Shown here: one piece after another, positions 1 to 64,000 of the stretch | Position numbering within the stretch: the stretch's first letter is position 1 | Layout of the letters: every line of letters starts with the position of its first letter | NCBI GenBank assembly: GCA_965204745.1 | Contig: OZ242010.1 | Span: forward strand, 1,664,001 to 1,728,000 | Direction: 5' to 3' | DNA length: 64,000 nucleotides | Origin: Candidatus Latescibacterota bacterium | Lineage (GTDB): Bacteria > Latescibacterota > UBA2968 | Translations under genes and position numbers: made by a program | The notes under the pieces: generated by a model | Database searches by the model: none | Told to the model about the DNA's origin: nothing | Seen by the model: the letters and a program-made list of their open reading frames with translations, nothing else

Positions 1-213
1 GAAACCGCCAAAACCGGCGAAATCCTCCAACGCCTGACCATGAACCACGCCATCATCGTCATCGAACACAACATGGAATTTGTCCGACAAATCGCCCGCA
101 CGGTCACCGTGCTTCACGAAGGCAAAGTGCTCGTCGAAGGGCCGATGGAACAAGTGCAAAACGACCCCCGCGTCATCGAATGCTATTTGGGCAAACACCC
201 CGAAACCGCTTGA
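1..213 (+). CDS. urtD: Urea ABC transporter ATP-binding protein, 3' part (truncated by window edge)
   Basis: Frame 1 reads ETAKTGEILQRL...IIVIEHNMEFVRQIA...VLHEGKVL...VQNDPRVIECYLG*, a LivG/UrtD-type C-terminus, directly upstream of urtE and urease. Confidence 0.85.
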   Translation, partial: ETAKTGEILQRLTMNHAIIVIEHNMEFVRQIARTVTVLHEGKVLVEGPMEQVQNDPRVIECYLGKHPETA

Positions 214-219
214 GGCCCC

Positions 220-930
220 ATGAACACCCCCGCGCTCGCAGTGCGAGACCTCCACGTTTATTACGGCGAAAGCCGCATCTTGCAGGGCATCGACATGCAC
301 ATCGCCACCGGTTGCATCGCCGCCATCATGGGGCGCAATGGCGTCGGCAAAACCACGCTCATCAAAACCATTGTGGGCTTGCTCCAACCGCGCCGAGGTC
401 ATATCTTCATCAAGGGCGAACGCGCCACGGCTTGGACGCCGGACGTGCGCGCTCGTGCGGCCGTGGGGTACGTACCCCAAGGGCGCGAAATTTTTCCCAA
501 ACTCACGGTCCTCGAAAATTTGCAAATCGGCTTAGAGGCACGCACCGATGGCCTCGCAACGATCCCCGAAAACCCCATCTACGACCTCTTTCCGGCATTG
601 GCCGACATGAAACGGCAGCTGGGCGGCAACCTCAGCGGTGGGCAACAACAGCAACTCGCCATTGCTCGCGCCCTCGTCGGAGATCCGGATATCCTCATCC
701 TCGACGAACCCACCGAAGGCATCCAGCCCTCGATCATTCTCGACATCGAAAACGCATTGCGCCGCCTCAAAGCCCGCGCCGACCTCACCATCATCTTGGT
801 CGAACACCGCTTTGACTTTGCCCGACAAATCGCCGATTATTTTTATATTATGGACCGCGGCAGCATCGCATTGCACGGCCCATCGCACGCCCTCTCGGAC
901 GAAACCATCCAACAGCACCTCACGTTTTAA
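220..930 (+). CDS. urtE: Urea ABC transporter ATP-binding protein
   Basis: Walker [51 protein letters not shown]; next to urease genes. Confidence 0.9.
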
Positions 931-940
931 GGAATGTCCC

Positions 941-1675
941 ATGCACCTATCGCCCAAAGAAATCGACAAACTCATCCTCCACAACGCGGGATTCCTCGCC
1001 CAAAAACGCTATGCCCGCGGCTTGCGGCTCAACTACCCGGAAGCGGTCGCGCTCATCGCGGCCCAACTCCTCGAATTTATCCGAGACGGAAACGCCGTGG
1101 CCGCGCTCATGGACAAAGGCAAGCAACTGCTCGGCACAAACGACGTCTTGCCCGGCGTCCCCGCGATGGTCGGCGAAGTGCAAGTGGAAGGCACCTTTCC
1201 CGACGGCACCAAACTCGTCACGGTTCACCACCCCATCTGCCGCGCAGAAGGCGACCCCGACCTCGCCCTGTACGGTTCGGGCCTCGCGCGCACCCAGTCG
1301 CCCTGGTCCCCGGACAACACCATCTCCGCAACGCCGGGCGCGACCACCCCTCTCGCCGAACCCATCGCCCTCAACGCAGACCGGGAAACCATCACCCTCT
1401 CCGTCACCAACACGGGCGACCGCCCCGTACAGGTGGGATCGCACTACACATTTTTTGAAGTCAATCCCGCCCTCTCATTCGACCGGGAAAAAGCCTACGG
1501 CTTTCGCCTGAACATTCCCTCTGGCACGGCAGCGCGCTTTGAACCCGGGGAAACCAAAACCGTCTCCCTCGTCGCCATCGCGGGCCGCCGCACCGTCTAT
1601 GGCGGCAATGCCCTCATCTCGGGCCAACTCGACGAAAACAAAGCCGAGGCCCTCCAAAACGCACGCCATTTTTAA
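941..1675 (+). CDS. ureAB: Urease fused gamma/beta subunit
   Basis: ATG 941 (the longer 638 ORF start is spurious); gamma motifs [12 protein letters not shown] and [17 protein letters not shown] are in frame with beta motifs [11 protein letters not shown] and [16 protein letters not shown]. Confidence 0.95.
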
Positions 1676-1687
1676 GCGAGGCGACCC

Positions 1688-3391
<1,704 letters not shown>

Positions 3392-3396
3392 GCCCC

Positions 3397-4065
3397 ATGT
3401 TACTCGACCTTTTCACCCTTGCCGACAGCGCGTTGCCCACGGGCGGGTACGCATTCTCCAATGGGCTGGAAGCCGCCGTACAAATGGGATTGTTGCGTAC
3501 CCCTGCGGACCTCGACGCGTACCTCCAAACCGCCATCCACACCACGGCCACGAGCGAAATCCCCTTCATCAACGCCTGCTACAACGGCGATCCCATCCCC
3601 GCAAACCTGACCGACATCCTGCTCGCTTACGACGCCATGCTCACGGCCCCCGCCATAGCCCGCGCCAGCGCGATGCAGGGCCGCAACTTGTTGCGCCTGA
3701 TGCGCGACTTGTACGCCTCAAAGACCATGGGGCGTCTGCACAAAACCTTGCTCGGTCAAGCCGTGCCTGCCCACTACACCATCGTCTTGGGCGCGACCTG
3801 CCATGTCGCCGGCCTCAAACGCCCGCACACCTGCCGGGTATTCATGTACCAATTCTTGCGCGACCAAATCAGCGCGGCGGTTCGCTTGGGGCAAATCGGC
3901 CCTCTCGAAGCCGCGCGATTGCAAAAACGCCACCACCAAACCGCCATCGCCGCTATCGCCGCCATCGCCAACGCAGACCACACCCGCGCCTCGCGCTCTG
4001 CCCCCCAATGGGACATCGCCCAAGGCATGCACGAGTATCTCTATTCCCGATTGTTTCAAAGCTAA
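3397..4065 (+). CDS. ureF: Urease accessory protein UreF
   Basis: ATG 3397: MLLDLFTLADSALPTGGYAFSNGLEAA ... HEYLYSRLFQS* (C-terminal part of the 2203..4065 ORF). Confidence 0.93.
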   Translation: MLLDLFTLADSALPTGGYAFSNGLEAAVQMGLLRTPADLDAYLQTAIHTTATSEIPFINACYNGDPIPANLTDILLAYDAMLTAPAIARASAMQGRNLLRLMRDLYASKTMGRLHKTLLGQAVPAHYTIVLGATCHVAGLKRPHTCRVFMYQFLRDQISAAVRLGQIGPLEAARLQKRHHQTAIAAIAAIANADHTRASRSAPQWDIAQGMHEYLYSRLFQS

Positions 4066-4077
4066 AAAGGACATCTC

Positions 4078-4797
4078 ATGCACGACCACCATCACGGCCA
4101 TGCTCATTCCCCCTTTGAATCCCCCGGCAAATTCGCCCTGCGCGAATCGGTCGCAGCCAGCCGCGACTTTTCGCAACGCGCATTCACTATCGGCGTTGGC
4201 GGGCCGGTCGGCACTGGCAAAACCGCACTCGTTCGCCTGCTCTGCGAAGCCCTGCGCGACCAATACAGCCTCGGCGTGGTCACCAACGACATCTTCACGC
4301 GCGAAGACGCCGAATTTCTCTTGCATCACAACGCACTCGAAGCCGACCGCATCATCGGCGTTGAAACCGGCGGATGCCCACACGCTGCCATTCGGGAAGA
4401 CATCTCCCTCAACCTCAACGCCCTCGAAGACCTCATGATTCGCTTTGACTGCGATATCGACCTCCTCGTCGTCGAAAGCGGCGGCGACAACCTAGCGGCG
4501 CACTTCAGCAAAGAACTCGTGGATTACGCCATCTACGTCATCGACGTCTCCGCAGGCGACAAAATTCCCCGAAAGGGCGGCCCGGGCATCACCCAATCGG
4601 ACCTGCTCATCATCAACAAAACCGACCTCGCGGACCTCGTGGGCGCGGACCTCGGCATTATGGAACGAGACGCAAAAAAAATGCGCGGGGACGGCCCCAC
4701 GCTCTTTGCCTGCATCAAAAACAAAGTTGGACGCGATGAAATCATCGCCCACATCCTCCGCGCCCATGAATCTGCCCGCTTGTATCTTGCGAGATAG
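4078..4797 (+). CDS. ureG: Urease accessory GTPase UreG with His-rich N-terminus
   Basis: [42 protein letters not shown]; N-terminus [10 protein letters not shown]. Confidence 0.96.
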
Positions 4798-4860
4798 AGG
4801 GCGCACCCCCGTATCGAGGGCATCTTATGTCTCACTTGCGGAAGGGCGGTGCGCGAGGGG

Positions 4861-5040
4861 ACCTATCCCCCGGCCCCTTTCCTACGAGGAAAGGGGAGTA
4901 AAGTCCCTTTGATGGCTTATCTCAAGGGTTGCTCTGATGGCGTTGACCGAGGGCATAAAGCGATTAAAAATCCCTCATCAATCCCCTCGCAAAACCGCTC
5001 ACAGTTCCCCCCCCTTCCTCTAAGGAAGGGCGGTGCGGGG
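4861..5040. repeat. REP/MITE-like unit with palindromic ends (ACCTATCCCCCGGCCCCTTTCCT..AGGAAAGGGG ... CCCCTTCCT..AGGAAGGG)
   Basis: Related copy at ~41684-41912; half copies at ~6555-6610 and 48313-48375. Confidence 0.65.
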
Positions 5041-5066
5041 ACTGACCACTGACTACTGACCACTGA
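5041..5066. repeat. Heptamer tandem repeat (ACTGACC/ACTGACT)
   Basis: Same family at 7867-7901 and 38869-38900 (other strand), 41414-41433 and 48546-48566. Confidence 0.8.
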
Positions 5067-5139
5067 TTTTGATCGGGCGAGCACGGGGCATCGCCCCTAC
5101 ACATATCGCCAGTTGTACCCCTTTTGTGCCTTTTGTGCC

Positions 5140-5171
5140 TTTGAACTGGCTATCGCCAGTTGTACCCCGCT
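5140..5171 (+). repeat. ~28-bp hairpin mini-element GAACTGG-loop-CCAGTTGTACCCCGCT within a GTGCCTTTT nonamer array
   Basis: Copies at 27613-27645 and 37276-37308 (+), 12647-12687, 18691-18718 and 52449-52477 (-), and a degenerate one at ~58538-58558 (-). Confidence 0.8.
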
Positions 5172-5204
5172 TGTGGCTAACCCCATCTCACCTCAGCCGC
5201 GCTC

Positions 5205-6041
5205 ATGCCCACAATCCCCTCATCTATCGAAGTGACCCACAATGGCACGCGCTCTGTCCTCACGGCTTGCCGCTCCATTGCACCGCTCAAATTGCTCAAC
5301 CCCGCCACGCAGGGCACGTATTGCGCGGTTGTGATCTCCAGTTACGGCGGCGGCATGGTCGAAGGAGACGCGCCAATCCTCCGCGTGCGCTGTGGCAAAC
5401 GCGCGGCCCTGTACTTGGGCACGCAGGCATTGACCAAAGTCTATAAAAATCCCCACGGCATCCCGTCCAAACAAACCCTCATCGGCAAAGTCGAATCCCA
5501 GGCCCTCGCTATCGTGTGGCCCGATCCCGTTGTCCCCTATGCACAAAGCATCTTTGAACAAAACCAACACTGGCACTTGGCCCCCAACGCCTGCCTGCTC
5601 CTCGCGGATGGGCATACGGCCGGGCGCGTTGCCCACGGCGAACACTTTGCCTACGCACGTTACCGATCCCACATCGCCATTCACACGCCCAAACGCCCGC
5701 TCCTCATCGAACGCTACCACTCCGAACCGGGCGCGGTATCGCCCACGCACCCGGGCGCGTTTGGCCCTTACAACGTCGTCTTCAACATCTTCATCGCAGG
5801 GACGCCCGGCGAAGCGCGCTTCACCCACCTAATCGAAAATCTCTCCCAAACCCTCATCCCATTATTGCGACCAACCCCGCCCGACCTCTTGCTCTCTTTC
5901 GCCTCCCCCAAGCCCGACCTCTTCATCATCCGATCCCTCGCGCAAAATATCGAAAGCCTCCACCCCCTCTTCGCGGCCCTCCGCAACGCAATCGCCCACC
6001 CCAACATCCTCGGCACAGATCCCCTCGCCCGAAAGTACTAG
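5205..6041 (+). CDS. ureD: Urease accessory protein UreD/UreH
   Basis: PLKLLNP, SSYGGGMVEGD, LGTQALTKVYK, PDPVVPY, GRVAHGE; last gene of the urease cluster. Confidence 0.9.
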   Translation: MPTIPSSIEVTHNGTRSVLTACRSIAPLKLLNPATQGTYCAVVISSYGGGMVEGDAPILRVRCGKRAALYLGTQALTKVYKNPHGIPSKQTLIGKVESQALAIVWPDPVVPYAQSIFEQNQHWHLAPNACLLLADGHTAGRVAHGEHFAYARYRSHIAIHTPKRPLLIERYHSEPGAVSPTHPGAFGPYNVVFNIFIAGTPGEARFTHLIENLSQTLIPLLRPTPPDLLLSFASPKPDLFIIRSLAQNIESLHPLFAALRNAIAHPNILGTDPLARKY

Positions 6042-6390
6042 GTCGTGTTGACATTTTATTTTTTGAACGTTACGCACAGAGTAGCAAATGTATTGCTTAC
6101 TCATTTAATGCGTTTGGTCCTACAGCCTCGTTGGTTGCCTCCGATGCCTTCGGCGACTTACTTTTTTTCAACAGCAAAAAAAAGTAAGCAAAAAATGCCG
6201 CTCTCAAACGCCGAGGGGCTTGCACAGCGCAAATCGCTTTCGTAACAGAACGATACGCGCCAGCCTGCAAAGTGGGTTGCATAATGGATGTGGGTTGCGA
6301 GACGGCCTTGCGCGCTGTGCGTGATAGCTTGATCGGAGGGTATTTTGCGAGGGCACTTGTTAGGATGCCTTCTTTGAACTGCGGAACATC
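6041..6390 (+). mobile_element. MITE-like element copy 1 (left end plus core; right end missing)
   Basis: Begins TA|GGTCGTGTTGACATTT and supplies the last base of the ureD TAG; strongly similar to 50246-50590 and 18610-18880. Confidence 0.8.
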
Positions 6391-6744
6391 CGTGAATACG
6401 ATGCGTGTGGTAGCAAAAGCGAGAATGCTGAAGGAACCACTGTTGCCCGTCCCCGTTGCGGAGAGGGGCCGAGGGATGGGTCATCTTTTGTTTTAAGACA
6501 ACTTCTAAGGGGCACGAATTGGTTTTGTATATTTTTTGTGTTCTCAATTCCACATTCCCCCTTCCTCACAGGCACAGGCGTAGCCTACAACGAGTGAAGC
6601 GAGGGTAGTCCCGATATTCTTTGTTGCCTAATTTCAGGCATGTTATATTTTTTAGCCATCCATCTACTCGTTGAGATGGACTCCTGTGCCCCACCGCATA
6701 GGAGGAACGGATGAAGAAACGGATTTTGTCAACGGGCTTGTTGA

Positions 6745-6781
6745 TTGCTTCTCACTCGCTTTCTACTCTTAATTCGCATTG
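6745..6781 (-). repeat. IS-end-like repeat (CAATGCGAATTAAGAGTAGAAAGCGAG family), copy 1
   Basis: Matches 41433-41501 (inverted) and 48478-48546 (same orientation). Confidence 0.7.
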
Positions 6782-6813
6782 TCAACCGACAACTTCAGAA
6801 AGGACGTACCATT

Positions 6814-7788
6814 ATGCCGATGGAATACGGCACGATTGACGGGATGAAGAAGAAAATCTCGCGCATTTTGCAGGGCACGATCATGTTGCGCGAAGATGAT
6901 TTGCAAGGTGGATTTGCATTGCTGGATGGGGTGTGGGCACTCGGGGTCAATGGGTTTGACGCTGCGTATATTTACGGCGGCGGGCAGTGCGAGCGCGTTT
7001 TGGGCCAGTGGCTGGAAGAACGTGGCCTGTTCGACGAGGCCGTCATTTTGACAAAGGGCGCGCATCATGCCGGCCCGAAAAACAAAGTCAATCCAGTCGA
7101 TATTACGGCGGATTTGACCGCGTCATTGGAGCGGTGCCGAACGGATTTCATCGACATCTACGTGTTGCACCGAGATGATCTCAATGTCGAAGTCGGACCG
7201 ATTGTCGAGGTGTTGAACGAGCACAAAGCCGCGGGCCGAATCGGCCTGTTTGGCGGGTCGAACTGGACCGTGCCGCGCATTCGGGAGGCCAATGAGTACG
7301 CTTACAAGCACAACTTGGAACCCTTTAGCGTGAGCAGTCCCAATTATAGCCTCGCCGAACAGGTGAAAGAACCCTGGCGCGGTTGCATCAGCATCAGCGG
7401 GCCGAGCAACGAAGCGGATCGGGCGTGGTACGCAGAACAAAAAATGCCCCTGTTCACGTGGTCGAGCCTCGCACAGGGGTTTTTCTCGGGCAAGTTCACA
7501 CGCGAGACGTTTGAAGCCTACAAGCCGAATCTGCCGGGGTCATGCGTGGATGCCTATTGTTACGAGCAAAACTTCGAGCGTCTAAATCGCGCGGGCGAAT
7601 TGGCGAGGGAAAAGGGGCTGACCGTGCCGCAAATCGCGCTGGCATTTAACCTGAATCAACCCCTGAATCTCTTTTCCCTGATCGGCGTGTTCCACCCGGA
7701 TGAGTGCAAGGCCAATATCGAGGCCCTCAATTTGAAACTCACGCGAGAAGAACTCGATTGGCTGGATTTGAAGTGCGACGAGCGATGA
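6814..7788 (+). CDS. Aldo/keto reductase
   Basis: FDAAYIYG, ILTKG, DFIDIYVLHRDD, GGSNW, SPNYSLA, WSSLAQG; AAAGGA RBS before ATG 6814. Confidence 0.9.
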   Translation: MPMEYGTIDGMKKKISRILQGTIMLREDDLQGGFALLDGVWALGVNGFDAAYIYGGGQCERVLGQWLEERGLFDEAVILTKGAHHAGPKNKVNPVDITADLTASLERCRTDFIDIYVLHRDDLNVEVGPIVEVLNEHKAAGRIGLFGGSNWTVPRIREANEYAYKHNLEPFSVSSPNYSLAEQVKEPWRGCISISGPSNEADRAWYAEQKMPLFTWSSLAQGFFSGKFTRETFEAYKPNLPGSCVDAYCYEQNFERLNRAGELAREKGLTVPQIALAFNLNQPLNLFSLIGVFHPDECKANIEALNLKLTREELDWLDLKCDER

Positions 7789-8015
7789 GCGAGAGGGCGA
7801 AGATGAACCCCGCCCAACCCCCTTCGGTGAGAGGTAAGACGGGAGAGGCGAGAAACAGGCTCCAAGCGGTCAGTGGTCAGTGGTCAGTAGTCAGTAGTCA
7901 GTCCCCGCCCAACAGCCCCAAAACCCGACGCACTGCGTAGATGCACTGGCCCGAAAAACGGTCAGTTGCCCCGTTTCGTTGATTCGCTTGGCAGATTAAA
8001 TTAGCTTAAATGGCA

Positions 8016-8048
8016 AAGGCCGACGGGCATCACCCGTCGGCCTTTTTG
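8016..8048. terminator. Bidirectional intrinsic terminator
   Basis: AAAGGCCGACGGG-catca-CCCGTCGGCCTTTTT between convergent genes. Confidence 0.75.
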
Positions 8049-8396
8049 TTAGACCTTTTGCCGCGTCCAGCCGCGTTTGACTTCGGGCTGTTTGCGGAAT
8101 CCCTTTTGCGGTTTGGTGCCGGTCGCGCCCAAGGCTTTTTGTCGCCTGTGATGGGTTTCCCACTGGTGTTGCATGCGCTGGCCCTCGTTTGAAGCCAGCC
8201 ACGCATCCAGTTTTTCTTTTGACACGCCGCGCTCTGTCACGATGCCCCCTTTTTGAAATGCCTGCCGCCTGCGCTTGATTTCGCCCCGCGAGCATCCGAG
8301 TTTTCGCGCCATGTGTTTGTCGTCTTCGCCAGCGACCAAAAGGTCTGCAAAGGTGCGATAAAATACCGCTGCGTCGTCAATTTGAAGATGTGCCAT
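8049..8396 (-). CDS. Small basic hypothetical protein, possible helix-turn-helix
   Basis: AGGAGG RBS, terminator right after the stop; MARKLGCSRGEIKRR is HTH-like. Confidence 0.65.
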   Translation of the reverse strand: MAHLQIDDAAVFYRTFADLLVAGEDDKHMARKLGCSRGEIKRRRQAFQKGGIVTERGVSKEKLDAWLASNEGQRMQHQWETHHRRQKALGATGTKPQKGFRKQPEVKRGWTRQKV

Positions 8397-8470
8397 GTGA
8401 ACCTCCTAAGTGTCTTTCGTCTTCCCTCTCGCATCTTGTCTTTGGTCGAGCACGAGGCCATCGCCCCTTC

Positions 8471-9454
8471 TCACCGCATTCTCGATTCCGACATCCACAT
8501 ATCGGGGTTGTTGCCGAGTTTGTTTTTGACGCCCACCGTGATTTCAGAGAGGCGTTGCAGGAGGTCTTCGGAGAGCGCGAGTGCGACTGAGGGGAGATTC
8601 CATTGGACTTCGTCGGGCGTTCTCGCGCCGACCAGAAGCGAGGTGATGCCGGGTTGTTGCCGCGCCCACGCGAGGGCCATTTCCGCCATGGTGACGCCAG
8701 CCTCGGCGGCGACAGCGCGAATTTCTGACAGCGCGTTGAAGACTTCGGTTTCGCAACCGGGTTCGCCGTGTCGGGCCATGGGCCGGTCGTGCGAATACAG
8801 GCGGGTGCGCGCCAAGCCATCGGGCACTTCATCCGCAGAGGCGTAACGCCCGGTGAGCAGCCCTTGCATCAGCGGGCTATAGCAAATGATGCCGATCTCG
8901 TTTTCCAAACACATCGGCTGAATTTCGCGTTCGATCACGCGCCAGAGCAAGCTATACGGCAACTGATTGGTGGCGATATCGCCCACAGCGAGCAAGTCGC
9001 CGAGATCGCCGCAGGCAAAATTGCAGACGCCAATGGCCCGAATTTTCCCCTGATCGCGCAGGCGAGAAAGCGCGTTTGCGGTTTCTTCAATGGGGATAGT
9101 GTGATTGGGCCAGTGAATTTGGTACAGATCGATGTAATCCGTTTGTAGATTTTTCAAGCTGTTTTCACAGGCTTTGGGCAGATCATCGGATGAGAGATGA
9201 GCACCGCCGACTTTGGTGGCGATCACCGCTTCGTCGCGCCGCCCTTTAAGGCCACGCCCGAGGACGCGCTCGGAATTGCCATACCCCTCTGCCGTGTCAA
9301 AAAACGTGATGCCCGCGTCATGTGCGGCATGCACAGTGGCGATAGAGACGTCGTCATCTTGTTCGCCCCAAACATCGCCGCCGGCAAAAGGCCAACAACC
9401 CAACGCGAGGACAGAGACAGCTATATCCGTGCCGGGGAGTTTGGTGTAGGTCAC
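8471..9454 (-). CDS. Aldo/keto reductase
   Basis: GTG start after AAAGGA; LALGCW, FFDTAEGYG, IATKV, TDYIDLYQIHWP, NQLPYSLL, YSPLMQGLLTG. Confidence 0.92.
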   Translation of the reverse strand: MTYTKLPGTDIAVSVLALGCWPFAGGDVWGEQDDDVSIATVHAAHDAGITFFDTAEGYGNSERVLGRGLKGRRDEAVIATKVGGAHLSSDDLPKACENSLKNLQTDYIDLYQIHWPNHTIPIEETANALSRLRDQGKIRAIGVCNFACGDLGDLLAVGDIATNQLPYSLLWRVIEREIQPMCLENEIGIICYSPLMQGLLTGRYASADEVPDGLARTRLYSHDRPMARHGEPGCETEVFNALSEIRAVAAEAGVTMAEMALAWARQQPGITSLLVGARTPDEVQWNLPSVALALSEDLLQRLSEITVGVKNKLGNNPDMWMSESRMR

Positions 9455-9510
9455 GATTTGTCCTTTCGATGAGGTGGTCAGTCTCCGCCCATCCGCTTCG
9501 CCGCCCCATT

Positions 9511-9542
9511 CCGTTGCATGGCTCGCAAATGTCAACACAACC
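9511..9542 (+). mobile_element. Isolated right end of the MITE family
   Basis: CCGTTGCATGGCTCGCAAATGTCAACACAACC|TA matches 50627-50660. Confidence 0.7.
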
Positions 9543-9545
9543 TAA

Positions 9546-10907
9546 TTACCGATGCCATGCGCCTTCTACGTAACGCGCCGATAGGCGGCGAGATAACTCG
9601 CGTCTGAGGTCGGGATTTTGTTCGGCGATGTTGTGTTCTTCTTTCGGGTCCGCGATCAAGTCGTAGAGTTCGGTGACGTCGTTGTAATTTTCGATCAACT
9701 TGTGCTCGTGCGTGCGGATGCACCGGAAGTTGCGGATGCCGCTGACGGTTTCGGCCCGGTGGCTCGCTGTTTCGCCCCGCAACACAGCCGCGATGGACCG
9801 GGCGTCGATATCCGAGAGCGGGGGGATGCCAGCGAGGTCGCATATCGTGGGATTTAGGTCGATGAGTTCGACCAAGGCATCGGAGACGCGCCCGGCCGCA
9901 ATGCCGGGGCCTGCCACGATGAGCGGGATGTGTACCGAGGCTTCGTAGGGTACGCTTTTGGTGTACAAGCCGTGATCGCCGAGCATTTCCCCGTGGTCGC
10001 TGGAAAATATGACGTACGTATTGTCGGCCATGCCTCGCCGTTCAACGGCTGCGAGGATTTCGCCGATCTGATCGTCGATGGCTTCGATGGCCGCGCAATA
10101 TTGCCGCCGCGTTTCCGCGATTTTTTCTGGGGTGATGTCTTTGACGCGGTCTTTGAGGTACGCGGGTTTGCCCGGCAAGTTCGCAGGTGTGGCAGGTGGC
10201 ATGTCCGCGTCGCGGTATTTGTCGCCGTATTCGGTGGGCGGGTCAAAGGGATCGTGCGGGCCGACAAAGCTGACGAACAAATGCCAGGGGAAATCCCCGG
10301 GGATGTTCTCGATCCATTCGACAGATCGCTGCCCAATATAGACATCCTCAAAGGCTTCGGTGGGCAAGACCGAATCGTGACAAGAGCAGTGAAAGCCCTC
10401 TTTGGCGCGGCGGGTATAATCAGCGACAAAGGCTTCGAACAACCCTTTGTCTTGCAAGAAGTGGTTGTATGGCCCCAGCGGCGTTTTGGAACGGCCCGCG
10501 TGCATTTTGCCCTCGCATTCAACCGGGTGGGTAAAGCCCCACATATAAGTGGCGGGACGGTCGCCGTCTCGTCCGTTGTACCCATCGGGTTTGGCGAGGT
10601 CGAGTTTGCCCACGCAACCCACGTAATAGTTGTAATCGCGCAGTTGCTGGTAATAAGTCGGTTGGCTTCGGGGCAAGAAGCAATTGTTTTCAACGCATCC
10701 GAGGCGCGAGGGTTGCATGCCCGAGGCGAGCGCAATGCGCGAAGGCGCGCAGACCGGGCAATTCGTCGTGCATTGGGTGAAGTGCATCCCCTGTTCCGCG
10801 AGGCGGTCGATATTGGGCGTGCGAACAAAATCCGCACCTGCACAGCCCAAGTAATCAAAGCGATGCTGGTCATCCATGATGAACAGGATATTGGGGCGAT
10901 CTGTCAT
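9546..10907 (-). CDS. Sulfatase (formylglycine-dependent, choline-sulfatase-like)
   Basis: RPNILFIMDDQHR, CAPSR signature, GKLD, GPHDP, SDHGEMLGDHG. Confidence 0.93.
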   Translation of the reverse strand: MTDRPNILFIMDDQHRFDYLGCAGADFVRTPNIDRLAEQGMHFTQCTTNCPVCAPSRIALASGMQPSRLGCVENNCFLPRSQPTYYQQLRDYNYYVGCVGKLDLAKPDGYNGRDGDRPATYMWGFTHPVECEGKMHAGRSKTPLGPYNHFLQDKGLFEAFVADYTRRAKEGFHCSCHDSVLPTEAFEDVYIGQRSVEWIENIPGDFPWHLFVSFVGPHDPFDPPTEYGDKYRDADMPPATPANLPGKPAYLKDRVKDITPEKIAETRRQYCAAIEAIDDQIGEILAAVERRGMADNTYVIFSSDHGEMLGDHGLYTKSVPYEASVHIPLIVAGPGIAAGRVSDALVELIDLNPTICDLAGIPPLSDIDARSIAAVLRGETASHRAETVSGIRNFRCIRTHEHKLIENYNDVTELYDLIADPKEEHNIAEQNPDLRRELSRRLSARYVEGAWHR

Positions 10908-10973
10908 GTCGTCTCCTTAGAATCAGTACTTAAAGGGTAGGCACGCAATATAGGGGTGGTGTCTCTGTGCGTT

Positions 10974-11360
10974 CTACCAAAGCACCGGTACCGGGTAGCG
11001 AGAGATTGCCGCGTCGGGCGTTACTATCGTCAGGCTGTTCAAGATAGCCTGAGAGACGAGACCCCGGTCAAACGGATCGGAATGATGCAGTGGCAAGAAC
11101 GCTTCGTGTGCGGCACAGGCCTCGTCAAAGGCAAGCGGCTCAAGTCGCAACCACCTGCGCCGGCTGACCACATAGCGATCCGGCGGCTCTGGTAGCGGCA
11201 AACGACCTAACCGGTATTTGATGGCAATTTCCCAAGCTGAAAGCGCGCTGAGGTAAACGTCGTTCTCGGGGCTACGGCAACTTGTTCGCGCTACAGGTGT
11301 CAACTGCGGGTCGTCGGCCGCCAGCCAGAGGAAGGTACATGTGTCAAGCAGGAGTTTCAT
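10974..11360 (-). CDS. vapC: PIN-domain toxin (VapC family)
   Basis: MKLLLDTCTFLW, SALSAWEIAIK, HHSDPFDRGLVSQA, IVTPD. Confidence 0.93.
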   Translation of the reverse strand: MKLLLDTCTFLWLAADDPQLTPVARTSCRSPENDVYLSALSAWEIAIKYRLGRLPLPEPPDRYVVSRRRWLRLEPLAFDEACAAHEAFLPLHHSDPFDRGLVSQAILNSLTIVTPDAAISRYPVPVLW

Positions 11361-11751
11361 GCGATTGGTTGTCTCCGCAAAATGCGTTGAGCAGGTCATC
11401 GGGAAGCGGATCGAAGAAGCTAAGGGGAATGGTCAGTCCACGGTCAATCCCTACTGGGCGCAATTTTGAGGAATCAATTGCCCCAATAATTTCCTCAGTT
11501 TCTCGATGGTCCTTTGATTCGGGGAAACGGTGGCTGGCGTTCAGGATCGTAAGGCCGATCACTTGGCCCTGCTCATAGCGGATGATCACGTCGTCGTCTG
11601 TCAGTTCGCTATCGTCTGCACGACTGGGTTTTTTGAAATTGACATACAACACATCGGCTTCGGCATCGTATGAAGACCACAAATAGTGCTTCGGGGAATG
11701 CCGCACTGCCGGGATTAAGTGTACATATTTATCTACTGTGATAGAGGCCAT
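11344..11751 (-). CDS. Chimeric antitoxin: DUF2283-like domain fused to a Phd/VapB-type C-terminal tail
   Basis: YDAEADVLYVNF...VIIRYEQGQVIGLTILNAS, then RPVGIDRGLTIPLSFFDPLPDDLLNAF; overlaps the vapC start. Confidence 0.75.
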   Translation of the reverse strand: MASITVDKYVHLIPAVRHSPKHYLWSSYDAEADVLYVNFKKPSRADDSELTDDDVIIRYEQGQVIGLTILNASHRFPESKDHRETEEIIGAIDSSKLRPVGIDRGLTIPLSFFDPLPDDLLNAFCGDNQSHETPA

Positions 11752-12044
11752 ACTTGCTTTCTCCTGTTTAGGGAATTTATTCGCCTAAAAAAAAAGGCAG
11801 TGATGATAAATCCATCTGATCCTACCTCACGATACGGTACGAGCAGAAATTTTCCAGACTCTATCTCGCGTACCGCGATCAATTCGCCTTGGTTACCCAC
11901 GAGGATTTTCAGGGGGTCTGTGACAGTTTCGAGGATTTCTTCCCGCATGCCTGCGAGTTCACAGTGTTCTTCTGTAATATGTGCCCAGCGTTCATCTGTG
12001 AGCCGGATCGGGATGCCGTTTAGCGATTGTGTGACTTCGTCCAT
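11733..12044 (-). CDS. Putative RelE/BECR-fold toxin (DUF4258-like partner of DUF2283)
   Basis: IRLTDERWAHITEEH...ETVTDP...VPYRE...GFIITAF; ~100 aa, overlaps the DUF2283 gene. Confidence 0.7.
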   Translation of the reverse strand: MDEVTQSLNGIPIRLTDERWAHITEEHCELAGMREEILETVTDPLKILVGNQGELIAVREIESGKFLLVPYREVGSDGFIITAFFFRRINSLNRRKQVWPLSQ

Positions 12045-12066
12045 GAATAACCATCGTAGTTCATGT

Positions 12067-12558
12067 TTATCCGCTCGACAAATCTCGCTTGGCGATTAGG
12101 ATGCCGTCTGCGTCTGCGTAGAGATAATCGCCGGGCAGGAAGGTGACGCCGGCAAATGCGAGGGGCGTGTTTTGGCGGCCATGGCCTTCTTTGCGACTGC
12201 GGCGCGGCACAGCGAAACGCGCTTTGACGCCGATAGGGATTTTGGCGAGCTCGGAAACATCGCGCACCCCGCCGTTGATGACGATGCCCGACCAACTGTT
12301 GTCGCTGGCGATTTGCGCGACCATATCCCCCAACAGCGCGCACCACGTCGAAGCCTCGCCATCGACGACGAGCACGCGACCGTCGCCCGGGGTTTCGAGC
12401 ACTTGGCGCACGAGCGCGTTGTCTTCGCAAACTTTGACCGTGGCAATCGGACCGCAAAATGCAAGGGTCCCGCCGTAGTCGTCAAACAGGGGTTCGGCAA
12501 CTTGGAGCGTGGGATCGGTTTCATATTCGTCGCACAAATCCGTGGTATTGAAAGCCAT
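12067..12558 (-). CDS. rraA: RraA family protein (RNase E regulator / HMG aldolase-like)
   Basis: MAFNTTDLCD, FCGPIATVKVCEDN, VLVVDG, ALLGD, GGVRD, GDYLYADADG. Confidence 0.92.
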   Translation of the reverse strand: MAFNTTDLCDEYETDPTLQVAEPLFDDYGGTLAFCGPIATVKVCEDNALVRQVLETPGDGRVLVVDGEASTWCALLGDMVAQIASDNSWSGIVINGGVRDVSELAKIPIGVKARFAVPRRSRKEGHGRQNTPLAFAGVTFLPGDYLYADADGILIAKRDLSSG

Positions 12559-12772
12559 CGATGATCTCCCAGAATTTTGATGAACAAGGTGCTGACCGCT
12601 TAATATGCGTTTCAAAAGCGACTTGTCAATTTTTTTGTTTCGCAAAGCGGAACGGGGTACAACTGGCCGTTTTTCAGACCCAGTTCATCAGCAAAGGGCA
12701 TACGGATTTTGGGGCTGTTGGGCGGCCCTCTCCCGTCTTACCTCTCACCTCTCCCGTCTTGCCTCTCCCCTC

Positions 12773-13762
12773 TCACCATTCAAATACCACGCCCAAGGCT
12801 TCTGTTGGATCGTCGGCGAGCATGTCGAAGGTGGTCTGGCAATCGGCGGGTTTTGCGATATGGGTTATCAGGTCTTCAATGGGCAACTTGCCCGCGGCCA
12901 TCAAGCGCAAGACCAACTCGCGGTCCCTGCGCTTGTTCCAGGGATAGTAGATGTGCTCATCGTCCGGCGTTTTGGGCTGGTGCGCGCCTAAAATGGAGAC
13001 TTCGCGCTGGTGAACTTCGGGCAAAAAGCTCACTTCCACTTTGCCGCGTGGAGACCCCAGCGCGACCAGTCGCCCACCCAGCCGGGGCAAAGAGAGTGCC
13101 GTGGGATAGACTGCGGGGATGCCAGTCGCTTCAATGACCAGGTCCACGCCGTCGGCGGTGCCGTGGTCGCGCACGGCTTGGGCGACATCGGCTACGGCAT
13201 GGGGATTGAGACAGACATCTGCGCCCCGAGCACCGGCCCTGTCCAACCGGAAGGGGTTTATGTCGATAGCAATGACCGGCAAGGCGCCGGCCAAGCGGGC
13301 AAAGGTGGCCGCCAGTTGGCCCACAATGCCCATGCCGGTGATCGCGACGACCTCGCCCAATTCGGGACGGCCGACCCGGTGCCCGTGCAGGGCAATGGCG
13401 CACATGACCATAAAAGCCGCGGATTTGGGGGACACGCCCGCAGGCACTTGAAAGAAGTTCTGGGTCAGGACCGCGTGGTGCGCGTGATTGCCCTGCCCGG
13501 CGACGCGGTCGCCGGGTTTGACATTTCGCACGTCTTTGCCGACTTCGAGCGCGATGCCCGTGTTGCAATAGCCGGTTGGGCGCGGGAAGGTTCTCGGCCG
13601 GGATGGCTCGCCCCCGTGTGCGTAGTTGTAGATTTCCGTGCCGACGCTGATGGCGGTGTAATCGTTTTGCACCAAGATGCCGTGGGCCGGCAGGCGCGGC
13701 AATTCAAATTCCCGCAATTCGATCCGCCGAATGCCCGTGCAGACCAAGCGTTGCGATTTCAT
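12773..13762 (-). CDS. MDR-family (zinc-binding-type) alcohol dehydrogenase
   Basis: AISVGTE, TGYCNTG, GDRV, GMGIVG Rossmann motif, DLVIEATG, LITH. Confidence 0.9.
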   Translation of the reverse strand: MKSQRLVCTGIRRIELREFELPRLPAHGILVQNDYTAISVGTEIYNYAHGGEPSRPRTFPRPTGYCNTGIALEVGKDVRNVKPGDRVAGQGNHAHHAVLTQNFFQVPAGVSPKSAAFMVMCAIALHGHRVGRPELGEVVAITGMGIVGQLAATFARLAGALPVIAIDINPFRLDRAGARGADVCLNPHAVADVAQAVRDHGTADGVDLVIEATGIPAVYPTALSLPRLGGRLVALGSPRGKVEVSFLPEVHQREVSILGAHQPKTPDDEHIYYPWNKRRDRELVLRLMAAGKLPIEDLITHIAKPADCQTTFDMLADDPTEALGVVFEW

Positions 13763-13773
13763 TTTTCGTTCTC

Positions 13774-15096
13774 CTATGGGGGATCGACCGGGACTTTCTG
13801 GCGTTTTGGAATGAGGGGATCGTAGGTAAAGCCCTCGGTTGCCTTTTCAAATTCCGCGCGGGCCGCTCGCAACTGCTCGGGGTTCGAGATCAGATCGATG
13901 GCCGATCCGGCAAAGACTTTGGCCGTTTGCAAAATCGCGCGCTCGGCAAAGGGCATGGCGGCTTGGGCGGTCATGTCTCGGTGATGGCCCGGCGTGCCCT
14001 TGGTATAGCACACCATCTGAAACCGGCCCATCGGCGCGAGCCACGACACATTGTCTTCATCCGATGAGCCGCGCCCTTGCGACCCCTTGCCCGTTTTGAT
14101 TTTCCCATCAAATTTGCCTTTGTACCCGAGTGCCTGCACGCGCTCCTCGTCTTTTTTGGATGCACGCGGCGGGCCGAATAATTCGAGGTTTTGGCGCACG
14201 GTTTCACCCATGGCATCGTTTGGCAACCGGGGATAGACAGCCGTGATCCGATGCCATTTCATCGTGGTTTCCGTGGCCATGGCCGCGCCTTTGGCGCATT
14301 TGGTCAATCGCTTGCGGATCTCATCGACCTGTGCGCGATCTTTTCCCCGCACGTAGTACCACACTTTCGCGTAGGCCGGCACCACATTGGGCGCGTCGCC
14401 ACCATCGCGGATCACGCAGTGAATACGCACGTTTTCGGGGACGTGTTCGCGCAAATAATTCGCCGCAATATCCATCAACATCACGCCGTCCAATGCGCTG
14501 CGCCCATGGTGCGCGCTCGCGCCGTGAGACGTTTTGCCAAAAAATTCGTACACCAGCGAATCCAGCGATGAGCCTCCGCGGTTGTTCACGCCCGTACTCG
14601 TTCCCGGATGCCACGCGAGCACCGCGTCCAAATCGCGGAACGCGCCATCGCGGGCCATATAGACCTTGCCGGACAGGGTCTCTTCGGCCGGGCAGCCGTA
14701 ATAGATGATCTGCCCGGGGGATTTCAAATTTTCCAACACTGCTTTTGCAGCGACCGCACCTGCGGCCGGGGCAACGCCCAACAAGTTGTGGCCTCAGCCG
14801 TGCCCCCATGTGCCTTCCTCAGCACCGCAGTTGGGCAATGCGTCGTATTCGCCCAACATGCCAATGGCGGGCTTGCCCATCCCCCATGTGGCGCGAAAGG
14901 CGGTTGGGATGTTTTTGAACGGAAATTCGATTTGGAATCCATTGTCTTCCAAATAGGTCGCCAATGCCTTCGACGATTCGCGTTCCCGAAAGGGCCGCTC
15001 GGCCCAGCCGTGAATTTGCCTGGACAGATCAAACGCCCGTCGCGATTGGGCTTTCACCGCAGGGTTGACCCGTGATTTTTTGGTTTTCGCATCCAT
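13774..15096 (-). CDS. M20 family amidohydrolase (AbgB-like) with in-frame TGA at 14794-14796 in place of the conserved Cys; probable selenoprotein
   Basis: Two ORFs in one frame join as LGEYDAL...GHG[TGA]GHNLLG...GCPAEE...WHP...GSSD; family motif is GHGCGHN; hairpin downstream of the TGA. Confidence 0.85.
14745..14774 (-). promoter_or_regulatory. Candidate bacterial SECIS element
   Basis: mRNA UUGC-CC-CGGCCGC[AGGU]GCGGUCG-CU-GCAA; apical loop begins 32 nt after the UGA and contains G. Confidence 0.65.
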
Positions 15097-15110
15097 GATG
15101 GCAGTCCTTT
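15031..15110. repeat. 80-bp direct repeat (RBS and 5' end of the M20 gene), copy A
   Basis: 79/80 identical to 18238-18317. Confidence 0.95.
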
Positions 15111-15120
15111 TTGTTGGCGA

Positions 15121-15162
15121 TTACTCCCGCACCGAGTTGACAAGTCGCGCGATGATTTCATT
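15121..15162 (-). pseudogene. Displaced 3' tail of the serine hydrolase gene (NEIIARLVNSVRE*)
   Basis: 15142-15162 is identical to 26129-26149; the current gene ends NEIIARLIDAVKK*. Confidence 0.8.
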
Positions 15163-15169
15163 GATGAGT

Positions 15170-17119
15170 TCAACCGAGATTATTTCCCGCCTTTTGCTTT
15201 GCTTCTCGAAGTTGATCGTATCGCTTTAGAAATTCTTTGTGTGCTCGTTTTACCATGGCGAGTAAATCTATGTACCTTCTGATGTAGATTTGCGAATTTG
15301 CTAAAATTTTCCTTTTTCCTCTCACTTGATAAGTGCCCACCAAATCTCCACAAAGGAGATATCCGGTGACGGCCTCGTACTGATAATCGAGATCCGTCGT
15401 CTGTTGAATGTTCTCCCGCATGAAGATAACGTACTCTTCAATTTGATCGAGTTCCTTCACAGAAGCCTTTGACCGCGGGCGTTTGATTTCCACTACGACT
15501 AAGTTCTTATCTTCTCGCACGCAGAGGAAATCAATGCGTCTGTCGCTTTCCGGGGCGTCGCTATTTTCCGGGAATTTGTCGCGCAGTAAGTCGCTATATC
15601 TCACCTCGTCATCGACCAATGTCCAACGCGGGTCAATCACCCACGGAAATTCTTTTAAGAAGTTGTGGAGCGTCGGTACTTCTAACGCATTGTTCTCAAT
15701 CAATTTTTGAAGTTTTTCAATTGTCGTGATTCGCCCTTGAGTCACCCTTGCCATTTCCTTTGCTTCGACAATTTCCCATTCCCGAAATAAATTGAGGAGT
15801 TTTTCGGTGTCCTCAAACTCCGTTTTCGTCAAGTCTTCAGCGATTTCCCAAAAAGCATCAAACTCCAAAAAATCAAGGGAGGTTTGGATGATGGGTTCGA
15901 GTTCCGCAACCTCGGCAATCGGATTCTTGTCAATCGCTTGACGCACCAATTGATCTGCCAACTTCAATGCCCGCTTATTGCCAATCTCCTCTGCTCGTTC
16001 TCGGAACTCGCCATAGACCGCGTTTTCTTCCAATTGCCGTTCATTATCTTCGCGGCGTTTCTTCGACCACTCCCGAGCAATTCGCTTGACCTCTTTATCA
16101 CCCCACTCCTTGAGAGCCGTATTCGCCTCCGTATCCCATACCAATGAGTTGCGCGTCGTTCCGATTGTATCTTCTCCTTCATCGACAAACTCGACGTGAA
16201 GTTCTCCAATGAGGTAGGAAAGCGCGAACTGTTGGCCGACAACCGCTTCAAAGACAAACGGCTCTTGGACCAATTTTCCTCTCGCCATCAGAACGATTCC
16301 GCGGTCTATCCCATCGATATCCGGCGTTGTGCGATTGAGCGCGCCAATCCAACCCGATACGGTCCAGCCCGTTTGGGGTTGGATTTCCTCTTTATCGTAT
16401 TCCCACAAATACGGCGCATCGTTCATATCTTTGTCGAGCAGGCGTTTCAAGTCGCGGTCTTCAGGCGAGATTGGAATCCCGTTAATCGCGACCTCAAAGT
16501 TTTGTCGCGCCCCAATGACAGCGAATCGCCTTGCGAGCCCTCGGCGGATTCTTTGAATCGAAATGCGGCGGGTTTGAAATTTTGTGATGTGTCTGAGGAT
16601 GACTTTTGTGCCTTTAGAGACAGTGCCAGTAGAAGCCAATGGCGGAAATTCGATTTTGCGCTCATCCGCTTTTTCCAACAGTTCGTCGTAGTTCATGCTG
16701 AAATGGCTGACTTCGCCATCTTTCACACTTTCAACATCGATCTCTTTGGCGATGCCAAACGCCGAGAACTTACCGATGCCTTTTCTGCCCATGATTTTGC
16801 GGCTGTGCGGAGGAGGCGTCTCATCGGATCGCTCATTTTCGCGCCGGTCTCGACCGATAATGAGGTATTTTTTTCGCACATCCCCATCTGACATGCCCAT
16901 GCCATCATCGCTGATGACGATTTCAGAGGTTTGTTCGTCAATCGGCGTTTCGGGTATGGTAATCTCGACCTTGGTTGCGTTTGCATCCCAACCGTTGGCT
17001 ACCAATTCCCCGATGACTGGCGGCAATGTCGAGTACATCTGCAAGCCGAGGTGCTTAATGGTATAAACGTCAAATTCCATCCGATATGGGGCTTTGGAAG
17101 CGACTGCGCGAGTACCCAT
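15170..17119 (-). CDS. GHKL/MORC-type ATPase fused to a C-terminal PD-(D/E)XK nuclease (R-M associated)
   Basis: ELVANGWDA, DDGMGM, GRKGIGK, GT motifs; C-terminal RRIDFLCV...VVVEIKRP...QIEEY. Confidence 0.85.
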   Translation of the reverse strand: MGTRAVASKAPYRMEFDVYTIKHLGLQMYSTLPPVIGELVANGWDANATKVEITIPETPIDEQTSEIVISDDGMGMSDGDVRKKYLIIGRDRRENERSDETPPPHSRKIMGRKGIGKFSAFGIAKEIDVESVKDGEVSHFSMNYDELLEKADERKIEFPPLASTGTVSKGTKVILRHITKFQTRRISIQRIRRGLARRFAVIGARQNFEVAINGIPISPEDRDLKRLLDKDMNDAPYLWEYDKEEIQPQTGWTVSGWIGALNRTTPDIDGIDRGIVLMARGKLVQEPFVFEAVVGQQFALSYLIGELHVEFVDEGEDTIGTTRNSLVWDTEANTALKEWGDKEVKRIAREWSKKRREDNERQLEENAVYGEFRERAEEIGNKRALKLADQLVRQAIDKNPIAEVAELEPIIQTSLDFLEFDAFWEIAEDLTKTEFEDTEKLLNLFREWEIVEAKEMARVTQGRITTIEKLQKLIENNALEVPTLHNFLKEFPWVIDPRWTLVDDEVRYSDLLRDKFPENSDAPESDRRIDFLCVREDKNLVVVEIKRPRSKASVKELDQIEEYVIFMRENIQQTTDLDYQYEAVTGYLLCGDLVGTYQVRGKRKILANSQIYIRRYIDLLAMVKRAHKEFLKRYDQLREAKQKAGNNLG

Positions 17120-17137
17120 AACATGTCTCCTTCAGCA

Positions 17138-18163
17138 TCAACGCGAATCGGTAATTGATTTGCCCAACTGTTCTGCGAGTTTCACCGGGACAGCGTTGCC
17201 GATTTGACGAGAACAAGAAATCAAAGATGAACCGAAAAACTCGTAATCGTCTCCAAATGTTTGCAAGGCAGCGGCCTCGCGTAAGGAAATGCCCCTGTCT
17301 TGCTCGGGGTGTATAAAGCGACCACAATAAACATCGGTGCAACGACACGTCAACGTCGGACTCGGCTCATCCCATGCCATCCGCCCAAACACATCTTTAT
17401 GGGCGTTTGGTCTCTTTTGGTGACAGGGTAACAGAATAGAGGTGTCGGTCACATCCCGCCGACTGCCGCCGTTTTTGGGGATGGCTAAGACGATGCGTTT
17501 GTGGTGCGGTTGCAGTTTTCTGGCGACGTGATTCGGATGGGCCTTTGATGCTTCGCCATCGGCAATTGCAGGGTACTTTTCAATGCACGCCCGCACGGTT
17601 GACATCCGGCTTGGATCTGTTTGTGGCTTATGTAGAGAGATTGCCCCGTGTCTGGATGCCACGAGGATGAATCTCTTGCGCGTTTGCGGAACGCCGAAGT
17701 GTTTCGCGTCGAGCAAATCCGCCGCCGCCGAAAAGCCGCACCTTTTTAAGGTCGATAGAAATTCTTTGTAGATTTCTTTTCCGTGAGCTTTATGTAGCCC
17801 GGGGACATTTTCAACGAGAATAAAATCAGGAGGGCATTTTTTGATGATTTTTGCAAAATCCAATAGGAGTATTTTTCGTTTGTCTTTGCCTTTCTGCCTG
17901 TTGAGTGTAGAAAAGGGTTGGCAGGGCGTACACGCCGCATAAAGGATGAGGTCTTGCGGCTGGATGCCGAGTTCTTCCCGAAGTGCTTCAATCTCAATAT
18001 CATTGATGTCGCTGGCAATAAAACGACTGGGCTTGTTATTGTGCGTGTAGGTCTGTTGCAAGCGTTCATCATTGTCCACGCCTGCCAACACCGAGATGCT
18101 GGCATTCAACAACCCCCTCGTTAAACCACCCGCTCCGCAAAAGAAATCAATGGCTTTGATCAT
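17138..18163 (-). CDS. C5 DNA cytosine methyltransferase
   Basis: FFCGAGG, PCQPFS, ENVPG, PQTRKR, REAAALQTF, QIGNAVP. Confidence 0.96.
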   Translation of the reverse strand: MIKAIDFFCGAGGLTRGLLNASISVLAGVDNDERLQQTYTHNNKPSRFIASDINDIEIEALREELGIQPQDLILYAACTPCQPFSTLNRQKGKDKRKILLLDFAKIIKKCPPDFILVENVPGLHKAHGKEIYKEFLSTLKRCGFSAAADLLDAKHFGVPQTRKRFILVASRHGAISLHKPQTDPSRMSTVRACIEKYPAIADGEASKAHPNHVARKLQPHHKRIVLAIPKNGGSRRDVTDTSILLPCHQKRPNAHKDVFGRMAWDEPSPTLTCRCTDVYCGRFIHPEQDRGISLREAAALQTFGDDYEFFGSSLISCSRQIGNAVPVKLAEQLGKSITDSR

Positions 18164-18239
18164 GGCATACCTTTCAAATTCTCAACCAAGCCTTGGAATG
18201 CTTTATCCAACAACCCCAACCCCGGCAACCCCTCCACAA
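18160..18239 (-). pseudogene. Displaced 3' tail of the type IIG/ISP-like R-M gene (VEGLPGLGLLDK...GMP*)
   Basis: 18215-18239 is identical to 23033-23057; its TGA overlaps the methylase ATG (ATGA). Confidence 0.8.
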
Positions 18240-18317
18240 ACGCCCGTTGCGATTGGGCTTTCACCGCAGGGTTGACCCGTGATTTTTTGGTTTTCGCATC
18301 CATGATGGCAGTCCTTT
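18238..18317. repeat. 80-bp direct repeat, copy B
   Basis: 79/80 identical to 15031-15110. Confidence 0.95.
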
Positions 18318-18535
18318 CATGTCTGTACAAAGATAGGCTCACGGATCACATCTCGAATTTCCGCAACGGACTCTTCAGCGAGCAGGCGATTGGCTTCAAG
18401 GGTCATTGCGATTGCCTCTCGAATATTGACCCGAACTTCATCGAGCGTCTCCCCTTGCGTGTTCGCGCCGGGCAATTCTTCGACAAATCCAATATACCCT
18501 TCCGAGACTTTTCTATAAACTGCGGTGAATTTCAT
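18317..18535 (-). CDS. hicB: HicB family antitoxin, orphan
   Basis: YIGFVEELPGANTQGETLDEVRVNIREAI; AAGGAG RBS; no hicA adjacent. Confidence 0.9.
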   Translation of the reverse strand: MKFTAVYRKVSEGYIGFVEELPGANTQGETLDEVRVNIREAIAMTLEANRLLAEESVAEIRDVIREPIFVQT

Positions 18536-18609
18536 GTTGGAAATCTCCTTTCGCGTTGTCTCGATCTACTGACGCTACGCACAACTTCACATATGCGTTG
18601 CTTGTCTAA

Positions 18610-18880
18610 AGCGTTTGGTCCTATAGCATCGTTTATTGCCTTTGATGCCTTCGGCGACCTACTTTTTTTCTACAGCAAAAAAAAGTAGGCGAGCGGGGTA
18701 CAACTGCCCCAGCAGTTCAAAAATGCCGCTCTCAAACGCCGAGAGGCTTGCACAGCGCAAATCGCTTTTGTAATCGCACGACATGCGCCAGCCTGCAAGG
18801 TGGGTTGCATAATGGAGGTTGGTTGCGAAACGGACTTGCGCGCTGTGCCTGATGGCTTTTTCCGATGGGTTTTTTGATGG
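18610..18880 (+). mobile_element. MITE-like element copy 2 (core only, carrying a 28-bp mini-element insertion)
   Basis: Aligns with 6110-6355 and 50311-50556; extra GAGCGGGGTACAACTGCCCCAGCAGTTC at 18691-18718. Confidence 0.8.
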
Positions 18881-18883
18881 CAT

Positions 18884-20377
18884 TCACCGTGAGTAGTCCG
18901 ATGGATTTTTCATGTTACCATTGATCACAAATACAAATGCCTTAGATGGAAAATCTTTGGCTATATCGTCTCCCCCATGAGTCTCGACATCAGTAAGAAT
19001 AATATCGTTCCGAATGTCGCCGGGGGGCTTATCTTTGGTCGTCAGGTCGAGTACGAGAAGGATGCTGACTTGTCGGGCTTCGACGCCTGCATATTGAGTA
19101 GCTTGGGCTGTGTACTTTTTCGAGATGTGCTCTCGGGCACCGTTTTCCTTTTCGACTTTTAGTTCGACAATCACTCCGCAATACCTAATATCTGTGACGC
19201 CCCCTGCTTGGCTTGAGTGTTCTTGTACATCCTGTCCGAGCACATTCCGGAGATCTCGAAGCACTCTTACTTGGAACTTAGCCTCCGATACATCACTCCG
19301 TCCCTTGTAGATTGCTTCTTGAGCATAAGTAGCCAGCAGACGAGTGAGAGCCTGAAGCATCTTTAACAAGTCAGGAAGTTCATAGCGGACTTTGGGACAG
19401 TCTGAAAGCAGTCTTGTGGCAAGTTCGTTAATGTGTTGATCCAGTCTCCGGTTGCCTGTCATCAGGGGATGCCTAGCTTCATTAACAACTTTGAGACGCA
19501 ACTCATTGTGCCCAATTACGGGGAGTTTAATGAACTTTCCGTCGGACGTTTCAAATGCGCCACGAACTGTAAATACAAGATCATCTAGACCGCTACTTTG
19601 CTCTGAATTGAACTTAATTTGTCCTGCTAATTCCCCCCGATACTCGCCATTTTCAACACTACCCGGTGCGGGCAGCACAAATTTGGAAATCGAGAACTCG
19701 GTTGAGGGACACGTCGTAAGCAAGTCAAGGTGAAGGCGAATCGCATCATTGGGCCATGTGAGGCCACGCACCCGAAATTCCAAAGGGTACAAAATATTGG
19801 GTTTTAAGAGTTGTGGACTTGCAAGCGGAGCATGATCCAGAAATACAATCACCCTCAACATCGGGCTTAGTGTAGCTACGGGTTCTTCTACCGCACCTTG
19901 ATATGGAAGATCCAATTTGCTTCTATGCCAGTACAAGATAGGTAGTGGGACTGCCAAGAGGAATGCACGCAGTCTGTCGGAATCGCATTGCCCTGTTTGG
20001 AACAATGATTGACGAATTGAATCCGCGATACCCGGCAATGTGAGAGTGTCCGACGAAATCCAACGTCGTAGCTCATCAACTAAGACATCGCATCTTGCAC
20101 GTTCCGCAACCAAGTCACCTTCACTACCTTGGGCAATTGCTACACAAGTAACTTGACTGACCAAGACACGTAGTCCGGCAACGACGACCTCCCACTCTAC
20201 AGGTACATACCCATCTGGCGTCTGTTTGATAAGTTTGTCAATCTGATCGACGAAAGTATCAACCTTCTGACACCATTCTACTTTATCATCAGTGTCCGAG
20301 TTCAAAATCGTGCGTATATCATGAATGAGTGCCACTGAATTAGAAGCATGATCAATATCCAACTTGGATTCCCACAT
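18884..20377 (-). CDS. Hypothetical protein with a C-terminal PD-(D/E)XK restriction-endonuclease-like domain
   Basis: GGVTDIRYCGVIVELKVEK...QATQYA; AT-richer than flanks; TGATG coupling to the upstream gene. Confidence 0.7.
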   Translation of the reverse strand: MWESKLDIDHASNSVALIHDIRTILNSDTDDKVEWCQKVDTFVDQIDKLIKQTPDGYVPVEWEVVVAGLRVLVSQVTCVAIAQGSEGDLVAERARCDVLVDELRRWISSDTLTLPGIADSIRQSLFQTGQCDSDRLRAFLLAVPLPILYWHRSKLDLPYQGAVEEPVATLSPMLRVIVFLDHAPLASPQLLKPNILYPLEFRVRGLTWPNDAIRLHLDLLTTCPSTEFSISKFVLPAPGSVENGEYRGELAGQIKFNSEQSSGLDDLVFTVRGAFETSDGKFIKLPVIGHNELRLKVVNEARHPLMTGNRRLDQHINELATRLLSDCPKVRYELPDLLKMLQALTRLLATYAQEAIYKGRSDVSEAKFQVRVLRDLRNVLGQDVQEHSSQAGGVTDIRYCGVIVELKVEKENGAREHISKKYTAQATQYAGVEARQVSILLVLDLTTKDKPPGDIRNDIILTDVETHGGDDIAKDFPSKAFVFVINGNMKNPSDYSR

Positions 20378-22974
20378 CAAGTTTCATCCTTTCCCTTTGT
20401 AAAATATGCTTCAGCCGCTACTGTGTCACCGGTTTGTAGTGATGCGTTTCCTGCGGCGATCATCGCGAGTTGCTGTAATTTTGTGCGAAATGCTTCATGT
20501 CTTGGTTCTTTTGCGAGAGCGTTGGTTGCGGTCTCCAATACATTTTGCTCGTATTGAAATGCGCGGAAGTGCGAGAAAAGGCTTGCGAAATGGCGTGATT
20601 CCCAAGCATCACGTTTGGCTAGTTGTAGGGCGGAAACCAAGAGGTCATCTGCTATACTCTGATACGTTGCGACTGGAAGTTGGTGTAGCCATTTGAAGAA
20701 TCGAAAATGTCCGTAGTAATTAGAGCGATCTCTGTCATGGTACGCTATATGCACACCAATGTCTTTGGCAACAAATTTAGCAATTTTTTCGTTTGGCTCG
20801 CAGAACCGAATCAGGTTTTCCGCGATCTTTCTATCTACAAAATATTCTTTAGTCGGAAAGACAGACTTGACCATGCGTAACGCCAATAGTTTGAGGCTCT
20901 CATCTCGGTGACCAATTTTCAGGATTGCATCGCAGATACCTTCGAGTTGATATTTATCATTATGATACACACGAAGGTGTGCTTCAAGACACTTAAGAAC
21001 TTCAAGTGGTTGCCTTTTATCAAACCACTTTGAACACCGAGCCACGGCTTGTCGCGCAGCTCGATGAACAATGACTTTCGGATCTTGTAGGTGAACGATA
21101 ATGGTGTCCACAAGATTTTGGGGTGGCATAGTGGTCGAAGAAGAGAACATCTCGACTGTTGCGTTTATTGCTTCAGCCCGCACCCAAGATGAATCGTAAT
21201 CCATCAACGTACGCCAAATCAAAGGTAGTACGCGTGTTTGGAGAGTATAGTTCTTGCCAAGTTCACCGAGCAACGATACACAGCACCCCTTGAATTCGTC
21301 CTCAAGGTGTGCTGACGGTTGGTTCAAACAGTTGAAGACAGAATCGAATGTCTCTGAAGGCTTGGCTTTGCAGAGTTCGTTCAAGCATCCCTGCAATCGT
21401 CTTTTGAATAAATCCCATTGTTGGATGCGCCCTAATTCTTCTAGCAACTGCTCAAGTTGAGTATCTTGCGTCTGAACCTGGTTAGGTAGCAGAATTTTGG
21501 GCGGTGAGGCAGGCGGAGGTTCCTCGCCACTAATGATGGCAAAATAACCGAGGAGAGAGTCAAAATGGTTCAGCATCTCTGCTGAGGCATCTTGACAGGC
21601 GATTTCCAACGCTTCAAATGCAGCGGCTCGAATATCGATCTCGAATCTGTCGTCCTTAGCCCATGAAAGTAACCGCTTAATTGCAATCTTCTCCTGTTCT
21701 GACACTTCAGTTCGGTTTCTATGATCCTGTCGTTCTTCCCAACTTACGGTCTGGTCAAAAAGTGGGCCTCGGTACACACGAATAATATCTTCTTGCACGG
21801 CTGGACGAACGCGGGTCATTGACTCGGCAAGAAACTGGTCAACTCTCTCTGGGGAATACCGAAACGCCGATTGCAAAATTTGGATAATCTGTTCTGATGG
21901 CTTCTCTGCACCTGACCGTGTATTTTCGTAAAATTCAAGTGATTGAACTAAGTCGCCAAGTAGATTCTCGGCTATCTGTGGTCGTTCGCGCTGAATGAGT
22001 TTGATCGTTCCACACAATTGGAAGCGTTCGGCCTCACTCTCGTTTTGTAGTTCGCGGCGAATAATGTTTTGCACACTCTCTGGGTCAGCGTCAAAATTTC
22101 GTACGATGACTGCGGTACTGTGATAGTAGCCAGATTCATCGTAGGCCCTATTACGAAAGAAAAGGTAGTGATCCTGCGAAAATATCAAGTGTTTGATACA
22201 TGCTTCACTGAGTGGATACTCAACGGCGTCACCGAGCGCGTTAAGCATTGCGGCAGACAACTCTGGAGATTGTCCTTTCACAATATTGTCAAAAGCTACT
22301 TGGCTAAAGCGAGGGCCTAACTCAGAGCGTTTGCTGGCGAGTGTTGTACAGACCGGAAGCATTAGTTCGGAAAATTCGGCGGAACCGGCAAGTAGCAAGA
22401 TCAGGTCAATAGCATCGTCCGGAAACAGATCTGCCCCCAAGAGTGCAGATTGTTGCAAGCGTTCGGATGCTTCCTTACGTTCGGTTTCATCTTCAGAAAA
22501 AAACTCCTCGAGATACTTAAGTATGCTGTAAGCTTCGGGTTCTGATTCCGAGCTGATCTCCCCGGATTTTATACGCAAATCAGAGCGGAGTTGGGATATT
22601 CGCTCCGCTTCTGTTTTGGTTGCTTGCTCGCGTTCTTGGACTTCTTTTTTGTTTTTTTTTATAATCTCTTGTCCCCAAGAAGTATCTCCATTAGGAGTAT
22701 GATGCGGACAAATGGCACAATGTTCTACAAGGAAATTGGAGAAAATCCAACGAAGATTCATGGACTCGTGCATGCCCTCTACTTTAGGGCAACCTATGCT
22801 ATGGCTTGCAATGGGAAGTCCTGTCCATTGTGCGTAAAGCCCTTCAGTGGTTCGCTCAATCTCCACATGTTTGCACCAACGCCGCATTTGGCGTATGCAC
22901 TCAGCATTGTCCTCGCCGAGCTTTATAGCTTGCTTAAAATCATCATCTTGAGTTTCGTCGAATCGTCGCATCAT
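20377..22974 (-). CDS. Large alpha-helical (HEAT/ARM-like) hypothetical protein with a Cys/His-rich N-terminus
   Basis: 865-aa ORF, AAGGAG RBS; WCKH, GCP, HCAICPHH near the N-terminus; Leu/Glu-rich helical remainder. Confidence 0.75.
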   Translation of the reverse strand: MMRRFDETQDDDFKQAIKLGEDNAECIRQMRRWCKHVEIERTTEGLYAQWTGLPIASHSIGCPKVEGMHESMNLRWIFSNFLVEHCAICPHHTPNGDTSWGQEIIKKNKKEVQEREQATKTEAERISQLRSDLRIKSGEISSESEPEAYSILKYLEEFFSEDETERKEASERLQQSALLGADLFPDDAIDLILLLAGSAEFSELMLPVCTTLASKRSELGPRFSQVAFDNIVKGQSPELSAAMLNALGDAVEYPLSEACIKHLIFSQDHYLFFRNRAYDESGYYHSTAVIVRNFDADPESVQNIIRRELQNESEAERFQLCGTIKLIQRERPQIAENLLGDLVQSLEFYENTRSGAEKPSEQIIQILQSAFRYSPERVDQFLAESMTRVRPAVQEDIIRVYRGPLFDQTVSWEERQDHRNRTEVSEQEKIAIKRLLSWAKDDRFEIDIRAAAFEALEIACQDASAEMLNHFDSLLGYFAIISGEEPPPASPPKILLPNQVQTQDTQLEQLLEELGRIQQWDLFKRRLQGCLNELCKAKPSETFDSVFNCLNQPSAHLEDEFKGCCVSLLGELGKNYTLQTRVLPLIWRTLMDYDSSWVRAEAINATVEMFSSSTTMPPQNLVDTIIVHLQDPKVIVHRAARQAVARCSKWFDKRQPLEVLKCLEAHLRVYHNDKYQLEGICDAILKIGHRDESLKLLALRMVKSVFPTKEYFVDRKIAENLIRFCEPNEKIAKFVAKDIGVHIAYHDRDRSNYYGHFRFFKWLHQLPVATYQSIADDLLVSALQLAKRDAWESRHFASLFSHFRAFQYEQNVLETATNALAKEPRHEAFRTKLQQLAMIAAGNASLQTGDTVAAEAYFTKGKDET

Positions 22975-23007
22975 TTTTTGATTCTCCTTAGCAGATGTTG
23001 CTACCTA

Positions 23008-26000
23008 TTATGCTTCTTGTTCTTCCTGCACACCCAACCCCGGCAACCCCTCCACAATCGCCGCTGTCTCTAAGCTCACCGCGATCACTTTGCCGATCAG
23101 TTTGACGATGTACTGCGGATCGGCCTCGCGGTTCGGGTCGTTGATTATGCCGCTTCGTTTGTCGGTCTTGACGCGGTATTGATCGATGACCCATTCGAGT
23201 GCCGAGCGGTTTCCGAGCCGATACTCAAATGCTTTGGGCGGAATCCCGTCGAGTGTCAAGAAGTCGTTGTACTCGATCTGCGTTTTGTCTTTGGACAAGC
23301 GCATCTTTTCCACGCGCCAGTCGAGCGGCGCGTCTGAATTTTCGATGAACTCGAGCCGATGTTCGGGTTGGGCTTCATAGCCGATGTGGAGTTCTGCCAA
23401 GCGTTGGCCGGCTTTGGCAAAGGCCCCAAAGTCCGGGGCGTAAGGGATGTGCGGCAGGTCGCGCTTGAGGTTGGCACGGTATCGCGCCCGGTATTCCGGG
23501 TGGTGGAGCAAGCCATAGACATAATGGAAGATGGCCCACTTATCAATCGCGTTGTCGCCGTAATGCGAGCGGAATTGAGCCAACGCCCAGTCGGTGATGT
23601 TCTCGCGGCGATTCGTTCCGTCCTCGTCGTAGGTGTAGAAGGGGAAACATTGAGTCCCGCCATTTGAGGAGTTTGAGAATTTTAACTCAACGATACGATC
23701 CGCTATAAGGCATCTGAAAACATCGTGCCCAAGTCCAGCAACACAAATGATCTGATTTTCCGTTTCTGTCTCAGGCGTGGGAAAGATGGAGGGGAAAGCG
23801 TAAACGCGCTCAGCCGTGAGTCTGTCAAAGTAGAGGTGCGATTTCGTGAACGGGCGATAGAGTGATGCCCTCATCTTTGCAGGCGAAAAATCAGCGGTTT
23901 TCCCTCGCTTTAAGTTCGCTTTCAGTGTTTCGCCCCACTTGATCTTTTCGTCATCATAAATCACAAAATCATCGACGTTTTCATTTTTGTTTTCATTTTT
24001 TTTAGACGCGCCCCACTTGAACACCTGCTCATTGTAGGTATCGATCATCCGCTCTATGTTTTCGGCGAGGGCGTTTGGGTTAAAGTTGTACGCCCACGCA
24101 TCGCGATTGGTTTTGACACCGCCGCTAAAGGTCCTAAAAATCACACCTTCAGCCCCGACCTTCGCCGCCTTTGCTTCCTTGCTTCCCATCGGGGTAAAGG
24201 TTTCAAATTCCGTCTGAAGTCCTTCCGTGAGCCAAGTGTGTCGCTCGTCCGGGTTAATCGTTTGCCACTCGATATTGTCGATGTGTTGCCGCTCGTTTAG
24301 GAAGTCGAATTTCTGCTTTTTGTTCCACAGGTCGTCGGTTCGGTAGTAAAAGATACGGGCTGTTTTTGATGGATTTTGTTTTACAAACAAATTGATGCTG
24401 ACCCCGACCCGAATGCCGAACACATTGGCATCCGCGACCTTCAATCCCTTGCGTGCATTCCCGCCCAAATCCAAAATGTAAATCGCGTCAAAATCGTCTG
24501 CGAGGTGTTTTCGCATGCCATCAAATGCCACGCCGTCGAGAAATCCGCTATTTGTCACAAAGGCGACAATGCCTTCCTCTCCGATCCGATCTGAAGCCCA
24601 ACGGATCGCTTTGACGTATGGATCGGCGAGGGCGTTTTTATTCGTTGCGTTGGACGCTTGCGAATAGGTTTCTCTGACCCGTGCATCTATCGTTTTGTAC
24701 TTCCGATTTTTGTTGTTGTCGTTCTCGTTGACCTGCCCCGCGTTGTAGGGCGGGTTGCCGACGATCACAAACATGTCAGTTTTCTTTTGTCGTTCAACCC
24801 GCGCCGTGTTCTCCGCTGTGAACAGGGCCAGTTCGCGTTCCTCTGCCAGTTCAAACGTATCGACCAAGCACAGCCCTTTATACGGCAGATAACGCCCCGT
24901 CGCCTCGTAGAACTCGTGCTCGATGTTCATAGACGCGATGTAATACGGCAACAGCATCACCTCGTTGCAGTGGAGTTCGGATGAGTACTTGTCCTCCAGC
25001 GCGGTTCTGCGAATCTCGCGCATCATGCGGACGATGAAATTGCCGGTGCCGACAAACGGGTCGATGATGTGAACGCCCGCGTCAGACAGGGAACGACCAA
25101 ACTCGGTCTTGAGGATGTGCTCAACGCTTTTCGCCATGAAATCGACAATCGGTTGCGGCGTATAGACGATGCCGTGCGTATCGGCGGCCTCCACCGAAAA
25201 GCCCTGAAAGAACTGCTCATAGACCGTGTTGAGGAAGTGCTGTTTTTGGGAGAAGTCATCGATGGTTTCCGCGGTCTGCTCAATCGCAACATAGAAGCGG
25301 TCAAGGCTTTTGAGAAACTCGTGGCGGTTAAACGATTGAGACGTGAGCGCGTCGATGACCTTTTCGATCTCGTTGGCGATAGCGTTGCGCCGCGTGAAAT
25401 CGGGGTTGCTGAAGACGGTTCGGAAAATCCGCTCGGTCAAGAGGTGTTGAACGAGCATCTCCTCGACAGCGGCTTCGGAGAGATTGGGGTTGATGGACTG
25501 ACGGCATTTTTCGTAGAAACCCGCAAAGGCCATCGTGAACCGGCGGTTGGTCTGTCGCTCCCGTTGGATCAACGCCGCCAACCCGCGCCCGATATCGGGC
25601 ACTTTGTCCTTGAACTGCGCGACGGCCTCTTCCCATTTGGCGATCTCTGCCGGACGATGGGAAAAGAAGGTCTCGAGCGTCTCGACAAGTCGCCTTTGAT
25701 CGGTCAAATCCGCGTCGAGAACGGGCGCGTCATTCTGCCACAGGATCGCCCGTTGGGGCGTTTGGAACAGGATGTTGTCTCGCGGATAGCCCGCCGCAAA
25801 CTTGTGTTGCACTTCGGCGTCGAGGTCGTCGTGAATATCCTTTGCTTCCCAATAGCCGTGCGGCAAGTTGAACGCGTCGATCAACGCGCCATCGACGACA
25901 ATCCGCTTATTGCCGCCGAGCGAGATGGCATGTTCGGGGACGAGTGTCCACGCAACTTGCCGAGCACACGATTCGAGCAGCGCATGAAACGCCGAGCGCA

Positions 26001-26100
26001 CGGCGGTTTCATGCGTCACGCCGAGGTGCTCAAATTCGCGGAGCGATTCGTAATACGCCCTAACGGGCTTGTGCGTGGGTTTGAGATTGAGCGTTGGCAT
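23008..26100 (-). CDS. Single-polypeptide restriction-modification enzyme (type IIG / helicase-less ISP-like): nuclease + N6-adenine MTase + target recognition region
   Basis: VDGAL...GYWEAKD nuclease motif; GIVYTP, IIDPFVGTGNF, VGNPPY; C-terminal GVKTNRDAW, YRPF, EYRLGNRSALEW. Confidence 0.9.
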   Translation of the reverse strand: MPTLNLKPTHKPVRAYYESLREFEHLGVTHETAVRSAFHALLESCARQVAWTLVPEHAISLGGNKRIVVDGALIDAFNLPHGYWEAKDIHDDLDAEVQHKFAAGYPRDNILFQTPQRAILWQNDAPVLDADLTDQRRLVETLETFFSHRPAEIAKWEEAVAQFKDKVPDIGRGLAALIQRERQTNRRFTMAFAGFYEKCRQSINPNLSEAAVEEMLVQHLLTERIFRTVFSNPDFTRRNAIANEIEKVIDALTSQSFNRHEFLKSLDRFYVAIEQTAETIDDFSQKQHFLNTVYEQFFQGFSVEAADTHGIVYTPQPIVDFMAKSVEHILKTEFGRSLSDAGVHIIDPFVGTGNFIVRMMREIRRTALEDKYSSELHCNEVMLLPYYIASMNIEHEFYEATGRYLPYKGLCLVDTFELAEERELALFTAENTARVERQKKTDMFVIVGNPPYNAGQVNENDNNKNRKYKTIDARVRETYSQASNATNKNALADPYVKAIRWASDRIGEEGIVAFVTNSGFLDGVAFDGMRKHLADDFDAIYILDLGGNARKGLKVADANVFGIRVGVSINLFVKQNPSKTARIFYYRTDDLWNKKQKFDFLNERQHIDNIEWQTINPDERHTWLTEGLQTEFETFTPMGSKEAKAAKVGAEGVIFRTFSGGVKTNRDAWAYNFNPNALAENIERMIDTYNEQVFKWGASKKNENKNENVDDFVIYDDEKIKWGETLKANLKRGKTADFSPAKMRASLYRPFTKSHLYFDRLTAERVYAFPSIFPTPETETENQIICVAGLGHDVFRCLIADRIVELKFSNSSNGGTQCFPFYTYDEDGTNRRENITDWALAQFRSHYGDNAIDKWAIFHYVYGLLHHPEYRARYRANLKRDLPHIPYAPDFGAFAKAGQRLAELHIGYEAQPEHRLEFIENSDAPLDWRVEKMRLSKDKTQIEYNDFLTLDGIPPKAFEYRLGNRSALEWVIDQYRVKTDKRSGIINDPNREADPQYIVKLIGKVIAVSLETAAIVEGLPGLGVQEEQEA

Positions 26101-26107
26101 GTTGGTA

Positions 26108-27145
26108 TTATTTTTTTACCGCGTCGATAAGTCGCGCGATGATTTCATTTTGGCTGGCGGTCTCGTTGTTCTCTGCTCTGAACTGATCCCACAGGCCTGG
26201 GTTTTGGGCGATGACCAAACCCAATCGCGGGCATACCCAGATGTGTTTCGCGCCCGCGCCGGATGCGGCGAAGGAATCTCGGGGGGCGTCTGCCCATTGT
26301 TTCCCGTGGTCGTTGCACCAGAACCCGTGCCCGTAGTTCCAATTTTCTTCGGGTTCGTTTTTCAGGATGAAGGCATTGGTTTTGGTGGCTTCTTTGAGGT
26401 ACTTTTCCGGGGCGACCTGAACGCCGTTCCAGTTGCCGTAATTGAGCCACAAGTGCCCTGCGCGCAGTTGATCGCGCAACGTGGTATGCACCTGCGTGTA
26501 ATACCCGAAGATGTTGATCCGCGCATTGTTGCCCAGGTCAAAATTGGCGTGCGAATGCGTCCATGCCCCACCGATGGGATCGCGCATCTTTTCGTTGATC
26601 AACTTGCCACACCCCGGCGAACCCTCGGGATCGGTTGCGTCGTAATACCCGTACAGTTTGGCGATAGCGTGCGTGAGGATGTTCATGCCATACGTTTGAT
26701 AGTGAAAGACTCTGCCCGGTTTTTCCCCCGGTTTCATGTAGCCCGACACATTGCAGATGAGGTGCCGAAAGGTGATCTCGCGGTCTTTTTCAAACGCATA
26801 TCGCCCGGGCTTTGGGCCTTCTTGCTCGCCCACGTCCATCATTTCCGGATAGTAGTTGACGACGCGTTCATCGGGCGAAGACAATTTGCCCTCGGCGACC
26901 ACAATGCCCAAGAGCGTGGCGTAATACGACTTTGCGGCAGATGCCTGCGAATGCACAGAACCCCCTGCAATGCCTTGCCGCCACTCGGCAACGAGATAGC
27001 CATAACGCGCAATCCCCACCTGAAAGGGCCGATTGCCTGCCACCTCTTGCAACCACGTCTGCACCCGCGCGAGTTTGTCCGCATCAAAGCCGATATCCCC
27101 GGGCCTTCGCGCCTCCCACTCCGCATGTGGAAAAGTCATATCCAT
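26108..27145 (-). CDS. Serine hydrolase (beta-lactamase class C-like)
   Basis: ASAAKS (SxxK), ITFRHLI, FHY, YGHGFW, AASGAGAK; GAGGAG RBS. Confidence 0.88.
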   Translation of the reverse strand: MDMTFPHAEWEARRPGDIGFDADKLARVQTWLQEVAGNRPFQVGIARYGYLVAEWRQGIAGGSVHSQASAAKSYYATLLGIVVAEGKLSSPDERVVNYYPEMMDVGEQEGPKPGRYAFEKDREITFRHLICNVSGYMKPGEKPGRVFHYQTYGMNILTHAIAKLYGYYDATDPEGSPGCGKLINEKMRDPIGGAWTHSHANFDLGNNARINIFGYYTQVHTTLRDQLRAGHLWLNYGNWNGVQVAPEKYLKEATKTNAFILKNEPEENWNYGHGFWCNDHGKQWADAPRDSFAASGAGAKHIWVCPRLGLVIAQNPGLWDQFRAENNETASQNEIIARLIDAVKK

Positions 27146-27177
27146 CCCAAAAATCTCCTCGTATCGAGACAGGCGTA

Positions 27178-27501
27178 TTATTCGCCTGATAACGCGACAC
27201 CCTCTTTGCGAATATTCCGAAGCAGGGGACCGCGTTTGTTTTCGTAACGCTGGCGATCTACAAACACACAACTGATCACCACTTCGTTTTCCAAACAAAG
27301 ATCGGACACAATCCCACAGGTTCGCTCAATTTCCTCACCTGCATTTACAGGCCCATTCAATACGACGAGCACATCGATATCCGAGTCGGGCTTTGCATCG
27401 CCGCGTGCCCTCGAACCGAATAACACCATGCGCGCCAGACGATCACCGTAAAATATCTCAAAACGATGGCGCAATATTTGGAGAACGACTTTCAAATTCA
27501 T
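27178..27501 (-). CDS. Minimal nucleotidyltransferase (MNT antitoxin-like); no HEPN partner
   Basis: LFGSRARGDAKPDSDIDVLVV. Confidence 0.88.
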   Translation of the reverse strand: MNLKVVLQILRHRFEIFYGDRLARMVLFGSRARGDAKPDSDIDVLVVLNGPVNAGEEIERTCGIVSDLCLENEVVISCVFVDRQRYENKRGPLLRNIRKEGVALSGE

Positions 27502-27693
27502 AGCCCACCCTCCAGTCGTCAGCCCACCTATCTCGTATCTTCGGTCGAGCACGGGGGCATCGCTCAAAAAGGTGAGAGGCAAGACGGGAGAAGATCTACA
27601 CCACTGCTCGCCTTTGAACGGGTTGTCGCCAGTTGTACCCCGCTCGTGCCTTTTGTGGCTAAAATCCCTCTCCCGTGGCGTTGCCCGATTGGT

Positions 27694-29499
27694 TCATTTC
27701 GGCAAGACGTATCCGATCTTTCTGAGTGCATTGCGAAAGGCTGTCAGGGATTTTTCCGGCACGACCAGATGGCGGTCGCCTGATAGATGGCAATATTTTT
27801 TGACGCCTCGGTCATGCGCGAGAAACTGTGCGGTCTCGGCGTCTGTCACCTCGATCAAATGCGCTGTACCTTTGACGCTTAAACGCGATACTTTGCCGGC
27901 CATATCGTCAAACAGCACGGCCACGGGCTGTGGCAATTCCCCGCCGCTTTTGTGGGTGAGAAATGACCGCATCTGATCGAGCGATTGCCCGCTCTCCAAG
28001 CCTTTGAGCATCCGTTCGGGCCGAATGGTCCACACGTTGTCAGAAGTCTTGTCCGCGCATTGTTCCAGCGCGATCTGATCGCCCAACGGCAGGGGCTTCA
28101 AGGCGACCACATCGAAATTGGGCAACACTTTGAGCACGGGTTCAGCTTTCACTTCTGAAGGCGCGTAAGACCGCGTTTTGCCCAAACAAAAAGCCCCCAA
28201 CGCATTCACGCGCACATACATCAACCCATCGTAGCGACTCAAAAAATCGAGATCGCCCTCGTAGTCTTTGGGGCCATGTACGGGTTCAATGTATGCCACA
28301 TCGACAAGCCCCAAGGTCGCGGCATATTCAAACAGCAAGGCCATGGTGTAGCGGGATGTCAGCAAGGGCCAGTTGTCGGTCAAATGTCCATAGTGATCGA
28401 AAACATAAATCTCCCACGGCTCGTGCGACACGATCAGCACATGGCCGGCCGCACGCATGAAATTGCAAAAGCTGGCAAAATTGAACCACTTTTCCGTTGG
28501 GCATTGCCCGATTGCTTTGACGATCATCTCGCGCCGCTCTACCGGAGATGTCAGTCCCGATTTCCCAGGTCCAGCCTGCCCGCGCAAGAGATCGATTCGT
28601 TGCAACTCATCGATGGTTTTATTTTTTAGCCACGCCTGCCACATGGTCTTAATCGTTTCGTGAGGGGGCGCGATCAATGCCTTTCGCCCCGCGGTTGTCA
28701 AATGCAACTTGCCGCTTTTCAAACTCGCCAGTTTTGCCGCGTGAACCAACACCGGCCAAGCATAAGCCCTAATCGGACCGGGCAAGTCTTCCCACTTGTG
28801 GCACTTTTCGCGATCCAAATAAAAATCGCCGCCCGAAAGTGCCTCGCCAACAGCGCGAACACTGGCGGCTGTCGGGCGTTCCGTGATTTTACTCAGGCGC
28901 ACTTTGCCCGCGTCGACCAACCGCAATACGGCTATCAGTTCTTCTGGTGCTGCCTGCTCGGTGTCGACGCGATGAAGCGGGAACCGTTCTGCCTTCCCCT
29001 TGTTTGTCAAAAAAATATCGCGGATAATATCGACGGTTTCCGGACATTCTTCTTGAACCCGCAATTTTGCGGGCGGCGGTTTGGGCACAAATTTTTTCAA
29101 TGCGGCTTTCAAATCAGCGGGCACGACCTTCTGATCGCCGATATAATCATAGCGGGCATAGACAAAAAGAAACAAGTTGAGCAGGGAAGGCTCGCGAATA
29201 TAATTCCCCCAAGGGGCCGTTTCGCCCCAATCTGGATCTGTGCCATATTTGAGTCTAAACCCCAACTCGTCAAACCACGGCGCGTAAAGTGCTTCTGCAA
29301 CGGCTTTCTGTTGCACCTCGTCCAGCAGTTCCCAGTACTCGCGCGTGTACCCGAGCATCTCCTTGACGATGACGGCGATAATATCCGCCTTGCGCGTGGG
29401 CAAACGCGCGCCGGTCAACAAACGCGCGAGTTTCTTGAGTTGACCGACCACATGCCCGTTCAGAAATTCTGCAAGTGTTCCCGATAGAGGGTCTGTCAT
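27694..29499 (-). CDS. Helicase-associated domain protein (XPB-partner-like C-terminal domain)
   Basis: TRKADII N-terminus; LFEYAATLGLVDVAY, LSRYDGL; C-terminal VLPNFDVV...FLTHKSGGELPQPV. Confidence 0.7.
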   Translation of the reverse strand: MTDPLSGTLAEFLNGHVVGQLKKLARLLTGARLPTRKADIIAVIVKEMLGYTREYWELLDEVQQKAVAEALYAPWFDELGFRLKYGTDPDWGETAPWGNYIREPSLLNLFLFVYARYDYIGDQKVVPADLKAALKKFVPKPPPAKLRVQEECPETVDIIRDIFLTNKGKAERFPLHRVDTEQAAPEELIAVLRLVDAGKVRLSKITERPTAASVRAVGEALSGGDFYLDREKCHKWEDLPGPIRAYAWPVLVHAAKLASLKSGKLHLTTAGRKALIAPPHETIKTMWQAWLKNKTIDELQRIDLLRGQAGPGKSGLTSPVERREMIVKAIGQCPTEKWFNFASFCNFMRAAGHVLIVSHEPWEIYVFDHYGHLTDNWPLLTSRYTMALLFEYAATLGLVDVAYIEPVHGPKDYEGDLDFLSRYDGLMYVRVNALGAFCLGKTRSYAPSEVKAEPVLKVLPNFDVVALKPLPLGDQIALEQCADKTSDNVWTIRPERMLKGLESGQSLDQMRSFLTHKSGGELPQPVAVLFDDMAGKVSRLSVKGTAHLIEVTDAETAQFLAHDRGVKKYCHLSGDRHLVVPEKSLTAFRNALRKIGYVLPK

Positions 29500-29539
29500 A
29501 ACGAGACGTCCTCTTTGTGAATAGTCCGTAGTGGGAGTG

Positions 29540-30673
29540 TCACTGTCCCACCCTGAACCCATCTTCTCGTGCGATGCCTTCTGCTATCGCGGCTGCTTCG
29601 AGGTCAAAGCCCGTACCGGGGGTATCGGGCACGATCAAACACCCGTCCCGCATTGTCCATCCGTCTAAGACAATGCCCGGCATGGCTGCGGGGGCGGCTT
29701 CTTGCAGGCAGAAATGCGGGATGGAAGCGGCAAAATGCGCGTGGGCATACCGCTCGATCAAACTGCCCCAGCAGTGGGGGGCGCACTGGCCGCCCCAGGG
29801 TTCGATCATCGCGGCGGTTTCGCGCCACCACGTGAGGCCCTTGGCGCGGAAATCGTGTTGCACCACGTCGATCCACCCGCGTTTGACCATGTCGAAATAA
29901 GTGGGCGGCGGCGGGCCGGATTCGCCATCCGCGACCAGGGTATCATAGCCCTTTTGCACGATGAAGTGCTTAAGGGCTTCGTTAAAAGATCGATCCTCGT
30001 GAAAGGGCTCTTCAAACCAGTAGATGCCCACAGCTTCGCAGCGCGTGAGAATGTCTTTTGCGATGTTGAGCGTGGTGCCGTTGTTGGCGTCGATGAGGAT
30101 TTTCGCATCTGCACCTGCGGCTTCCCGAACGCTGTGAATGACCAGCACATCCCGGTCCGTGCCCTCTGTGACGGGCATCCAGCGCGCGCCGCGCCCGACC
30201 TTGATTTTGAAATTTTTGTACCCGTACTCGTGCCCGGTTTTGACTTCCTCGTGGAAGATGGCGACGGCCTCTTCGTCTGAGGCGTCCAAGTCGTCGATGT
30301 AAATCGACCCGTCGTACAATTCAACTGCGCGCGATCCCCGAGCACCCAAGAGTTGGTACAGGGGTTGGCCCGACAATTTTGCCACCAGATCCCACAGGGG
30401 CAAATCAATCGCGGTGCCGGCTTCGGTTGAGCCGCTGGGCAATTGGAACACATCCCCCACGGGTTTGCCCACCAATGCCTCGGCTTCTTCCCGATCCAGC
30501 CGCGCCCATCCGACGCCGATGGCGCCGCTGTTCGTGTGGATGCGAACCACGGGGTCGGTCACCGTGTCCCCGTGGATGCCGATGCGCGCATTGCGCCCGA
30601 CCACGCGGGGGCGCTTGAATTTCAGGACCACTTTTTCAATTCGGACGATTTTTTCCCGGTGCAAGTTCGGCAT
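29540..30673 (-). CDS. Mandelate racemase/muconate lactonizing (enolase superfamily) enzyme
   Basis: AIDLPLWDL, FKIKVG, ILIDANN, WFEEP, ADGE, APHCWG. Confidence 0.9.
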   Translation of the reverse strand: MPNLHREKIVRIEKVVLKFKRPRVVGRNARIGIHGDTVTDPVVRIHTNSGAIGVGWARLDREEAEALVGKPVGDVFQLPSGSTEAGTAIDLPLWDLVAKLSGQPLYQLLGARGSRAVELYDGSIYIDDLDASDEEAVAIFHEEVKTGHEYGYKNFKIKVGRGARWMPVTEGTDRDVLVIHSVREAAGADAKILIDANNGTTLNIAKDILTRCEAVGIYWFEEPFHEDRSFNEALKHFIVQKGYDTLVADGESGPPPPTYFDMVKRGWIDVVQHDFRAKGLTWWRETAAMIEPWGGQCAPHCWGSLIERYAHAHFAASIPHFCLQEAAPAAMPGIVLDGWTMRDGCLIVPDTPGTGFDLEAAAIAEGIAREDGFRVGQ

Positions 30674-30792
30674 GAGAAACTCCTCTCGATCAAGCCTGAC
30701 ACAATTCCAATTTTTGAAATATAATGTCGAAGCACGTAATATCAAGTGTCAAATTATCCGACAAAATGCACAGGTGCGTCCGCGTTCTCATT

Positions 30793-30820
30793 TTGACATC
30801 ACGCGGCTTTGCCGTATAAT
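30793..30820 (+). promoter_or_regulatory. Sigma70-type promoter
   Basis: TTGACA-N16-TATAAT, 30 bp upstream of the FAD oxidoreductase. Confidence 0.7.
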
Positions 30821-30849
30821 TTGTATTCACAAAAACCGAGGAGGGCACG

Positions 30850-32172
30850 GTGTTGATCCATAGAGAAGCGAAAAGAGACATTCCGATTGTGGAAAACGTG
30901 GATGTCATTGTTTGTGGCGGTGGGCCGGCCGGTGTCGCGGCTGCGATCTCGTGTGCGCGGCAAGGGGCGAAGACGCGATTGATTGAGTTGCACGGTTGCC
31001 TAGGAGGCGTTTGGACGACGGGCGCGCTGAGTTGGATCATCGATTCCGCGGACAAGCCCGGCATCATGGCGGAGATCACGGATCGGCTCGACGCCCGAGA
31101 GGCGCGCAGGCTTCGCGTGCACGGTGGCAAAAACTACGCGTACGATGTGGAAGAGATGAAGTTGCTCCTCGATGAGATGTGCGTCGAGGCGGGGGTCGAA
31201 ATTCGGTTGTTGACGCGCGTGGTCGGCGCGGCGCGTGACAGCGAGAATAGACTTTCAGTCGCGATCACAGAGTCCAAAACCGGGCGAGAAGCGTGGCACG
31301 CATCGGCTTTTATCGACGCGACAGGTGACGGTGATCTCGGAGCACTTTCCGGATGCGGGTTCGATGTCGGTCACCCGGAAACCGGAAATGTCCAGCCGAT
31401 GAGTTTGATGGCGTTGATCGCCGGGTTGCAGTTCGATCAGATCGAACCCTATGTAGGTGGGTCCCTGAAAGAGCCGAAGGAGCGACTCCGCGCGTTGATG
31501 GACGAGATCGGCGTTTCACCTTCTTATGGGCACCCGACATTATTTCGCATCAGGGACGATCTGTTCGCGCTCATGGGCAATCATCAATACGGCGTGAAAT
31601 GCGACGATGCCCAGGCGATCACAGAGGCGACGATCCGCGCGCGTCGAGAGGTTCATACACAAGTGGCTGCCTTGCGCGCCCACGGCGGGGTCTGGGCGAC
31701 GATGCGCGTGGTGTCAACGGGCGCGCAGATCGGCATTCGGGAAGGGCGGCGGATTCGCGGACGATATGAGGTGACTGGGGAGGATATCCTCCATGGCGCG
31801 CGCTTCGAGGATGCCGTCTGCCGGGTCACGATGGGGATTGACGTACACTCGACCGACCCGACAAAAACGAAGATCGTAGAGGCCAAGCCGCACCGGTCGC
31901 GCCCTTACGACATGCCACTCAGGGCGCTGATCGCGCGCGATGTCGATGGGCTACTCATGGCGGGCCGTTGCATAAGCGGGGATTTTATCGCGCATTCGAG
32001 CTACCGGGTGACGGGAAACGCCGTGGCAATGGGACAGGCCGCCGGCGTTTGTGCCACCAAAGCCGCCCTGTCGGATAGGTTGCCCCATGAAGTCCCGTGG
32101 GGCGAGGTCAAAGCGGATCTCGACGCGATCAATACCTTTACGATAGGGAAATCGTTCGGGACGCTGGATTGA
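30850..32172 (+). CDS. FAD-dependent oxidoreductase
   Basis: DVIVCGGGPAG, FIDATGDGDL, GIREGRRI, LLMAGRCIS, MGQAAG. Confidence 0.9.
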   Translation: MLIHREAKRDIPIVENVDVIVCGGGPAGVAAAISCARQGAKTRLIELHGCLGGVWTTGALSWIIDSADKPGIMAEITDRLDAREARRLRVHGGKNYAYDVEEMKLLLDEMCVEAGVEIRLLTRVVGAARDSENRLSVAITESKTGREAWHASAFIDATGDGDLGALSGCGFDVGHPETGNVQPMSLMALIAGLQFDQIEPYVGGSLKEPKERLRALMDEIGVSPSYGHPTLFRIRDDLFALMGNHQYGVKCDDAQAITEATIRARREVHTQVAALRAHGGVWATMRVVSTGAQIGIREGRRIRGRYEVTGEDILHGARFEDAVCRVTMGIDVHSTDPTKTKIVEAKPHRSRPYDMPLRALIARDVDGLLMAGRCISGDFIAHSSYRVTGNAVAMGQAAGVCATKAALSDRLPHEVPWGEVKADLDAINTFTIGKSFGTLD

Positions 32173-32252
32173 CCATTGAAGAATTTCGCCATCTTTTGCG
32201 GTGATCGAACTGCCGCAAAATCCCAAAGACCAGCGGCACGCCACTTTTCGTC

Positions 32253-32281
32253 TTGACGATTGGCACAAGATATAGTATTAT
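32253..32281 (+). promoter_or_regulatory. Sigma70-type promoter of smc
   Basis: TTGACG-N17-TATTAT. Confidence 0.55.
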
Positions 32282-32469
32282 AGCCCCGTATCACAACCCT
32301 CTCCTCTACTAAATGTAGTTCCCCAACGCTCCCCAAGCGGCTGTTTGTAACTGTCGTTCCCCCGTTTTTCCCCCTCTGTTGGCGCGTCGGCGCCCTAGCC
32401 CTATCCTCTCCCCTTGTTTTTTCGCGCTTCGCGTTCTCAATTCCCCTGTTTTGCGTAGGAGGTCCCGCG

Positions 32470-35400
32470 TTGTATTTGACTCGTTTGCAAGCACTGGGTT
32501 TTAAGTCCTTTGCCCAAAAACTCGATATGCCCTTCCAAAAAGGCATTACCTGTGTCGTGGGGCCAAATGGGTGTGGCAAGTCCAATGTGGTCGATGCGCT
32601 GCGCTGGGCATTGGGCGAACAGCGGCCCCGATCACTGCGGAGTGGCAGCATGGGCGATGTCATTTTTTCTGGGACGCGCTCGCGCAAGCCCTTGGGCATG
32701 GCCGAAGTCTCGCTCACGCTGGACAATTCTCAAAAAGTCTTGCCCACCGAATTTTCAGAAGTGACCCTGACGCGCCGCTTGTTCCGATCCGGCGAGAGCG
32801 ATTACTTGATCAACAAAATTCCGTGTCGCCTGAAAGACATTCAAAACCTGCTGATGGACACCGGGCTGGGCACGCAGTCGTCTTATGTGATCGAACAGGG
32901 CATGGTGGATGAGATCATCAGCGACAATGCCGAAGAACGCCGCCGGTGCTTTGAGGAGGCCGCGGGGGTGACGCGGTATAAAATCCGCCGCAAGTCCGCG
33001 TGGAACCGGCTCATCTCCGTGCGGCAAGACCTGCAAAGGATGGAAGACTGGCTCGGGGAAATCCAACGCCAAGTGTCCTCGCTTCAGCGGCAAGAGCGCA
33101 AGGCCAAGCTGTACAAAGCCCTGTCGGACGAATTGCGCGACCTCGAAATCAAATTGGCGCGCTTCCAATATTTTGAGTTGGCGGACAAAGCCGTGCCCCT
33201 GCGCGAGGAAATGGCTTTTCTCCGAGAAGATGTCGAAATCTCCGAAACCCAGATGACCACCCTCGAAGCCAAGCTCGAGGAAATGCGCGCTGACTTGGCG
33301 GATCGAGACCGGGTGCTCGCCCAAGCCAATGCCGAGATCGCACAGCACGTCGCGCTCGTACATCGCAAAGACCGGGAAATCGGGGTTGCGCGGGAAGAGG
33401 TGCGCGGCATTCGCGCTTTTTTGGAACGCGCAGAACAGCAACAGGTGTCCTTAAAAACGCGGCTTGCCAACGCGCAAAAAGGCCAGAAAACCGCCGAGAA
33501 AGACGGGCGAACCGCCGCGCAACAACTCGAAGCCGCGGAATCGAAACGCGAAGCGGACGCCGCCCATCTCGAAGCGGACACGCGCGACTTGGACGCGCAA
33601 CGCACACAGGTCGATGCACAGAAATCCCAACTGATGAACCTGTTGCGCCAAAGCAACGAGCAGGGCAAACGCCTCGAGCGCATGCAGGCCGAGCGCGAGG
33701 GCATCGCGCAACGGCAGGGGCGGTTGACCAAAGACATCGAGCGCGTGGCTGCGCGTCGCGTCGAGGCCGATGAAATTGCCCGGGGATCCGCCCGACAGAT
33801 CGCGGCGATTGAGGGACAAATTGCCCAACGCGCCGAGGAACGCGCCCGACAGATCGCGGGGCGCGACCGCTGCATTGCCGAGCGCGATGAACGGGTTGAA
33901 GAGCGCAACCGGTTGCGCGCGCGCATCGAAGCGGATCGAGCGCGGGTGGCCCTGCTTCAAAAATTGCGCGAGGGGTTTGAAGGCTATTCCAAGGGGGTGC
34001 GCGCCTTGGCCGTGGATTCGCCATTCTCTGACCGCATCCAAGGCGCGGTGGCAGACATGGTCGCTGTCGCGCCCGAATACGTCACCGCGATTGAAGCCGC
34101 GTTGGGGCGCGCCCTGGAATGTTTGATCGTGCGCGATACCCGCGATGCGAACGCGGCGATTGCGTTTCTCCGGCAGGGCGACCACGGCGCCGCGGCGTTT
34201 TTGCCCCTCGAACGCATCGTCCAAAATGGCGCGCCCTGCGACTTGCCCAATGGCAAGGGCGTCGTGGGTTGGGCGAGCGATTTGTTGGCCCCACAGTGCG
34301 ATGACCACGGCGGTGCCGCCGCGCTGTTGCGCCACACCTTGCTCGTTCAAGACGCGCAGACCGCGCTCGTGTACAGCGATGCGATGCGCGTCAAAGGCGT
34401 TGAGATCGTCACGCTCAGCGGCGAGGTGTTTGCCGCAGATGGCACGGTTTACGGGGGCGCGGATGCGACTTCGGAATCGGGCCTGATCGGCAGGCAGCAA
34501 CAAATTGACGAGCTCCTGTCCGCCATTGCAACTGCACAAACGGAACTCGCGACGCGGGAAACGCAGGTGGCACACGCGAACAACGCGCTGGCGGAACACC
34601 TCGCGCAAATCGAGCAGTGTGACCGCGCCTTGGCGGAGTTGCACAACAGGCGGGCGGGCCTTCAGCGGGATCGGCAAAATGCCGAGGCAGAAGCCAAACG
34701 CCAAGCGAGGGCCGTGACCGAACTCGACGGCGAGACCGCGCAACTGTCCGAGCGCGAAACCGAACTCGCGCACCTCATCGCCCGAGCAACCGGGGCACAA
34801 GGCGCGCTCGATGCCAAGCGCCAAGCGCTTGAAGAAGCGGTTCGCCGTGCCGATGCGGACTTGCGGAACAAGGAAAACCAGCGGCGCGTGTTGCAAGATG
34901 GGGTGGCCGCTGTGCGCGTGACTATCGCTTCCCTGCGCGAGCGCGTGGAGAGCTTGGGCCACGAAGCGGCGCGCCTGTCCCGTGAACAAGGGGCTATCGC
35001 CCGAGAGAGCGAGCGGTTGCGCGGCGAGGCTGACGAGAGCAAAAAGCGCGCACACACGCGCGAGGAGGGCATTCGGGTCGCGACGGGCGAACTCGAGGCG
35101 TTGCACGGGCAACAGACGCAACTCGAGCAAAAGCGCGATGCCCAAGCGCGCGGGCAACACGAGATCGTGATGGCGACGCGCGCGACAGAAGAAAAGTTGC
35201 GGGAAAAGAATCGGCGCACCACGCACCACCGCACGCGCTTGGGCGAACTCGAGGTGGCGATGGCGCGCATGAAAGAGCGCGGCGAGGGGATTATCCAGCG
35301 CGTCAAGCGCGATTACGAGGTCGATATCGCCGAGCAGGGGCGGCTTTCCGATCCGGAATTTGGCGCGGACATGGCCGAGAAAAAGGCGCGGGAACTGCAA

Positions 35401-36081
35401 GAGCGGTTGCGGCGCATGGGGTCTGTGAACTTGGCCGCGCTCGAGGAGTACGAGGTTCAAAAAGAGCGGTTTGAATTTCTCACGCGCCAGCGAGACGATC
35501 TCTTGGAGGCCGAGGAAATCGTCAAGCGCACGATCGCGCGCATCGACCGCACCGCGCGCCAACGCTTTCTCAACACCTTTGGCCGCATTCGGGAGAACTT
35601 CCAGAACACGTTTCAGGAATTTTTTGAAGGCGGCGAAGCGGACCTGACCATGCCCCCGGATGAAGACCCGCTCGAAGCCCCCATCCTGATCACGGCGCGG
35701 CCCTGGGGCAAACGCCTTCAGAGCATCAATCTGCTTTCGGGCGGAGAGCGCGCGCTGACAGCCATTGCCCTGCTTTTCGCCATTTATTTGGTCAAGCCCA
35801 GTCCCTTTTGCGTTCTCGACGAGGTGGATGCCCCCCTCGACGACGCCAATATCGCGCGCTTCGTCAAGGTGATTCAAAAGTTCTCTGCCCAGTCGCAGTT
35901 TATCGTCGTCACGCACAACAAGGGGACGATGGAATTTGGCGAAACCCTGCACGGCGTGACGATGGAAGAACCCGGGGTGTCCCGGCTCGTTTCCGTCAGG
36001 ATGTCTCGAGACAGCGCAGATTCCCTCGATGAGGTCGGCGCGCTGACCGCGCCCGTGGCACAACCCGCGGATGATGATTGA
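32470..36081 (+). CDS. smc: Chromosome segregation protein SMC
   Basis: GFKSF, GPNGCGKSN, coiled coils, hinge (AIEAALG, FLPL), LSGGE, LDEVDAPLD, IVVTH; AGGAGG + TTG start. Confidence 0.97.
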   Translation: MYLTRLQALGFKSFAQKLDMPFQKGITCVVGPNGCGKSNVVDALRWALGEQRPRSLRSGSMGDVIFSGTRSRKPLGMAEVSLTLDNSQKVLPTEFSEVTLTRRLFRSGESDYLINKIPCRLKDIQNLLMDTGLGTQSSYVIEQGMVDEIISDNAEERRRCFEEAAGVTRYKIRRKSAWNRLISVRQDLQRMEDWLGEIQRQVSSLQRQERKAKLYKALSDELRDLEIKLARFQYFELADKAVPLREEMAFLREDVEISETQMTTLEAKLEEMRADLADRDRVLAQANAEIAQHVALVHRKDREIGVAREEVRGIRAFLERAEQQQVSLKTRLANAQKGQKTAEKDGRTAAQQLEAAESKREADAAHLEADTRDLDAQRTQVDAQKSQLMNLLRQSNEQGKRLERMQAEREGIAQRQGRLTKDIERVAARRVEADEIARGSARQIAAIEGQIAQRAEERARQIAGRDRCIAERDERVEERNRLRARIEADRARVALLQKLREGFEGYSKGVRALAVDSPFSDRIQGAVADMVAVAPEYVTAIEAALGRALECLIVRDTRDANAAIAFLRQGDHGAAAFLPLERIVQNGAPCDLPNGKGVVGWASDLLAPQCDDHGGAAALLRHTLLVQDAQTALVYSDAMRVKGVEIVTLSGEVFAADGTVYGGADATSESGLIGRQQQIDELLSAIATAQTELATRETQVAHANNALAEHLAQIEQCDRALAELHNRRAGLQRDRQNAEAEAKRQARAVTELDGETAQLSERETELAHLIARATGAQGALDAKRQALEEAVRRADADLRNKENQRRVLQDGVAAVRVTIASLRERVESLGHEAARLSREQGAIARESERLRGEADESKKRAHTREEGIRVATGELEALHGQQTQLEQKRDAQARGQHEIVMATRATEEKLREKNRRTTHHRTRLGELEVAMARMKERGEGIIQRVKRDYEVDIAEQGRLSDPEFGADMAEKKARELQERLRRMGSVNLAALEEYEVQKERFEFLTRQRDDLLEAEEIVKRTIARIDRTARQRFLNTFGRIRENFQNTFQEFFEGGEADLTMPPDEDPLEAPILITARPWGKRLQSINLLSGGERALTAIALLFAIYLVKPSPFCVLDEVDAPLDDANIARFVKVIQKFSAQSQFIVVTHNKGTMEFGETLHGVTMEEPGVSRLVSVRMSRDSADSLDEVGALTAPVAQPADDD

Positions 36082-36212
36082 TCGGATGAGGGATCATGGA
36101 CAAAGGGCGACGGCGCGTACCGTCGCCCTTTTATTTTTTTGGGAAGCGCGTATATTGTCGGGCCGGAAACAGGAGATCGATGGGTGGAAACCGACCCCTT
36201 TGGAGATTTTCA

Positions 36213-37241
36213 ATGCAAAAACGATTGCGTGCGAAATGCCCGATGAGATGCCCCGTTCTCATCGCGCTCATTTTGTTTTTCGCGTGTGGGCCACGGCCCG
36301 CCGAGATCAAGGTTGCGACTTACAACATCTACTGGCTCGACGATGGGATTTCCGATGCGCGCAAAGCGCGGTTGCAACAGGTGGTGCGCGAACTCGATGC
36401 GGACATCATCGGCTTTCAGGAGATCCGATCAAAGGCCGCACTCGCCCGCATTTTGCCCGACAACTATGCGATTGGCATGATGGATGATCCCGATGCCGTG
36501 CAAGAACTCGCCCTAGCCGTGCGCGCCCCGTTTGAAATCACGGACCTCAAAATGGTATTCCCAGAAAAAGTCCACGACCGCGCATTTCCCCAAACGAACG
36601 ATTTGCTCCAGGCTTATGTCGAGGGATATGGCCGCCGCTTCATCGCGCTGGTTCACCACGCCAAGTCGCGGGCAGGTGGCCGGGCTAAAACCGATGCGCG
36701 CCGGGAAGACAGCGCGAGGATGATCGCGCGCTATCTGTCTAGCCGCGTGAAATACGACCACATTGTGCTACTCGGGGATTTTAATGACAACCCCGATGAC
36801 CGCTCGCTCAATATCCTCGAATCCGGCGACCCAGACGCGCCTGCTGGCATTGATGACGCGCCCGATGCGTTCCTCTACAACACGTCCGAAGCTTTGTTGG
36901 AACGCGACTATTGCTCGCACGGATACAATTACCTCTACGGCAAAATCGAAAGCGATTCGTTTGATCCCACAGTGCCGGGCGCGCGCGCCGAGAACAACAA
37001 GTGGCGGGGAAAACCCCACGATTTTCTGCGCGATGTCAAGGTCAAAGCCATCTTGTTCGACCAAATCCTCGTTTCCCAAAACTTGAGGGAACACGTCCAC
37101 GCATCGGGCGTTTTCACCCGTGCGGAAGCCGTTAGAGGCAACCGCTCGCGCATTCGCCTCTCCGGCGATGAGGTCGTTTATACAAACCGCGGCACCTTTG
37201 CTTCGGATCACGTACCCGTATGGACGATTTTGAAATTCTAA
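36213..37241 (+). CDS. Endonuclease/exonuclease/phosphatase family lipoprotein
   Basis: LFFAC lipobox-like, ATYNI, GFQEI, HAKS, GDFND, FDQILVS, SDHVPV; start uncertain (36213 or 36243). Confidence 0.88.
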   Translation: MQKRLRAKCPMRCPVLIALILFFACGPRPAEIKVATYNIYWLDDGISDARKARLQQVVRELDADIIGFQEIRSKAALARILPDNYAIGMMDDPDAVQELALAVRAPFEITDLKMVFPEKVHDRAFPQTNDLLQAYVEGYGRRFIALVHHAKSRAGGRAKTDARREDSARMIARYLSSRVKYDHIVLLGDFNDNPDDRSLNILESGDPDAPAGIDDAPDAFLYNTSEALLERDYCSHGYNYLYGKIESDSFDPTVPGARAENNKWRGKPHDFLRDVKVKAILFDQILVSQNLREHVHASGVFTRAEAVRGNRSRIRLSGDEVVYTNRGTFASDHVPVWTILKF

Positions 37242-37421
37242 AACTTCCATCTCCTCCTCACCTCCCTTTTGTGCCTTTGAACTGGCTGTCGCCAGTTGTA
37301 CCCCGCTCGTGCCTTTTGTGCCTTTTGTGGCTAAACTTCCTCCTCACCTCCCTTGCTTTGCCCCCAAAATGCCCTTAAATTCCAAGCCATCCCTCATCCT
37401 ACAAATTGAAAGGACGTCATC

Positions 37422-38819
37422 ATGGACAAACCCAATATCTTGATGCTCATGACCGATCAGCAGCGGTGGGACGCGCTCGGGTGTGTGAGCGACTGGTTGG
37501 AAACGCCCCACATGGATCGCATCGCCGCAGAGGGCATCCGGTTTTCAAATTGCGTGACCAATTCCCCGGTGTGCATCCCAACGCGCTTGAGCCTGGCCAC
37601 CGGGCACTATCCGCACAACACGGCCGTGTGGGACAACCAGGACCACACCTTGTCGCCCGATTGCCCGACGTGGATGCAAGCCGTGCGCCGCGCCGGGTAT
37701 CGCACGAGCGCGTTTGGCAAAACCCACCTCCACCCGCACAGCGGCGACCTGCGCGAGCGCGAACACCTCCTGCGCGCTTATGGGTTGGACGACATAGATG
37801 AAATCGGCGGCCCTCGCGCGAGTACGCGATGCCTGTCGCACATGACCGCGATGTGGGACGCAAAGGGCTTGTGGCAAGCGTACAAAGCCGATTTTGCCGA
37901 CCGCTTTGGCAACAAGCCCTGGGTTGCGCGCCCGTCTGTCTTGCCCCTCGAAGATTACGCGGATGTGTACGTGGGGCAACGGGCGAAGAACTATTTGGCG
38001 GGGTACGACCGAGATCAGCCCTGGTTTTGCTGGGTGAGTTTTGGCGGCCCGCACGAGCCGTGGGACACGCCCGAACCCTATCACAGCCGGTATCGTCCCG
38101 AAGACATGCCCGATCCCGTCGCCGCGCCCGGGGATGACCGCGACCGAGCACGCGGGTTGTTAGACGCGAAAAAGCCCGTGCCCTTTGAACCCGGGGAAGA
38201 GAAATTGTTGCGCGCCAATTACGCGGGCAATGTCACCTTGATAGACGATCAGATCGGCGAGATTTTCGCCATCATTGAACAGCGCGGCGAAATGGAGAAC
38301 ACCATCGTCGTTTTGATGTCCGATCACGGCGAGATGAATGGCGACTACGGCTTTATTTACAAGAGCAATCTCCTCGATGGCGCGGTGCGCGTGCCCCTGC
38401 TCATCCGCACGCCGGACACAGTGGGCAGCTCAGTGGCCGGGCAAGTGTGCGACAGCCCCATCGAGTGGTTCGACGTCGGCCCCACCCTAGTCGAACTCGC
38501 AGGCGGCGAATTGGATCACAGGCAATTCGCAAAATCGGCCTGCCCCGTGCTCGACGACCCGACGTGCGAACACCGCACAGAAGCCATCTCGGAATACAGG
38601 GGCGAGATCATGTTGCTCGACCGCGAATGGAAAATCGTCCTAAACCGCCAGGCCCAACCCTACTTGCTGTTCAACGTGCAAGACGATCCGCAAGAGGTGA
38701 ATAACCTCGCGGGCCTGCCCGAAATGGCCGCTCTCGAAGACCACCTGCGCCTCTCTATCCTCGACCGCATCGCCTCATCCCAAGCCCTCTCCGGCGCACA
38801 CTTCGCGCTGGGAACGTGA
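37422..38819 (+). CDS. Sulfatase
   Basis: KPNILMLMTDQQR, CIPTR, GKTH, GPHEPWD, SDHGE. Confidence 0.93.
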   Translation: MDKPNILMLMTDQQRWDALGCVSDWLETPHMDRIAAEGIRFSNCVTNSPVCIPTRLSLATGHYPHNTAVWDNQDHTLSPDCPTWMQAVRRAGYRTSAFGKTHLHPHSGDLREREHLLRAYGLDDIDEIGGPRASTRCLSHMTAMWDAKGLWQAYKADFADRFGNKPWVARPSVLPLEDYADVYVGQRAKNYLAGYDRDQPWFCWVSFGGPHEPWDTPEPYHSRYRPEDMPDPVAAPGDDRDRARGLLDAKKPVPFEPGEEKLLRANYAGNVTLIDDQIGEIFAIIEQRGEMENTIVVLMSDHGEMNGDYGFIYKSNLLDGAVRVPLLIRTPDTVGSSVAGQVCDSPIEWFDVGPTLVELAGGELDHRQFAKSACPVLDDPTCEHRTEAISEYRGEIMLLDREWKIVLNRQAQPYLLFNVQDDPQEVNNLAGLPEMAALEDHLRLSILDRIASSQALSGAHFALGT

Positions 38820-39017
38820 AGAGGCGTAAGGCGTAAGAGGTAAGACGTAAGAAGGCCACCCAAAAAGGCAGTTGTCAGTTGTCAGTTGTCAGTTGTCAGT
38901 CCCCGCCTCCGCCCTGCCGCCATTCGTCATTCCGGCGCACGCGCAAGCATAACGCAAGTAATCACGATCAAAAAAGCATATCGGACAACGCCCATATCTA
39001 CCCGAAGAGGATATCCC

Positions 39018-40511
39018 ATGTTCCAAACCAAACCCCACATCATCTTCATCATCACGGACCAACAGCGGTTCGACACCCTCCGCGCTTGGGGATGCGATTA
39101 CATGGTCACGCCGACGCTGGATCGGCTGGCCGGCGAGAGCATCTCGTTTCGGCAGGCGTATTGCCCGGGCGCGACTTGCGTGGCGTCTCGCGCAGCCATT
39201 TTCACCGGCATGTACCCGCACACCACCGGCGTTTACAGCTTTGACCATTGGGCGAATCATCGCAACTGGGTGCAAAATTTGGCGGACGCGGGCTATTACT
39301 GCGTCAACATCGGCAAAATGCACATGACCCCACGCGACATCCCCGGCGGGTTTCACGAGCGCGTCATTGTGGAAAACCCCACCAACAAGGCCCTGCAAAC
39401 CGGCGGCGCAGACGACGATTGGGGCAGGTACATGACCTTCCACGGCATCACCCGGCCCAATGATCGCAACAAGGCAGATCCCGAATGGCTCAACAAATGC
39501 CAAGGCGTAGTGTGGCACGAACACGAGCGGTTTCACAGCGACGTGTTTATCGGCAACTCGGCCTTGAACTGGATTCGCAACCATCGCGGCGACAAGCCCC
39601 TGTTTCTGCAAATCGGCTTTACCGGGCCGCACGAGCCATGGGATCCCCTGCCTCGGCATTTGGACTTGTACCGCGACAAACCCATGCCCCCATGCGTGAT
39701 GCGCGAAGGCGAGTTGCGCGACAAACCGCCCCAACACTTGGCGCACCTCGACATACACGCGACCTCAGATCACGAATCGCAAATCGACCTGCGCGGGCGC
39801 ACCGATGCCGAACTCGCAGAGATGAAACGCCATTACTACGGCAATATTTCCACAGTCGATGAAAAACTCGGTGAAATTTTGGATGCCCTGCAAGAACGCG
39901 ACTATTTGGCGAACAGCTTGTTGATCTTCTGTTCGGATCACGGCGAATTGTTGGGCGATCACGGCTTGGCTTACAAGTGGTTGATGTACGACCCCATCGT
40001 GCATATTCCCCTGATGATTCGCACGCCCGAGTCCATCCATCACCCCCGCGAGACGCACGATTTGGTCTCTCTGATGGATTTGGGGCCGACAATTCTCAAT
40101 GCCGCGGGCATACCCGTGCCGACCTATTTGGAAGGCCGATCCCTCATGCCGTATTTGAACGACCAAGACCCAGCGCCGCGCAAATACGTTTTCTGCGAGG
40201 ACAACTACCAGATCATGATGCGTTCAAAAACGCACAAGGTGGTGTATTACATCGGGCAAGCAGAAGGCGAGTTGTACGACCTCAACGCGGATCCGCACGA
40301 GTTGTGGAACAGGTGGGACGCACCCCACTACGCCGCCATCAAAAACGAGATGCTCGCGGACTTGCTGGCATGGATGGCGACGAGCAACTACTACAATGCC
40401 GGCTACAAACGCCAACGCAACCAACAATACGCCATGCGCTGGCCCACCCAAACCGACGCGTACCTCCACGGACGCAAATCCCACCCCAAACCCCGAACCG
40501 TGGATTTATAG
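39018..40511 (+). CDS. Sulfatase
   Basis: ATG 39018: KPHIIFIITDQQR, CVASR, GKMH, GPHEPWD, SDHGELLGDHG. Confidence 0.93.
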   Translation: MFQTKPHIIFIITDQQRFDTLRAWGCDYMVTPTLDRLAGESISFRQAYCPGATCVASRAAIFTGMYPHTTGVYSFDHWANHRNWVQNLADAGYYCVNIGKMHMTPRDIPGGFHERVIVENPTNKALQTGGADDDWGRYMTFHGITRPNDRNKADPEWLNKCQGVVWHEHERFHSDVFIGNSALNWIRNHRGDKPLFLQIGFTGPHEPWDPLPRHLDLYRDKPMPPCVMREGELRDKPPQHLAHLDIHATSDHESQIDLRGRTDAELAEMKRHYYGNISTVDEKLGEILDALQERDYLANSLLIFCSDHGELLGDHGLAYKWLMYDPIVHIPLMIRTPESIHHPRETHDLVSLMDLGPTILNAAGIPVPTYLEGRSLMPYLNDQDPAPRKYVFCEDNYQIMMRSKTHKVVYYIGQAEGELYDLNADPHELWNRWDAPHYAAIKNEMLADLLAWMATSNYYNAGYKRQRNQQYAMRWPTQTDAYLHGRKSHPKPRTVDL

Positions 40512-40553
40512 CCGAACTTCCGCTTCCTTGGGGTATGGTGTTATTGAACGAGC

Positions 40554-41399
40554 ATGGGACGATATATTGCCAAAATTAAAAGCTGTCGCGGTTGCGCCAT
40601 TTTTGTGTGCGCGTGTTTTTTTTTGGCGTGCAATCAAACGGCTACGCCGCCGATTCCGGGGGCCGATTCCTCGGCGTCTGAATCCGCGCTCCCGGCGGTT
40701 TATTCATATCTCGTCGTCAATACTTATTTGCACGATCCCAATGCGTTTACCCAAGGGCTGGTTTTTGAGGATGGGATTTTTTACGAGGGCACTGGGCAGT
40801 ACGGTGCGTCTGGTATTCGCAAGGTCGCGCCGGCGACGGGCGAGGTTTTGGCGGAAAAACGCCTATCCGAGCAGTATTTTGGCGAGGGTATCGCGGTTTT
40901 TGGCGACCGGTTGTACCAACTCACCTGGAAGGCGGGGATATGTTTTGTGTACGACAAGAACACGTTTGCCTTGCAGACCCAATTTTCCTATCCCACAGAG
41001 GGATGGGGGCTGACGCACGACGGGGAAAAGTTGCTGATGAGCGATGGCACGAATATCATTTATTTTCGGCATCCGGACACGTTTCAAGAAATGGGCCGCA
41101 TCGAAGTGACCGACATCGCGGGGCCGGTGCATTATCTCAATGAACTCGAATATATCGAAGGACAGTTGTTCGCCAATGTGTGGCGAACGGACCGCATCGC
41201 TCGCATCGATCCCAAAACGGGCGCGGTCACGGGATGGATCGATCTCACGGGTCTTCTGCCGGCGGCGGATCGCTCGCAATACCGCGTGGATGTGCTGAAC
41301 GGCATTGCGTACGACGCACGGGCGGATCGCCTGTTTGTCACGGGCAAGTGGTGGCCCAAGGTGTTTGAGATTCGACTCGATAAACGCAGAGGCAGGTAG
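40554..41399 (+). CDS. Glutaminyl-peptide cyclotransferase (beta-propeller type), lipoprotein
   Basis: HDPNAFTQGL, EGTGQYG, FGEGI, QLTW, EGWGLT, LNELEY, VLNGIA, TGKWWP; FFLAC lipobox. Confidence 0.93.
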   Translation: MGRYIAKIKSCRGCAIFVCACFFLACNQTATPPIPGADSSASESALPAVYSYLVVNTYLHDPNAFTQGLVFEDGIFYEGTGQYGASGIRKVAPATGEVLAEKRLSEQYFGEGIAVFGDRLYQLTWKAGICFVYDKNTFALQTQFSYPTEGWGLTHDGEKLLMSDGTNIIYFRHPDTFQEMGRIEVTDIAGPVHYLNELEYIEGQLFANVWRTDRIARIDPKTGAVTGWIDLTGLLPAADRSQYRVDVLNGIAYDARADRLFVTGKWWPKVFEIRLDKRRGR

Positions 41400-41432
41400 G
41401 GGTGGCGGGGCGGACTGACAACTGGCTACTGA

Positions 41433-41501
41433 CAATGCGAATTAAGAGTTGAAAGCGAGTAAGAAGCAAGACCGCACCCCATCATCCAAAGACATGAACG
41501 A
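41433..41501 (+). repeat. IS-end-like repeat, copy 2 (inverted relative to 48478-48546)
   Basis: CAATGCGAATTAAGAGTTGAAAGCGAGTAAGAAGCAAG...ATCATCCAAAGACATGAACGAG. Confidence 0.75.
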
Positions 41502-41683
41502 GGTTCTGTTGACATTTTGTTTTAGAGCGATGAGCGTGCCCGCAAAATAGAGAAAGCCTCGATCCTCACCGCGCCACTCAACCGCCCGTGCGTGCCCATC
41601 CGCGCCGCCCAACCGTGTCTGAATCGCGGATTAAACGGATTAAGGGATTGCGCGGATTACCCCACACCACCCTACCGCCATAG

Positions 41684-41912
41684 ACCTATCCCCCCGGCCC
41701 CCTTTCCTACAAGGAAAGGGGGAGCGCATGGCTTTCTTGAAGGTTTGTATCCCTAGCTGCTTTGATGGCTTTGAGCGAATGGATCACGCCATAGAAACCC
41801 AAACCCCCCACGCACAATCCCTCGGAAGACCCCTCGCCATTCCCCCTTCCTCGCAGGCACAGGCGTAGCCTACAACGAAGCGAAGCGAGTAACGGGGGTT
41901 AGGGGGGTAGGT
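41684..41912. repeat. REP/MITE-like unit whose right palindrome carries a ~33-bp insert (CACAGGCGTAGCCTACAACGAAGCGAAGCGAGT)
   Basis: Ends ACCTATCCCCC / GGGGGGTAGGT; related to 4861-5040; insert also at ~6573-6603 and 48331-48364 (-). Confidence 0.7.
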
Positions 41913-41929
41913 CCATAGGTCAAATTCCC

Positions 41930-42038
41930 TTGACAAGAAACGACGTGGTACCTTAACTTGTCTCCACCATCGTTAGTTGGTTGGCGCACGCAGGCAAAAG
42001 CCGTGCCTGCATTTGTGCGACAGCTTTTGCAAAGGAGG
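41930..42038 (+). promoter_or_regulatory. Promoter and structured leader upstream of the adhesin
   Basis: TTGACA-N18-TAACTT; hairpin 41985-42019 whose loop is complementary to 42021-42027; AAAGGAGG at 42031-42038. Confidence 0.5.
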
Positions 42039-42193
42039 TTCCAGGTGATTATCGCCACTTTTCGACGTTGTTCGAACCTGTTTGGAGGCCCCTGTTCCCC
42101 TGCGAAAAAAGGGGTTTATGACGCCCATTCTCGTCTTGGGATGCGGTTCTATTTTATTGCGAAACAGTATGTTAAGATGATCAGTACAGTGTG

Positions 42194-42218
42194 CCCCCCC
42201 CCCCCCCCCCCCCCCCCC
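42194..42218 (+). repeat. C25 homopolymer (candidate phase-variation tract)
   Basis: 25 consecutive C ending 16 bp before the adhesin ATG. Confidence 0.85.
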
Positions 42219-42234
42219 TCGAGAGGGGGACAAA

Positions 42235-45200
42235 ATGATGCCTCGCTACGCTCACTTGTTGGCCCTGGTCATGCTGGTGGCATCGGGGCCTGCTTTTGCC
42301 CAAACCCCCGTCGACTACGACTTGGACAACGACAACTACATTGATGTAACCAACCTCGCCCAACTCAACGCCATCCGCTACGACCTCAACGGCGACGGCG
42401 CGCAAGGCACCGTCAATGCCAGCGATTGGATAAACTACACCACCGCATACCCCAACGCAGCCTCCAACATGGGCTGCGCCTCTACCTGCACCGGCTACGA
42501 ACTCATCGCAAACCTTGACTTCGACAGCGACGCAGACGGCGATGTGGACGCCAGCGACCACGGCGGTGCTTACTGGAACAGCGGCGCAGGCTGGGCTCCC
42601 TTCGGCATTGCCCTCAACAGATACACAGGCGATTTCAAGGGCAACGGACACACTATCAACAACCTGTTCATCAACCGCACCGCCGATAACACCTTTGATG
42701 TAGGACTATTTGGCGTTACCAACTCCACTTCCCGCATTGAAACCCTGGGCGTAACCAACGCCGATATTAAGGGAAACAACTTTGCCGGCATTCTGGTCGG
42801 TAGCAATTACGGCGAAATTGTTGCCTGTTATACCACCGGCACAGTACAAGTTAACCAACATGGCGGTGGATTGGTTGGCTACTCGGAAGGATCTATCCAC
42901 TCCGGCTACTCCACCGCATCCGTCAGCGGAACGAACTTTGTCGGCGGCCTATTGGGTCAGCGGTGGGACGGCAACGTAACAAATTCCTACTCCACCGGCA
43001 ATGTCAGCAGGTCCAGCGGAACACTGACAAACATCGGCGGGTTAATAGGGTTTAGTCGTCCGGGAGCCTCAGGTAGCGTTACTGCTAGCTACTGGAACAC
43101 CCAAACCAGCGGCTGTACATCCGGCGGTAGCAACGGCTGTACAACCAGCGCAGGCGGCACGGGCAAGACGACCAGCGATCTCCAGAGCCCCACCACCTAC
43201 GGTGCCACCGATAGCGACACCTACTACAACTGGAACGCCAACCTCGACGGACAATCCGGCAATGACGACCCGTGGACCTTTGGCGCGGCGGATCAGTATC
43301 CGGTCTTGAAGTATGCCGGCATGGATACCACCGTGCAGTATAACTTGCAACCGCCGGGCATTCCGACAAGTGTGACAGTGACATCAAATGCGGACACCTT
43401 GTACGTGCGCTGGCGTGCGGCGAGTTATGCGACGGGGTACAAAGTGCAGTGGAAATCCGGCGCGCAGAGCTACGACGCCTCGCGTCAGGCCACCACCACA
43501 GAGACGTTCCACAAAATTCCCAACTTGATGGTGGGGACGACCTACACAGTGCGTGTCATTGCCACCAAGACCGGTGCGCGCGATGACACACCCTCGGCCG
43601 CGGTCACGGGCGTCTCGGGGGGCACTAATTACGATGGCGATGGCGATGGCCTCATCAATATTAAGACGCTGGCGCAACTCAATGCCATACGATGGGATCT
43701 CAACGGCGATGGGGTCGTAGCCGATAGCGATACCATGAACTACAACGCCGCCTTTCCCAACCACGACACCACCAGTAGCGGCCGGATGGGTTGCCCTTCC
43801 GGGACATGCACCGGCTACGAATTGCTCAACAACTTAGACTTTGACCAGAACGGCGATGGCGCAATCACCTCAGCAGACGCCACCTACTGGAATAGCGGCG
43901 CAGGCTGGGCTCCCATCGGCTCCGACGCGAACGCAAGCACCAGATACTCAGGCAATTTCAAAGGTAATGGCTACACTATCAACAACCTGTTCATCAGCCG
44001 CAACACCAACTACCAAGCGCTGTTCGGTAGCACCACCTCCCGCATCGAGACCTTGGGCATCACCAACGCCAATGTCACGGGAGGCGACTTTGGCGGCATT
44101 CTGACCAGCGCCAATCGCGGCGAAATCGTCGCCTGTTACACCACCGGCAGTATGACGGGCACCAATATTGTTGGTGGATTAGTCGGCTGGTCTGAAGGAA
44201 CTATCTCAACCAGTTACTCCACTGCTTATGTCAACGGAACTCAGCGTGTCGGCGGTCTGCTAGGACTAAAGGCGGCCGCCGGTGCTATAACAAACTCCTA
44301 CGCCACCGGCAGGGTTACCAGCTCCAGCACAACGACAACAACTATCGGCGGGTTGGTAGGTGAGGCACTTTCCGGCACAGGCAACGTAAGCAACAGTTAC
44401 TGGGACACCTCAATCAGCGAGCAGACCACCAGCGCAGGCGGTAGCGGCGTTGTTGGCAAGACCACTAGCGAGCTCCAAAGCCCCACCACCTACGGTGCCA
44501 CCACCAACGACACCTACTACAACTGGAACGCCAACCTCGACGGACAACCCGGCAGCGACGATCCGTGGACCTTTGGCACGTCGAGTCAGTATCCGGTCTT
44601 GAAGTATGCCGGCATGGACACCACCGTGCAATTTGCGATACAACCCGCGATAGTGACGTTGGCACTGATGCCCTCGTCGATCTCGGAAAGCGGCGGGATG
44701 AGTACCGTGACCGCGACGCTGGCACGGTCGTTGAGCGCGGTGACGACGATCACGGTGCGCCCGGTGGCGGGTGCTTACACGGTGGGGTCGGATACGACGA
44801 TCACCATCGCGGCCGAGCAAACCGCGAACGCGTCGGACACGGTGGTCATCACAGCGGTGGACAATACCCGAGACGAGCCTGATCGCGACGTGACCGTGTC
44901 CGTTGTGGCGGGCACCTCCCATGGCGCGGGCAGTGTGACCGCGACTTTGAATTTGACGCTGGAGGACGACGACCCTGCACCGACAGCGACGTTGGCGGCG
45001 TCACCGGCGTCGATTTCGGAGAACGGCGCGGTTTCGACGATCACGGCGGCACTATCGCGTCCATCGAGCGCGGCGACGACGATCACGGTGCGCCCGGTGG
45101 TGGGTGCTTACACAGTCGGGTCGGATACGACGATCACCATCGCGGCCGGGGACACGATTAACGCGTCGGACACGGTGGTCATCACAGCGGTGGACAATCC

Positions 45201-48054
45201 CCAAGACGCGCCTAATCGCAACGTGACCGTGCCCGGTGTGGCGCGCAACGCCCAAGGCGCGGGCAGTGTGACCGGTGCGGATTTGACGATCACAGACGAT
45301 GAGGCCGCACCGACCGTGACGATGGTTGTGTCCCCGGCGTCGATTTCAGAGACGGTTGAGGTTTCGACCGTGACGGCGACCCTATCGCACACGTCAAGCG
45401 CGGCGACGACGATCACGGTTTCCGTGCCTACATCATCCGACTACACGCTAAGCACGCCGAACACGCTGACCGTCGCGGCGGGCGAGTCGACGAGCACGGG
45501 CACCGTGACGATCACGACGGTGAACAACAATATCGCTTCGGGCAACAAGACGGTGACCGTGACGGGCACGCCAACCAATAGCGTGGGCGTAATGTCGTCG
45601 GTCACTGATGCGACACTGACGATTACCGATGACGACGTGGCGCAGGTGACGTTGGTTTTGTCGCCTGCGTCAATTTCGGAGAATGCCGAGGTTTCGACCA
45701 TAACGGCAACGCTAGATCGCACCGCGACCGCGGCGACGACGATCACGGTTTCAGCGATGGCTGTATCGCCTGCGGATGCGGATGACTTCACGCTATCGAG
45801 TGCGGACACGCTGATCATCGCGGCGAGTGCGACGACGAGCACGGGCGCCGTGACGATCACATCGGTGAACGATACGACCGATGCGCCGGACAAGCGCGTG
45901 ACCGTGTCTGCAACGGTGCAGGGTGGCAATGGGGCGTCGCTATCGTCTGCCGTGACCCTGACGATCACAGATGATGAGGCCGCGCCGGACGTGGCACTGA
46001 CGCTGTCGCCCGCGTCGATTTCGGAGGCGAGCGGTGTTTCGACGATCACGGCGACGCTGTCGCATGCGTCGAGCGAGGCAACGACGATCACGGTGCGTCC
46101 GGTGGCGGATGCCTACACGGTGGGGTCGGATTCGACGATCACCATCGCGGCCGGGAGCACGGCGAACGCGACGGACACAGTAGAGATCACGGCCGTGGAC
46201 AACGCGACCGATGCGCCGAACAACGATGTGACCGTGTCTGTTGCGGTGAGCAATGACCAAGGCGCGGGCAGTGTGACCGGCATGGATTTGACGATCACAG
46301 ACGATGAGGCCGCGCCGGACGTGACACTGACGCTGATGCCCGCGTCAATCTCGGAGGCCGGCGGCGTGAGCACGGTGAGCGCGACGCTGGCACACCCATC
46401 GAGCGCGGCGACGACGATCACGGTGCGCCCAGTGGCGGATGCCTACACAGTGGGGATGGATTCGACGATCACCATCGCGGCCGGGGACACGACGAACTCG
46501 TCGGACACGGTGGCACTCACCGCCGTGGACAACGACATAGACGCAGCGGACAACGCCGAGATGGTGCAGGCCGCTGTGGAGAACGACCACGGCGCGGGCA
46601 ACGTGCAGGCTGTGACGCTGACGATCACCGATGACGACGATGCGGCGATTGACGTGTCGGCGATGACCACGACGACCGTCAGGCTCCAGACGACAGAGTC
46701 GGGCAGGACAGCGACCTTCACGGTCACGCTCGCCACCGAGCCGACGGGGGACGTGGCACTCTCGGTGGTCAGTTCAGACACGACGGAAGGCACTGTATCG
46801 CCTGCGGTGCTGACCTTCTCATCGACAACATGGAACACCGCGCAGACCGTGACAGTGACCGGGGCGGACGATGCCCCCTTCGATGGCAACCAGAACTATA
46901 CGGTCACCCTTTCGGTGAACCAGACGGATACGCAGGACGCCAACTATGACGTGCTCTCCGCGATCAGCGTGTACCTGGTCAACCGCGACAACGATTTTGG
47001 CCTGAACATAAGCGCGGTGACTGGGCAAGCGACAGAGGCCGGCGCCTCGGCGACCTTCACGGTGGCCCTGCTGACGCAACCCACGGCGGCGGTGACGGTT
47101 TCGGTGACGAGCCAAGACCCGAGCGAGGGGCGGGTTGAGCCTGCGATGCTGACCTTCACGACGTCAGGCTGGAACACGGCACAGACCGTGACAGTGACCG
47201 GGCAGGACGACCCCATCGACGACGGGGACGTCCCCTGGACGGTACGACTCGACCCGTCAAGCGGCGATACCAACTACAACACCCTTTCGGACGAGGACGT
47301 TCCAGTGACGACGACCGACGATGAAGATGCGCCGACCGTGACGTTGGTGCTGATGCCCTCGTCCATCTCGGAAAACGGCGAGGTTTCGACGGTGAGCGCG
47401 ACCCTATCGCACCCATCGAGCGCGACCACGACGATCACGGTCTCTGCTACGCCTGTGTCCCCTGCGACTGCGAGCGACTTCACGCTATCGAATGCAGACA
47501 CGCTGATCATCGCGGCGACGACCACAACGAGCACGGGCACCGTGACGATCACCGCAAAGGACAACAACGACCAGGCAGACGAGAAGATGGTCAGGGTGTC
47601 TGCAACCGCAAACAACGCCCAAGGCATCACCGCACCCGCACCCGTGACCCTGACCCTGACCGATGACGAAAGCCCGAGTGCCAACTTGGATGTGGATGGC
47701 GATGGCCGGGTGAGATTGTTCTCGGATATAATCCTGGTCATTCGATACGTCCTCTTCTTCCGGGAAGAGGCCCTCCTCAGAGGGAACGTCATCGAGCCAA
47801 CTGCCACGCGCAAGACCGCTCAAGAAATTGAACCCTACCTCGACACGTTGGTCAATCAGAACATTCTCGATGTGGATGGCGATGGCGATGTGAGGCTGTT
47901 CTCGGATATAATCCTGATCATTCGATACGTCCTCTTCTTCCGGAACGAGGCCCTCCTCAGAGGGAACGTCATCGAGCAAAATGCTACGCGCACGACCGCT
48001 CAAGCCATTGAACCCTACATCCGAAGCCTCTATCCCGACTCCCACTTCCAATGA
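42235..48054 (+). CDS. Giant secreted adhesin-like protein: two GLUG-type beta-helix units, an FN3 domain, Calx-beta/Ig-like repeats and tandem dockerin-like C-terminal repeats
   Basis: Signal peptide ..PAFA|Q; duplicated LAQLNAIR.DLNGDG...GYEL...FKGNG.TINNLFI...GGLVG; WRAASYATGYKVQW; repeated SISE..VST.TATL...TITDD; two DVDGDG.VRLFSDIIL.IRYVL. Confidence 0.88.
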   Translation: MMPRYAHLLALVMLVASGPAFAQTPVDYDLDNDNYIDVTNLAQLNAIRYDLNGDGAQGTVNASDWINYTTAYPNAASNMGCASTCTGYELIANLDFDSDADGDVDASDHGGAYWNSGAGWAPFGIALNRYTGDFKGNGHTINNLFINRTADNTFDVGLFGVTNSTSRIETLGVTNADIKGNNFAGILVGSNYGEIVACYTTGTVQVNQHGGGLVGYSEGSIHSGYSTASVSGTNFVGGLLGQRWDGNVTNSYSTGNVSRSSGTLTNIGGLIGFSRPGASGSVTASYWNTQTSGCTSGGSNGCTTSAGGTGKTTSDLQSPTTYGATDSDTYYNWNANLDGQSGNDDPWTFGAADQYPVLKYAGMDTTVQYNLQPPGIPTSVTVTSNADTLYVRWRAASYATGYKVQWKSGAQSYDASRQATTTETFHKIPNLMVGTTYTVRVIATKTGARDDTPSAAVTGVSGGTNYDGDGDGLINIKTLAQLNAIRWDLNGDGVVADSDTMNYNAAFPNHDTTSSGRMGCPSGTCTGYELLNNLDFDQNGDGAITSADATYWNSGAGWAPIGSDANASTRYSGNFKGNGYTINNLFISRNTNYQALFGSTTSRIETLGITNANVTGGDFGGILTSANRGEIVACYTTGSMTGTNIVGGLVGWSEGTISTSYSTAYVNGTQRVGGLLGLKAAAGAITNSYATGRVTSSSTTTTTIGGLVGEALSGTGNVSNSYWDTSISEQTTSAGGSGVVGKTTSELQSPTTYGATTNDTYYNWNANLDGQPGSDDPWTFGTSSQYPVLKYAGMDTTVQFAIQPAIVTLALMPSSISESGGMSTVTATLARSLSAVTTITVRPVAGAYTVGSDTTITIAAEQTANASDTVVITAVDNTRDEPDRDVTVSVVAGTSHGAGSVTATLNLTLEDDDPAPTATLAASPASISENGAVSTITAALSRPSSAATTITVRPVVGAYTVGSDTTITIAAGDTINASDTVVITAVDNPQDAPNRNVTVPGVARNAQGAGSVTGADLTITDDEAAPTVTMVVSPASISETVEVSTVTATLSHTSSAATTITVSVPTSSDYTLSTPNTLTVAAGESTSTGTVTITTVNNNIASGNKTVTVTGTPTNSVGVMSSVTDATLTITDDDVAQVTLVLSPASISENAEVSTITATLDRTATAATTITVSAMAVSPADADDFTLSSADTLIIAASATTSTGAVTITSVNDTTDAPDKRVTVSATVQGGNGASLSSAVTLTITDDEAAPDVALTLSPASISEASGVSTITATLSHASSEATTITVRPVADAYTVGSDSTITIAAGSTANATDTVEITAVDNATDAPNNDVTVSVAVSNDQGAGSVTGMDLTITDDEAAPDVTLTLMPASISEAGGVSTVSATLAHPSSAATTITVRPVADAYTVGMDSTITIAAGDTTNSSDTVALTAVDNDIDAADNAEMVQAAVENDHGAGNVQAVTLTITDDDDAAIDVSAMTTTTVRLQTTESGRTATFTVTLATEPTGDVALSVVSSDTTEGTVSPAVLTFSSTTWNTAQTVTVTGADDAPFDGNQNYTVTLSVNQTDTQDANYDVLSAISVYLVNRDNDFGLNISAVTGQATEAGASATFTVALLTQPTAAVTVSVTSQDPSEGRVEPAMLTFTTSGWNTAQTVTVTGQDDPIDDGDVPWTVRLDPSSGDTNYNTLSDEDVPVTTTDDEDAPTVTLVLMPSSISENGEVSTVSATLSHPSSATTTITVSATPVSPATASDFTLSNADTLIIAATTTTSTGTVTITAKDNNDQADEKMVRVSATANNAQGITAPAPVTLTLTDDESPSANLDVDGDGRVRLFSDIILVIRYVLFFREEALLRGNVIEPTATRKTAQEIEPYLDTLVNQNILDVDGDGDVRLFSDIILIIRYVLFFRNEALLRGNVIEQNATRTTAQAIEPYIRSLYPDSHFQ

Positions 48055-48242
48055 AAGCCTGTTCCCTGACCGCCACAGATGAAGATGGCGATGAGAACAC
48101 CCTGAGTTTCTTCCTCACCATCAGCGCGAACGTGGCACCGTCCTTTGGCGATGCGAGTGTGAATGCACTGGCCTATATGCGGAAGCAAGAGATCGAATTC
48201 CTTTTCCTCATCTTCGCCGCCGGCTTTGGCTCGCCAGGCTGA
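48051..48242 (+). pseudogene. Remnant of another surface-protein gene (Ig-like fragment joined to an FLIFAAGFG tail)
   Basis: TATDEDGDENTLSF.LTI..NVAPSFGDA resembles Ig/cadherin-like repeats; only 63 aa, no signal peptide. Confidence 0.5.
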
Positions 48243-48256
48243 ACGACGAAAGACGC

Positions 48257-48302
48257 AAAAAAGTAAAGCCCGGGTTCACAGTGAACTCGGGCTTTACTTT
48301 TT
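48257..48302. terminator. Intrinsic terminator
   Basis: AAAAAGTAAAGCCCGGGTTCA-cag-TGAACTCGGGCTTTACTTTTT. Confidence 0.85.
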
Positions 48303-48477
48303 GAAATTGGAACCTACCCCCTAGCCCCGTTACTCGCTACGTTTCGTTGTAGGCTACGCCTGTGCCTACGAGGAAGATACAAGGGGAATAACATCTCTCC
48401 GTTGCGGGGAAGAGCCGGAGGAGGGACATCCATCGTTCGTTTTAAGACAAGTTCAAGGGCGATTCTATAAGGGATGA

Positions 48478-48546
48478 CTCGTTCATGTCTTTGGATGATT
48501 GACCGCGGCTTGCTTCTTACTCGCTTTCTACTCTTAATTCGCATTG
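48478..48546 (-). repeat. IS-end-like repeat, copy 3
   Basis: Close reverse complement of 41433-41501. Confidence 0.75.
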
Positions 48547-48567
48547 ACAACTGACCACTGACAACTC

Positions 48568-48596
48568 TTGACCACCGTTCTTTTTTTCGCTATACT
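48568..48596 (+). promoter_or_regulatory. Sigma70-type promoter
   Basis: TTGACC-N17-TATACT upstream of the amidohydrolase-Rieske pair. Confidence 0.6.
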
Positions 48597-48724
48597 TGTC
48601 ATTGTCTTTTCTCAATGATTTTGTCGTGCAGTTCATTTTTTGAGGGCCGTTCGCCAGACGAGATTGTGGCTATTTTGAAAGCCGATTTGGCAACGATGTA
48701 GCGCGTCTGACACAGGAGGATAAC

Positions 48725-49837
48725 ATGCCTGCAACAGCAACAGTGCGGCGCACAAATGGCAGGGTCAAGTCCCTGACAAAGATGAAAATCGTGGATTGCG
48801 ATGTCCACCATTCTCCGGGCAAGGGCGATGCGCTGTATCCCTATTTGCCGCGCCACTTTGTCGAGTACATCAAGGACTTTGGCGCGATGATGCCCAAGCT
48901 CGGATATACCAACATGCCCGGCGGGGGTGCGCGGATCGACCTGTGGGAGAATCCAAAGGAAAATCCCGCGCATCAGCCAGAGGCTTGCATCGAGAAGCAC
49001 CTCGATGTCTATGATATCGACTATGCGGTGCTCACGGGCGGGCCGTACGCCGCGGCGGTTCACACGAACCCGGACTACGCATCGGCTTATTGCAGTGCGT
49101 TTAACGATTGGACAAAGGATCATTGGATCAGTGCCGATCCCCGGTTTCGGGCTTCGATTCACATTTGCCCGGTGGATCCGCAACTCGCGGTAAAGGAAAT
49201 TGACCGCTTGGGACCGGATCCGGCTTTTGTGCAGGTTATGATGCCCGCAGGGGCGCGCATGCCGTTTGGCAACCGGCATTACCATCCCATTTACGAAGCC
49301 TGCGAAAGACACGGCTTGCCCGTCTCGGTTCACTTTGGGGGCGAAGGCGCGGGGCTTGCGGCGCCGCCCACCGCAGCGGGGTATCCCACTTATTACCTCG
49401 AGATGCGGATGGCGCGGCCCCAAATTGCACAGGCCCACGTCACCAGTTTGGTGGTGGAAGGCGTGTTTGAGAAATTTCCGGATTTGCACTTCATTTTTGT
49501 GGAAATGGACACGTTTTGGTTGCCGGGTCTGATGTGGCATTTGGACCTGGACTGGCGTGCGTTGCGCGACTACACGCCTTGGGTCAAACGCCTGCCGAGC
49601 GAGTACATCCGCGAACACATCCGCTTGGGCACGCAACCCATGCCCGATATACCCGGCGGCAAAGCGGACTTGGAGACGTACTTGCGCTGGATGCACGCCG
49701 AAGACACGCTCGTTTTTGCCAGCGATTATCCGCACTGGGATTGGGATGAACCGGGCCACGTTCTCCGCAATATTGACTTTGAGTTGAAAAAGCGCATCAT
49801 GGGCGAAAATGCCGCTGAAATTCTCGGGCTTTTCTGA
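48725..49837 (+). CDS. Amidohydro_2 family protein (possible amidohydrolase-related dinuclear oxygenase)
   Basis: IVDCDVH, AFNDW, YHPIYEAC, HFGGE, EGVFEKFP, RLPSEYIR, FASDYPHWD. Confidence 0.88.
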   Translation: MPATATVRRTNGRVKSLTKMKIVDCDVHHSPGKGDALYPYLPRHFVEYIKDFGAMMPKLGYTNMPGGGARIDLWENPKENPAHQPEACIEKHLDVYDIDYAVLTGGPYAAAVHTNPDYASAYCSAFNDWTKDHWISADPRFRASIHICPVDPQLAVKEIDRLGPDPAFVQVMMPAGARMPFGNRHYHPIYEACERHGLPVSVHFGGEGAGLAAPPTAAGYPTYYLEMRMARPQIAQAHVTSLVVEGVFEKFPDLHFIFVEMDTFWLPGLMWHLDLDWRALRDYTPWVKRLPSEYIREHIRLGTQPMPDIPGGKADLETYLRWMHAEDTLVFASDYPHWDWDEPGHVLRNIDFELKKRIMGENAAEILGLF

Positions 49838-50196
49838 TGTCGAAACACAGGGTCGCAAAAATAGCGGACTTGCCCCCGGGGGAGCGCGTCATCGTGACGG
49901 TCGAGAACCGCGAGATCGGCGTTCTCAATGTGGGTGGCGCGCTTTACGCGCTCCGCAATGTCTGCCCCCATCGCTTGGGGCCGCTCTGCAAGGGCCGCGT
50001 CCGTCCCCTGGTCGTGTGGGAAGGCGAGACCAATATCGGGCATGAACGCGAGGACGAGATCATCAAGTGCCCGTGGCACAACTGGGAGTTTGACCTGAAG
50101 ACCGGCAAGTCCATTACCGATGATTCCCTGCGCGTCCGCACGTACCGCGTAGAGACCGAGGGCGAGGATGTCGTGCTCTATCTAAATGGCCGGTGA
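49837..50196 (+). CDS. Rieske [2Fe-2S] ferredoxin
   Basis: NVCPH ... KCPWHNWEFD; TGATG coupling to the upstream gene. Confidence 0.93.
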   Translation: MSKHRVAKIADLPPGERVIVTVENREIGVLNVGGALYALRNVCPHRLGPLCKGRVRPLVVWEGETNIGHEREDEIIKCPWHNWEFDLKTGKSITDDSLRVRTYRVETEGEDVVLYLNGR

Positions 50197-50245
50197 AGGT
50201 ATTCGCGAACTGCTTGGCGCGATGCGGAGACGGACTGCTGTTTTA

Positions 50246-50658
50246 GGTCGTGTTGACATTTTTTTTAACGTTATGCACAGATTAGCAAATGTGTTGCTTG
50301 CTCATTTAAGGCGTTTGGTCCTACAGCCTCGTGGGTTGCCTCCGATGCCTTCGGCGACTTACTTTTTTTCAACAGCAAAAAAAAGTAAGCAAAAAATGCC
50401 GCTCTCAAACGCCGAGAGGCTTGCACAGCGCAAAGCGCTTTTGTAATCGCACGATATGCGTCAGCCTGCAAAGTGGGTTGCAAGATGGACGTTGGTTGCG
50501 AGACGGCCTTGCGCGCTGTGCGTGATGGCTTTAGCTGATGGTCTGTTGTGATGGCACTTGTTGGGATGCCTTATCTGAACTGCGGAACGTCAGGGAGGGC
50601 TTGATTTTCTTGATAAACCGCTCAAGCCGTTGCATGGCTCGTAAATGTCAACACAATC
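50246..50658 (+). mobile_element. Complete ~413-bp MITE-like element (copy 3) with 16-bp TIRs and TA flanks
   Basis: TA|GGTCGTGTTGACATTT ... AAATGTCAACACAATC|TA; no transposase ORF. Confidence 0.85.
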
Positions 50659-50741
50659 TAGTACAAGGACGGGCACAGGGGCCTGTCCCGAAGGTTGATG
50701 GAGGGCTGGGTGGACTGACTCCTTTTCCAAAGAGCGATTTT

Positions 50742-51509
50742 ATGCAACTGACTTTTAGCACCACTGTTTGTCCGGATTTGCTGTTGCCCGATGCGTTGCG
50801 CGTTGCGAGAGAAGCGGGGTTTCGGCGCATTGAACTCTTTCGCGCCTGGACCGAGAGTTCGCCCGTCCACGCGGATACCTCCGTGCGGATGGTGCGCGAG
50901 CGGCTGGACGATGCGGGGGTCGCGCTGACGGGCCTCAATATTCGCAACCTCACGGGGTGTAATGCCAATGGGGAGCGCGACTTGAGATACAATTTGCGGC
51001 AGGTCGAATGGGATATCCACCTCGCGCGCGCCCTGCGCCTTCGGTGTGCCAATCTCAAGGGCGGGCAGCGCACGGACGAAGCGCGGGAAGATTTTGTTGC
51101 GGGCATCAATTACGCACTTGACCGCATTTCGGATTTCACGCTCAACTTGGGCAATCACAAGGGCAATTTGCTCGAAAATATCGCGGATTACGAGCGCGTT
51201 TTGCCCGAGCTTCCGGACCGCGCCAAAGTGCTGATGGATACCGGGCATCTCCTTTCCGCAGGGGTTGATGTGCGCGATTTTGCAATGGCGTTTGCGGATC
51301 GCATCGGCGCGGTTCACCTGCGCGATCAAAAGGGGGAGACGCCCGTGCCCTTTGGCGAAGGGGATTTGCCGTTTGAAGATGTGATCGGCATTCTCAACGG
51401 TGCGGGGTACGATGGCGATCTCGTTATCGAACTCGAAAATGTCACTTGGGCCGAACCCGCTGAAGCCTGCGCTGTTGCGCGTGAATACGTGGAAAATATC
51501 CCGTCCTAA
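50742..51509 (+). CDS. Sugar phosphate isomerase/epimerase (TIM barrel)
   Basis: AGFRRIEL, LMDTGH, AVHLRD, PFGEGDLPF, GYDGDLVIELE. Confidence 0.85.
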   Translation: MQLTFSTTVCPDLLLPDALRVAREAGFRRIELFRAWTESSPVHADTSVRMVRERLDDAGVALTGLNIRNLTGCNANGERDLRYNLRQVEWDIHLARALRLRCANLKGGQRTDEAREDFVAGINYALDRISDFTLNLGNHKGNLLENIADYERVLPELPDRAKVLMDTGHLLSAGVDVRDFAMAFADRIGAVHLRDQKGETPVPFGEGDLPFEDVIGILNGAGYDGDLVIELENVTWAEPAEACAVAREYVENIPS

Positions 51510-51536
51510 ATGTACCCACCGCTTGCCTGAGAGCCT

Positions 51537-51935
51537 ATGCCCCACGCACTGGGCAAACATCTGCTCGTCGATTTGTACGGTTGCCCGACCGGTTTGCTCA
51601 ATGATGTCGCCGCGCTCGAAACGATTATGGTCAAAGCGGCCCACCGCGCAGGTGCCACGGTTCTCAATACCAACTTCCATCGTTTTTCGCCCTGCGGCGT
51701 GTCGGGTGTTGTCGTGATTCAGGAGAGCCATCTGACCATCCACACATGGCCGGAGCAAGGCTTTGCAGCGATTGACTTGTTCACCTGTGGCAAGCAGACC
51801 CGACCGAGACGTGCGTTGACCTACTTAAAACGCGCGCTCCAATCCAAGCACAGCGAGGTGCGACGACTCACGCGCGGGGAAAAAAATGAAAGCCCGACAA
51901 GAGAAGGAAAACCCCATGCCTATTCCCGTTATTAA
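51537..51935 (+). CDS. speD: S-adenosylmethionine decarboxylase proenzyme (short class 1B)
   Basis: LGKHLLVDLYGC, GVSGVVVIQESHLTIHTWPE (ES cleavage site), DLFTCG. Confidence 0.93.
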   Translation: MPHALGKHLLVDLYGCPTGLLNDVAALETIMVKAAHRAGATVLNTNFHRFSPCGVSGVVVIQESHLTIHTWPEQGFAAIDLFTCGKQTRPRRALTYLKRALQSKHSEVRRLTRGEKNESPTREGKPHAYSRY

Positions 51936-52080
51936 TGCACGAGCTACGACAAACGAAAGACTGGCAAAACTCGAGGCCCTCGTAGCCCAACTGGATGAGC
52001 ACTTCGACAATCTGGAGCAAGGCCAGCGTTGGATCATTGGCCTCCTGTTCACCATTACCATTTTGGTCAAAATGCCTTAA
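51886..52080 (+). CDS. Small coiled-coil protein with a C-terminal membrane anchor
   Basis: ERLAKLE...HFDNLEQGQRWIIGLLFTITILV; start uncertain. Confidence 0.45.
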   Translation: MKARQEKENPMPIPVINARATTNERLAKLEALVAQLDEHFDNLEQGQRWIIGLLFTITILVKMP

Positions 52081-52097
52081 CCTCGGAGAAGTGACAA

Positions 52098-52376
52098 ATG
52101 TCTGTTCACAAAATTTTGAATAGCCTAGGCCTACATGAAATCGGTAGTTTGCTCATCAAGCGGGGCACGGCCATGGGGCCATTGGTCCCATCACTTTTGA
52201 TCAGCCCGGTATTGCTATTTTTTGGTTGGCTTTTTGAATCGACACTTGTGATCGGCGGCGTTCCTCTCATTACCGTCGCATTTGTGCTCGTCGCATTGTG
52301 GCTCATAATCAACTACATTCGCCACTATGCGCGGTTTGCAAAGCATGATCCGGATCGGCTCCAGTCCGAGGAATAG
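52098..52376 (+). CDS. Small two-TM hypothetical protein, possibly truncated
   Basis: GGAGA RBS; two hydrophobic segments then DPDRLQSEE*. Confidence 0.55.
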   Translation: MSVHKILNSLGLHEIGSLLIKRGTAMGPLVPSLLISPVLLFFGWLFESTLVIGGVPLITVAFVLVALWLIINYIRHYARFAKHDPDRLQSEE

Positions 52377-52552
52377 CGACAGTTGCTGGATTATCTCTCA
52401 AAAGCGACTTAGAGCACTGGCAAGATCCAATAACACAAAACGCCCGTCAAGTGGTGCATAACTGCGGTAGCAGTTCATTCCGACGGGCGTTCTCGTTTGG
52501 ACATGTACGCACGGGCGATGTCGTAGCCCATTCCAAATCCACGGGAGCAAAT

Positions 52553-52813
52553 ATGACTTCAGATCAAGCGATTGACATTCGCGCCACACTCCTTGCGATG
52601 TTTGAGGCCATTGACAAAAACGAAAATATCGCCGAGCATCTGATCAAACTCGACGATATTCAGCGCGGCCTCGACCGCGGCGTGCCCGCACAACTCAGGC
52701 ATTTTCTCGAGCGCCGCAGCTATGTCAAGGCACTCGAATATCTCGAGACGGGCATGGTGATCGACGACCCCAATCGGCCCGACTGTGACGACCACCCATA
52801 CGCATCGCGTTGA
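52553..52813 (+). CDS. Hypothetical protein
   Basis: GGGAG RBS; PAQLRHFLERRSYVKALEYL; host-like codon usage. Confidence 0.65.
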   Translation: MTSDQAIDIRATLLAMFEAIDKNENIAEHLIKLDDIQRGLDRGVPAQLRHFLERRSYVKALEYLETGMVIDDPNRPDCDDHPYASR

Positions 52814-52872
52814 GCATTGCGCGCCAATGATCCACCTGTGACGACCACCCCATGACTGTTAGGAGTTGCGTT

Positions 52873-53178
52873 ATGGCTGTTGAAACCCGCACGGATATCA
52901 AGGGTATTCCCCGGTTTTTGTTCACCGAAGGCACGGATGCGGACCGCCTGCATCTGCATATCTCTGAGGTTGGCCCGGGCCAGCGTGCCCATCCGCCGCA
53001 CCGGCACGAGGGGTGCGAGATTTTCTACGTGATTGAGGGAAAGGGCGAAGTTTTGTACGGCGACGAAACGCATCCCGTCAACACCGGCGAGGCCATGCAC
53101 TTGGAATGTAGCATTTTGCACGGGATTGAGAATGTCGGAGACGCGCCGATGCACTACGCCGTGATCATTCGGAAATGA
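52873..53178 (+). CDS. Cupin domain protein
   Basis: PGQRAHPPHRHEGCEIFYVIEGKG...HGIEN; AGGAG RBS. Confidence 0.9.
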   Translation: MAVETRTDIKGIPRFLFTEGTDADRLHLHISEVGPGQRAHPPHRHEGCEIFYVIEGKGEVLYGDETHPVNTGEAMHLECSILHGIENVGDAPMHYAVIIRK

Positions 53179-53198
53179 GACGCCGCGGGCCGGGCGCG

Positions 53199-54338
53199 TC
53201 AGTAGTGTTTTCGCAGGATGTCCATGATGTGCATGGACAAGGATTGCACGGCTTCGTCAAAATTGGCGTTTTCAACCGCGATCAGGCGATGGGCTTCGCC
53301 CACGTCGAGGATGTGTCGCTGAATTTGCAAAATGGCGTCGAGGTTTTCGACATAGCGGTGCGATGGCCGTTGCGCGGCCTCTTCGCTGCGAAATTCAAAC
53401 CGCTCGGCATAGCGTTTTTTGTCGTCCAAGTACAAAATCATCCAGATGAAGATGGCGCGGTCTCGGTACGCGCTCACGTCGATCAAATCGGGCAAGAGAT
53501 GCACGCCGTCGATGACGAGGCTGACGTGTTCTTCGATGGCGCGCTCGATCATGGCGCGCACGCCAACGCCGACGCGCACGGCCTGTTCTCGAAATGCCTG
53601 CACGACTGGAGGATGCTCGCCGCTTAGTTCCGCGCCCGTGTGTTGCCAGGCGGAAAATGACGAGGCGTGCAATGCGGGCATGAGTTCGGGGGAGATCATC
53701 AGGCGCATAATTTGCCGAATGGCATCGGTGGAGGTGACGCGCGAAATTTTCAGCAGATTGGCGAGTGCCAATCCCACGGATGTTTTGCCCACCCCACTCG
53801 CGCCGCTGATGAGAATGACGAGGGGCTTGTGTTGCCGGTCCTTGCGAAACCGATACCACGCCCGATAGCGTTCGGCATAAGGCGCGCTGTATCCGTCGTT
53901 TAAGACGTTGAGGGCGGTTTCAAAAATTTGCGGTCGCTTGATGACTTGGCCCTGTGAGCGCGAGAGTTGTTGCTCGACTTGGGCGGCGATGCGGTACGCG
54001 AGGTCGCGGTCGAGGCCGATGGCTTCGAGGGAATCGGCGAGTCTGTCCAGCGAAAACAGGGCGCGGTCTTCGCCTTCTTCGATGAAAATTTGCCGGGAGG
54101 TGGGTTGCCAAAAGAGGGCGTCGCCGATGCTGCGGTTGCCAAATTCTCGCGCGACCTGATTTCGCACGAGATCGACCATGTCTTCGGCTTTGATGTCTTT
54201 TGCTTTTTGAAGGGATCGGCGGATGCCGTCTGCAAATTTGTACGCTTCTTGAAATGCGAACCCGTGCTCGATGAGGTAGTGCGCGAGCATGCCCCGCAGA
54301 AAGGGGATGCGCTTTTTGCCATCTACAATCGTCGCCAT
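53199..54338 (-). CDS. 2-phosphoglycerate kinase-like protein with N-terminal ATP-cone-like domains
   Basis: PFLRGML and LFSLDRLADSL cone-like starts; ILISGASGVGKTS, STDAIRQIMR, LHASSF, RAIEE..SLVIDGVHLLP. Confidence 0.82.
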   Translation of the reverse strand: MATIVDGKKRIPFLRGMLAHYLIEHGFAFQEAYKFADGIRRSLQKAKDIKAEDMVDLVRNQVAREFGNRSIGDALFWQPTSRQIFIEEGEDRALFSLDRLADSLEAIGLDRDLAYRIAAQVEQQLSRSQGQVIKRPQIFETALNVLNDGYSAPYAERYRAWYRFRKDRQHKPLVILISGASGVGKTSVGLALANLLKISRVTSTDAIRQIMRLMISPELMPALHASSFSAWQHTGAELSGEHPPVVQAFREQAVRVGVGVRAMIERAIEEHVSLVIDGVHLLPDLIDVSAYRDRAIFIWMILYLDDKKRYAERFEFRSEEAAQRPSHRYVENLDAILQIQRHILDVGEAHRLIAVENANFDEAVQSLSMHIMDILRKHY

Positions 54339-54454
54339 GGCGATCTCCTGCAAGACGCAGTTTTCAAAAACAACGGCTACTTTTTGAACTTAGCGAACCT
54401 TTTGCGCGGTGTCAAGTTTCTGGCTGACAACCCTGTGAACAGAGAGGGGAGTTT

Positions 54455-55930
54455 ATGGCTGCACGACCCAATGTGTTGTTGATTTCGACGGATCACTGGC
54501 CGGCGCGGCTTTTGGGATGCGCGGGTCATCCCGTCGTCCAGACGCCGACGCTGGATGAATTGGCCCGAAGCGGCGTGCGTTTTACCAACTGTTATGCCGA
54601 GTGCCCGGTGTGCATTCCCGCACGGCGCACGTTGATGACGGGGACGCCGCCGCGCACGCATGGGGATCGCGTGTTTAAGGAGCGACTCGAGATGCCGGAT
54701 GTGCCCACGTTGGCGCAGACGTTTCGGGATGCGGGCTATCAGGCGTATGCAGTGGGCAAGTTGCATGTGTATCCACAGCGGGATCGCATTGGGTTTGACG
54801 ATGTGATTTTGGATGAAGAGGGGCGCACGCAGTACGGGGTGACGGACGATTACGAGTTGTTTTTGGGCGATCAGGGCTTTGTGGGGCAACACTTCAATCA
54901 CGGCATGAGCAACAACGAGTACAGCGCGGTGGCGTGGCATTTGCCGGATGAGACGCACGCGACAAATTGGGCGACTCAGACCATGGCGCACGTCGTAAAA
55001 CGCCGCGATCCCAAACGCCCTGCGTTCTGGTTTCTGTCCTATCGGCATCCGCATCCGCCGCTCGTGCCTTTGCAGACGTATTTGGATTTTTATCGGGATC
55101 TGGCGATTGACGCGCCGGTCGTGGGCGATTGGGCGCGGGCCGATGATCTTCCTTATGGGCTTCAATCGACAACTGCGCGCGGCGATAAACACAGCGCGGT
55201 GCAAACCGAGATGGCGCGGCGGGCGTTTTACGCTTTGTGTACGCATATCGACCACAGCTTGCGCGTGTTGATCGGCACGTTGCGCGAGGAAGGCGTGCTC
55301 GGCAATACGATGATTTGTTTTACGTCTGATCACGGCGATATGTTGGGCGATCACAGGATGTGGGCGAAGCGGCTTTTCTACGAGGGGTCGGCCAATATCC
55401 CGATGATTTTGCTCGGGGTTGAAGGCGATGAGCGGGTCGGGTTCAACCGCATAGATGATCGCTTGGTGGGGTGGCGCGATGTGATGCCCACGTTGCTGGA
55501 TTTGGCCGGGGTGGAGATTCCCGATACTGTGGAGGGGTTGTCGATGGTCCGTGCGGAAAAGCGGGATTGGTTTTACGGCGAGATCGGCGAAGATGCCCAT
55601 GCGACGCGGATGATTCGCGATAGACGCTACAAGTTGATTTACTATGCGACGGGAAATCGCCGGCAACTTTTCGATTTGGAAAGCGATCCCCGGGAACTCG
55701 TGGATTTGTCGTCTGATCCGCGATATGCCGACACCCTGGCGCGGTTGACCGAGGTTTTGATCGGCGAACTTTACGGCGGGGATGAAACCTGGGTTGAGGA
55801 TGGGCAATTGGTGGGCCTTCCAAATCGACACTATCGGCCCGGCCCCAACCGGGGGCTGACCAGCCAGCGCGGTCAACACTGGCCCCCACCGCCAAAATCC
55901 GACATGCCGCAGATCCGATGGCATGCGTGA
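54455..55930 (+). CDS. Sulfatase
   Basis: RPNVLLISTDH, CIPAR, GKLH, HPHPP, SDHGDMLGDH. Confidence 0.93.
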   Translation: MAARPNVLLISTDHWPARLLGCAGHPVVQTPTLDELARSGVRFTNCYAECPVCIPARRTLMTGTPPRTHGDRVFKERLEMPDVPTLAQTFRDAGYQAYAVGKLHVYPQRDRIGFDDVILDEEGRTQYGVTDDYELFLGDQGFVGQHFNHGMSNNEYSAVAWHLPDETHATNWATQTMAHVVKRRDPKRPAFWFLSYRHPHPPLVPLQTYLDFYRDLAIDAPVVGDWARADDLPYGLQSTTARGDKHSAVQTEMARRAFYALCTHIDHSLRVLIGTLREEGVLGNTMICFTSDHGDMLGDHRMWAKRLFYEGSANIPMILLGVEGDERVGFNRIDDRLVGWRDVMPTLLDLAGVEIPDTVEGLSMVRAEKRDWFYGEIGEDAHATRMIRDRRYKLIYYATGNRRQLFDLESDPRELVDLSSDPRYADTLARLTEVLIGELYGGDETWVEDGQLVGLPNRHYRPGPNRGLTSQRGQHWPPPPKSDMPQIRWHA

Positions 55931-56035
55931 ACAATGGAGAAAGACACCTCGAGGTGATCGAGTTTCTCGAAATCGCAGAGGCGTGAATATCGACTCTTGA
56001 GAAGTCATCAAAAAGTTGAAGGCGGAGACAACGTC

Positions 56036-56649
56036 GTGACCATTTTAGACGAGTGGGGGATTACACCCGAACAGCTTACGATTCTTCTCGACGAGAACCC
56101 TAGCTTGCGCGGTATGTTGTTTGGATATGTTGCGGAAGTAAAATTAAAAAAAAAATAGCCGCATTTCCCGAAGTTTCTTTCACAACTAAATTCGACGATC
56201 ACAATAGAAAAAAGAAAGGCGATCTCTATATCATCTACAGAGATCGCGCTTTCGATTTGGAGTCAAAATCACTTCAAACATCGTCAATCAGATATGATGA
56301 AGAAAATTTTTGCTGGTCGGGCAAGGCGCAAGTAGATGCAAGCGATAGGCGCGTCATTACATTGCCCGATGGCTCGGAACTGAATACGACACTTTTGCTG
56401 AGGGGAGAGTTTGACATTCTGGCTATCAATTGCTATGCGTTCAACAAGGAGTGGAATTTTGCTTTTGCGCGAAACCAAGACCTTCCCCGCTCGACATACA
56501 GAAGATATACTCAGATTCAAAAAGAGAATTTAATCGCCAGTCTGATAACCGTCACATGGCCTCCACGGCCTCCATTTTACTCGGACATACGCGCTTTGCT
56601 CGATCAAATAGTGGCGGAAGGAGCAGGATCCGACCCAATGGGCATTTAA
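56036..56649 (+). pseudogene. Type II restriction endonuclease-like gene frameshifted in an A10 tract (56146-56155)
   Basis: GTG 56036 reads MTILDEWG...LRGMLFGYVAEVKLKKK*; one extra A continues IAAFPE...KKKGDLYI...DLESKSLQT into ORF 56257..56649 (E..D..ExK pattern); converges on a methylase. Confidence 0.75.
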
Positions 56650-57395
56650 CCTTTTGATCTTTTGGAAAAAGCATTTTTGACAAATACCAAAAAGTACGAA
56701 TGGTTTTTTCGGGCGTGGACTTGTCGTTTAAGTCTGCTGATTGAGGGCTTGTTTTGGCGAACGACGACAAAGAGGTCTTTTGTGTAGAAATCCATTTTCT
56801 CGTATTCATTTACGATTTCTAAATGTGTCAACCATTGTTTGTTCGCGCTGACTTCATCTTGACATTTGACGATCAGGATGCCTTTGTCTCTTAAGATTCG
56901 AAATGCTTCTCTGCCCGCAAGAAAGTACATATCTGTTACGGCACCGTGCCATTTGCTCGTGCCTTTGAACTCGTTATTTGATTCATCGCCATTTGAGTAT
57001 GCGGATCGAAATGATCGATGTGACCCCGAACCCGCTTTATGCGCTGGAGATTTTCTGTAAAAGCCTTCCATATACGGCGGGTCGAGTACGACGCAATCAA
57101 CAGAACGATCCGCATAAGGCAAATTCCTACAATCGACGCCCATGGATATATCGGTCGCTTTAATGTCATAGAAGCCCTCTGGTACATTTCGCCAAAAGAC
57201 ACCCTTGCCCCAAGTGACGTCGGCAACAACAGAGCCTTTGGGAACATGTAGAGATAGAATTTGGGGAAAGACATCGGCATTGCCACCCACATGGGCAGAC
57301 ATAATGACGTCTGAAGTCGCGTGACCACCTTGTACTCGCCTATTTTTTTTCGTAGCCATAGCGGTCGGAAAAATATCTGTTTGAGTAGTGTTCAT
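56646..57395 (-). CDS. Amino (N4-C/N6-A) DNA methyltransferase
   Basis: [11 protein letters not shown] motif followed by VVLDPPY; [15 protein letters not shown]. Confidence 0.85.
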
Positions 57396-57401
57396 ACGTT
57401 C

Positions 57402-57430
57402 ATTGTATTCTATTTTGAAATAATTGTCAA
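57402..57430 (-). promoter_or_regulatory. Promoter implying a leaderless methylase mRNA
   Basis: TTGACA-N17-TACAAT-N6-ATG, with no Shine-Dalgarno sequence. Confidence 0.65.
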
Positions 57431-57485
57431 TGTCTATTTTTTTATATTTGATCCCGCTTTTTGGGGAGATTGAGAAGGAGGCATT

Positions 57486-58511
57486 ATGCCATCGCGATTG
57501 TTCAATTCACATCCGAACTGCGGCATTCGCGTGCCCTATCGGGTGATGGAGGAGTATGTTCGCGCGCTGTTTCTCGCTGTGGGAATGTCTGAGGCACACG
57601 CGCAACACATGGCGGTGACATTGACGGCAAATGATTTGCGTTGCGTGTTTAGCCATGGCACGCGGCAGGTGCGCGATTACATTTTTGAAATGCAAAATGG
57701 GCATACCAATCCGCGGCCCCAGGTGACGGTGGTGTCGGAGACAGCGGCGACGGCGGTGATCGATGGCGATGGCGGGTTGGGGTATTTCCCATCGCATCTG
57801 GGAACGGAGATGGCGATTGAAAAGGCGTTGAACGTGGGCGTGGGCGCGGTGACGACGCGCAATCACTTCCACTTTGGCGCGGCCGGCAATTATTCCCGCA
57901 TGGCCTTGGCACGCGATTGCATTGGGATGGCGTTGTCCTCGCATCGCTATCGCCCTCGCCGAGATGCGACGGTGTTGAGCGCGTCGGGCGGATCGCCCAT
58001 GAGCATTGCCGTGCCATCCGGGGTGCAACCCCCTGTTGTGATGGATATGTCCGCGCATTTCATTTTGTACAGCGAGGAAGCGTTCGCCCGGTTTCCGGCT
58101 GCGGTTTTTAAGGGCTTGGGGTTGGCGGCTGTGTTGCAGGCGATGGGCGGCATTTTGCCCGGTATCTGGCGCGAGGGATATGAATTTACCGGGGAAGGCA
58201 AAGGCGCGGCGCCGCATCAAGGGGCGTTTGTCGCGGTGTTCGACGTGAAGCGGTTTGCCGATGTGGCGGCGTTTAAGCAAGAGATGGATCGCTATATCGG
58301 CGAAGCGCGTGCCACAAAGCCCTTGCCGGGACACGACCGCGCCGAGTTGGCCGGGGGCATGGAATGGCAATGGGAAAAAGAACACCGCGAGATCGGCATT
58401 CCCGTAACCGACGAGCACCGCGACTTGCTAGAACAAGTGGGCGATAGCGTGGATGTGCCAGCGCCGTTTGGGCAATTTGAAGATGCGCGATTTGACAACG
58501 GGAAAGCGTGA
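57486..58511 (+). CDS. Ldh_2 (malate/L-lactate/sulfolactate dehydrogenase-like) oxidoreductase
   Basis: [38 protein letters not shown]. Confidence 0.87.
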
Positions 58512-58621
58512 ACGTGGGGTTCGCCACAAAGGGCGCGACCGGGGACAACTAATTCAAAGCCAAGCGGTGAGCATGCCCCCGCGCGCCTTCGCAGCAGTTT
58601 GACAACGGAGAGGAGTGACGG

Positions 58622-59938
58622 ATGAACGAGCGACCGAATATCTTGTTTCTCTTTGCGGATCAGATGCATGCGTTTGCGATGGGGTGTATGGGGACGGAGG
58701 ATATTCATACGCCGAATTTGGACGAACTGGCGAGCGAGGGGGTTTTGTTTCGCAACTGTTATTCCAATGCGCCGGTTTGCACGCCGTTTCGCGCGACGCT
58801 GGTGTCGGGGCAATACGGGTCGCAGACCGATACGCTTCGCAACGGCCGGTATCTTCCCGAGGGGACGCGCACGCTGGCCGGCGCACTCAATGACGCGGGG
58901 TATCGAACCGGCTGGGTGGGCAAGTGGCATTTGGGCGCGACTGGCAATGTGTGGGTGCCGCCTGAGTTGCGGGCGGATTTTACGGAGTTTATCGGGTACC
59001 AGTGTTACAATGACTTTTTGCACAGCGTGAAATTTTACGACGAGGCGGGCGATGAGCATTGGTACGATCACCACCGCACGGATGTGACGAGCGATATCGC
59101 GATGGCGCGCCTAGAGAAGATGGCGGCAACCGCTCCGTTCGCGCTGTTTGTGTCCTACCAAAACCCGCACTATCCCGAGCAGCCGGGGGATGAGTACGAC
59201 GCGATGTATCGAGGCGCGACCCTTGCGCGGCGGCCAAATTGCGAGGAGGTCGATCCGTACACCAAAACGCACAGCCCGCCAAGCCCCAAACCGCGAGAGA
59301 ACGATCCCATTTACCAACGCTATGGCAACAACTTGGATGAGTATTTGCGGGCGTATTACGCGATGGTGACGCAATTAGATGCGAATGTGGGGCGGATGAT
59401 GGACGCGCTGGATCGGCTGGGCTTGCGGGAGAATACGGTGGTGATGTTCACGTCTGATCACGGGGATTTGCAGGGCAGTCACGGCGAGACGAACAAGGGC
59501 ATGGCATGGGAGGAATCGAGTCGGATTCCCCTGATCGTGCGCGCACCGGATGGCGCGGCAGGGGCTGTTGTGGATGATTTGGTGTCCGGCGTGGATTTTT
59601 TTGCGACGTGTGTCGATTATGCCGCGCAACCGCCCGAGCCTTCGGTGGAGGGCGACAGTTTCGCACCGCTGGTACGCGACCCTTCGCAGACTTTGGACCG
59701 ACCCGTTTTTTCAGAGATGCAACCCTGGTGCATGGTGCGCGAGGGCGCGTTTAAGTTGGTGGTGCAGAAAGAGGACTTTGAGCCGACCCACCTGTTCGAT
59801 TTGGAACGCGATCCCTACGAGATGAATAATTTGCTCGCCGATCCAAATCGCGCCGCGCAACGAGCGCGTCTGCACGGGGTGCTACGGAATTGGTATGAGT
59901 ACGTGGCGGGAACTGGGAATGCGGAACTACAGCTTTGA
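58622..59938 (+). CDS. Sulfatase
   Basis: RPNILFLFADQ, CTPFR, VGKWHLG, NPHYP, SDHGD. Confidence 0.93.
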   Translation: MNERPNILFLFADQMHAFAMGCMGTEDIHTPNLDELASEGVLFRNCYSNAPVCTPFRATLVSGQYGSQTDTLRNGRYLPEGTRTLAGALNDAGYRTGWVGKWHLGATGNVWVPPELRADFTEFIGYQCYNDFLHSVKFYDEAGDEHWYDHHRTDVTSDIAMARLEKMAATAPFALFVSYQNPHYPEQPGDEYDAMYRGATLARRPNCEEVDPYTKTHSPPSPKPRENDPIYQRYGNNLDEYLRAYYAMVTQLDANVGRMMDALDRLGLRENTVVMFTSDHGDLQGSHGETNKGMAWEESSRIPLIVRAPDGAAGAVVDDLVSGVDFFATCVDYAAQPPEPSVEGDSFAPLVRDPSQTLDRPVFSEMQPWCMVREGAFKLVVQKEDFEPTHLFDLERDPYEMNNLLADPNRAAQRARLHGVLRNWYEYVAGTGNAELQL

Positions 59939-59940
59939 GG

Positions 59941-60651
59941 ATGAGCGTGGATAGATCGAGTAGCGAAGGACGAGACGCGAGATTTCGGTTGCGCTTTTCG
60001 GATTACAGGTACACCTTTCTCACCTTGTCAGTGGTTTTTCTTTTTATGGTGATGCCGTTGTTGGAGCGCGAAGAGCAACCCTTTGTGCCATTTCTTTTTT
60101 TGTTGGTTATGGCCGTGGTGCTCTGGACGTTCAGCCTTCCCAAGGTGCTCTTCGGATTGTGTGTGGTTCTCGGGTTATTGGGGTTTGGATTTTCGTTGTG
60201 CATGGAGATGGGCGCCGTTTCAGAGCCCCTATCTCAAGTGGTCAATCTATCCTTGCTCGGGGTTTATACCTCGTTTTACGGGATATGTCTTTTGGTTTTT
60301 TTGTACAGGATTTTCTCCGAGAAGATGATCACGGCAGATACCATTCAGGGGGGAATAGCCGTCTATTTTCTCAGCGGATTGTTGTGGGCGTTTTTCTATC
60401 AGATTTTGCTCGCGTTTGATTCCTCTGCGATTTCATTGCCCGTTCATACATCGGGCGAATTTTCAGAGCTGATTTATTTTTCCTTTGTCACGCTGACCAC
60501 TTTGGGGTACGGAGAAATAACGCCGGTGAGTTGGATGGCGCAAAACCTGACCCTGTTGGAAGCCGTTTGGGGGCAGACGTATCTGGTGGTGCTGGTCGCG
60601 CGACTGGTGGGATTGCATTTGAGTGGGGGCGGCAAATCCGATTGCGAATAG
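59941..60651 (+). CDS. Potassium channel family protein
   Basis: Several TM helices; pore YFSFVTLTTLGYGEITP. Confidence 0.88.
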   Translation: MSVDRSSSEGRDARFRLRFSDYRYTFLTLSVVFLFMVMPLLEREEQPFVPFLFLLVMAVVLWTFSLPKVLFGLCVVLGLLGFGFSLCMEMGAVSEPLSQVVNLSLLGVYTSFYGICLLVFLYRIFSEKMITADTIQGGIAVYFLSGLLWAFFYQILLAFDSSAISLPVHTSGEFSELIYFSFVTLTTLGYGEITPVSWMAQNLTLLEAVWGQTYLVVLVARLVGLHLSGGGKSDCE

Positions 60652-60653
60652 GA

Positions 60654-63047
60654 ATGGTTATGAATGACAGATGGCATTTTGTGGTCGGCGTTTTCTTTTT
60701 GACGCTCTTCTCGACGCCCGACGTCTGTGCTCAAAGTGAAAAGGAGCGCGTCACTATCGGCATCATCGCGGATGAGGGCCAACGGGCGGAAACCGATTTT
60801 TGGCTCGAGCCGCTAAAACGCGAACTGAACGCGCTTTTGGGGTCAAAATATCATCTCCAAATTTTGGAAGACAAAATTCTGGGCGCGGATTGGTCTGCCC
60901 ATGTCGCTGCCCAAAACTACGACCGGCTGATGCAGGATCAGAACGTGGATATCATCATTGGCATCGGACTTTTGACGAGTTCGGTCATCGCGCAGGAGAG
61001 GCCCTATCAAAAACCCGTTATCGCGCTGGGCATTCTCGATCCCAAATTGCAGGGATTGCCCCTACCCCAAAAAAACAGCTCGAATGTTCACAATCTCACT
61101 TATGTCCTCCTGTCCAATCGATCTTTGGCGAGAGAGTTGGATGTTTTCTTCGATCTCTTTCCCTATCGAAAGGTCGGCGTTGTTTTCTACGGCGAATGGT
61201 TGAATTTTTTCATCGAAGACGAGGCGTTTTTGCAAAGTTTTTTGCGAGAGGTCATGGAGAAAAATCGAACTTCGTTTGCGTTGCTTCCATTCGCCAATGC
61301 GGTTGAAACGCTATCTCTGGCCGTGCGGCAGGGCATCGATGCTTTTTACATCGGGTATTTGGGGCCGCATGAAGGCGCGGCAAAACGCGCCTTTATCGAC
61401 TCTATCAATGTTAGAGGCATGCCCTCTTTTGGTTCTTCTGTGCTCGACGTTCGGCAGGGCGTTTTGGCAGCCACCGCGCCAGAGGAGAATTTCTCCAGAA
61501 TTATTCGGCGCGTTTCCCTGCACGTCGAAGCCATCCTCAATGGGGAAGATGCCGCGCGGTTGCCCGTCCACATGAGCTTTGAAGAGAATTTGACGCTCAA
61601 CATGCAAACCGCCAACGAGATCGGATTTTCTCCCAAATACACCGTGCTCGCAAAGGCCGACTTGATCGATGAATTTGCTTTGGAAGGCGTGCGCGTCGTG
61701 GATTTGCGCCAAGTGGTGAGCGAGGTGATGGACGCCAATCTCGGCCTGAAAATCCAACGCGGTGATGTCGCCGTCGCGCACAAAGATGTGGCGCTGTCTC
61801 GCACCCGGTTTTTTCCTTCTCTGAACTTGAATGTCACAGGTGTGCGGATCGATAAAGACCGCGCGCAAAACTCGTTTGGGCAACAGGCCGAGCGCGCTGT
61901 GACTGGAAAAGTGGGCGTTGGGCAGTTGTTTTTCTCCGAGCGGACAATGGGCGAGGTGTCGATCAAAAATTATCGGTTGCACTCGGCAGAATACGGGTAC
62001 GAAAAATTGAAACTCGATGCGATTTTAGATGCTGCCGTGGCTTATTTTCAGGTCTTGAGGGCCAAAACCGGTCGCAAAATTCAGCGAGACAATGTGGCAC
62101 TCACCAAGAGAAATCTCGAGATTGCCAGACAGCGGGAAGCCATCGGCTATTCCGGGCGGTCGGATGTCTATCGTTGGGAGAGCCGATTGACGGCGGCCAA
62201 TACGAATTTGCTATCGGCCAAAAACGCCGTGGAGTTGGCAAAGATCCAGTTGAATCAGTTGCTCAACCGCCCCATTGGCGAAGCGTTCATCGCACGGGAG
62301 GCCGCGTTGTCCGACAGTCTGTATTTGAGTTATATCGGCAGTGTAGAAAAATATATCGACACGCCCAAATCGTTGCGTATTTACACGGAGTTCCTCATTG
62401 CAGAAGCGCGGCGCAATGCGCCGGAACTTCGGCAACTCGCGGCGAATATCAACGCCGTGCAAAGATCGCTTCGATCACTGAAGTTGGCGCGCTTTGTTCC
62501 GACCCTCGCCTTGAGTGCAGAATGGCAACACGTCGTTTCCCGCAGTGGCATGGGGTCAGACGTCGCTGGCGTCGATCCAGTTGATAACCCCTGGAATGTG
62601 AGCCTCAACGCGTCGTTGCCCCTTTTTCAAGGCGGTGCAACGCGCGTCAATATTCAGAAGACGCGCATCGAAATTGACAAACTCGAAGATCAAAAGGCGC
62701 AGTTGATGCGGGGTTTGGAACTAAACGTGCGGACTGCCATACTGGATGTAAGCGTCAAAAGCGTCAATCTCGAGTCATCCCAAAAGTCGGCTGAATTGGC
62801 CGATAAAAGTCTGGAACTGGTGCAGAATGAATACGCACAGGGCCGCGTTTCCATCGTCGATCTGGTCGATGCACAAAACGCGGCATTGGCCGCGAGATTA
62901 AACGCGCTGGATTCGGGGTACGAATTTTTGATCAGCTTATTAAAAACCGAGCGCGCCGTGGGAAAATTCAGTCTGTTGGGCACGGCTGACGAGCGCGCCG
63001 AGTTTCTCAATCGCTTTGAGCGTTATTTTTTACAGCGCGTGCGGTAA
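60654..63047 (+). CDS. TolC-family outer membrane efflux protein with an N-terminal periplasmic-binding-like domain
   Basis: C-terminal TolC repeats (ANLGLK, FFPSLNL, AYFQVL, LPLFQGG, YAQGRVSIVDLVDAQ); ~340-aa N-terminal region ending in LPV...LTLNMQTANEIG. Confidence 0.85.
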   Translation: MVMNDRWHFVVGVFFLTLFSTPDVCAQSEKERVTIGIIADEGQRAETDFWLEPLKRELNALLGSKYHLQILEDKILGADWSAHVAAQNYDRLMQDQNVDIIIGIGLLTSSVIAQERPYQKPVIALGILDPKLQGLPLPQKNSSNVHNLTYVLLSNRSLARELDVFFDLFPYRKVGVVFYGEWLNFFIEDEAFLQSFLREVMEKNRTSFALLPFANAVETLSLAVRQGIDAFYIGYLGPHEGAAKRAFIDSINVRGMPSFGSSVLDVRQGVLAATAPEENFSRIIRRVSLHVEAILNGEDAARLPVHMSFEENLTLNMQTANEIGFSPKYTVLAKADLIDEFALEGVRVVDLRQVVSEVMDANLGLKIQRGDVAVAHKDVALSRTRFFPSLNLNVTGVRIDKDRAQNSFGQQAERAVTGKVGVGQLFFSERTMGEVSIKNYRLHSAEYGYEKLKLDAILDAAVAYFQVLRAKTGRKIQRDNVALTKRNLEIARQREAIGYSGRSDVYRWESRLTAANTNLLSAKNAVELAKIQLNQLLNRPIGEAFIAREAALSDSLYLSYIGSVEKYIDTPKSLRIYTEFLIAEARRNAPELRQLAANINAVQRSLRSLKLARFVPTLALSAEWQHVVSRSGMGSDVAGVDPVDNPWNVSLNASLPLFQGGATRVNIQKTRIEIDKLEDQKAQLMRGLELNVRTAILDVSVKSVNLESSQKSAELADKSLELVQNEYAQGRVSIVDLVDAQNAALAARLNALDSGYEFLISLLKTERAVGKFSLLGTADERAEFLNRFERYFLQRVR

Positions 63048-63079
63048 GCCATCCACCCTCACCTGAAAGAGGCAGTCCC

Positions 63080-64000
63080 ATGCAACCCAAACTCAGCTCG
63101 ACCATCTGGTTGGTCGTTTTGCTTTTCGCATGCGGCAGCGAGAACCGCGACCAAAGAGAAATCATCCGCCCGGTTCGCCACCAGCGAGTCGTTCTTTCCG
63201 GCGGCGAGCAAAGCAAAATTTTGTCTGGCACCTCAAAAGCCGGTACCACATCGAAATTGAGCTTTCGCGTTGGGGGCATTGTCGATGGGGTCGATGTCAA
63301 AGTTGGCGAGAAGGTCCACGAGGGCAAGCGGCTCGCTTCCATCGACCGTTCCGATGCACAACTCAACTATGAAAAGGCACTCGAGATGTTGAGAAAGGCG
63401 GAGACGCAGAAAGATATCGCCCGGTCAAATTTGGATAGGGTCAAGGAATTGTACGAGAACAACAATATCTCTTTGAGCGAGTACGAGGCTGCAAAAGATA
63501 AATACGCTTCGGCCAATTCCGCCCATAACACGGAACGAAGAAATGCAGATCTGAAGAAACGGGAACTCGGCTATTACGCCCTGTACGCGCCGATAGACGG
63601 CATCATCTCGGAGGTCGTCATCGAAAAAAATGAACAGGTCAGCCCCGGTCAGGTCGTTATGACTATCGCGTCCAAAGAGGATATCGAGGTGAGCATCGGC
63701 ATGCCGGAAGCATTTATTTTTCGCATTGAGGCCGGCGAGAAAGTCTCGGTGAAATTTTCATCTCTGCCCGATAAAATTTTCGATGGGACGATCTCCGAGG
63801 TGTCGTTTGCCCCTGACGCGCAATCGTCCGTCTATCCGGTTATCGTAACAGTCGAACACCCGACCAGCGACATCAGGCCCGGCATGGCGGCGGATGTGAC
63901 GTTTCATTTTTCCACGCGCAATCGCGCATCCACAGCTCGGTTGATCGCGCCGGTGAGTGCTGTGGGCAAAGACGAAAGCGGCACCTTCGTGTTCGTCTTG
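63080..64000 (+). CDS. RND efflux periplasmic adaptor (MFP) subunit, 5' part (runs off the window)
   Basis: MQPKLSSTIWLVVLLFAC lipobox; LSFRVGG.V..V.VKVGE.V, LYAPIDG, IRPGMAADV. Confidence 0.9.
   Translation, partial: MQPKLSSTIWLVVLLFACGSENRDQREIIRPVRHQRVVLSGGEQSKILSGTSKAGTTSKLSFRVGGIVDGVDVKVGEKVHEGKRLASIDRSDAQLNYEKALEMLRKAETQKDIARSNLDRVKELYENNNISLSEYEAAKDKYASANSAHNTERRNADLKKRELGYYALYAPIDGIISEVVIEKNEQVSPGQVVMTIASKEDIEVSIGMPEAFIFRIEAGEKVSVKFSSLPDKIFDGTISEVSFAPDAQSSVYPVIVTVEHPTSDIRPGMAADVTFHFSTRNRASTARLIAPVSAVGKDESGTFVFVL

Follow-up and report, generated by a model that had tools for sequence, protein, structure and literature searches.

A predicted selenocysteine at the metal-ligand position of an M20D amidohydrolase in Candidatus Latescibacterota

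To our knowledge, almost every selenoprotein described so far is a redox enzyme, and the accepted reason for using selenocysteine (Sec) is its redox chemistry. The M20D amidohydrolases hold their metals with a Cys-His-Glu-His-His ligand set and an adjacent general-base Glu. HmrA of Staphylococcus aureus (3RAM) and human PM20D2, the beta-alanyl-lysine dipeptidase (7YH4, 8XZC), share family, fold and the GH[GA]-C/U-GHN motif with the protein described here; whereas both carry the bridging Cys, at our locus its place is taken by a UGA codon, with a conserved hairpin downstream, and a zinc-type dehydrogenase-like gene lies alongside. In the accessible part of a review, the Cys of the M20D enzyme CsAga is described as bridging both zinc ions. 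A metal-bound Sec has precedents, since a review, in the portion available to us, describes selenium coordinated to Mo/W in FdhA and Sec coordinated to Ni in hydrogenase. Formate dehydrogenase alpha and the [NiFeSe] hydrogenases thus place Sec in the first coordination sphere of the catalytic metal, as we propose here with the same decoding, but they are redox enzymes working with Mo/W or Ni-Fe, whereas the site considered here would be a hydrolytic dinuclear (Zn/Mn-type) centre with no redox step. A 2026 inventory, again as far as its accessible part goes, proposes Sec as a metal ligand in some predicted selenoproteins, and its UshA-like, CTP-synthase-C-terminal-related, SaoB/SaoC and MbdU entries are, like ours, predicted and outside the thioredoxin-fold redox class; none of these belongs to the M20 clan, however, and in our case the replaced Cys has a role known from solved homologues.

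The locus lies in a window of 64,000 nucleotides, the whole stretch analysed, from a Candidatus Latescibacterota genome (contig OZ242010.1). Reading the minus strand from an ATG at 15096 to a TAG at 13776-13774 gives a coding sequence (13774..15096) of 440 codons plus the stop, preceded by a Shine-Dalgarno-like AAGGA read from the sequence 8 nt upstream of the ATG (15105..15109) and interrupted solely by a TGA at 14794..14796, the proposed Sec codon for residue 101. The original prediction that two ORFs form one frame broken only by this TGA agrees with the frame as we read it: the 100-aa ORF (14794..15096) and the 336-aa ORF (13774..14784) are its halves, there are no further stops or frameshifts, and the TTG start of the second ORF is the in-frame Leu105 codon. 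The TGA sits in the context W-G-H-G-TGA-G-H-N-L-L-G, that is GHG-U-GHN, at the column of the invariant metal-ligand Cys. A misread TGC or TGT does not account for it, as the contigs of four sequencing runs from four studies all show the same TGA, a result that bears on the presence of the stretch and not on its transcription; the 24 sequencing runs listed with this stretch include none of RNA. TGA is also the commonest stop codon of the genome: of 1542 ORFs with 400 codons or more, 791 end in it. In public databases the protein appears as a 100-aa 'hypothetical protein' and a 320-336-aa 'peptidase dimerization domain-containing protein', with the N-terminal piece exactly 100 residues long in 54 of 64 clusters. 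Mis-annotation had been anticipated, in the form of a pseudogene, and what the databases hold is a pair of fragments; as a result, the intact enzyme escapes both surveys of selenoproteomes and efforts to reconstruct the metabolism of these uncultured bacteria.

Judged by family profiles and by its modelled fold, the protein is an M20D amidohydrolase. The full frame scores 193.4 bits against TIGR01891 (cut-off 153.75), 26 against Peptidase_M20 (PF01546; cut-off 24.6) and 32.6 against M20_dimer (PF07687; cut-off 21), and its AlphaFold2 model (pLDDT 94.1, pTM 0.92) has the two-domain arrangement of a catalytic and a lid/dimerisation domain. In Foldseek comparisons the best match is HmrA (3RAM; TM 0.83/0.93, rmsd 1.9 Å, ~26% identity), followed by PM20D2 (7YH4; TM 0.79/0.87) and then 6SLF, 4EWT, 1YSJ and 1XMB, and phmmer likewise finds HmrA (E 8e-43) and PM20D2 (E 2e-37). 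The M20 assignment made at the outset is thereby upheld, while the finer label given with it, AbgB/ACY1L2-type, is right as to the M20D family and wrong as to the nearest relatives, which are HmrA and PM20D2 and not AbgB proper. AbgB (p-aminobenzoyl-glutamate hydrolase subunit B) belongs to the same broad M20D superfamily, and JGI names many of the homologues 'aminobenzoyl-glutamate utilization protein B'. In structure, the solved Klebsiella Abg protein (3IO1) matches much less well (TM 0.63/0.70, 16% identity) than HmrA or PM20D2, and the two characterised genes downstream of ours (ADH_zinc_N and RraA-like) differ from those expected, neither being an AbgA or AbgT homologue; an identity with AbgB was rejected on these two grounds.

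Residue 101 was likewise predicted to stand at the Cys of the GHGCGHN/HACGH motif, and in our alignment U101 falls on the Cys of GHACGHN. Across 77 homologues, some with as little as 33% identity, there is no variation at C/U101, H103, E138, E139, H163 or H371, and the Sec column is occupied by Cys in all 76 aligned Cys-form homologues. By homology, residue 101 would serve as a metal ligand, the ligand set being complete here only if Sec is inserted at the UGA.

The TGA is conserved well beyond the genome in which it was noticed. The gene was found in 39 of 41 relatives with exactly one TGA in each. A comparison over 168 genomes from the phylum gave 55 copies at 72-100% identity, every one with a single TGA, and 28 further matched places (at most 68% identity) with none. 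The TGA column is identical in 44/44 fetched TGA loci, the six other fetched loci having TGC there. Over a total of 167 loci examined, TGA occurs in 67, always at the one column, and 99 of the 100 others were scored as TGC or TGT at that column; the last (L057) was misplaced by the looser pattern and reads TGC in the other comparison. Homologues thus alternate between TGA in close orthologues and TGC/TGT in more distant ones, and Sec forms coexist with Cys forms at identities of up to 81%. The TGA-bearing close orthologues span three taxonomic families, and the TGA is not the one-off nonsense mutation that had been named at the outset as a refutation. Purifying selection is strong on both the N-terminal and the C-terminal side of the TGA (dN/dS ~0.1 for each), with omega at 0.06-0.19 in all 12 pairs for which it could be computed and dS often above 1, so that synonymous sites are saturated.

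The genome holds the complete set of selA, selB, selC and selD for which a search had been recommended: a tRNA-Sec with anticodon TCA (70 bits), selA (585 bits), selB (378 bits) and selD (373 bits, with its own TGA), all above curated cut-offs. Among the TGA-bearing genomes, selA is present in 54 of 55; the exception, G012 (91% complete, 430 contigs), bears the TGA, yet selA was not found in it. G154, the sole close Cys-form genome, and its congener are both without selA. As selA is common in the phylum (131/168 genomes), this co-occurrence discriminates little.

The stretch just 3' of the UGA contains the proposed SelB-binding SECIS hairpin, CGGCCGC[AGGU]GCGGUCG (14751..14768, minus strand), with a 7-bp stem and an AGGU tetraloop whose distance from the UGA is 32 nt, as originally described; its folding energy is -11.4 kcal/mol. 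In 39 distinct sequences 99.7% of the cells of the stem are paired, and the loop residues G40 and G41 are invariant. Variable stem pairs change only from G-C through G-U to A-U, or from C-G to U-G, with pair 33-48 occurring as GC (24), GU (11), AU (3) and AC (1) and pair 38-43 as CG (25) and UG (14). Covariation is weak, both-sided changes being confined to one pair, and a score as high as the observed one arises in 51 of 500 shuffles. The lower stem of the original drawing (UUGC/GCAA) is present in this genome but not conserved, pair 27-54 being unpaired in 17 of the 39 distinct sequences, and an extended stem was discarded as a conserved feature. Directly 5' of the main hairpin, an RNAalifold consensus predicts a small 4-bp hairpin, GGGC[GUU]GCCC (14769..14779, minus strand), whose four pairs are invariant in 39/39 sequences and whose loop differs between lineages.

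In its accessible part, the published bacterial SECIS model asks for a loop of 3-9 nt, a stem of 4-16 bp, a G in the first two loop positions, a distance of 16-37 nt from the UGA and an MFE of at most -7.5 kcal/mol. The main hairpin satisfies these rules, with its 32-nt spacing near the upper end of the range, as do hairpins in 41 of 43 Sec forms, but so do those of 43 of 87 Cys forms, so that the rules have little discriminating power; half of the Cys forms pass because the Ala/Gly-rich coding stretch is intrinsically palindromic. Nor is the stretch folded more stably than shuffled sequences (z = -0.92; 34 of 200 shuffles as good), and after this control and the Cys-form control we no longer use hairpin stability as evidence. 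When positions 14600-14900 were compared with Rfam, allowing E values up to 10, three chance-level matches came back and no SECIS, Rfam being without a general bacterial SECIS model. The resemblance to the E. coli fdhF SECIS that had been pointed out is real in that the GCAGGU hexamer is present in the K-12 fdhF element, 15 nt past its TGA, and is common to both hairpins, although the spacing from UGA to loop is 17 nt in fdhF against 32 nt here. The selD gene of the same genome, itself a selenoprotein gene, has a hairpin whose GGU loop is closed by C-G.

What does exceed chance is the conservation of the TGA and of the synonymous sites over the hairpins. Codons 107-114 (G-V-A-P-A-A-G-A; 14755..14778, minus strand) form a frozen block with a mean codon entropy of 0.16 bits, whereas windows of eight qualifying columns have a median of 1.43 among 42 distinct Sec sequences. 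Of 205 columns, 11 fall below 0.5 bits, and eight of those 11 belong to this block; the gene-wide entropy minimum coincides exactly with the hairpins. In Cys forms that encode the same VAPAVGAV peptide these synonymous sites do vary, so that the freezing is seen only in Sec forms. The small predicted hairpin would explain why codons 107 and 109 are frozen at their third positions. The claim of a SECIS-like hairpin therefore stands as regards the bacterial rules and a nucleotide conservation restricted to TGA forms, whereas its shape alone says little.

Given the observed integrity of the gene, the conservation of its UGA, the constraint at the RNA level, the Sec machinery, and the fold and family, the locus very probably encodes an intact cytosolic M20D metallo-amidohydrolase or dipeptidase of the HmrA/PM20D2 type in which UGA is read as Sec at the metal-bridging position. 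We infer that codon 101 is decoded co-translationally: SelB with Sec-tRNA(Sec) would bind the conserved hairpin through its G-G-U-containing tetraloop, 32 nt downstream, and deliver Sec to the ribosome in place of the action of release factor 2. Standing at the invariant Cys of the GH[GA]CGH motif, Sec101 would give a selenolate-bridged dinuclear metal centre, with His103, Glu139, His163 and His371 as the other probable ligands and Glu138 as the putative general base. Any benefit of selenium is a matter of guesswork, and might lie in a softer ligand that is less prone to irreversible over-oxidation, or in a tuned metal affinity or specificity.

Bacterial Sec insertion competes with release factor 2, and this competition lends some plausibility to a different role for the codon, in which the UGA acts mainly as a point of regulated termination or attenuation, the 100-residue fragment being the usual product and the full-length protein appearing only with selenium, as a switch and not for catalysis. 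That TGA was swapped for Cys at least twice, which makes Cys functionally acceptable, also fits such a switch. It would still require Sec insertion and is to that extent compatible with the main reading, but the codon coincides with an invariant residue of the catalytic site instead of falling at some arbitrary spot, it has persisted while synonymous divergence reached saturation, and the 100-residue fragment would have no metal ligands and is no folding unit in the model; we consider this improbable. Still less probable is a SelB-independent read-through in which a suppressor, or a near-cognate tRNA for Cys or Trp, would leave an ordinary residue at position 101. The weak covariation and unspecific shape of the hairpin leave some room for it, as does the indirect nature of the case for selenium in the protein. 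Yet it would not explain why the synonymous sites over the hairpins are frozen in TGA forms only, nor the Sec machinery, scored by selA, in 54/55 TGA-bearing genomes; TGA is the commonest genuine stop of this genome, Trp could not stand in for the metal-bridging Cys, which all 76 homologues keep, and with a Cys codon one mutation away, keeping TGA for inefficient Cys insertion would make no sense. There is next to no probability of a pseudogene, or of two pieces translated independently as the public annotation has it, given the same single TGA in 55/55 close orthologues from three taxonomic families, the dN/dS of ~0.1 on both sides with no other stops or frameshifts, and a break inside the metal-binding motif that would leave neither piece able to form the site.

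On the preferred reading, decoding as Sec, the locus would extend the known enzymatic roles of selenium to a dinuclear metallohydrolase, with a conserved Sec in the place of its bridging ligand. The protein type is absent from the selenoprotein catalogues compared, as far as these were accessible. The table of the 2026 inventory, with 119 prokaryotic selenoprotein families, contains in its accessible part no M20 or other peptidase and none of PF01546, PF07687 and TIGR01891. The terms peptidase, amidohydrolase, M20 and hydrolase are absent from the accessible main texts of PMC13188914, PMC2398784, PMC12013277, PMC13326102, PMC13745706, PMC9312934 and PMC1794560; the main text of PMC8318568 has no peptidase or amidohydrolase and that of PMC4807772 no amidohydrolase or 'peptidase M20', within the same limits. 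The full-text literature yielded no prior report, a statement whose scope is main texts, as supplementary tables (S9 of PMC4807772, the deep-Sep and marine-metagenome candidate lists) could contain the family. On balance we lean towards regarding the protein as the first selenoenzyme with Sec bridging a hydrolytic, non-redox dinuclear metal centre, kept over the long term by a marine/sponge-associated clade of Latescibacterota and belonging to a family missing from all current catalogues. If this is true, selenium gives a Lewis-acid enzyme an advantage in catalysis, metal selectivity or resistance to oxidation. The side-by-side Sec and Cys forms offer a natural experiment on how a selenolate affects activity, inactivation by oxidation, and both the choice of metal and the affinity for it.

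On a FastTree phylogeny with 151 rows, no fewer than 3-4 changes between Sec and Cys are required, and a quick IQ-TREE tree of 43 rows gave an AU p = 0.0009 against placing all Sec rows together, in a test for which the group was named after the first tree had been seen and which covered 22 of the 42 distinct Sec rows and a minority of the Cys rows. A strict single origin of Sec without reversal was ruled out by the change count and the AU test. Sec probably arose from Cys in one clade of Candidatus Latescibacterota and was later swapped for Cys at least twice. One of the nested Cys forms, P0018, is Cys at the DNA level, being identical in the FastTree tree to the translation of L133 (TGC); for P0002, P0003, P0004, P0013 and P0017 the Cys is known from the protein sequence, a metagenome scan having returned none of their contigs.

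On the minus strand, 11 nt past the stop of the selenoprotein gene, lies a medium-chain (zinc-type) dehydrogenase-like gene (12773..13762; ADH_zinc_N, 77.5 bits). It is directly downstream in 20 of the 21 Sec-form loci with 3-kb flanks, missing at L093 from another family, and absent from all 37 Cys-form loci checked, which makes it a probable operon partner within this bacterial family. The dehydrogenase-like neighbour is confined to that one family, and the neighbourhood yields no clue to the substrate. Further along the same strand is an RraA-like aldolase/decarboxylase gene (12067..12645; RraA-like, 148.5 bits), which occurs within 3 kb in 14 of the 21 Sec-form loci.

The gene under study very probably encodes a genuine selenoprotein whose selenocysteine (Sec) replaces a metal-bridging cysteine. 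It reads along the minus strand from an ATG at 15096, with AAGGA 8 nt 5' of it, to a TAG at 13776-13774, and the only interruption of the frame is a TGA at 14796-14794. As the original prediction held, the 100-aa and 336-aa ORFs are one frame, the former running up to the TGA and the latter starting from an in-frame TTG; read-through yields 440 residues with the motif W-G-H-G-U-G-H-N-L-L-G, in which U is residue 101. The proposed M20 membership was borne out by the NCBIfam model TIGR01891 ('amidohydrolases'; 193.4 bits versus a cut-off of 153.75), and Pfam assigns Peptidase_M20 and M20_dimer domains. Among proteins of solved structure, the closest by sequence are HmrA of S. aureus (3RAM, E 8e-43) and human PM20D2, the Xaa-Arg dipeptidase (7YH4 and 8XZC, ~2e-37), both of which have the Cys of their GHACGHN motif at the position of residue 101. 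An AlphaFold2 model built from 65 sequences (pLDDT 94.1, pTM 0.92) superposes best on HmrA (TM 0.83/0.93, rmsd 1.9 Å) and PM20D2, followed by the further M20D enzymes CsAga (6SLF), 4EWT, YxeP and ILL2 and then by DapE, CPG2 and ArgE; the modelled fold suggests dipeptidase or N-acyl-amino-acid amidohydrolase activity. The columns C101 (U here), H103, E138, E139, H163 and H371 do not vary among 77 homologues, the most distant of which is 33% identical. In the M20D enzyme CsAga, according to a review, a Cys bridges the two zinc ions, and by homology Sec101 would ligate the metals here; in HmrA, too, the equivalent Cys presumably bridges two metal ions. A bridging selenolate may be less prone to irreversible over-oxidation, or may alter metal affinity, by analogy with the Sec-ligated Mo/W and Ni centres discussed in a 2026 review of prokaryotic selenoprotein families.

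The gene occurs in 39 of 41 close relatives, each copy with exactly one TGA, and the two relatives lacking it belong to one genus. Among 168 genomes of the phylum, 55 from three taxonomic families carry a copy of 72-100% identity with one TGA, and the remaining 28 matched places, at no more than 68% identity, have no stop. In 50 fetched loci, the TGA falls at the same column in all 44 TGA loci and the other six read TGC. The anticipated alternation of TGA and Cys codons at this column was evident in a set of fetched loci, named genome contigs and metagenome contigs, in which many genomes are present twice: 67 of 167 loci carry TGA, yielding 42 distinct full-length coding sequences, and the rest carry TGC or TGT (TGC at locus L057, for example). 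Contigs from four sequencing runs of four studies agree on the TGA codon without difference. Where it could be computed, dN/dS in pairwise comparisons with 12 orthologues is 0.06-0.19 for the parts before and after the TGA alike, synonymous sites often being saturated. As the TGA has been kept over a long divergence while both halves remain under purifying selection, a pseudogene or chance nonsense mutation is ruled out.

The genome, a single contig of 5.48 Mb, encodes the Sec machinery presupposed by the original prediction, with tRNA-Sec, selA, selB and selD all found. The tRNA-Sec gene (70 bits versus a cut-off of 47, anticodon TCA) adjoins selD, which lies outside the window at G000:C1:2158634-2159765 (loci L001 and L020) and contains one TGA of its own (S-C-G-G-U-A-S-K), so that SelD is itself a selenoprotein; selA (585 bits) is adjacent to selB (378 bits). 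TGA is not reassigned: among the 1542 ORFs that reach 400 codons, 791 use it as their stop. We found selA in 131 of the 168 genomes of the phylum and in 54 of the 55 with the TGA form, the sole exception being a 91%-complete assembly of 430 contigs; because selA is common and the relatives are not independent, this co-occurrence is given as counts alone. selA was not found in G154, the only close Cys-form genome (68% identity), nor in its congener G155. These two genomes, 86% and 90% complete, belong to the same class (genus g29), and no orthologue-level Cys form other than the TGC-bearing locus L053 of this genus occurs among the species representatives of the phylum.

The hairpin claimed downstream of the UGA is present at 14751-14768, with a 7-bp stem, an AGGU loop and 32 nt from UGA to loop, and the GCAGGU likened to E. 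coli fdhF does sit at the top of the fdhF element; the extended lower stem is not conserved. Hairpin shape alone is weak evidence. The 81-nt stretch shows no more folding stability than its shuffled versions (z = -0.92), and the Ala/Gly-rich coding stretch after GH-C-GHN is intrinsically palindromic at the DNA level. When four published bacterial SECIS constraints were coded (PMC13188914), they admitted 41 of 43 distinct Sec forms, but also 43 of 87 distinct Cys forms. The informative signal for an RNA element is instead the constraint on synonymous sites. Codon entropy was calculated over 42 distinct Sec-form genes in 8-column windows, at conserved residues whose codons are four-fold or six-fold degenerate. 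The median window scores 1.43 bits, and the lowest value, 0.16 bits, falls on the hairpin-coding codons 107-114; 11 of 205 columns fall below 0.5 bits, eight of them being these consecutive codons. Cys-form genes with the same peptide, VAPAVGAV, use other synonymous codons at these sites. Across 39 distinct sequences, 99.7% of cells in the 7-bp stem are paired and the loop residues G40 and G41 are invariant. SelB, which recognises a G-U dinucleotide in the loop of such elements, may do so here. Pair 33-48, both columns of which are synonymous third positions, is GC in 24 sequences, GU in 11 and AU in three, with one AC mismatch, and pair 38-43 is CG in 25 and UG in 14, so changes at the two variable pairs preserve pairing apart from the one AC. 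By a formal test, covariation is weak: the observed score is reached in 51 of 500 shuffles. RNAalifold predicts a further invariant 4-bp hairpin just upstream, which would explain why codons 107 and 109 do not vary at the third position. The selD gene of the same genome likewise has a hairpin, UCCAGC[GGU]GCUGGA, some 20 nt past its UGA; the GGU loop, which a C-G pair closes, resembles that of the M20D gene. The proposed decoding of the UGA is of an ordinary kind: the constraint pattern and the Sec machinery suggest that SelB would decode it at the conserved hairpin. Sequencing run X10, from a relative 90-95% alike, shows a plus-strand C>T at 14751, in the bottom closing pair, which changes Ala116 to Thr; the TGA is retained and the stem would shrink to 6 bp.

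In a FastTree phylogeny of 151 proteins, all 42 Sec forms share a clade of 47 rows that is nested within Cys forms of MAGs labelled Latescibacterota, Planctomycetota, Verrucomicrobiota and Kiritimatiellae, and a quick IQ-TREE tree of 43 rows agrees. The clade also holds five Cys forms, known from protein rather than DNA sequence; a further Cys form just outside it, tree-identical to the L133 translation, is TGC in DNA. An exclusive grouping of all Sec rows was rejected by the AU test (p = 0.0009; the group was defined with the first tree already known, and the rows were subsampled). The simplest reading is that Cys changed to Sec once and that Sec later reverted to Cys at least twice. In the Cys form L141, aligned to 14740-14790, nearly the same stem and a GGGU loop are already present, and we speculate that such a pre-existing hairpin may have eased the switch.

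The finding stands, with good computational support. For a selenoprotein, both the kind of protein and the part played by the residue that Sec replaces are out of the ordinary and, within the literature searched, unreported. The M20 clan is absent from Table 1 of the 2026 review, which compiles 119 prokaryotic selenoprotein families, and no peptidase, amidohydrolase, M20 enzyme or hydrolase is mentioned in its main text or in the main texts of other selenoproteome papers and databases, whose supplementary candidate lists could hold an unremarked listing. Full-text literature searches returned no report of such a selenoprotein, and no NCBIfam model specific to one was matched. Among 5.8 billion protein clusters, full-length relatives reach no more than 81% identity; the closer relatives are all C-terminal fragments of 294-336 residues, up to 98% identical, one of them named 'peptidase dimerization domain-containing protein' in GenBank. 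The N-terminal piece matches 64 clusters, 54 of exactly 100 residues and mostly 'hypothetical protein'. Since the two pieces occur as separate clusters, the gene is systematically split in public annotation, as the expectation of mis-annotation had it.

Directly upstream, at 15170-18163 on the minus strand, lies a type II restriction-modification pair comprising a 649-aa HATPase_c_3 protein (PADLOC REase_II, 165 bits; weak Shedu SduA_C-like tail) and a 341-aa C-5 cytosine methylase. The region looks like a strain-specific islet, because the ATPase/REase gene has no match in any relative's locus; its GC content is 44-51% versus 56.5% for the genome, within a lower-GC stretch at about 15000-23000. 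Two overlapping minus-strand genes, encoding a 498-aa protein with an LmuA-like C-terminal part (18884-20380; PADLOC 69.8 bits) and an 865-aa protein with no Pfam or PADLOC match (20377-22974), may make up an additional defence module of this islet. On the other side, a zinc-type dehydrogenase-like gene begins 11 nt 3' of the selenoprotein gene, an arrangement of this bacterial family that is seen in 20 of 21 Sec-form loci. Further downstream, an RraA-like gene is separated from the genes that follow by a 103-aa ORF with no Pfam match (11733-12044, minus strand). The stretch occurs in sequencing runs labelled sponge metagenome and marine metagenome.

Follow-up and report, generated by a model that had tools for sequence, protein, structure and literature searches.

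What kind of system is formed by two overlapping genes lodged between R-M genes of a Candidatus Latescibacterota bacterium, and does it already have a name? The pair lies in the window analysed here, a stretch of 64,000 nucleotides of contig OZ242010.1 within which all coordinates are counted. A sequence-only reading had described a large Cys/His-rich helical protein and a restriction-like nuclease, proposed as a sensor/effector anti-phage pair without match to any named system. We consider it likely that the locus is a divergent two-gene nuclease system of the Olokun type and does not represent a new kind. Its genes and signals are these:

15170 to 17119: BbrUII/HgiDII-family restriction enzyme, one half of an m5C R-M pair
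17138 to 18163: m5C methylase, the other half of that pair
18729 to 18745, minus strand: terminator-like hairpin and T-run, about 140 nt past the stop of gene B (consensus scan; weak)
18884 to 20377, minus strand: gene B, oloB-like (ORF, 213 homologues, matches to PADLOC OloB and LmuA and to the L024-B protein)
20375 to 20379, minus strand: TGATG, overlap of the gene A stop and the gene B start
20377 to 22974, minus strand: gene A, oloA-like (ORF, 133 homologues, AF2, Foldseek, homology to L024-A)
23008 to 26100: type IIG R-M enzyme (Type_ISP_C 9.9e-103; PADLOC REase_MTase_IIG 7e-243)

Gene A (20377-22974, minus strand) encodes a protein of 865 aa and 99.4 kDa. Gene B encodes 498 aa if it starts at a TTG (18884-20380, minus strand), or 497 aa and 55.6 kDa from the ATG at 20377. 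The junction reads cTTGATGtgg, where the TGA of gene A (20379-20377) and the ATG of gene B (20377-20375) have one A in common; this bears out the overlap that had been claimed, and the A-B junctions of related loci likewise overlap or abut. The two genes are indeed AT-richer than their surroundings: the GC fraction is 0.44-0.48 over 19000-22999, while most 1-kb bins on the flanks have 0.52-0.63. They also stand, as had been described, between R-M genes: the type IIG gene on one side, with 33 nt between its stop codon and the start of gene A, and the m5C R-M pair on the other. Besides these R-M genes the pair has a HicB-like gene for neighbour in the window, and an SMC gene with an SMC hinge (32470-36081) is found 9.5 kb away on the opposite strand. 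A scan of the region for promoters and terminators gave a number of sites not above that of shuffled sequences. Since A and B have 133 and 213 homologues, respectively, at E≤1e-3, and the B profile gathers 538 representative clusters at 50% identity, they are not chance ORFs.

Protein A is built from three parts, all encoded on the minus strand:

20380 to 22539: HEAT/ARM-like solenoid, residues 146-865 (all-helical pairs in the AF2 model; Foldseek)
22546 to 22680: one long predicted helix, residues 99-143 (45 residues), leading from the Cys module to the solenoid (DSSP of the AF2 model)
22699 to 22899: Cys-rich module, residues 26-92 (C34, C62, C86, C89, with H92 and C26; conservation)

The HEAT/ARM-like helices of the earlier description are confirmed by the AF2 model (pLDDT 87.5) and by Foldseek, which retrieved CAND1 at 6.1e-8 and also SF3B1, transportin and Kap121p (karyopherins), with TMq of 0.20-0.36. 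Precomputed Pfam matches to Adaptin_N or HEAT_2 exist for some homologues of A, while Pfam and NCBIfam returned nothing above noise for A and B themselves, and the ESM Atlas gave no usable match for A residues 1-145. The Cys/His motifs that had been picked out are borne out by conservation. None of the 35 aligned homologues lacks C34, C62, C86 or C89, and conservation reaches 90% or more at H92 and C26; the four cysteines also persist in nine out of nine very diverse N-termini, among which are those of an OloA-positive protein and of a fused one. This conservation suggests that the module is probably a zinc site. The lack of an NTPase motif in A holds as well: by regular-expression search, neither A nor B contains a Walker A motif. 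What had been read as a coiled coil corresponds to the single predicted helix of residues 99-143.

Protein B falls into the following segments, again on the minus strand:

18887 to 19483: helical linker and PD-(D/E)xK-like nuclease module, residues 300-498 (PADLOC match, secondary-structure order, motif conservation)
19157 to 19192: codons of the putative catalytic triad, D397 (19190-19192), E406 (19163-19165) and K408 (19157-19159) (conservation)
19481 to 19933: Ig-like beta-sandwich, residues 150-300
19946 to 20377: N-terminal six-helix bundle, residues 1-145

A PD-(D/E)XK pattern had been proposed for the C-terminal end of this protein, and a conserved D..ExK module is what is found there. 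Within GGVTD-x8-ELK and beyond it, D397, E406, K408, Q426, Q429 and Y430 are invariant in 35/35 homologues; the D/E/K triad is kept in all 12 diverse C-termini compared, among them that of L024-B, which is OloB-positive, and those of two remote variants, L046 and L047. By DSSP the elements of the module succeed one another as alpha(366-381), beta(386-387), beta(398-400), beta(403-410), alpha(416-424) and beta(438-445). This order fits a restriction-endonuclease-like alpha-beta-beta-beta-alpha-beta core, fold-search hits stopping short of residues 385-497; D397 comes just before strand 398-400 and ExK falls within strand 403-410, so that the D...(D/E)xK motif of the PD-(D/E)xK superfamily is present on consecutive strands. 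The B model was taken through four fold searches, against the PDB and viral structures, which recovered the helical and Ig-like domains only (about residues 3-303). No Pfam or PDB sequence match was found for the nuclease module, and PDB sequence searches with the A1, A2 and A5 profiles and with the LmuA and L024-B proteins showed no relative. DpnII-MboI is a faint lead (one of 12 members at 0.026; rank 22 in the ESM Atlas, score 0.84), the other ESM Atlas matches of residues 300-498 being unnamed clusters with a best score of 0.93. Because the module also forms the C-terminal end of a TPR protein (P0292), it is a shuffled effector domain.

What then ties this pair to Olokun, a name attributed to Millman et al. 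2022 (PMC10121019)? For B the link is direct. The PADLOC OloB model matches it at 3.5e-6 as a protein and at 1.9e-5 in a genome search, a weak and partial match (PDLC03926) that aligns residues 287-452 with positions 213-455 of the 556 in the model. For A, the PADLOC OloA model gave no match at E≤0.1 with the protein or at E≤10 with the genome, so that the membership of A in Olokun goes through transitive links. The main one is the L024 pair, which covers nearly the whole of both PADLOC models: L024-A (851 aa) matches OloA at 3.4e-45 and L024-B (481 aa) matches OloB at 7.9e-51. In BLASTP comparisons A aligns with L024-A at 6e-16 (22% identity over 691 aa), with the Cys motifs in register, and B aligns with L024-B at 6e-22 (26% over 365 aa), with AGGxTD..ELK in register; the family profiles reach the same proteins at 1.2e-38 (A2 to L024-A) and 2e-32 (A1 to L024-B). 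The earlier statement that no named system matches thus does not stand: a described system, Olokun, is matched by B directly through PADLOC OloB, and by A and B through the L024 pair.

Other relatives fill the interval. Among 46 unfused B-profile representatives that were scanned, 41 match OloB at E≤1e-4, with 6.9e-36, 4.3e-32 and 1.6e-23 as the lowest values. OloA is matched by relatives of A in L040 (6.8e-7) and in the fused L046 (9.7e-13), and by five of 13 fused representatives; a fusion that is 49% identical, P0098, matches both OloA (5.7e-9) and OloB (3e-7). Judged by these scores, the relatives of the pair grade into OloB as a continuum. Profile comparison with hhalign used five-sequence Olokun alignments that are poor and mix two unrelated types; it returned a weak match for A, at 73% and with the N-terminus only, and nothing for B.

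In another reading, pairs of a zinc-HEAT protein and a C-terminal nuclease (the window clade together with L024-type pairs) would make a family of their own, outside Olokun in the strict sense: the PADLOC models would catch them only through heterogeneous seed alignments, and the Olokun that was tested would be of the unrelated L021 type. L021 has the best PADLOC scores (OloA 9.9e-86, OloB 4.9e-187), yet no similarity is detectable between L021-type and L024-type proteins (BLASTP E≥0.68), nor between L021 and the window-family profiles (E about 1). PADLOC Olokun therefore covers two architectures which, at the level of sequence, are unrelated. The L021-type OloA is devoid of the Cys module and its OloB has a different, Mrr-like stretch at the N-terminus; furthermore, the nuclease module of B is nearer to LmuA PDLC03853, matched by 45 of 46 representatives of the B family, than to OloB. 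By contrast, the preprint describes for Olokun an adaptin-like OloA and an OloB whose N-terminal domain is helical, which fits B and L024 better than L021 (bioRxiv 10.1101/2025.07.10.664194), and L024 scores of e-45 and e-51 over nearly whole models make it very likely that L024-like sequences are in the published family. We therefore hold a separate family to be unlikely and keep to a divergent Olokun. The search for Olokun DNA of L021 and L024 in E. coli genomes with blastn gave no match.

The Olokun-type reading is also that of a pair whose members travel together. In all seven genome loci B comes straight after A, and in each of the 15 metagenome loci whose upstream DNA is long enough a homologue of A is either directly upstream of B or fused to it. 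The A-before-B order thus holds in 22/22 informative loci, most of which lie in defence islands; the same succession, scaffold then nuclease, is seen in L021, L024 and L025, the pairs that score with the models. Fusions of A and B, 1201-1498 aa long, account for 15 of the 150 best representatives. Conserved order, overlap and natural fusions uphold the linkage that had been proposed, and the fusions argue for a physical association of A and B. A complex prediction with A 11-865 and B 1-145 scored 0.00, in a run that had no controls. The clade is found in Latescibacterota, Chloroflexota, Planctomycetota and Pseudomonadota, with a patchy distribution (it occurs in five of 168 genomes from the phylum and in one of 20 others from the genus). 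The defence-island setting extends to many genomes, with known defence genes flanking it in seven of the 11 scanned metagenome loci as well as in L001, L002 and L003. The pair may divide the roles of sensor and effector, as had been proposed.

How might such a pair work? A and B would be made from one transcript by coupled translation. Gene A would provide a 99-kDa HEAT-repeat scaffold whose N-terminal Cys4 module probably binds zinc, and gene B a 56-kDa effector whose helical bundle and Ig-like sandwich are followed by a PD-(D/E)xK-type nuclease (D397, E406, K408) at the C-terminal end. PfOlokun forms a 2:2 OloA-OloB nuclease complex, and the part of the preprint cited here leaves infection sensing without explanation; there, anti-phage protection and nuclease activity on phage DNA are reported for PfOlokun only (bioRxiv 10.1101/2025.07.10.664194). 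By analogy, A and B would assemble into a hetero-oligomer, about 310 kDa if 2:2, with two nuclease domains side by side that would cut phage DNA, the solenoid restraining or targeting the nuclease until infection. What the sequences themselves show is homology, a conserved pairing of the genes, natural fusions, conserved motifs and a setting in defence islands; that the proteins of this clade form a complex, bind zinc, cleave DNA, sense some trigger and protect against phage is inferred.

The R-M neighbourhood invites more specific scenarios. The pair might be coupled to the preceding R-M gene as its guard, the nuclease firing once a phage anti-restriction factor disables the R-M enzyme, much as PrrC would within the EcoprrI hsd operon. 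It directly follows a type IIG gene in the window, where the interval is the 33 nt past the stop codon, as well as in L002 and L003; it directly follows a type I hsdS, inside hsdM...hsdR, in L001 and L064, and a type III-like gene in L028. Against this, where 1 kb or more of DNA precedes A (13 loci), the gene directly upstream is of type IIG in only two and hsdS in two, and no R-M gene adjoins the pair in L004 to L007, L031 to L033, L040 and L046. The hsd operon of L001 also carries DarTG, an AAA_15 gene and M78+DUF4411, and thus looks like a general insertion hotspot, while PfOlokun was studied as a stand-alone operon (bioRxiv 10.1101/2025.07.10.664194, in the part cited). We find a guard function very unlikely. 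The type IIG enzyme as an obligatory third component is rejected, since it adjoins the pair in two of the 13 related loci with that much upstream DNA. A bolder variant makes the clade of zinc-HEAT proteins and C-terminal nucleases a separate R-M back-up branch: its solenoid would sense loss or inhibition of R-M, or an anti-restriction protein, and release the nuclease module common to LmuA and TPR proteins, Olokun as modelled lumping two unrelated architectures. This we would call quite unlikely. Finally, the pair might have no role in immunity: it could serve mobile islands as a module for addiction or maintenance, or be a scaffolded nuclease that acts in DNA repair. In Stieleria (L005 to L007) it does sit within an integrase/primase island with copper-resistance genes, and in L004 its neighbours are housekeeping genes; however, defence genes predominate among the neighbours, no small antitoxin-like partner belongs to the pair, and activity against phages is reported for the family to which it is homologous, so that we give this scenario hardly any credence.

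Taken as a divergent Olokun, the locus of the window is itself ordinary defence-island cargo. Its interest lies in the handles that its family offers for work on Olokun, the mechanism of which is still listed as unknown in reviews as far as the portion cited goes (PMC12926258): four invariant scaffold cysteines, an invariant nuclease D/E/K triad, many natural A-B fusions that fix the pairing of subunits, and a nuclease module common to one Lamassu LmuA type. The recurrent place behind R-M genes is a testable lead for biology. As for annotation, because OloA is not detected directly, PADLOC would probably miss the window pair as a system; Olokun models need a subfamily for proteins of the A/B type, the clade being large yet likely missed.

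How does the pair compare with known systems? Its position recalls that of PrrC, the anticodon nuclease encoded within the type I hsd operon EcoprrI, in that L001 and L064 carry it as an extra nuclease cassette between hsdS and hsdR. PrrC differs from the A/B pair: it cuts RNA and has an NTPase domain of the ABC type, and we know of no sequence relationship between them. With Lamassu the likeness is confined to the helical linker and D..ExK of B, some 200 C-terminal residues homologous to LmuA PDLC03853 (5e-20); in PADLOC, B 300-497 aligns with positions 445-653 of the 655 in this model, with scores above those of OloB. PDLC03853 belongs to genuine LmuC-LmuB-LmuA operons, as in L055 (LmuC 1.9e-74, LmuB 2e-177, LmuA 2.2e-155). 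The rest of B and the whole of A are, by contrast, unrelated to Lamassu proteins, and neither LmuB (an SMC-like ATPase) nor LmuC stands beside the pair; membership in Lamassu is rejected on these grounds. Within Olokun, the L021 type differs by having no Cys4 module, by an OloB whose nuclease-like stretch is N-terminal, and by its size (568+579 aa, against 865+497 for the larger window pair). Divergence from Olokun shows in an identity of just 22-26% to L024, the nearest model-positive pair compared, and in the failure of the OloA model to detect A. The likenesses of the pair to Olokun are these: both are made of two overlapping genes, scaffold then nuclease; the first protein of both is a helical-repeat ("adaptin-like") one without NTPase motif; the second joins an N-terminal helical domain to a PD-(D/E)xK nuclease, a putative one in B; and defence islands are the home of both.

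The two genes studied here, A (oloA-like) and B (oloB-like), lie within a defence block of about 11 kb, bordered by an M20 peptidase gene and a beta-lactamase-family gene, with housekeeping genes outside it on both flanks. Along the window the block reads as follows:

From 15096: M20 peptidase gene, border of the block
15170-17119: BbrUII/HgiDII-family restriction enzyme, downstream of B
17138-18163: m5C methylase, downstream of B
18320-18535, minus strand: HicB/UPF0150-like antitoxin gene, 72 aa, between B and the m5C methylase
18884-18886 (stop) to 20377 (ATG), minus strand: gene B, 497-aa ORF, following A
20377-22974, minus strand: gene A, 865-aa ORF
23008-26100: complete type IIG restriction-modification enzyme (PADLOC REase_MTase_IIG, 7e-243), upstream of A
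26108-27298: beta-lactamase-family gene, border of the block

The sequence-only reading had described two coupled, AT-richer genes set between restriction-modification genes, and this description holds: the stop codon of A and the start codon of B have a single base in common (TGATG), and the pair has a GC content of 44-48%, against 52-63% in most flanking 1-kb bins. The start of A is preceded, 8-9 nt upstream of its ATG, by an AAGGAG box, and lies 33 nt from the stop codon of the type IIG gene, the product of which comprises an N-terminal D..EAK stretch, an ISP coupler, an N6 methylase and Type_ISP_C. No HicA partner was identified for the HicB/UPF0150-like gene.

The island contains copies of its own flanks (15030-15162, 18206-18317, 23024-23062 and 26118-26149): 81 nt, 99% identical, of the 5' end of the M20 peptidase gene; 39 nt (87%) of the 3' end of the type IIG gene; and 32 nt (91%) of the 3' end of the beta-lactamase-family gene. 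These duplications suggest a single hotspot at which recombination stacked the cassettes. In the related locus L003 a longer relic, a 106-aa Type_ISP_C fragment, lies behind gene B. The M20 peptidase gene itself (13774-15096, minus strand) is apparently broken into two ORFs, an N-terminal one of 100 aa (14794-15096) and one of 336 aa (13774-14784). Just outside the island, a 622-aa protein (27694-29562, minus strand) has Helicase_C_3 (1.5e-6, below the gathering score) as its sole match and none in PADLOC, while a PIN-domain (VapC-like) gene is found about 4 kb away (10977-11399, minus strand).

Models of the two proteins (A: AF2 with 35 homologues, mean pLDDT 87.5, pTM 0.74; B: pLDDT 80.2, pTM 0.43) divide as follows:

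A 2-33: helix
A 38-86: three short strands and a helix
A 99-143: one long helix
A from 143 to the C-terminus: solenoid of paired helices
B 1-145: six-helix bundle
B 150-300: Ig-like beta-sandwich
B 311-354: two long helices
B C-terminal alpha/beta module: alpha 366-381, beta 386-387, beta 398-400, beta 403-410, alpha 416-424, beta 438-445

Protein A is thus modelled as all-helical except for its small N-terminal module, where C34, C62, C86 and C89 are invariant in 35/35 homologues, as well as in 9/9 very diverse N-termini; H92 and C26 are at least 90% conserved in the 35. Foldseek returns HEAT solenoids (CAND1 at 6.1e-8, SF3B1, transportin, Kap121p; TMq 0.20-0.36), and A has no Walker A motif. 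The cysteine motifs, the HEAT-like helices and the lack of an NTPase motif noticed at the outset are therefore all borne out.

The proposed PD-(D/E)XK pattern at the end of B is present as well. D397, E406 and K408, the putative catalytic triad, are invariant in 35/35 homologues, together with Q426, Q429 and Y430, and the D, E and K recur in 12/12 diverse C-termini. In the model D397 precedes the second strand of the module, E406-x-K408 lies within the third, and the order of elements is that of the PD-(D/E)xK core. Four fold searches with the B model did not reach this module, their hit lists being filled by other domains, and sequence searches of Pfam and the PDB gave no relative for it, so that the nuclease fold is supported by motif, topology and homology rather than by a structural match. 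The same module is also carried by other N-terminal parts, in P0292 (566 aa, a TPR-repeat protein ending in it), P0291 (681 aa) and P0281 (1210 aa).

Searching a collection clustered at 90% gives, at E ≤ 1e-3, 133 homologues for A and 213 for B; among the 120 listed for each, nearly all full length, identity ranges from 99 to 40% for A and from 99 to 48% for B. With a B profile the same threshold yields 538 representative clusters, of which 170 reach E ≤ 1e-30. The pairing is conserved. The A profile retrieves seven genome loci, and B follows A in 7/7 (counting L004, where the contig breaks off 84 residues into B). The B profile retrieves 23 metagenome loci, eight of which are cut at or inside B; in all 15 with enough upstream DNA, an A homologue lies directly upstream of B or is fused to it (L046). 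Among the 150 best of the 538 representatives, 16 exceed 1200 aa and end in the B part; 15 of the 16 match the A profile too and so are natural A-B fusions; one, P0098 (1394 aa), is 49% identical to A. According to record titles, hosts include Latescibacterota, Caldilineaceae (Chloroflexota), Stieleria (Planctomycetota) and a Pseudomonadota MAG. Distribution is sparse: B is present at E ≤ 1e-10 in 5/168 genomes of the phylum, the window's own included, and in only 1/20 other genomes of the genus, with a single copy in the window's genome.

Neighbours were scanned for 94 of 106 ORFs in the genome loci (the other 12, from L007, repeat the L005 arrangement) and for the 11 longer of the 23 metagenome loci. 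In L001, from the window's genus (G480/G003), the pair sits within a type I operon: hsdM, HATPase_c_4, DUF433, AAA_15, hsdS, A, B, DarT, macro/DarG, M78+DUF4411, hsdR (L001:2730-21848). A further relative, L064 (same order), has hsdM ... hsdS, A, B ... hsdR (L064:2914-19899), its gene A being split by a 1.5-kb insert bearing a 559-aa ORF (9850-11529). A type IIG gene immediately precedes the pair in L002 (69% identity to its counterpart in the window) and in L003 (77%); L004 has housekeeping neighbours; L005-L007 are located in an island of integrase, primase and copper-resistance genes and have an Mrr-like gene upstream. Clear defence neighbours occur in 7/11 metagenome loci:

L028: OLD/GajA-like, type III genes, STAND protein
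L030: PDC-M45
L031: GajB, Dsr2, PDC-S28, PDC-S13
L032: TIR gene
L040: Lit
L046: capH/capP, SIR2, Bil genes
L047: type I R-M, AbiE

L027 has weak candidate defence matches only, and the scan gave no defence neighbours for L033, L035 and L038. The homologue check proposed with the original reading thus found constant pairing, fusions and frequent defence neighbours, and reading the pair as a defence system is reasonable. The type IIG enzyme is not a fixed third component, as it adjoins A in only 2 of the 13 related loci where the sequence upstream of A extends for 1 kb or more.

What did not survive is the statement that the pair could not be matched to a named system. PADLOC gives no match for A; B matches OloB of the two-gene system Olokun (PDLC03926, 3.5e-6, B 287-452 against model 213-455 of 556), and a model-positive pair, L024, links both proteins to it. 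The model-positive pairs compared here come from 401 Pseudomonadota genomes, seven of which gave an OloB match at E ≤ 1e-5, and from the genome that holds L001. L024 (OloA 851 aa, 3.4e-45; OloB 481 aa, 7.9e-51) aligns with A at 22% identity over 691 residues (6e-16), with WCxH, C and CxxCxH in register, and with B at 26% over 365 residues (6e-22), including AGGxTD..ELK and a C-terminal GN..PS..SR; the A and B family profiles match its proteins at 1.2e-38 and 2e-32. More distant family members match the Olokun models themselves: OloA is matched by the A protein of L040 (6.8e-7) and the fused L046 protein (9.7e-13), and P0098 matches both OloA (5.7e-9) and OloB (3e-7). Among 66 of the 150 listed representatives, picked by length, 41/46 unfused ones match OloB at E ≤ 1e-4 (best 6.9e-36, 4.3e-32 and 1.6e-23) and 5/13 fused ones match OloA. 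By these profile matches the family grades into PADLOC's Olokun, and the pair is probably a divergent member of that system rather than an uncharacterised one. One Latescibacterota genome (G003) holds both kinds at separate loci, the L001 pair of the A-B clade and L025 (C32, OloB 4.5e-28), a more distant model-positive pair of 654 + 632 aa.

The OloA and OloB models themselves cover, on sequence comparison, two architectures. L021 (with partial L022 and L023) pairs an OloA of 568 aa (9.9e-86) with an OloB of 579 aa (4.9e-187); its OloA lacks the Cys module, and its OloB has a different, Mrr-like start, the rest being helical. L024-like pairs (851 + 481 aa) carry the Cys4 module and the C-terminal D..ExK. 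The two types have no detectable similarity (BLASTP E ≥ 0.68), and the L021 type escapes the A and B family profiles (E about 1). The Olokun preprint describes an OloB with an N-terminal helical domain and an adaptin-like OloA (bioRxiv 10.1101/2025.07.10.664194), which suits L024 and the A-B architecture better than the L021 type. Its complex mass alone is not decisive, as the value lies between those suggested by the gene lengths of both types; a predicted 2:2 A-B complex would be about 310 kDa (from 99.4 and 55.6 kDa).

By analogy with the characterised PfOlokun, A and B, once co-translated, would form a hetero-oligomer, with the A solenoid holding B by its helical N-terminal part, and in it two C-terminal nuclease modules might be brought together to cleave DNA. 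The invariant Cys4 module and long helix of A, and the Ig-like domain of B (150-300), are candidate sensing or targeting elements. In the same preprint, PfOlokun at the required 1 uM degrades T7, SECphi17 and SPO1 DNA in vitro, only nicks plasmid DNA and spares E. coli DNA, and its nuclease mutant loses complex formation (bioRxiv 10.1101/2025.07.10.664194).

Lamassu is the other named system that B recalls, with a PADLOC score better than that of OloB: LmuA PDLC03853 at 5e-20 (B 300-497 against model 445-653 of 655), a model matched by 45/46 of the unfused representatives scanned. That model belongs to true Lamassu operons (L055: LmuC 1.9e-74, LmuB 2e-177, LmuA 2.2e-155; L056 alike). As the match is limited to the C-terminal module and neither LmuB nor LmuC was found near the A-B pair, membership in Lamassu is rejected. 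Only the last ~200 residues of this LmuA resemble the C-terminal part of B: the LmuA-like module is a shuffled effector domain.
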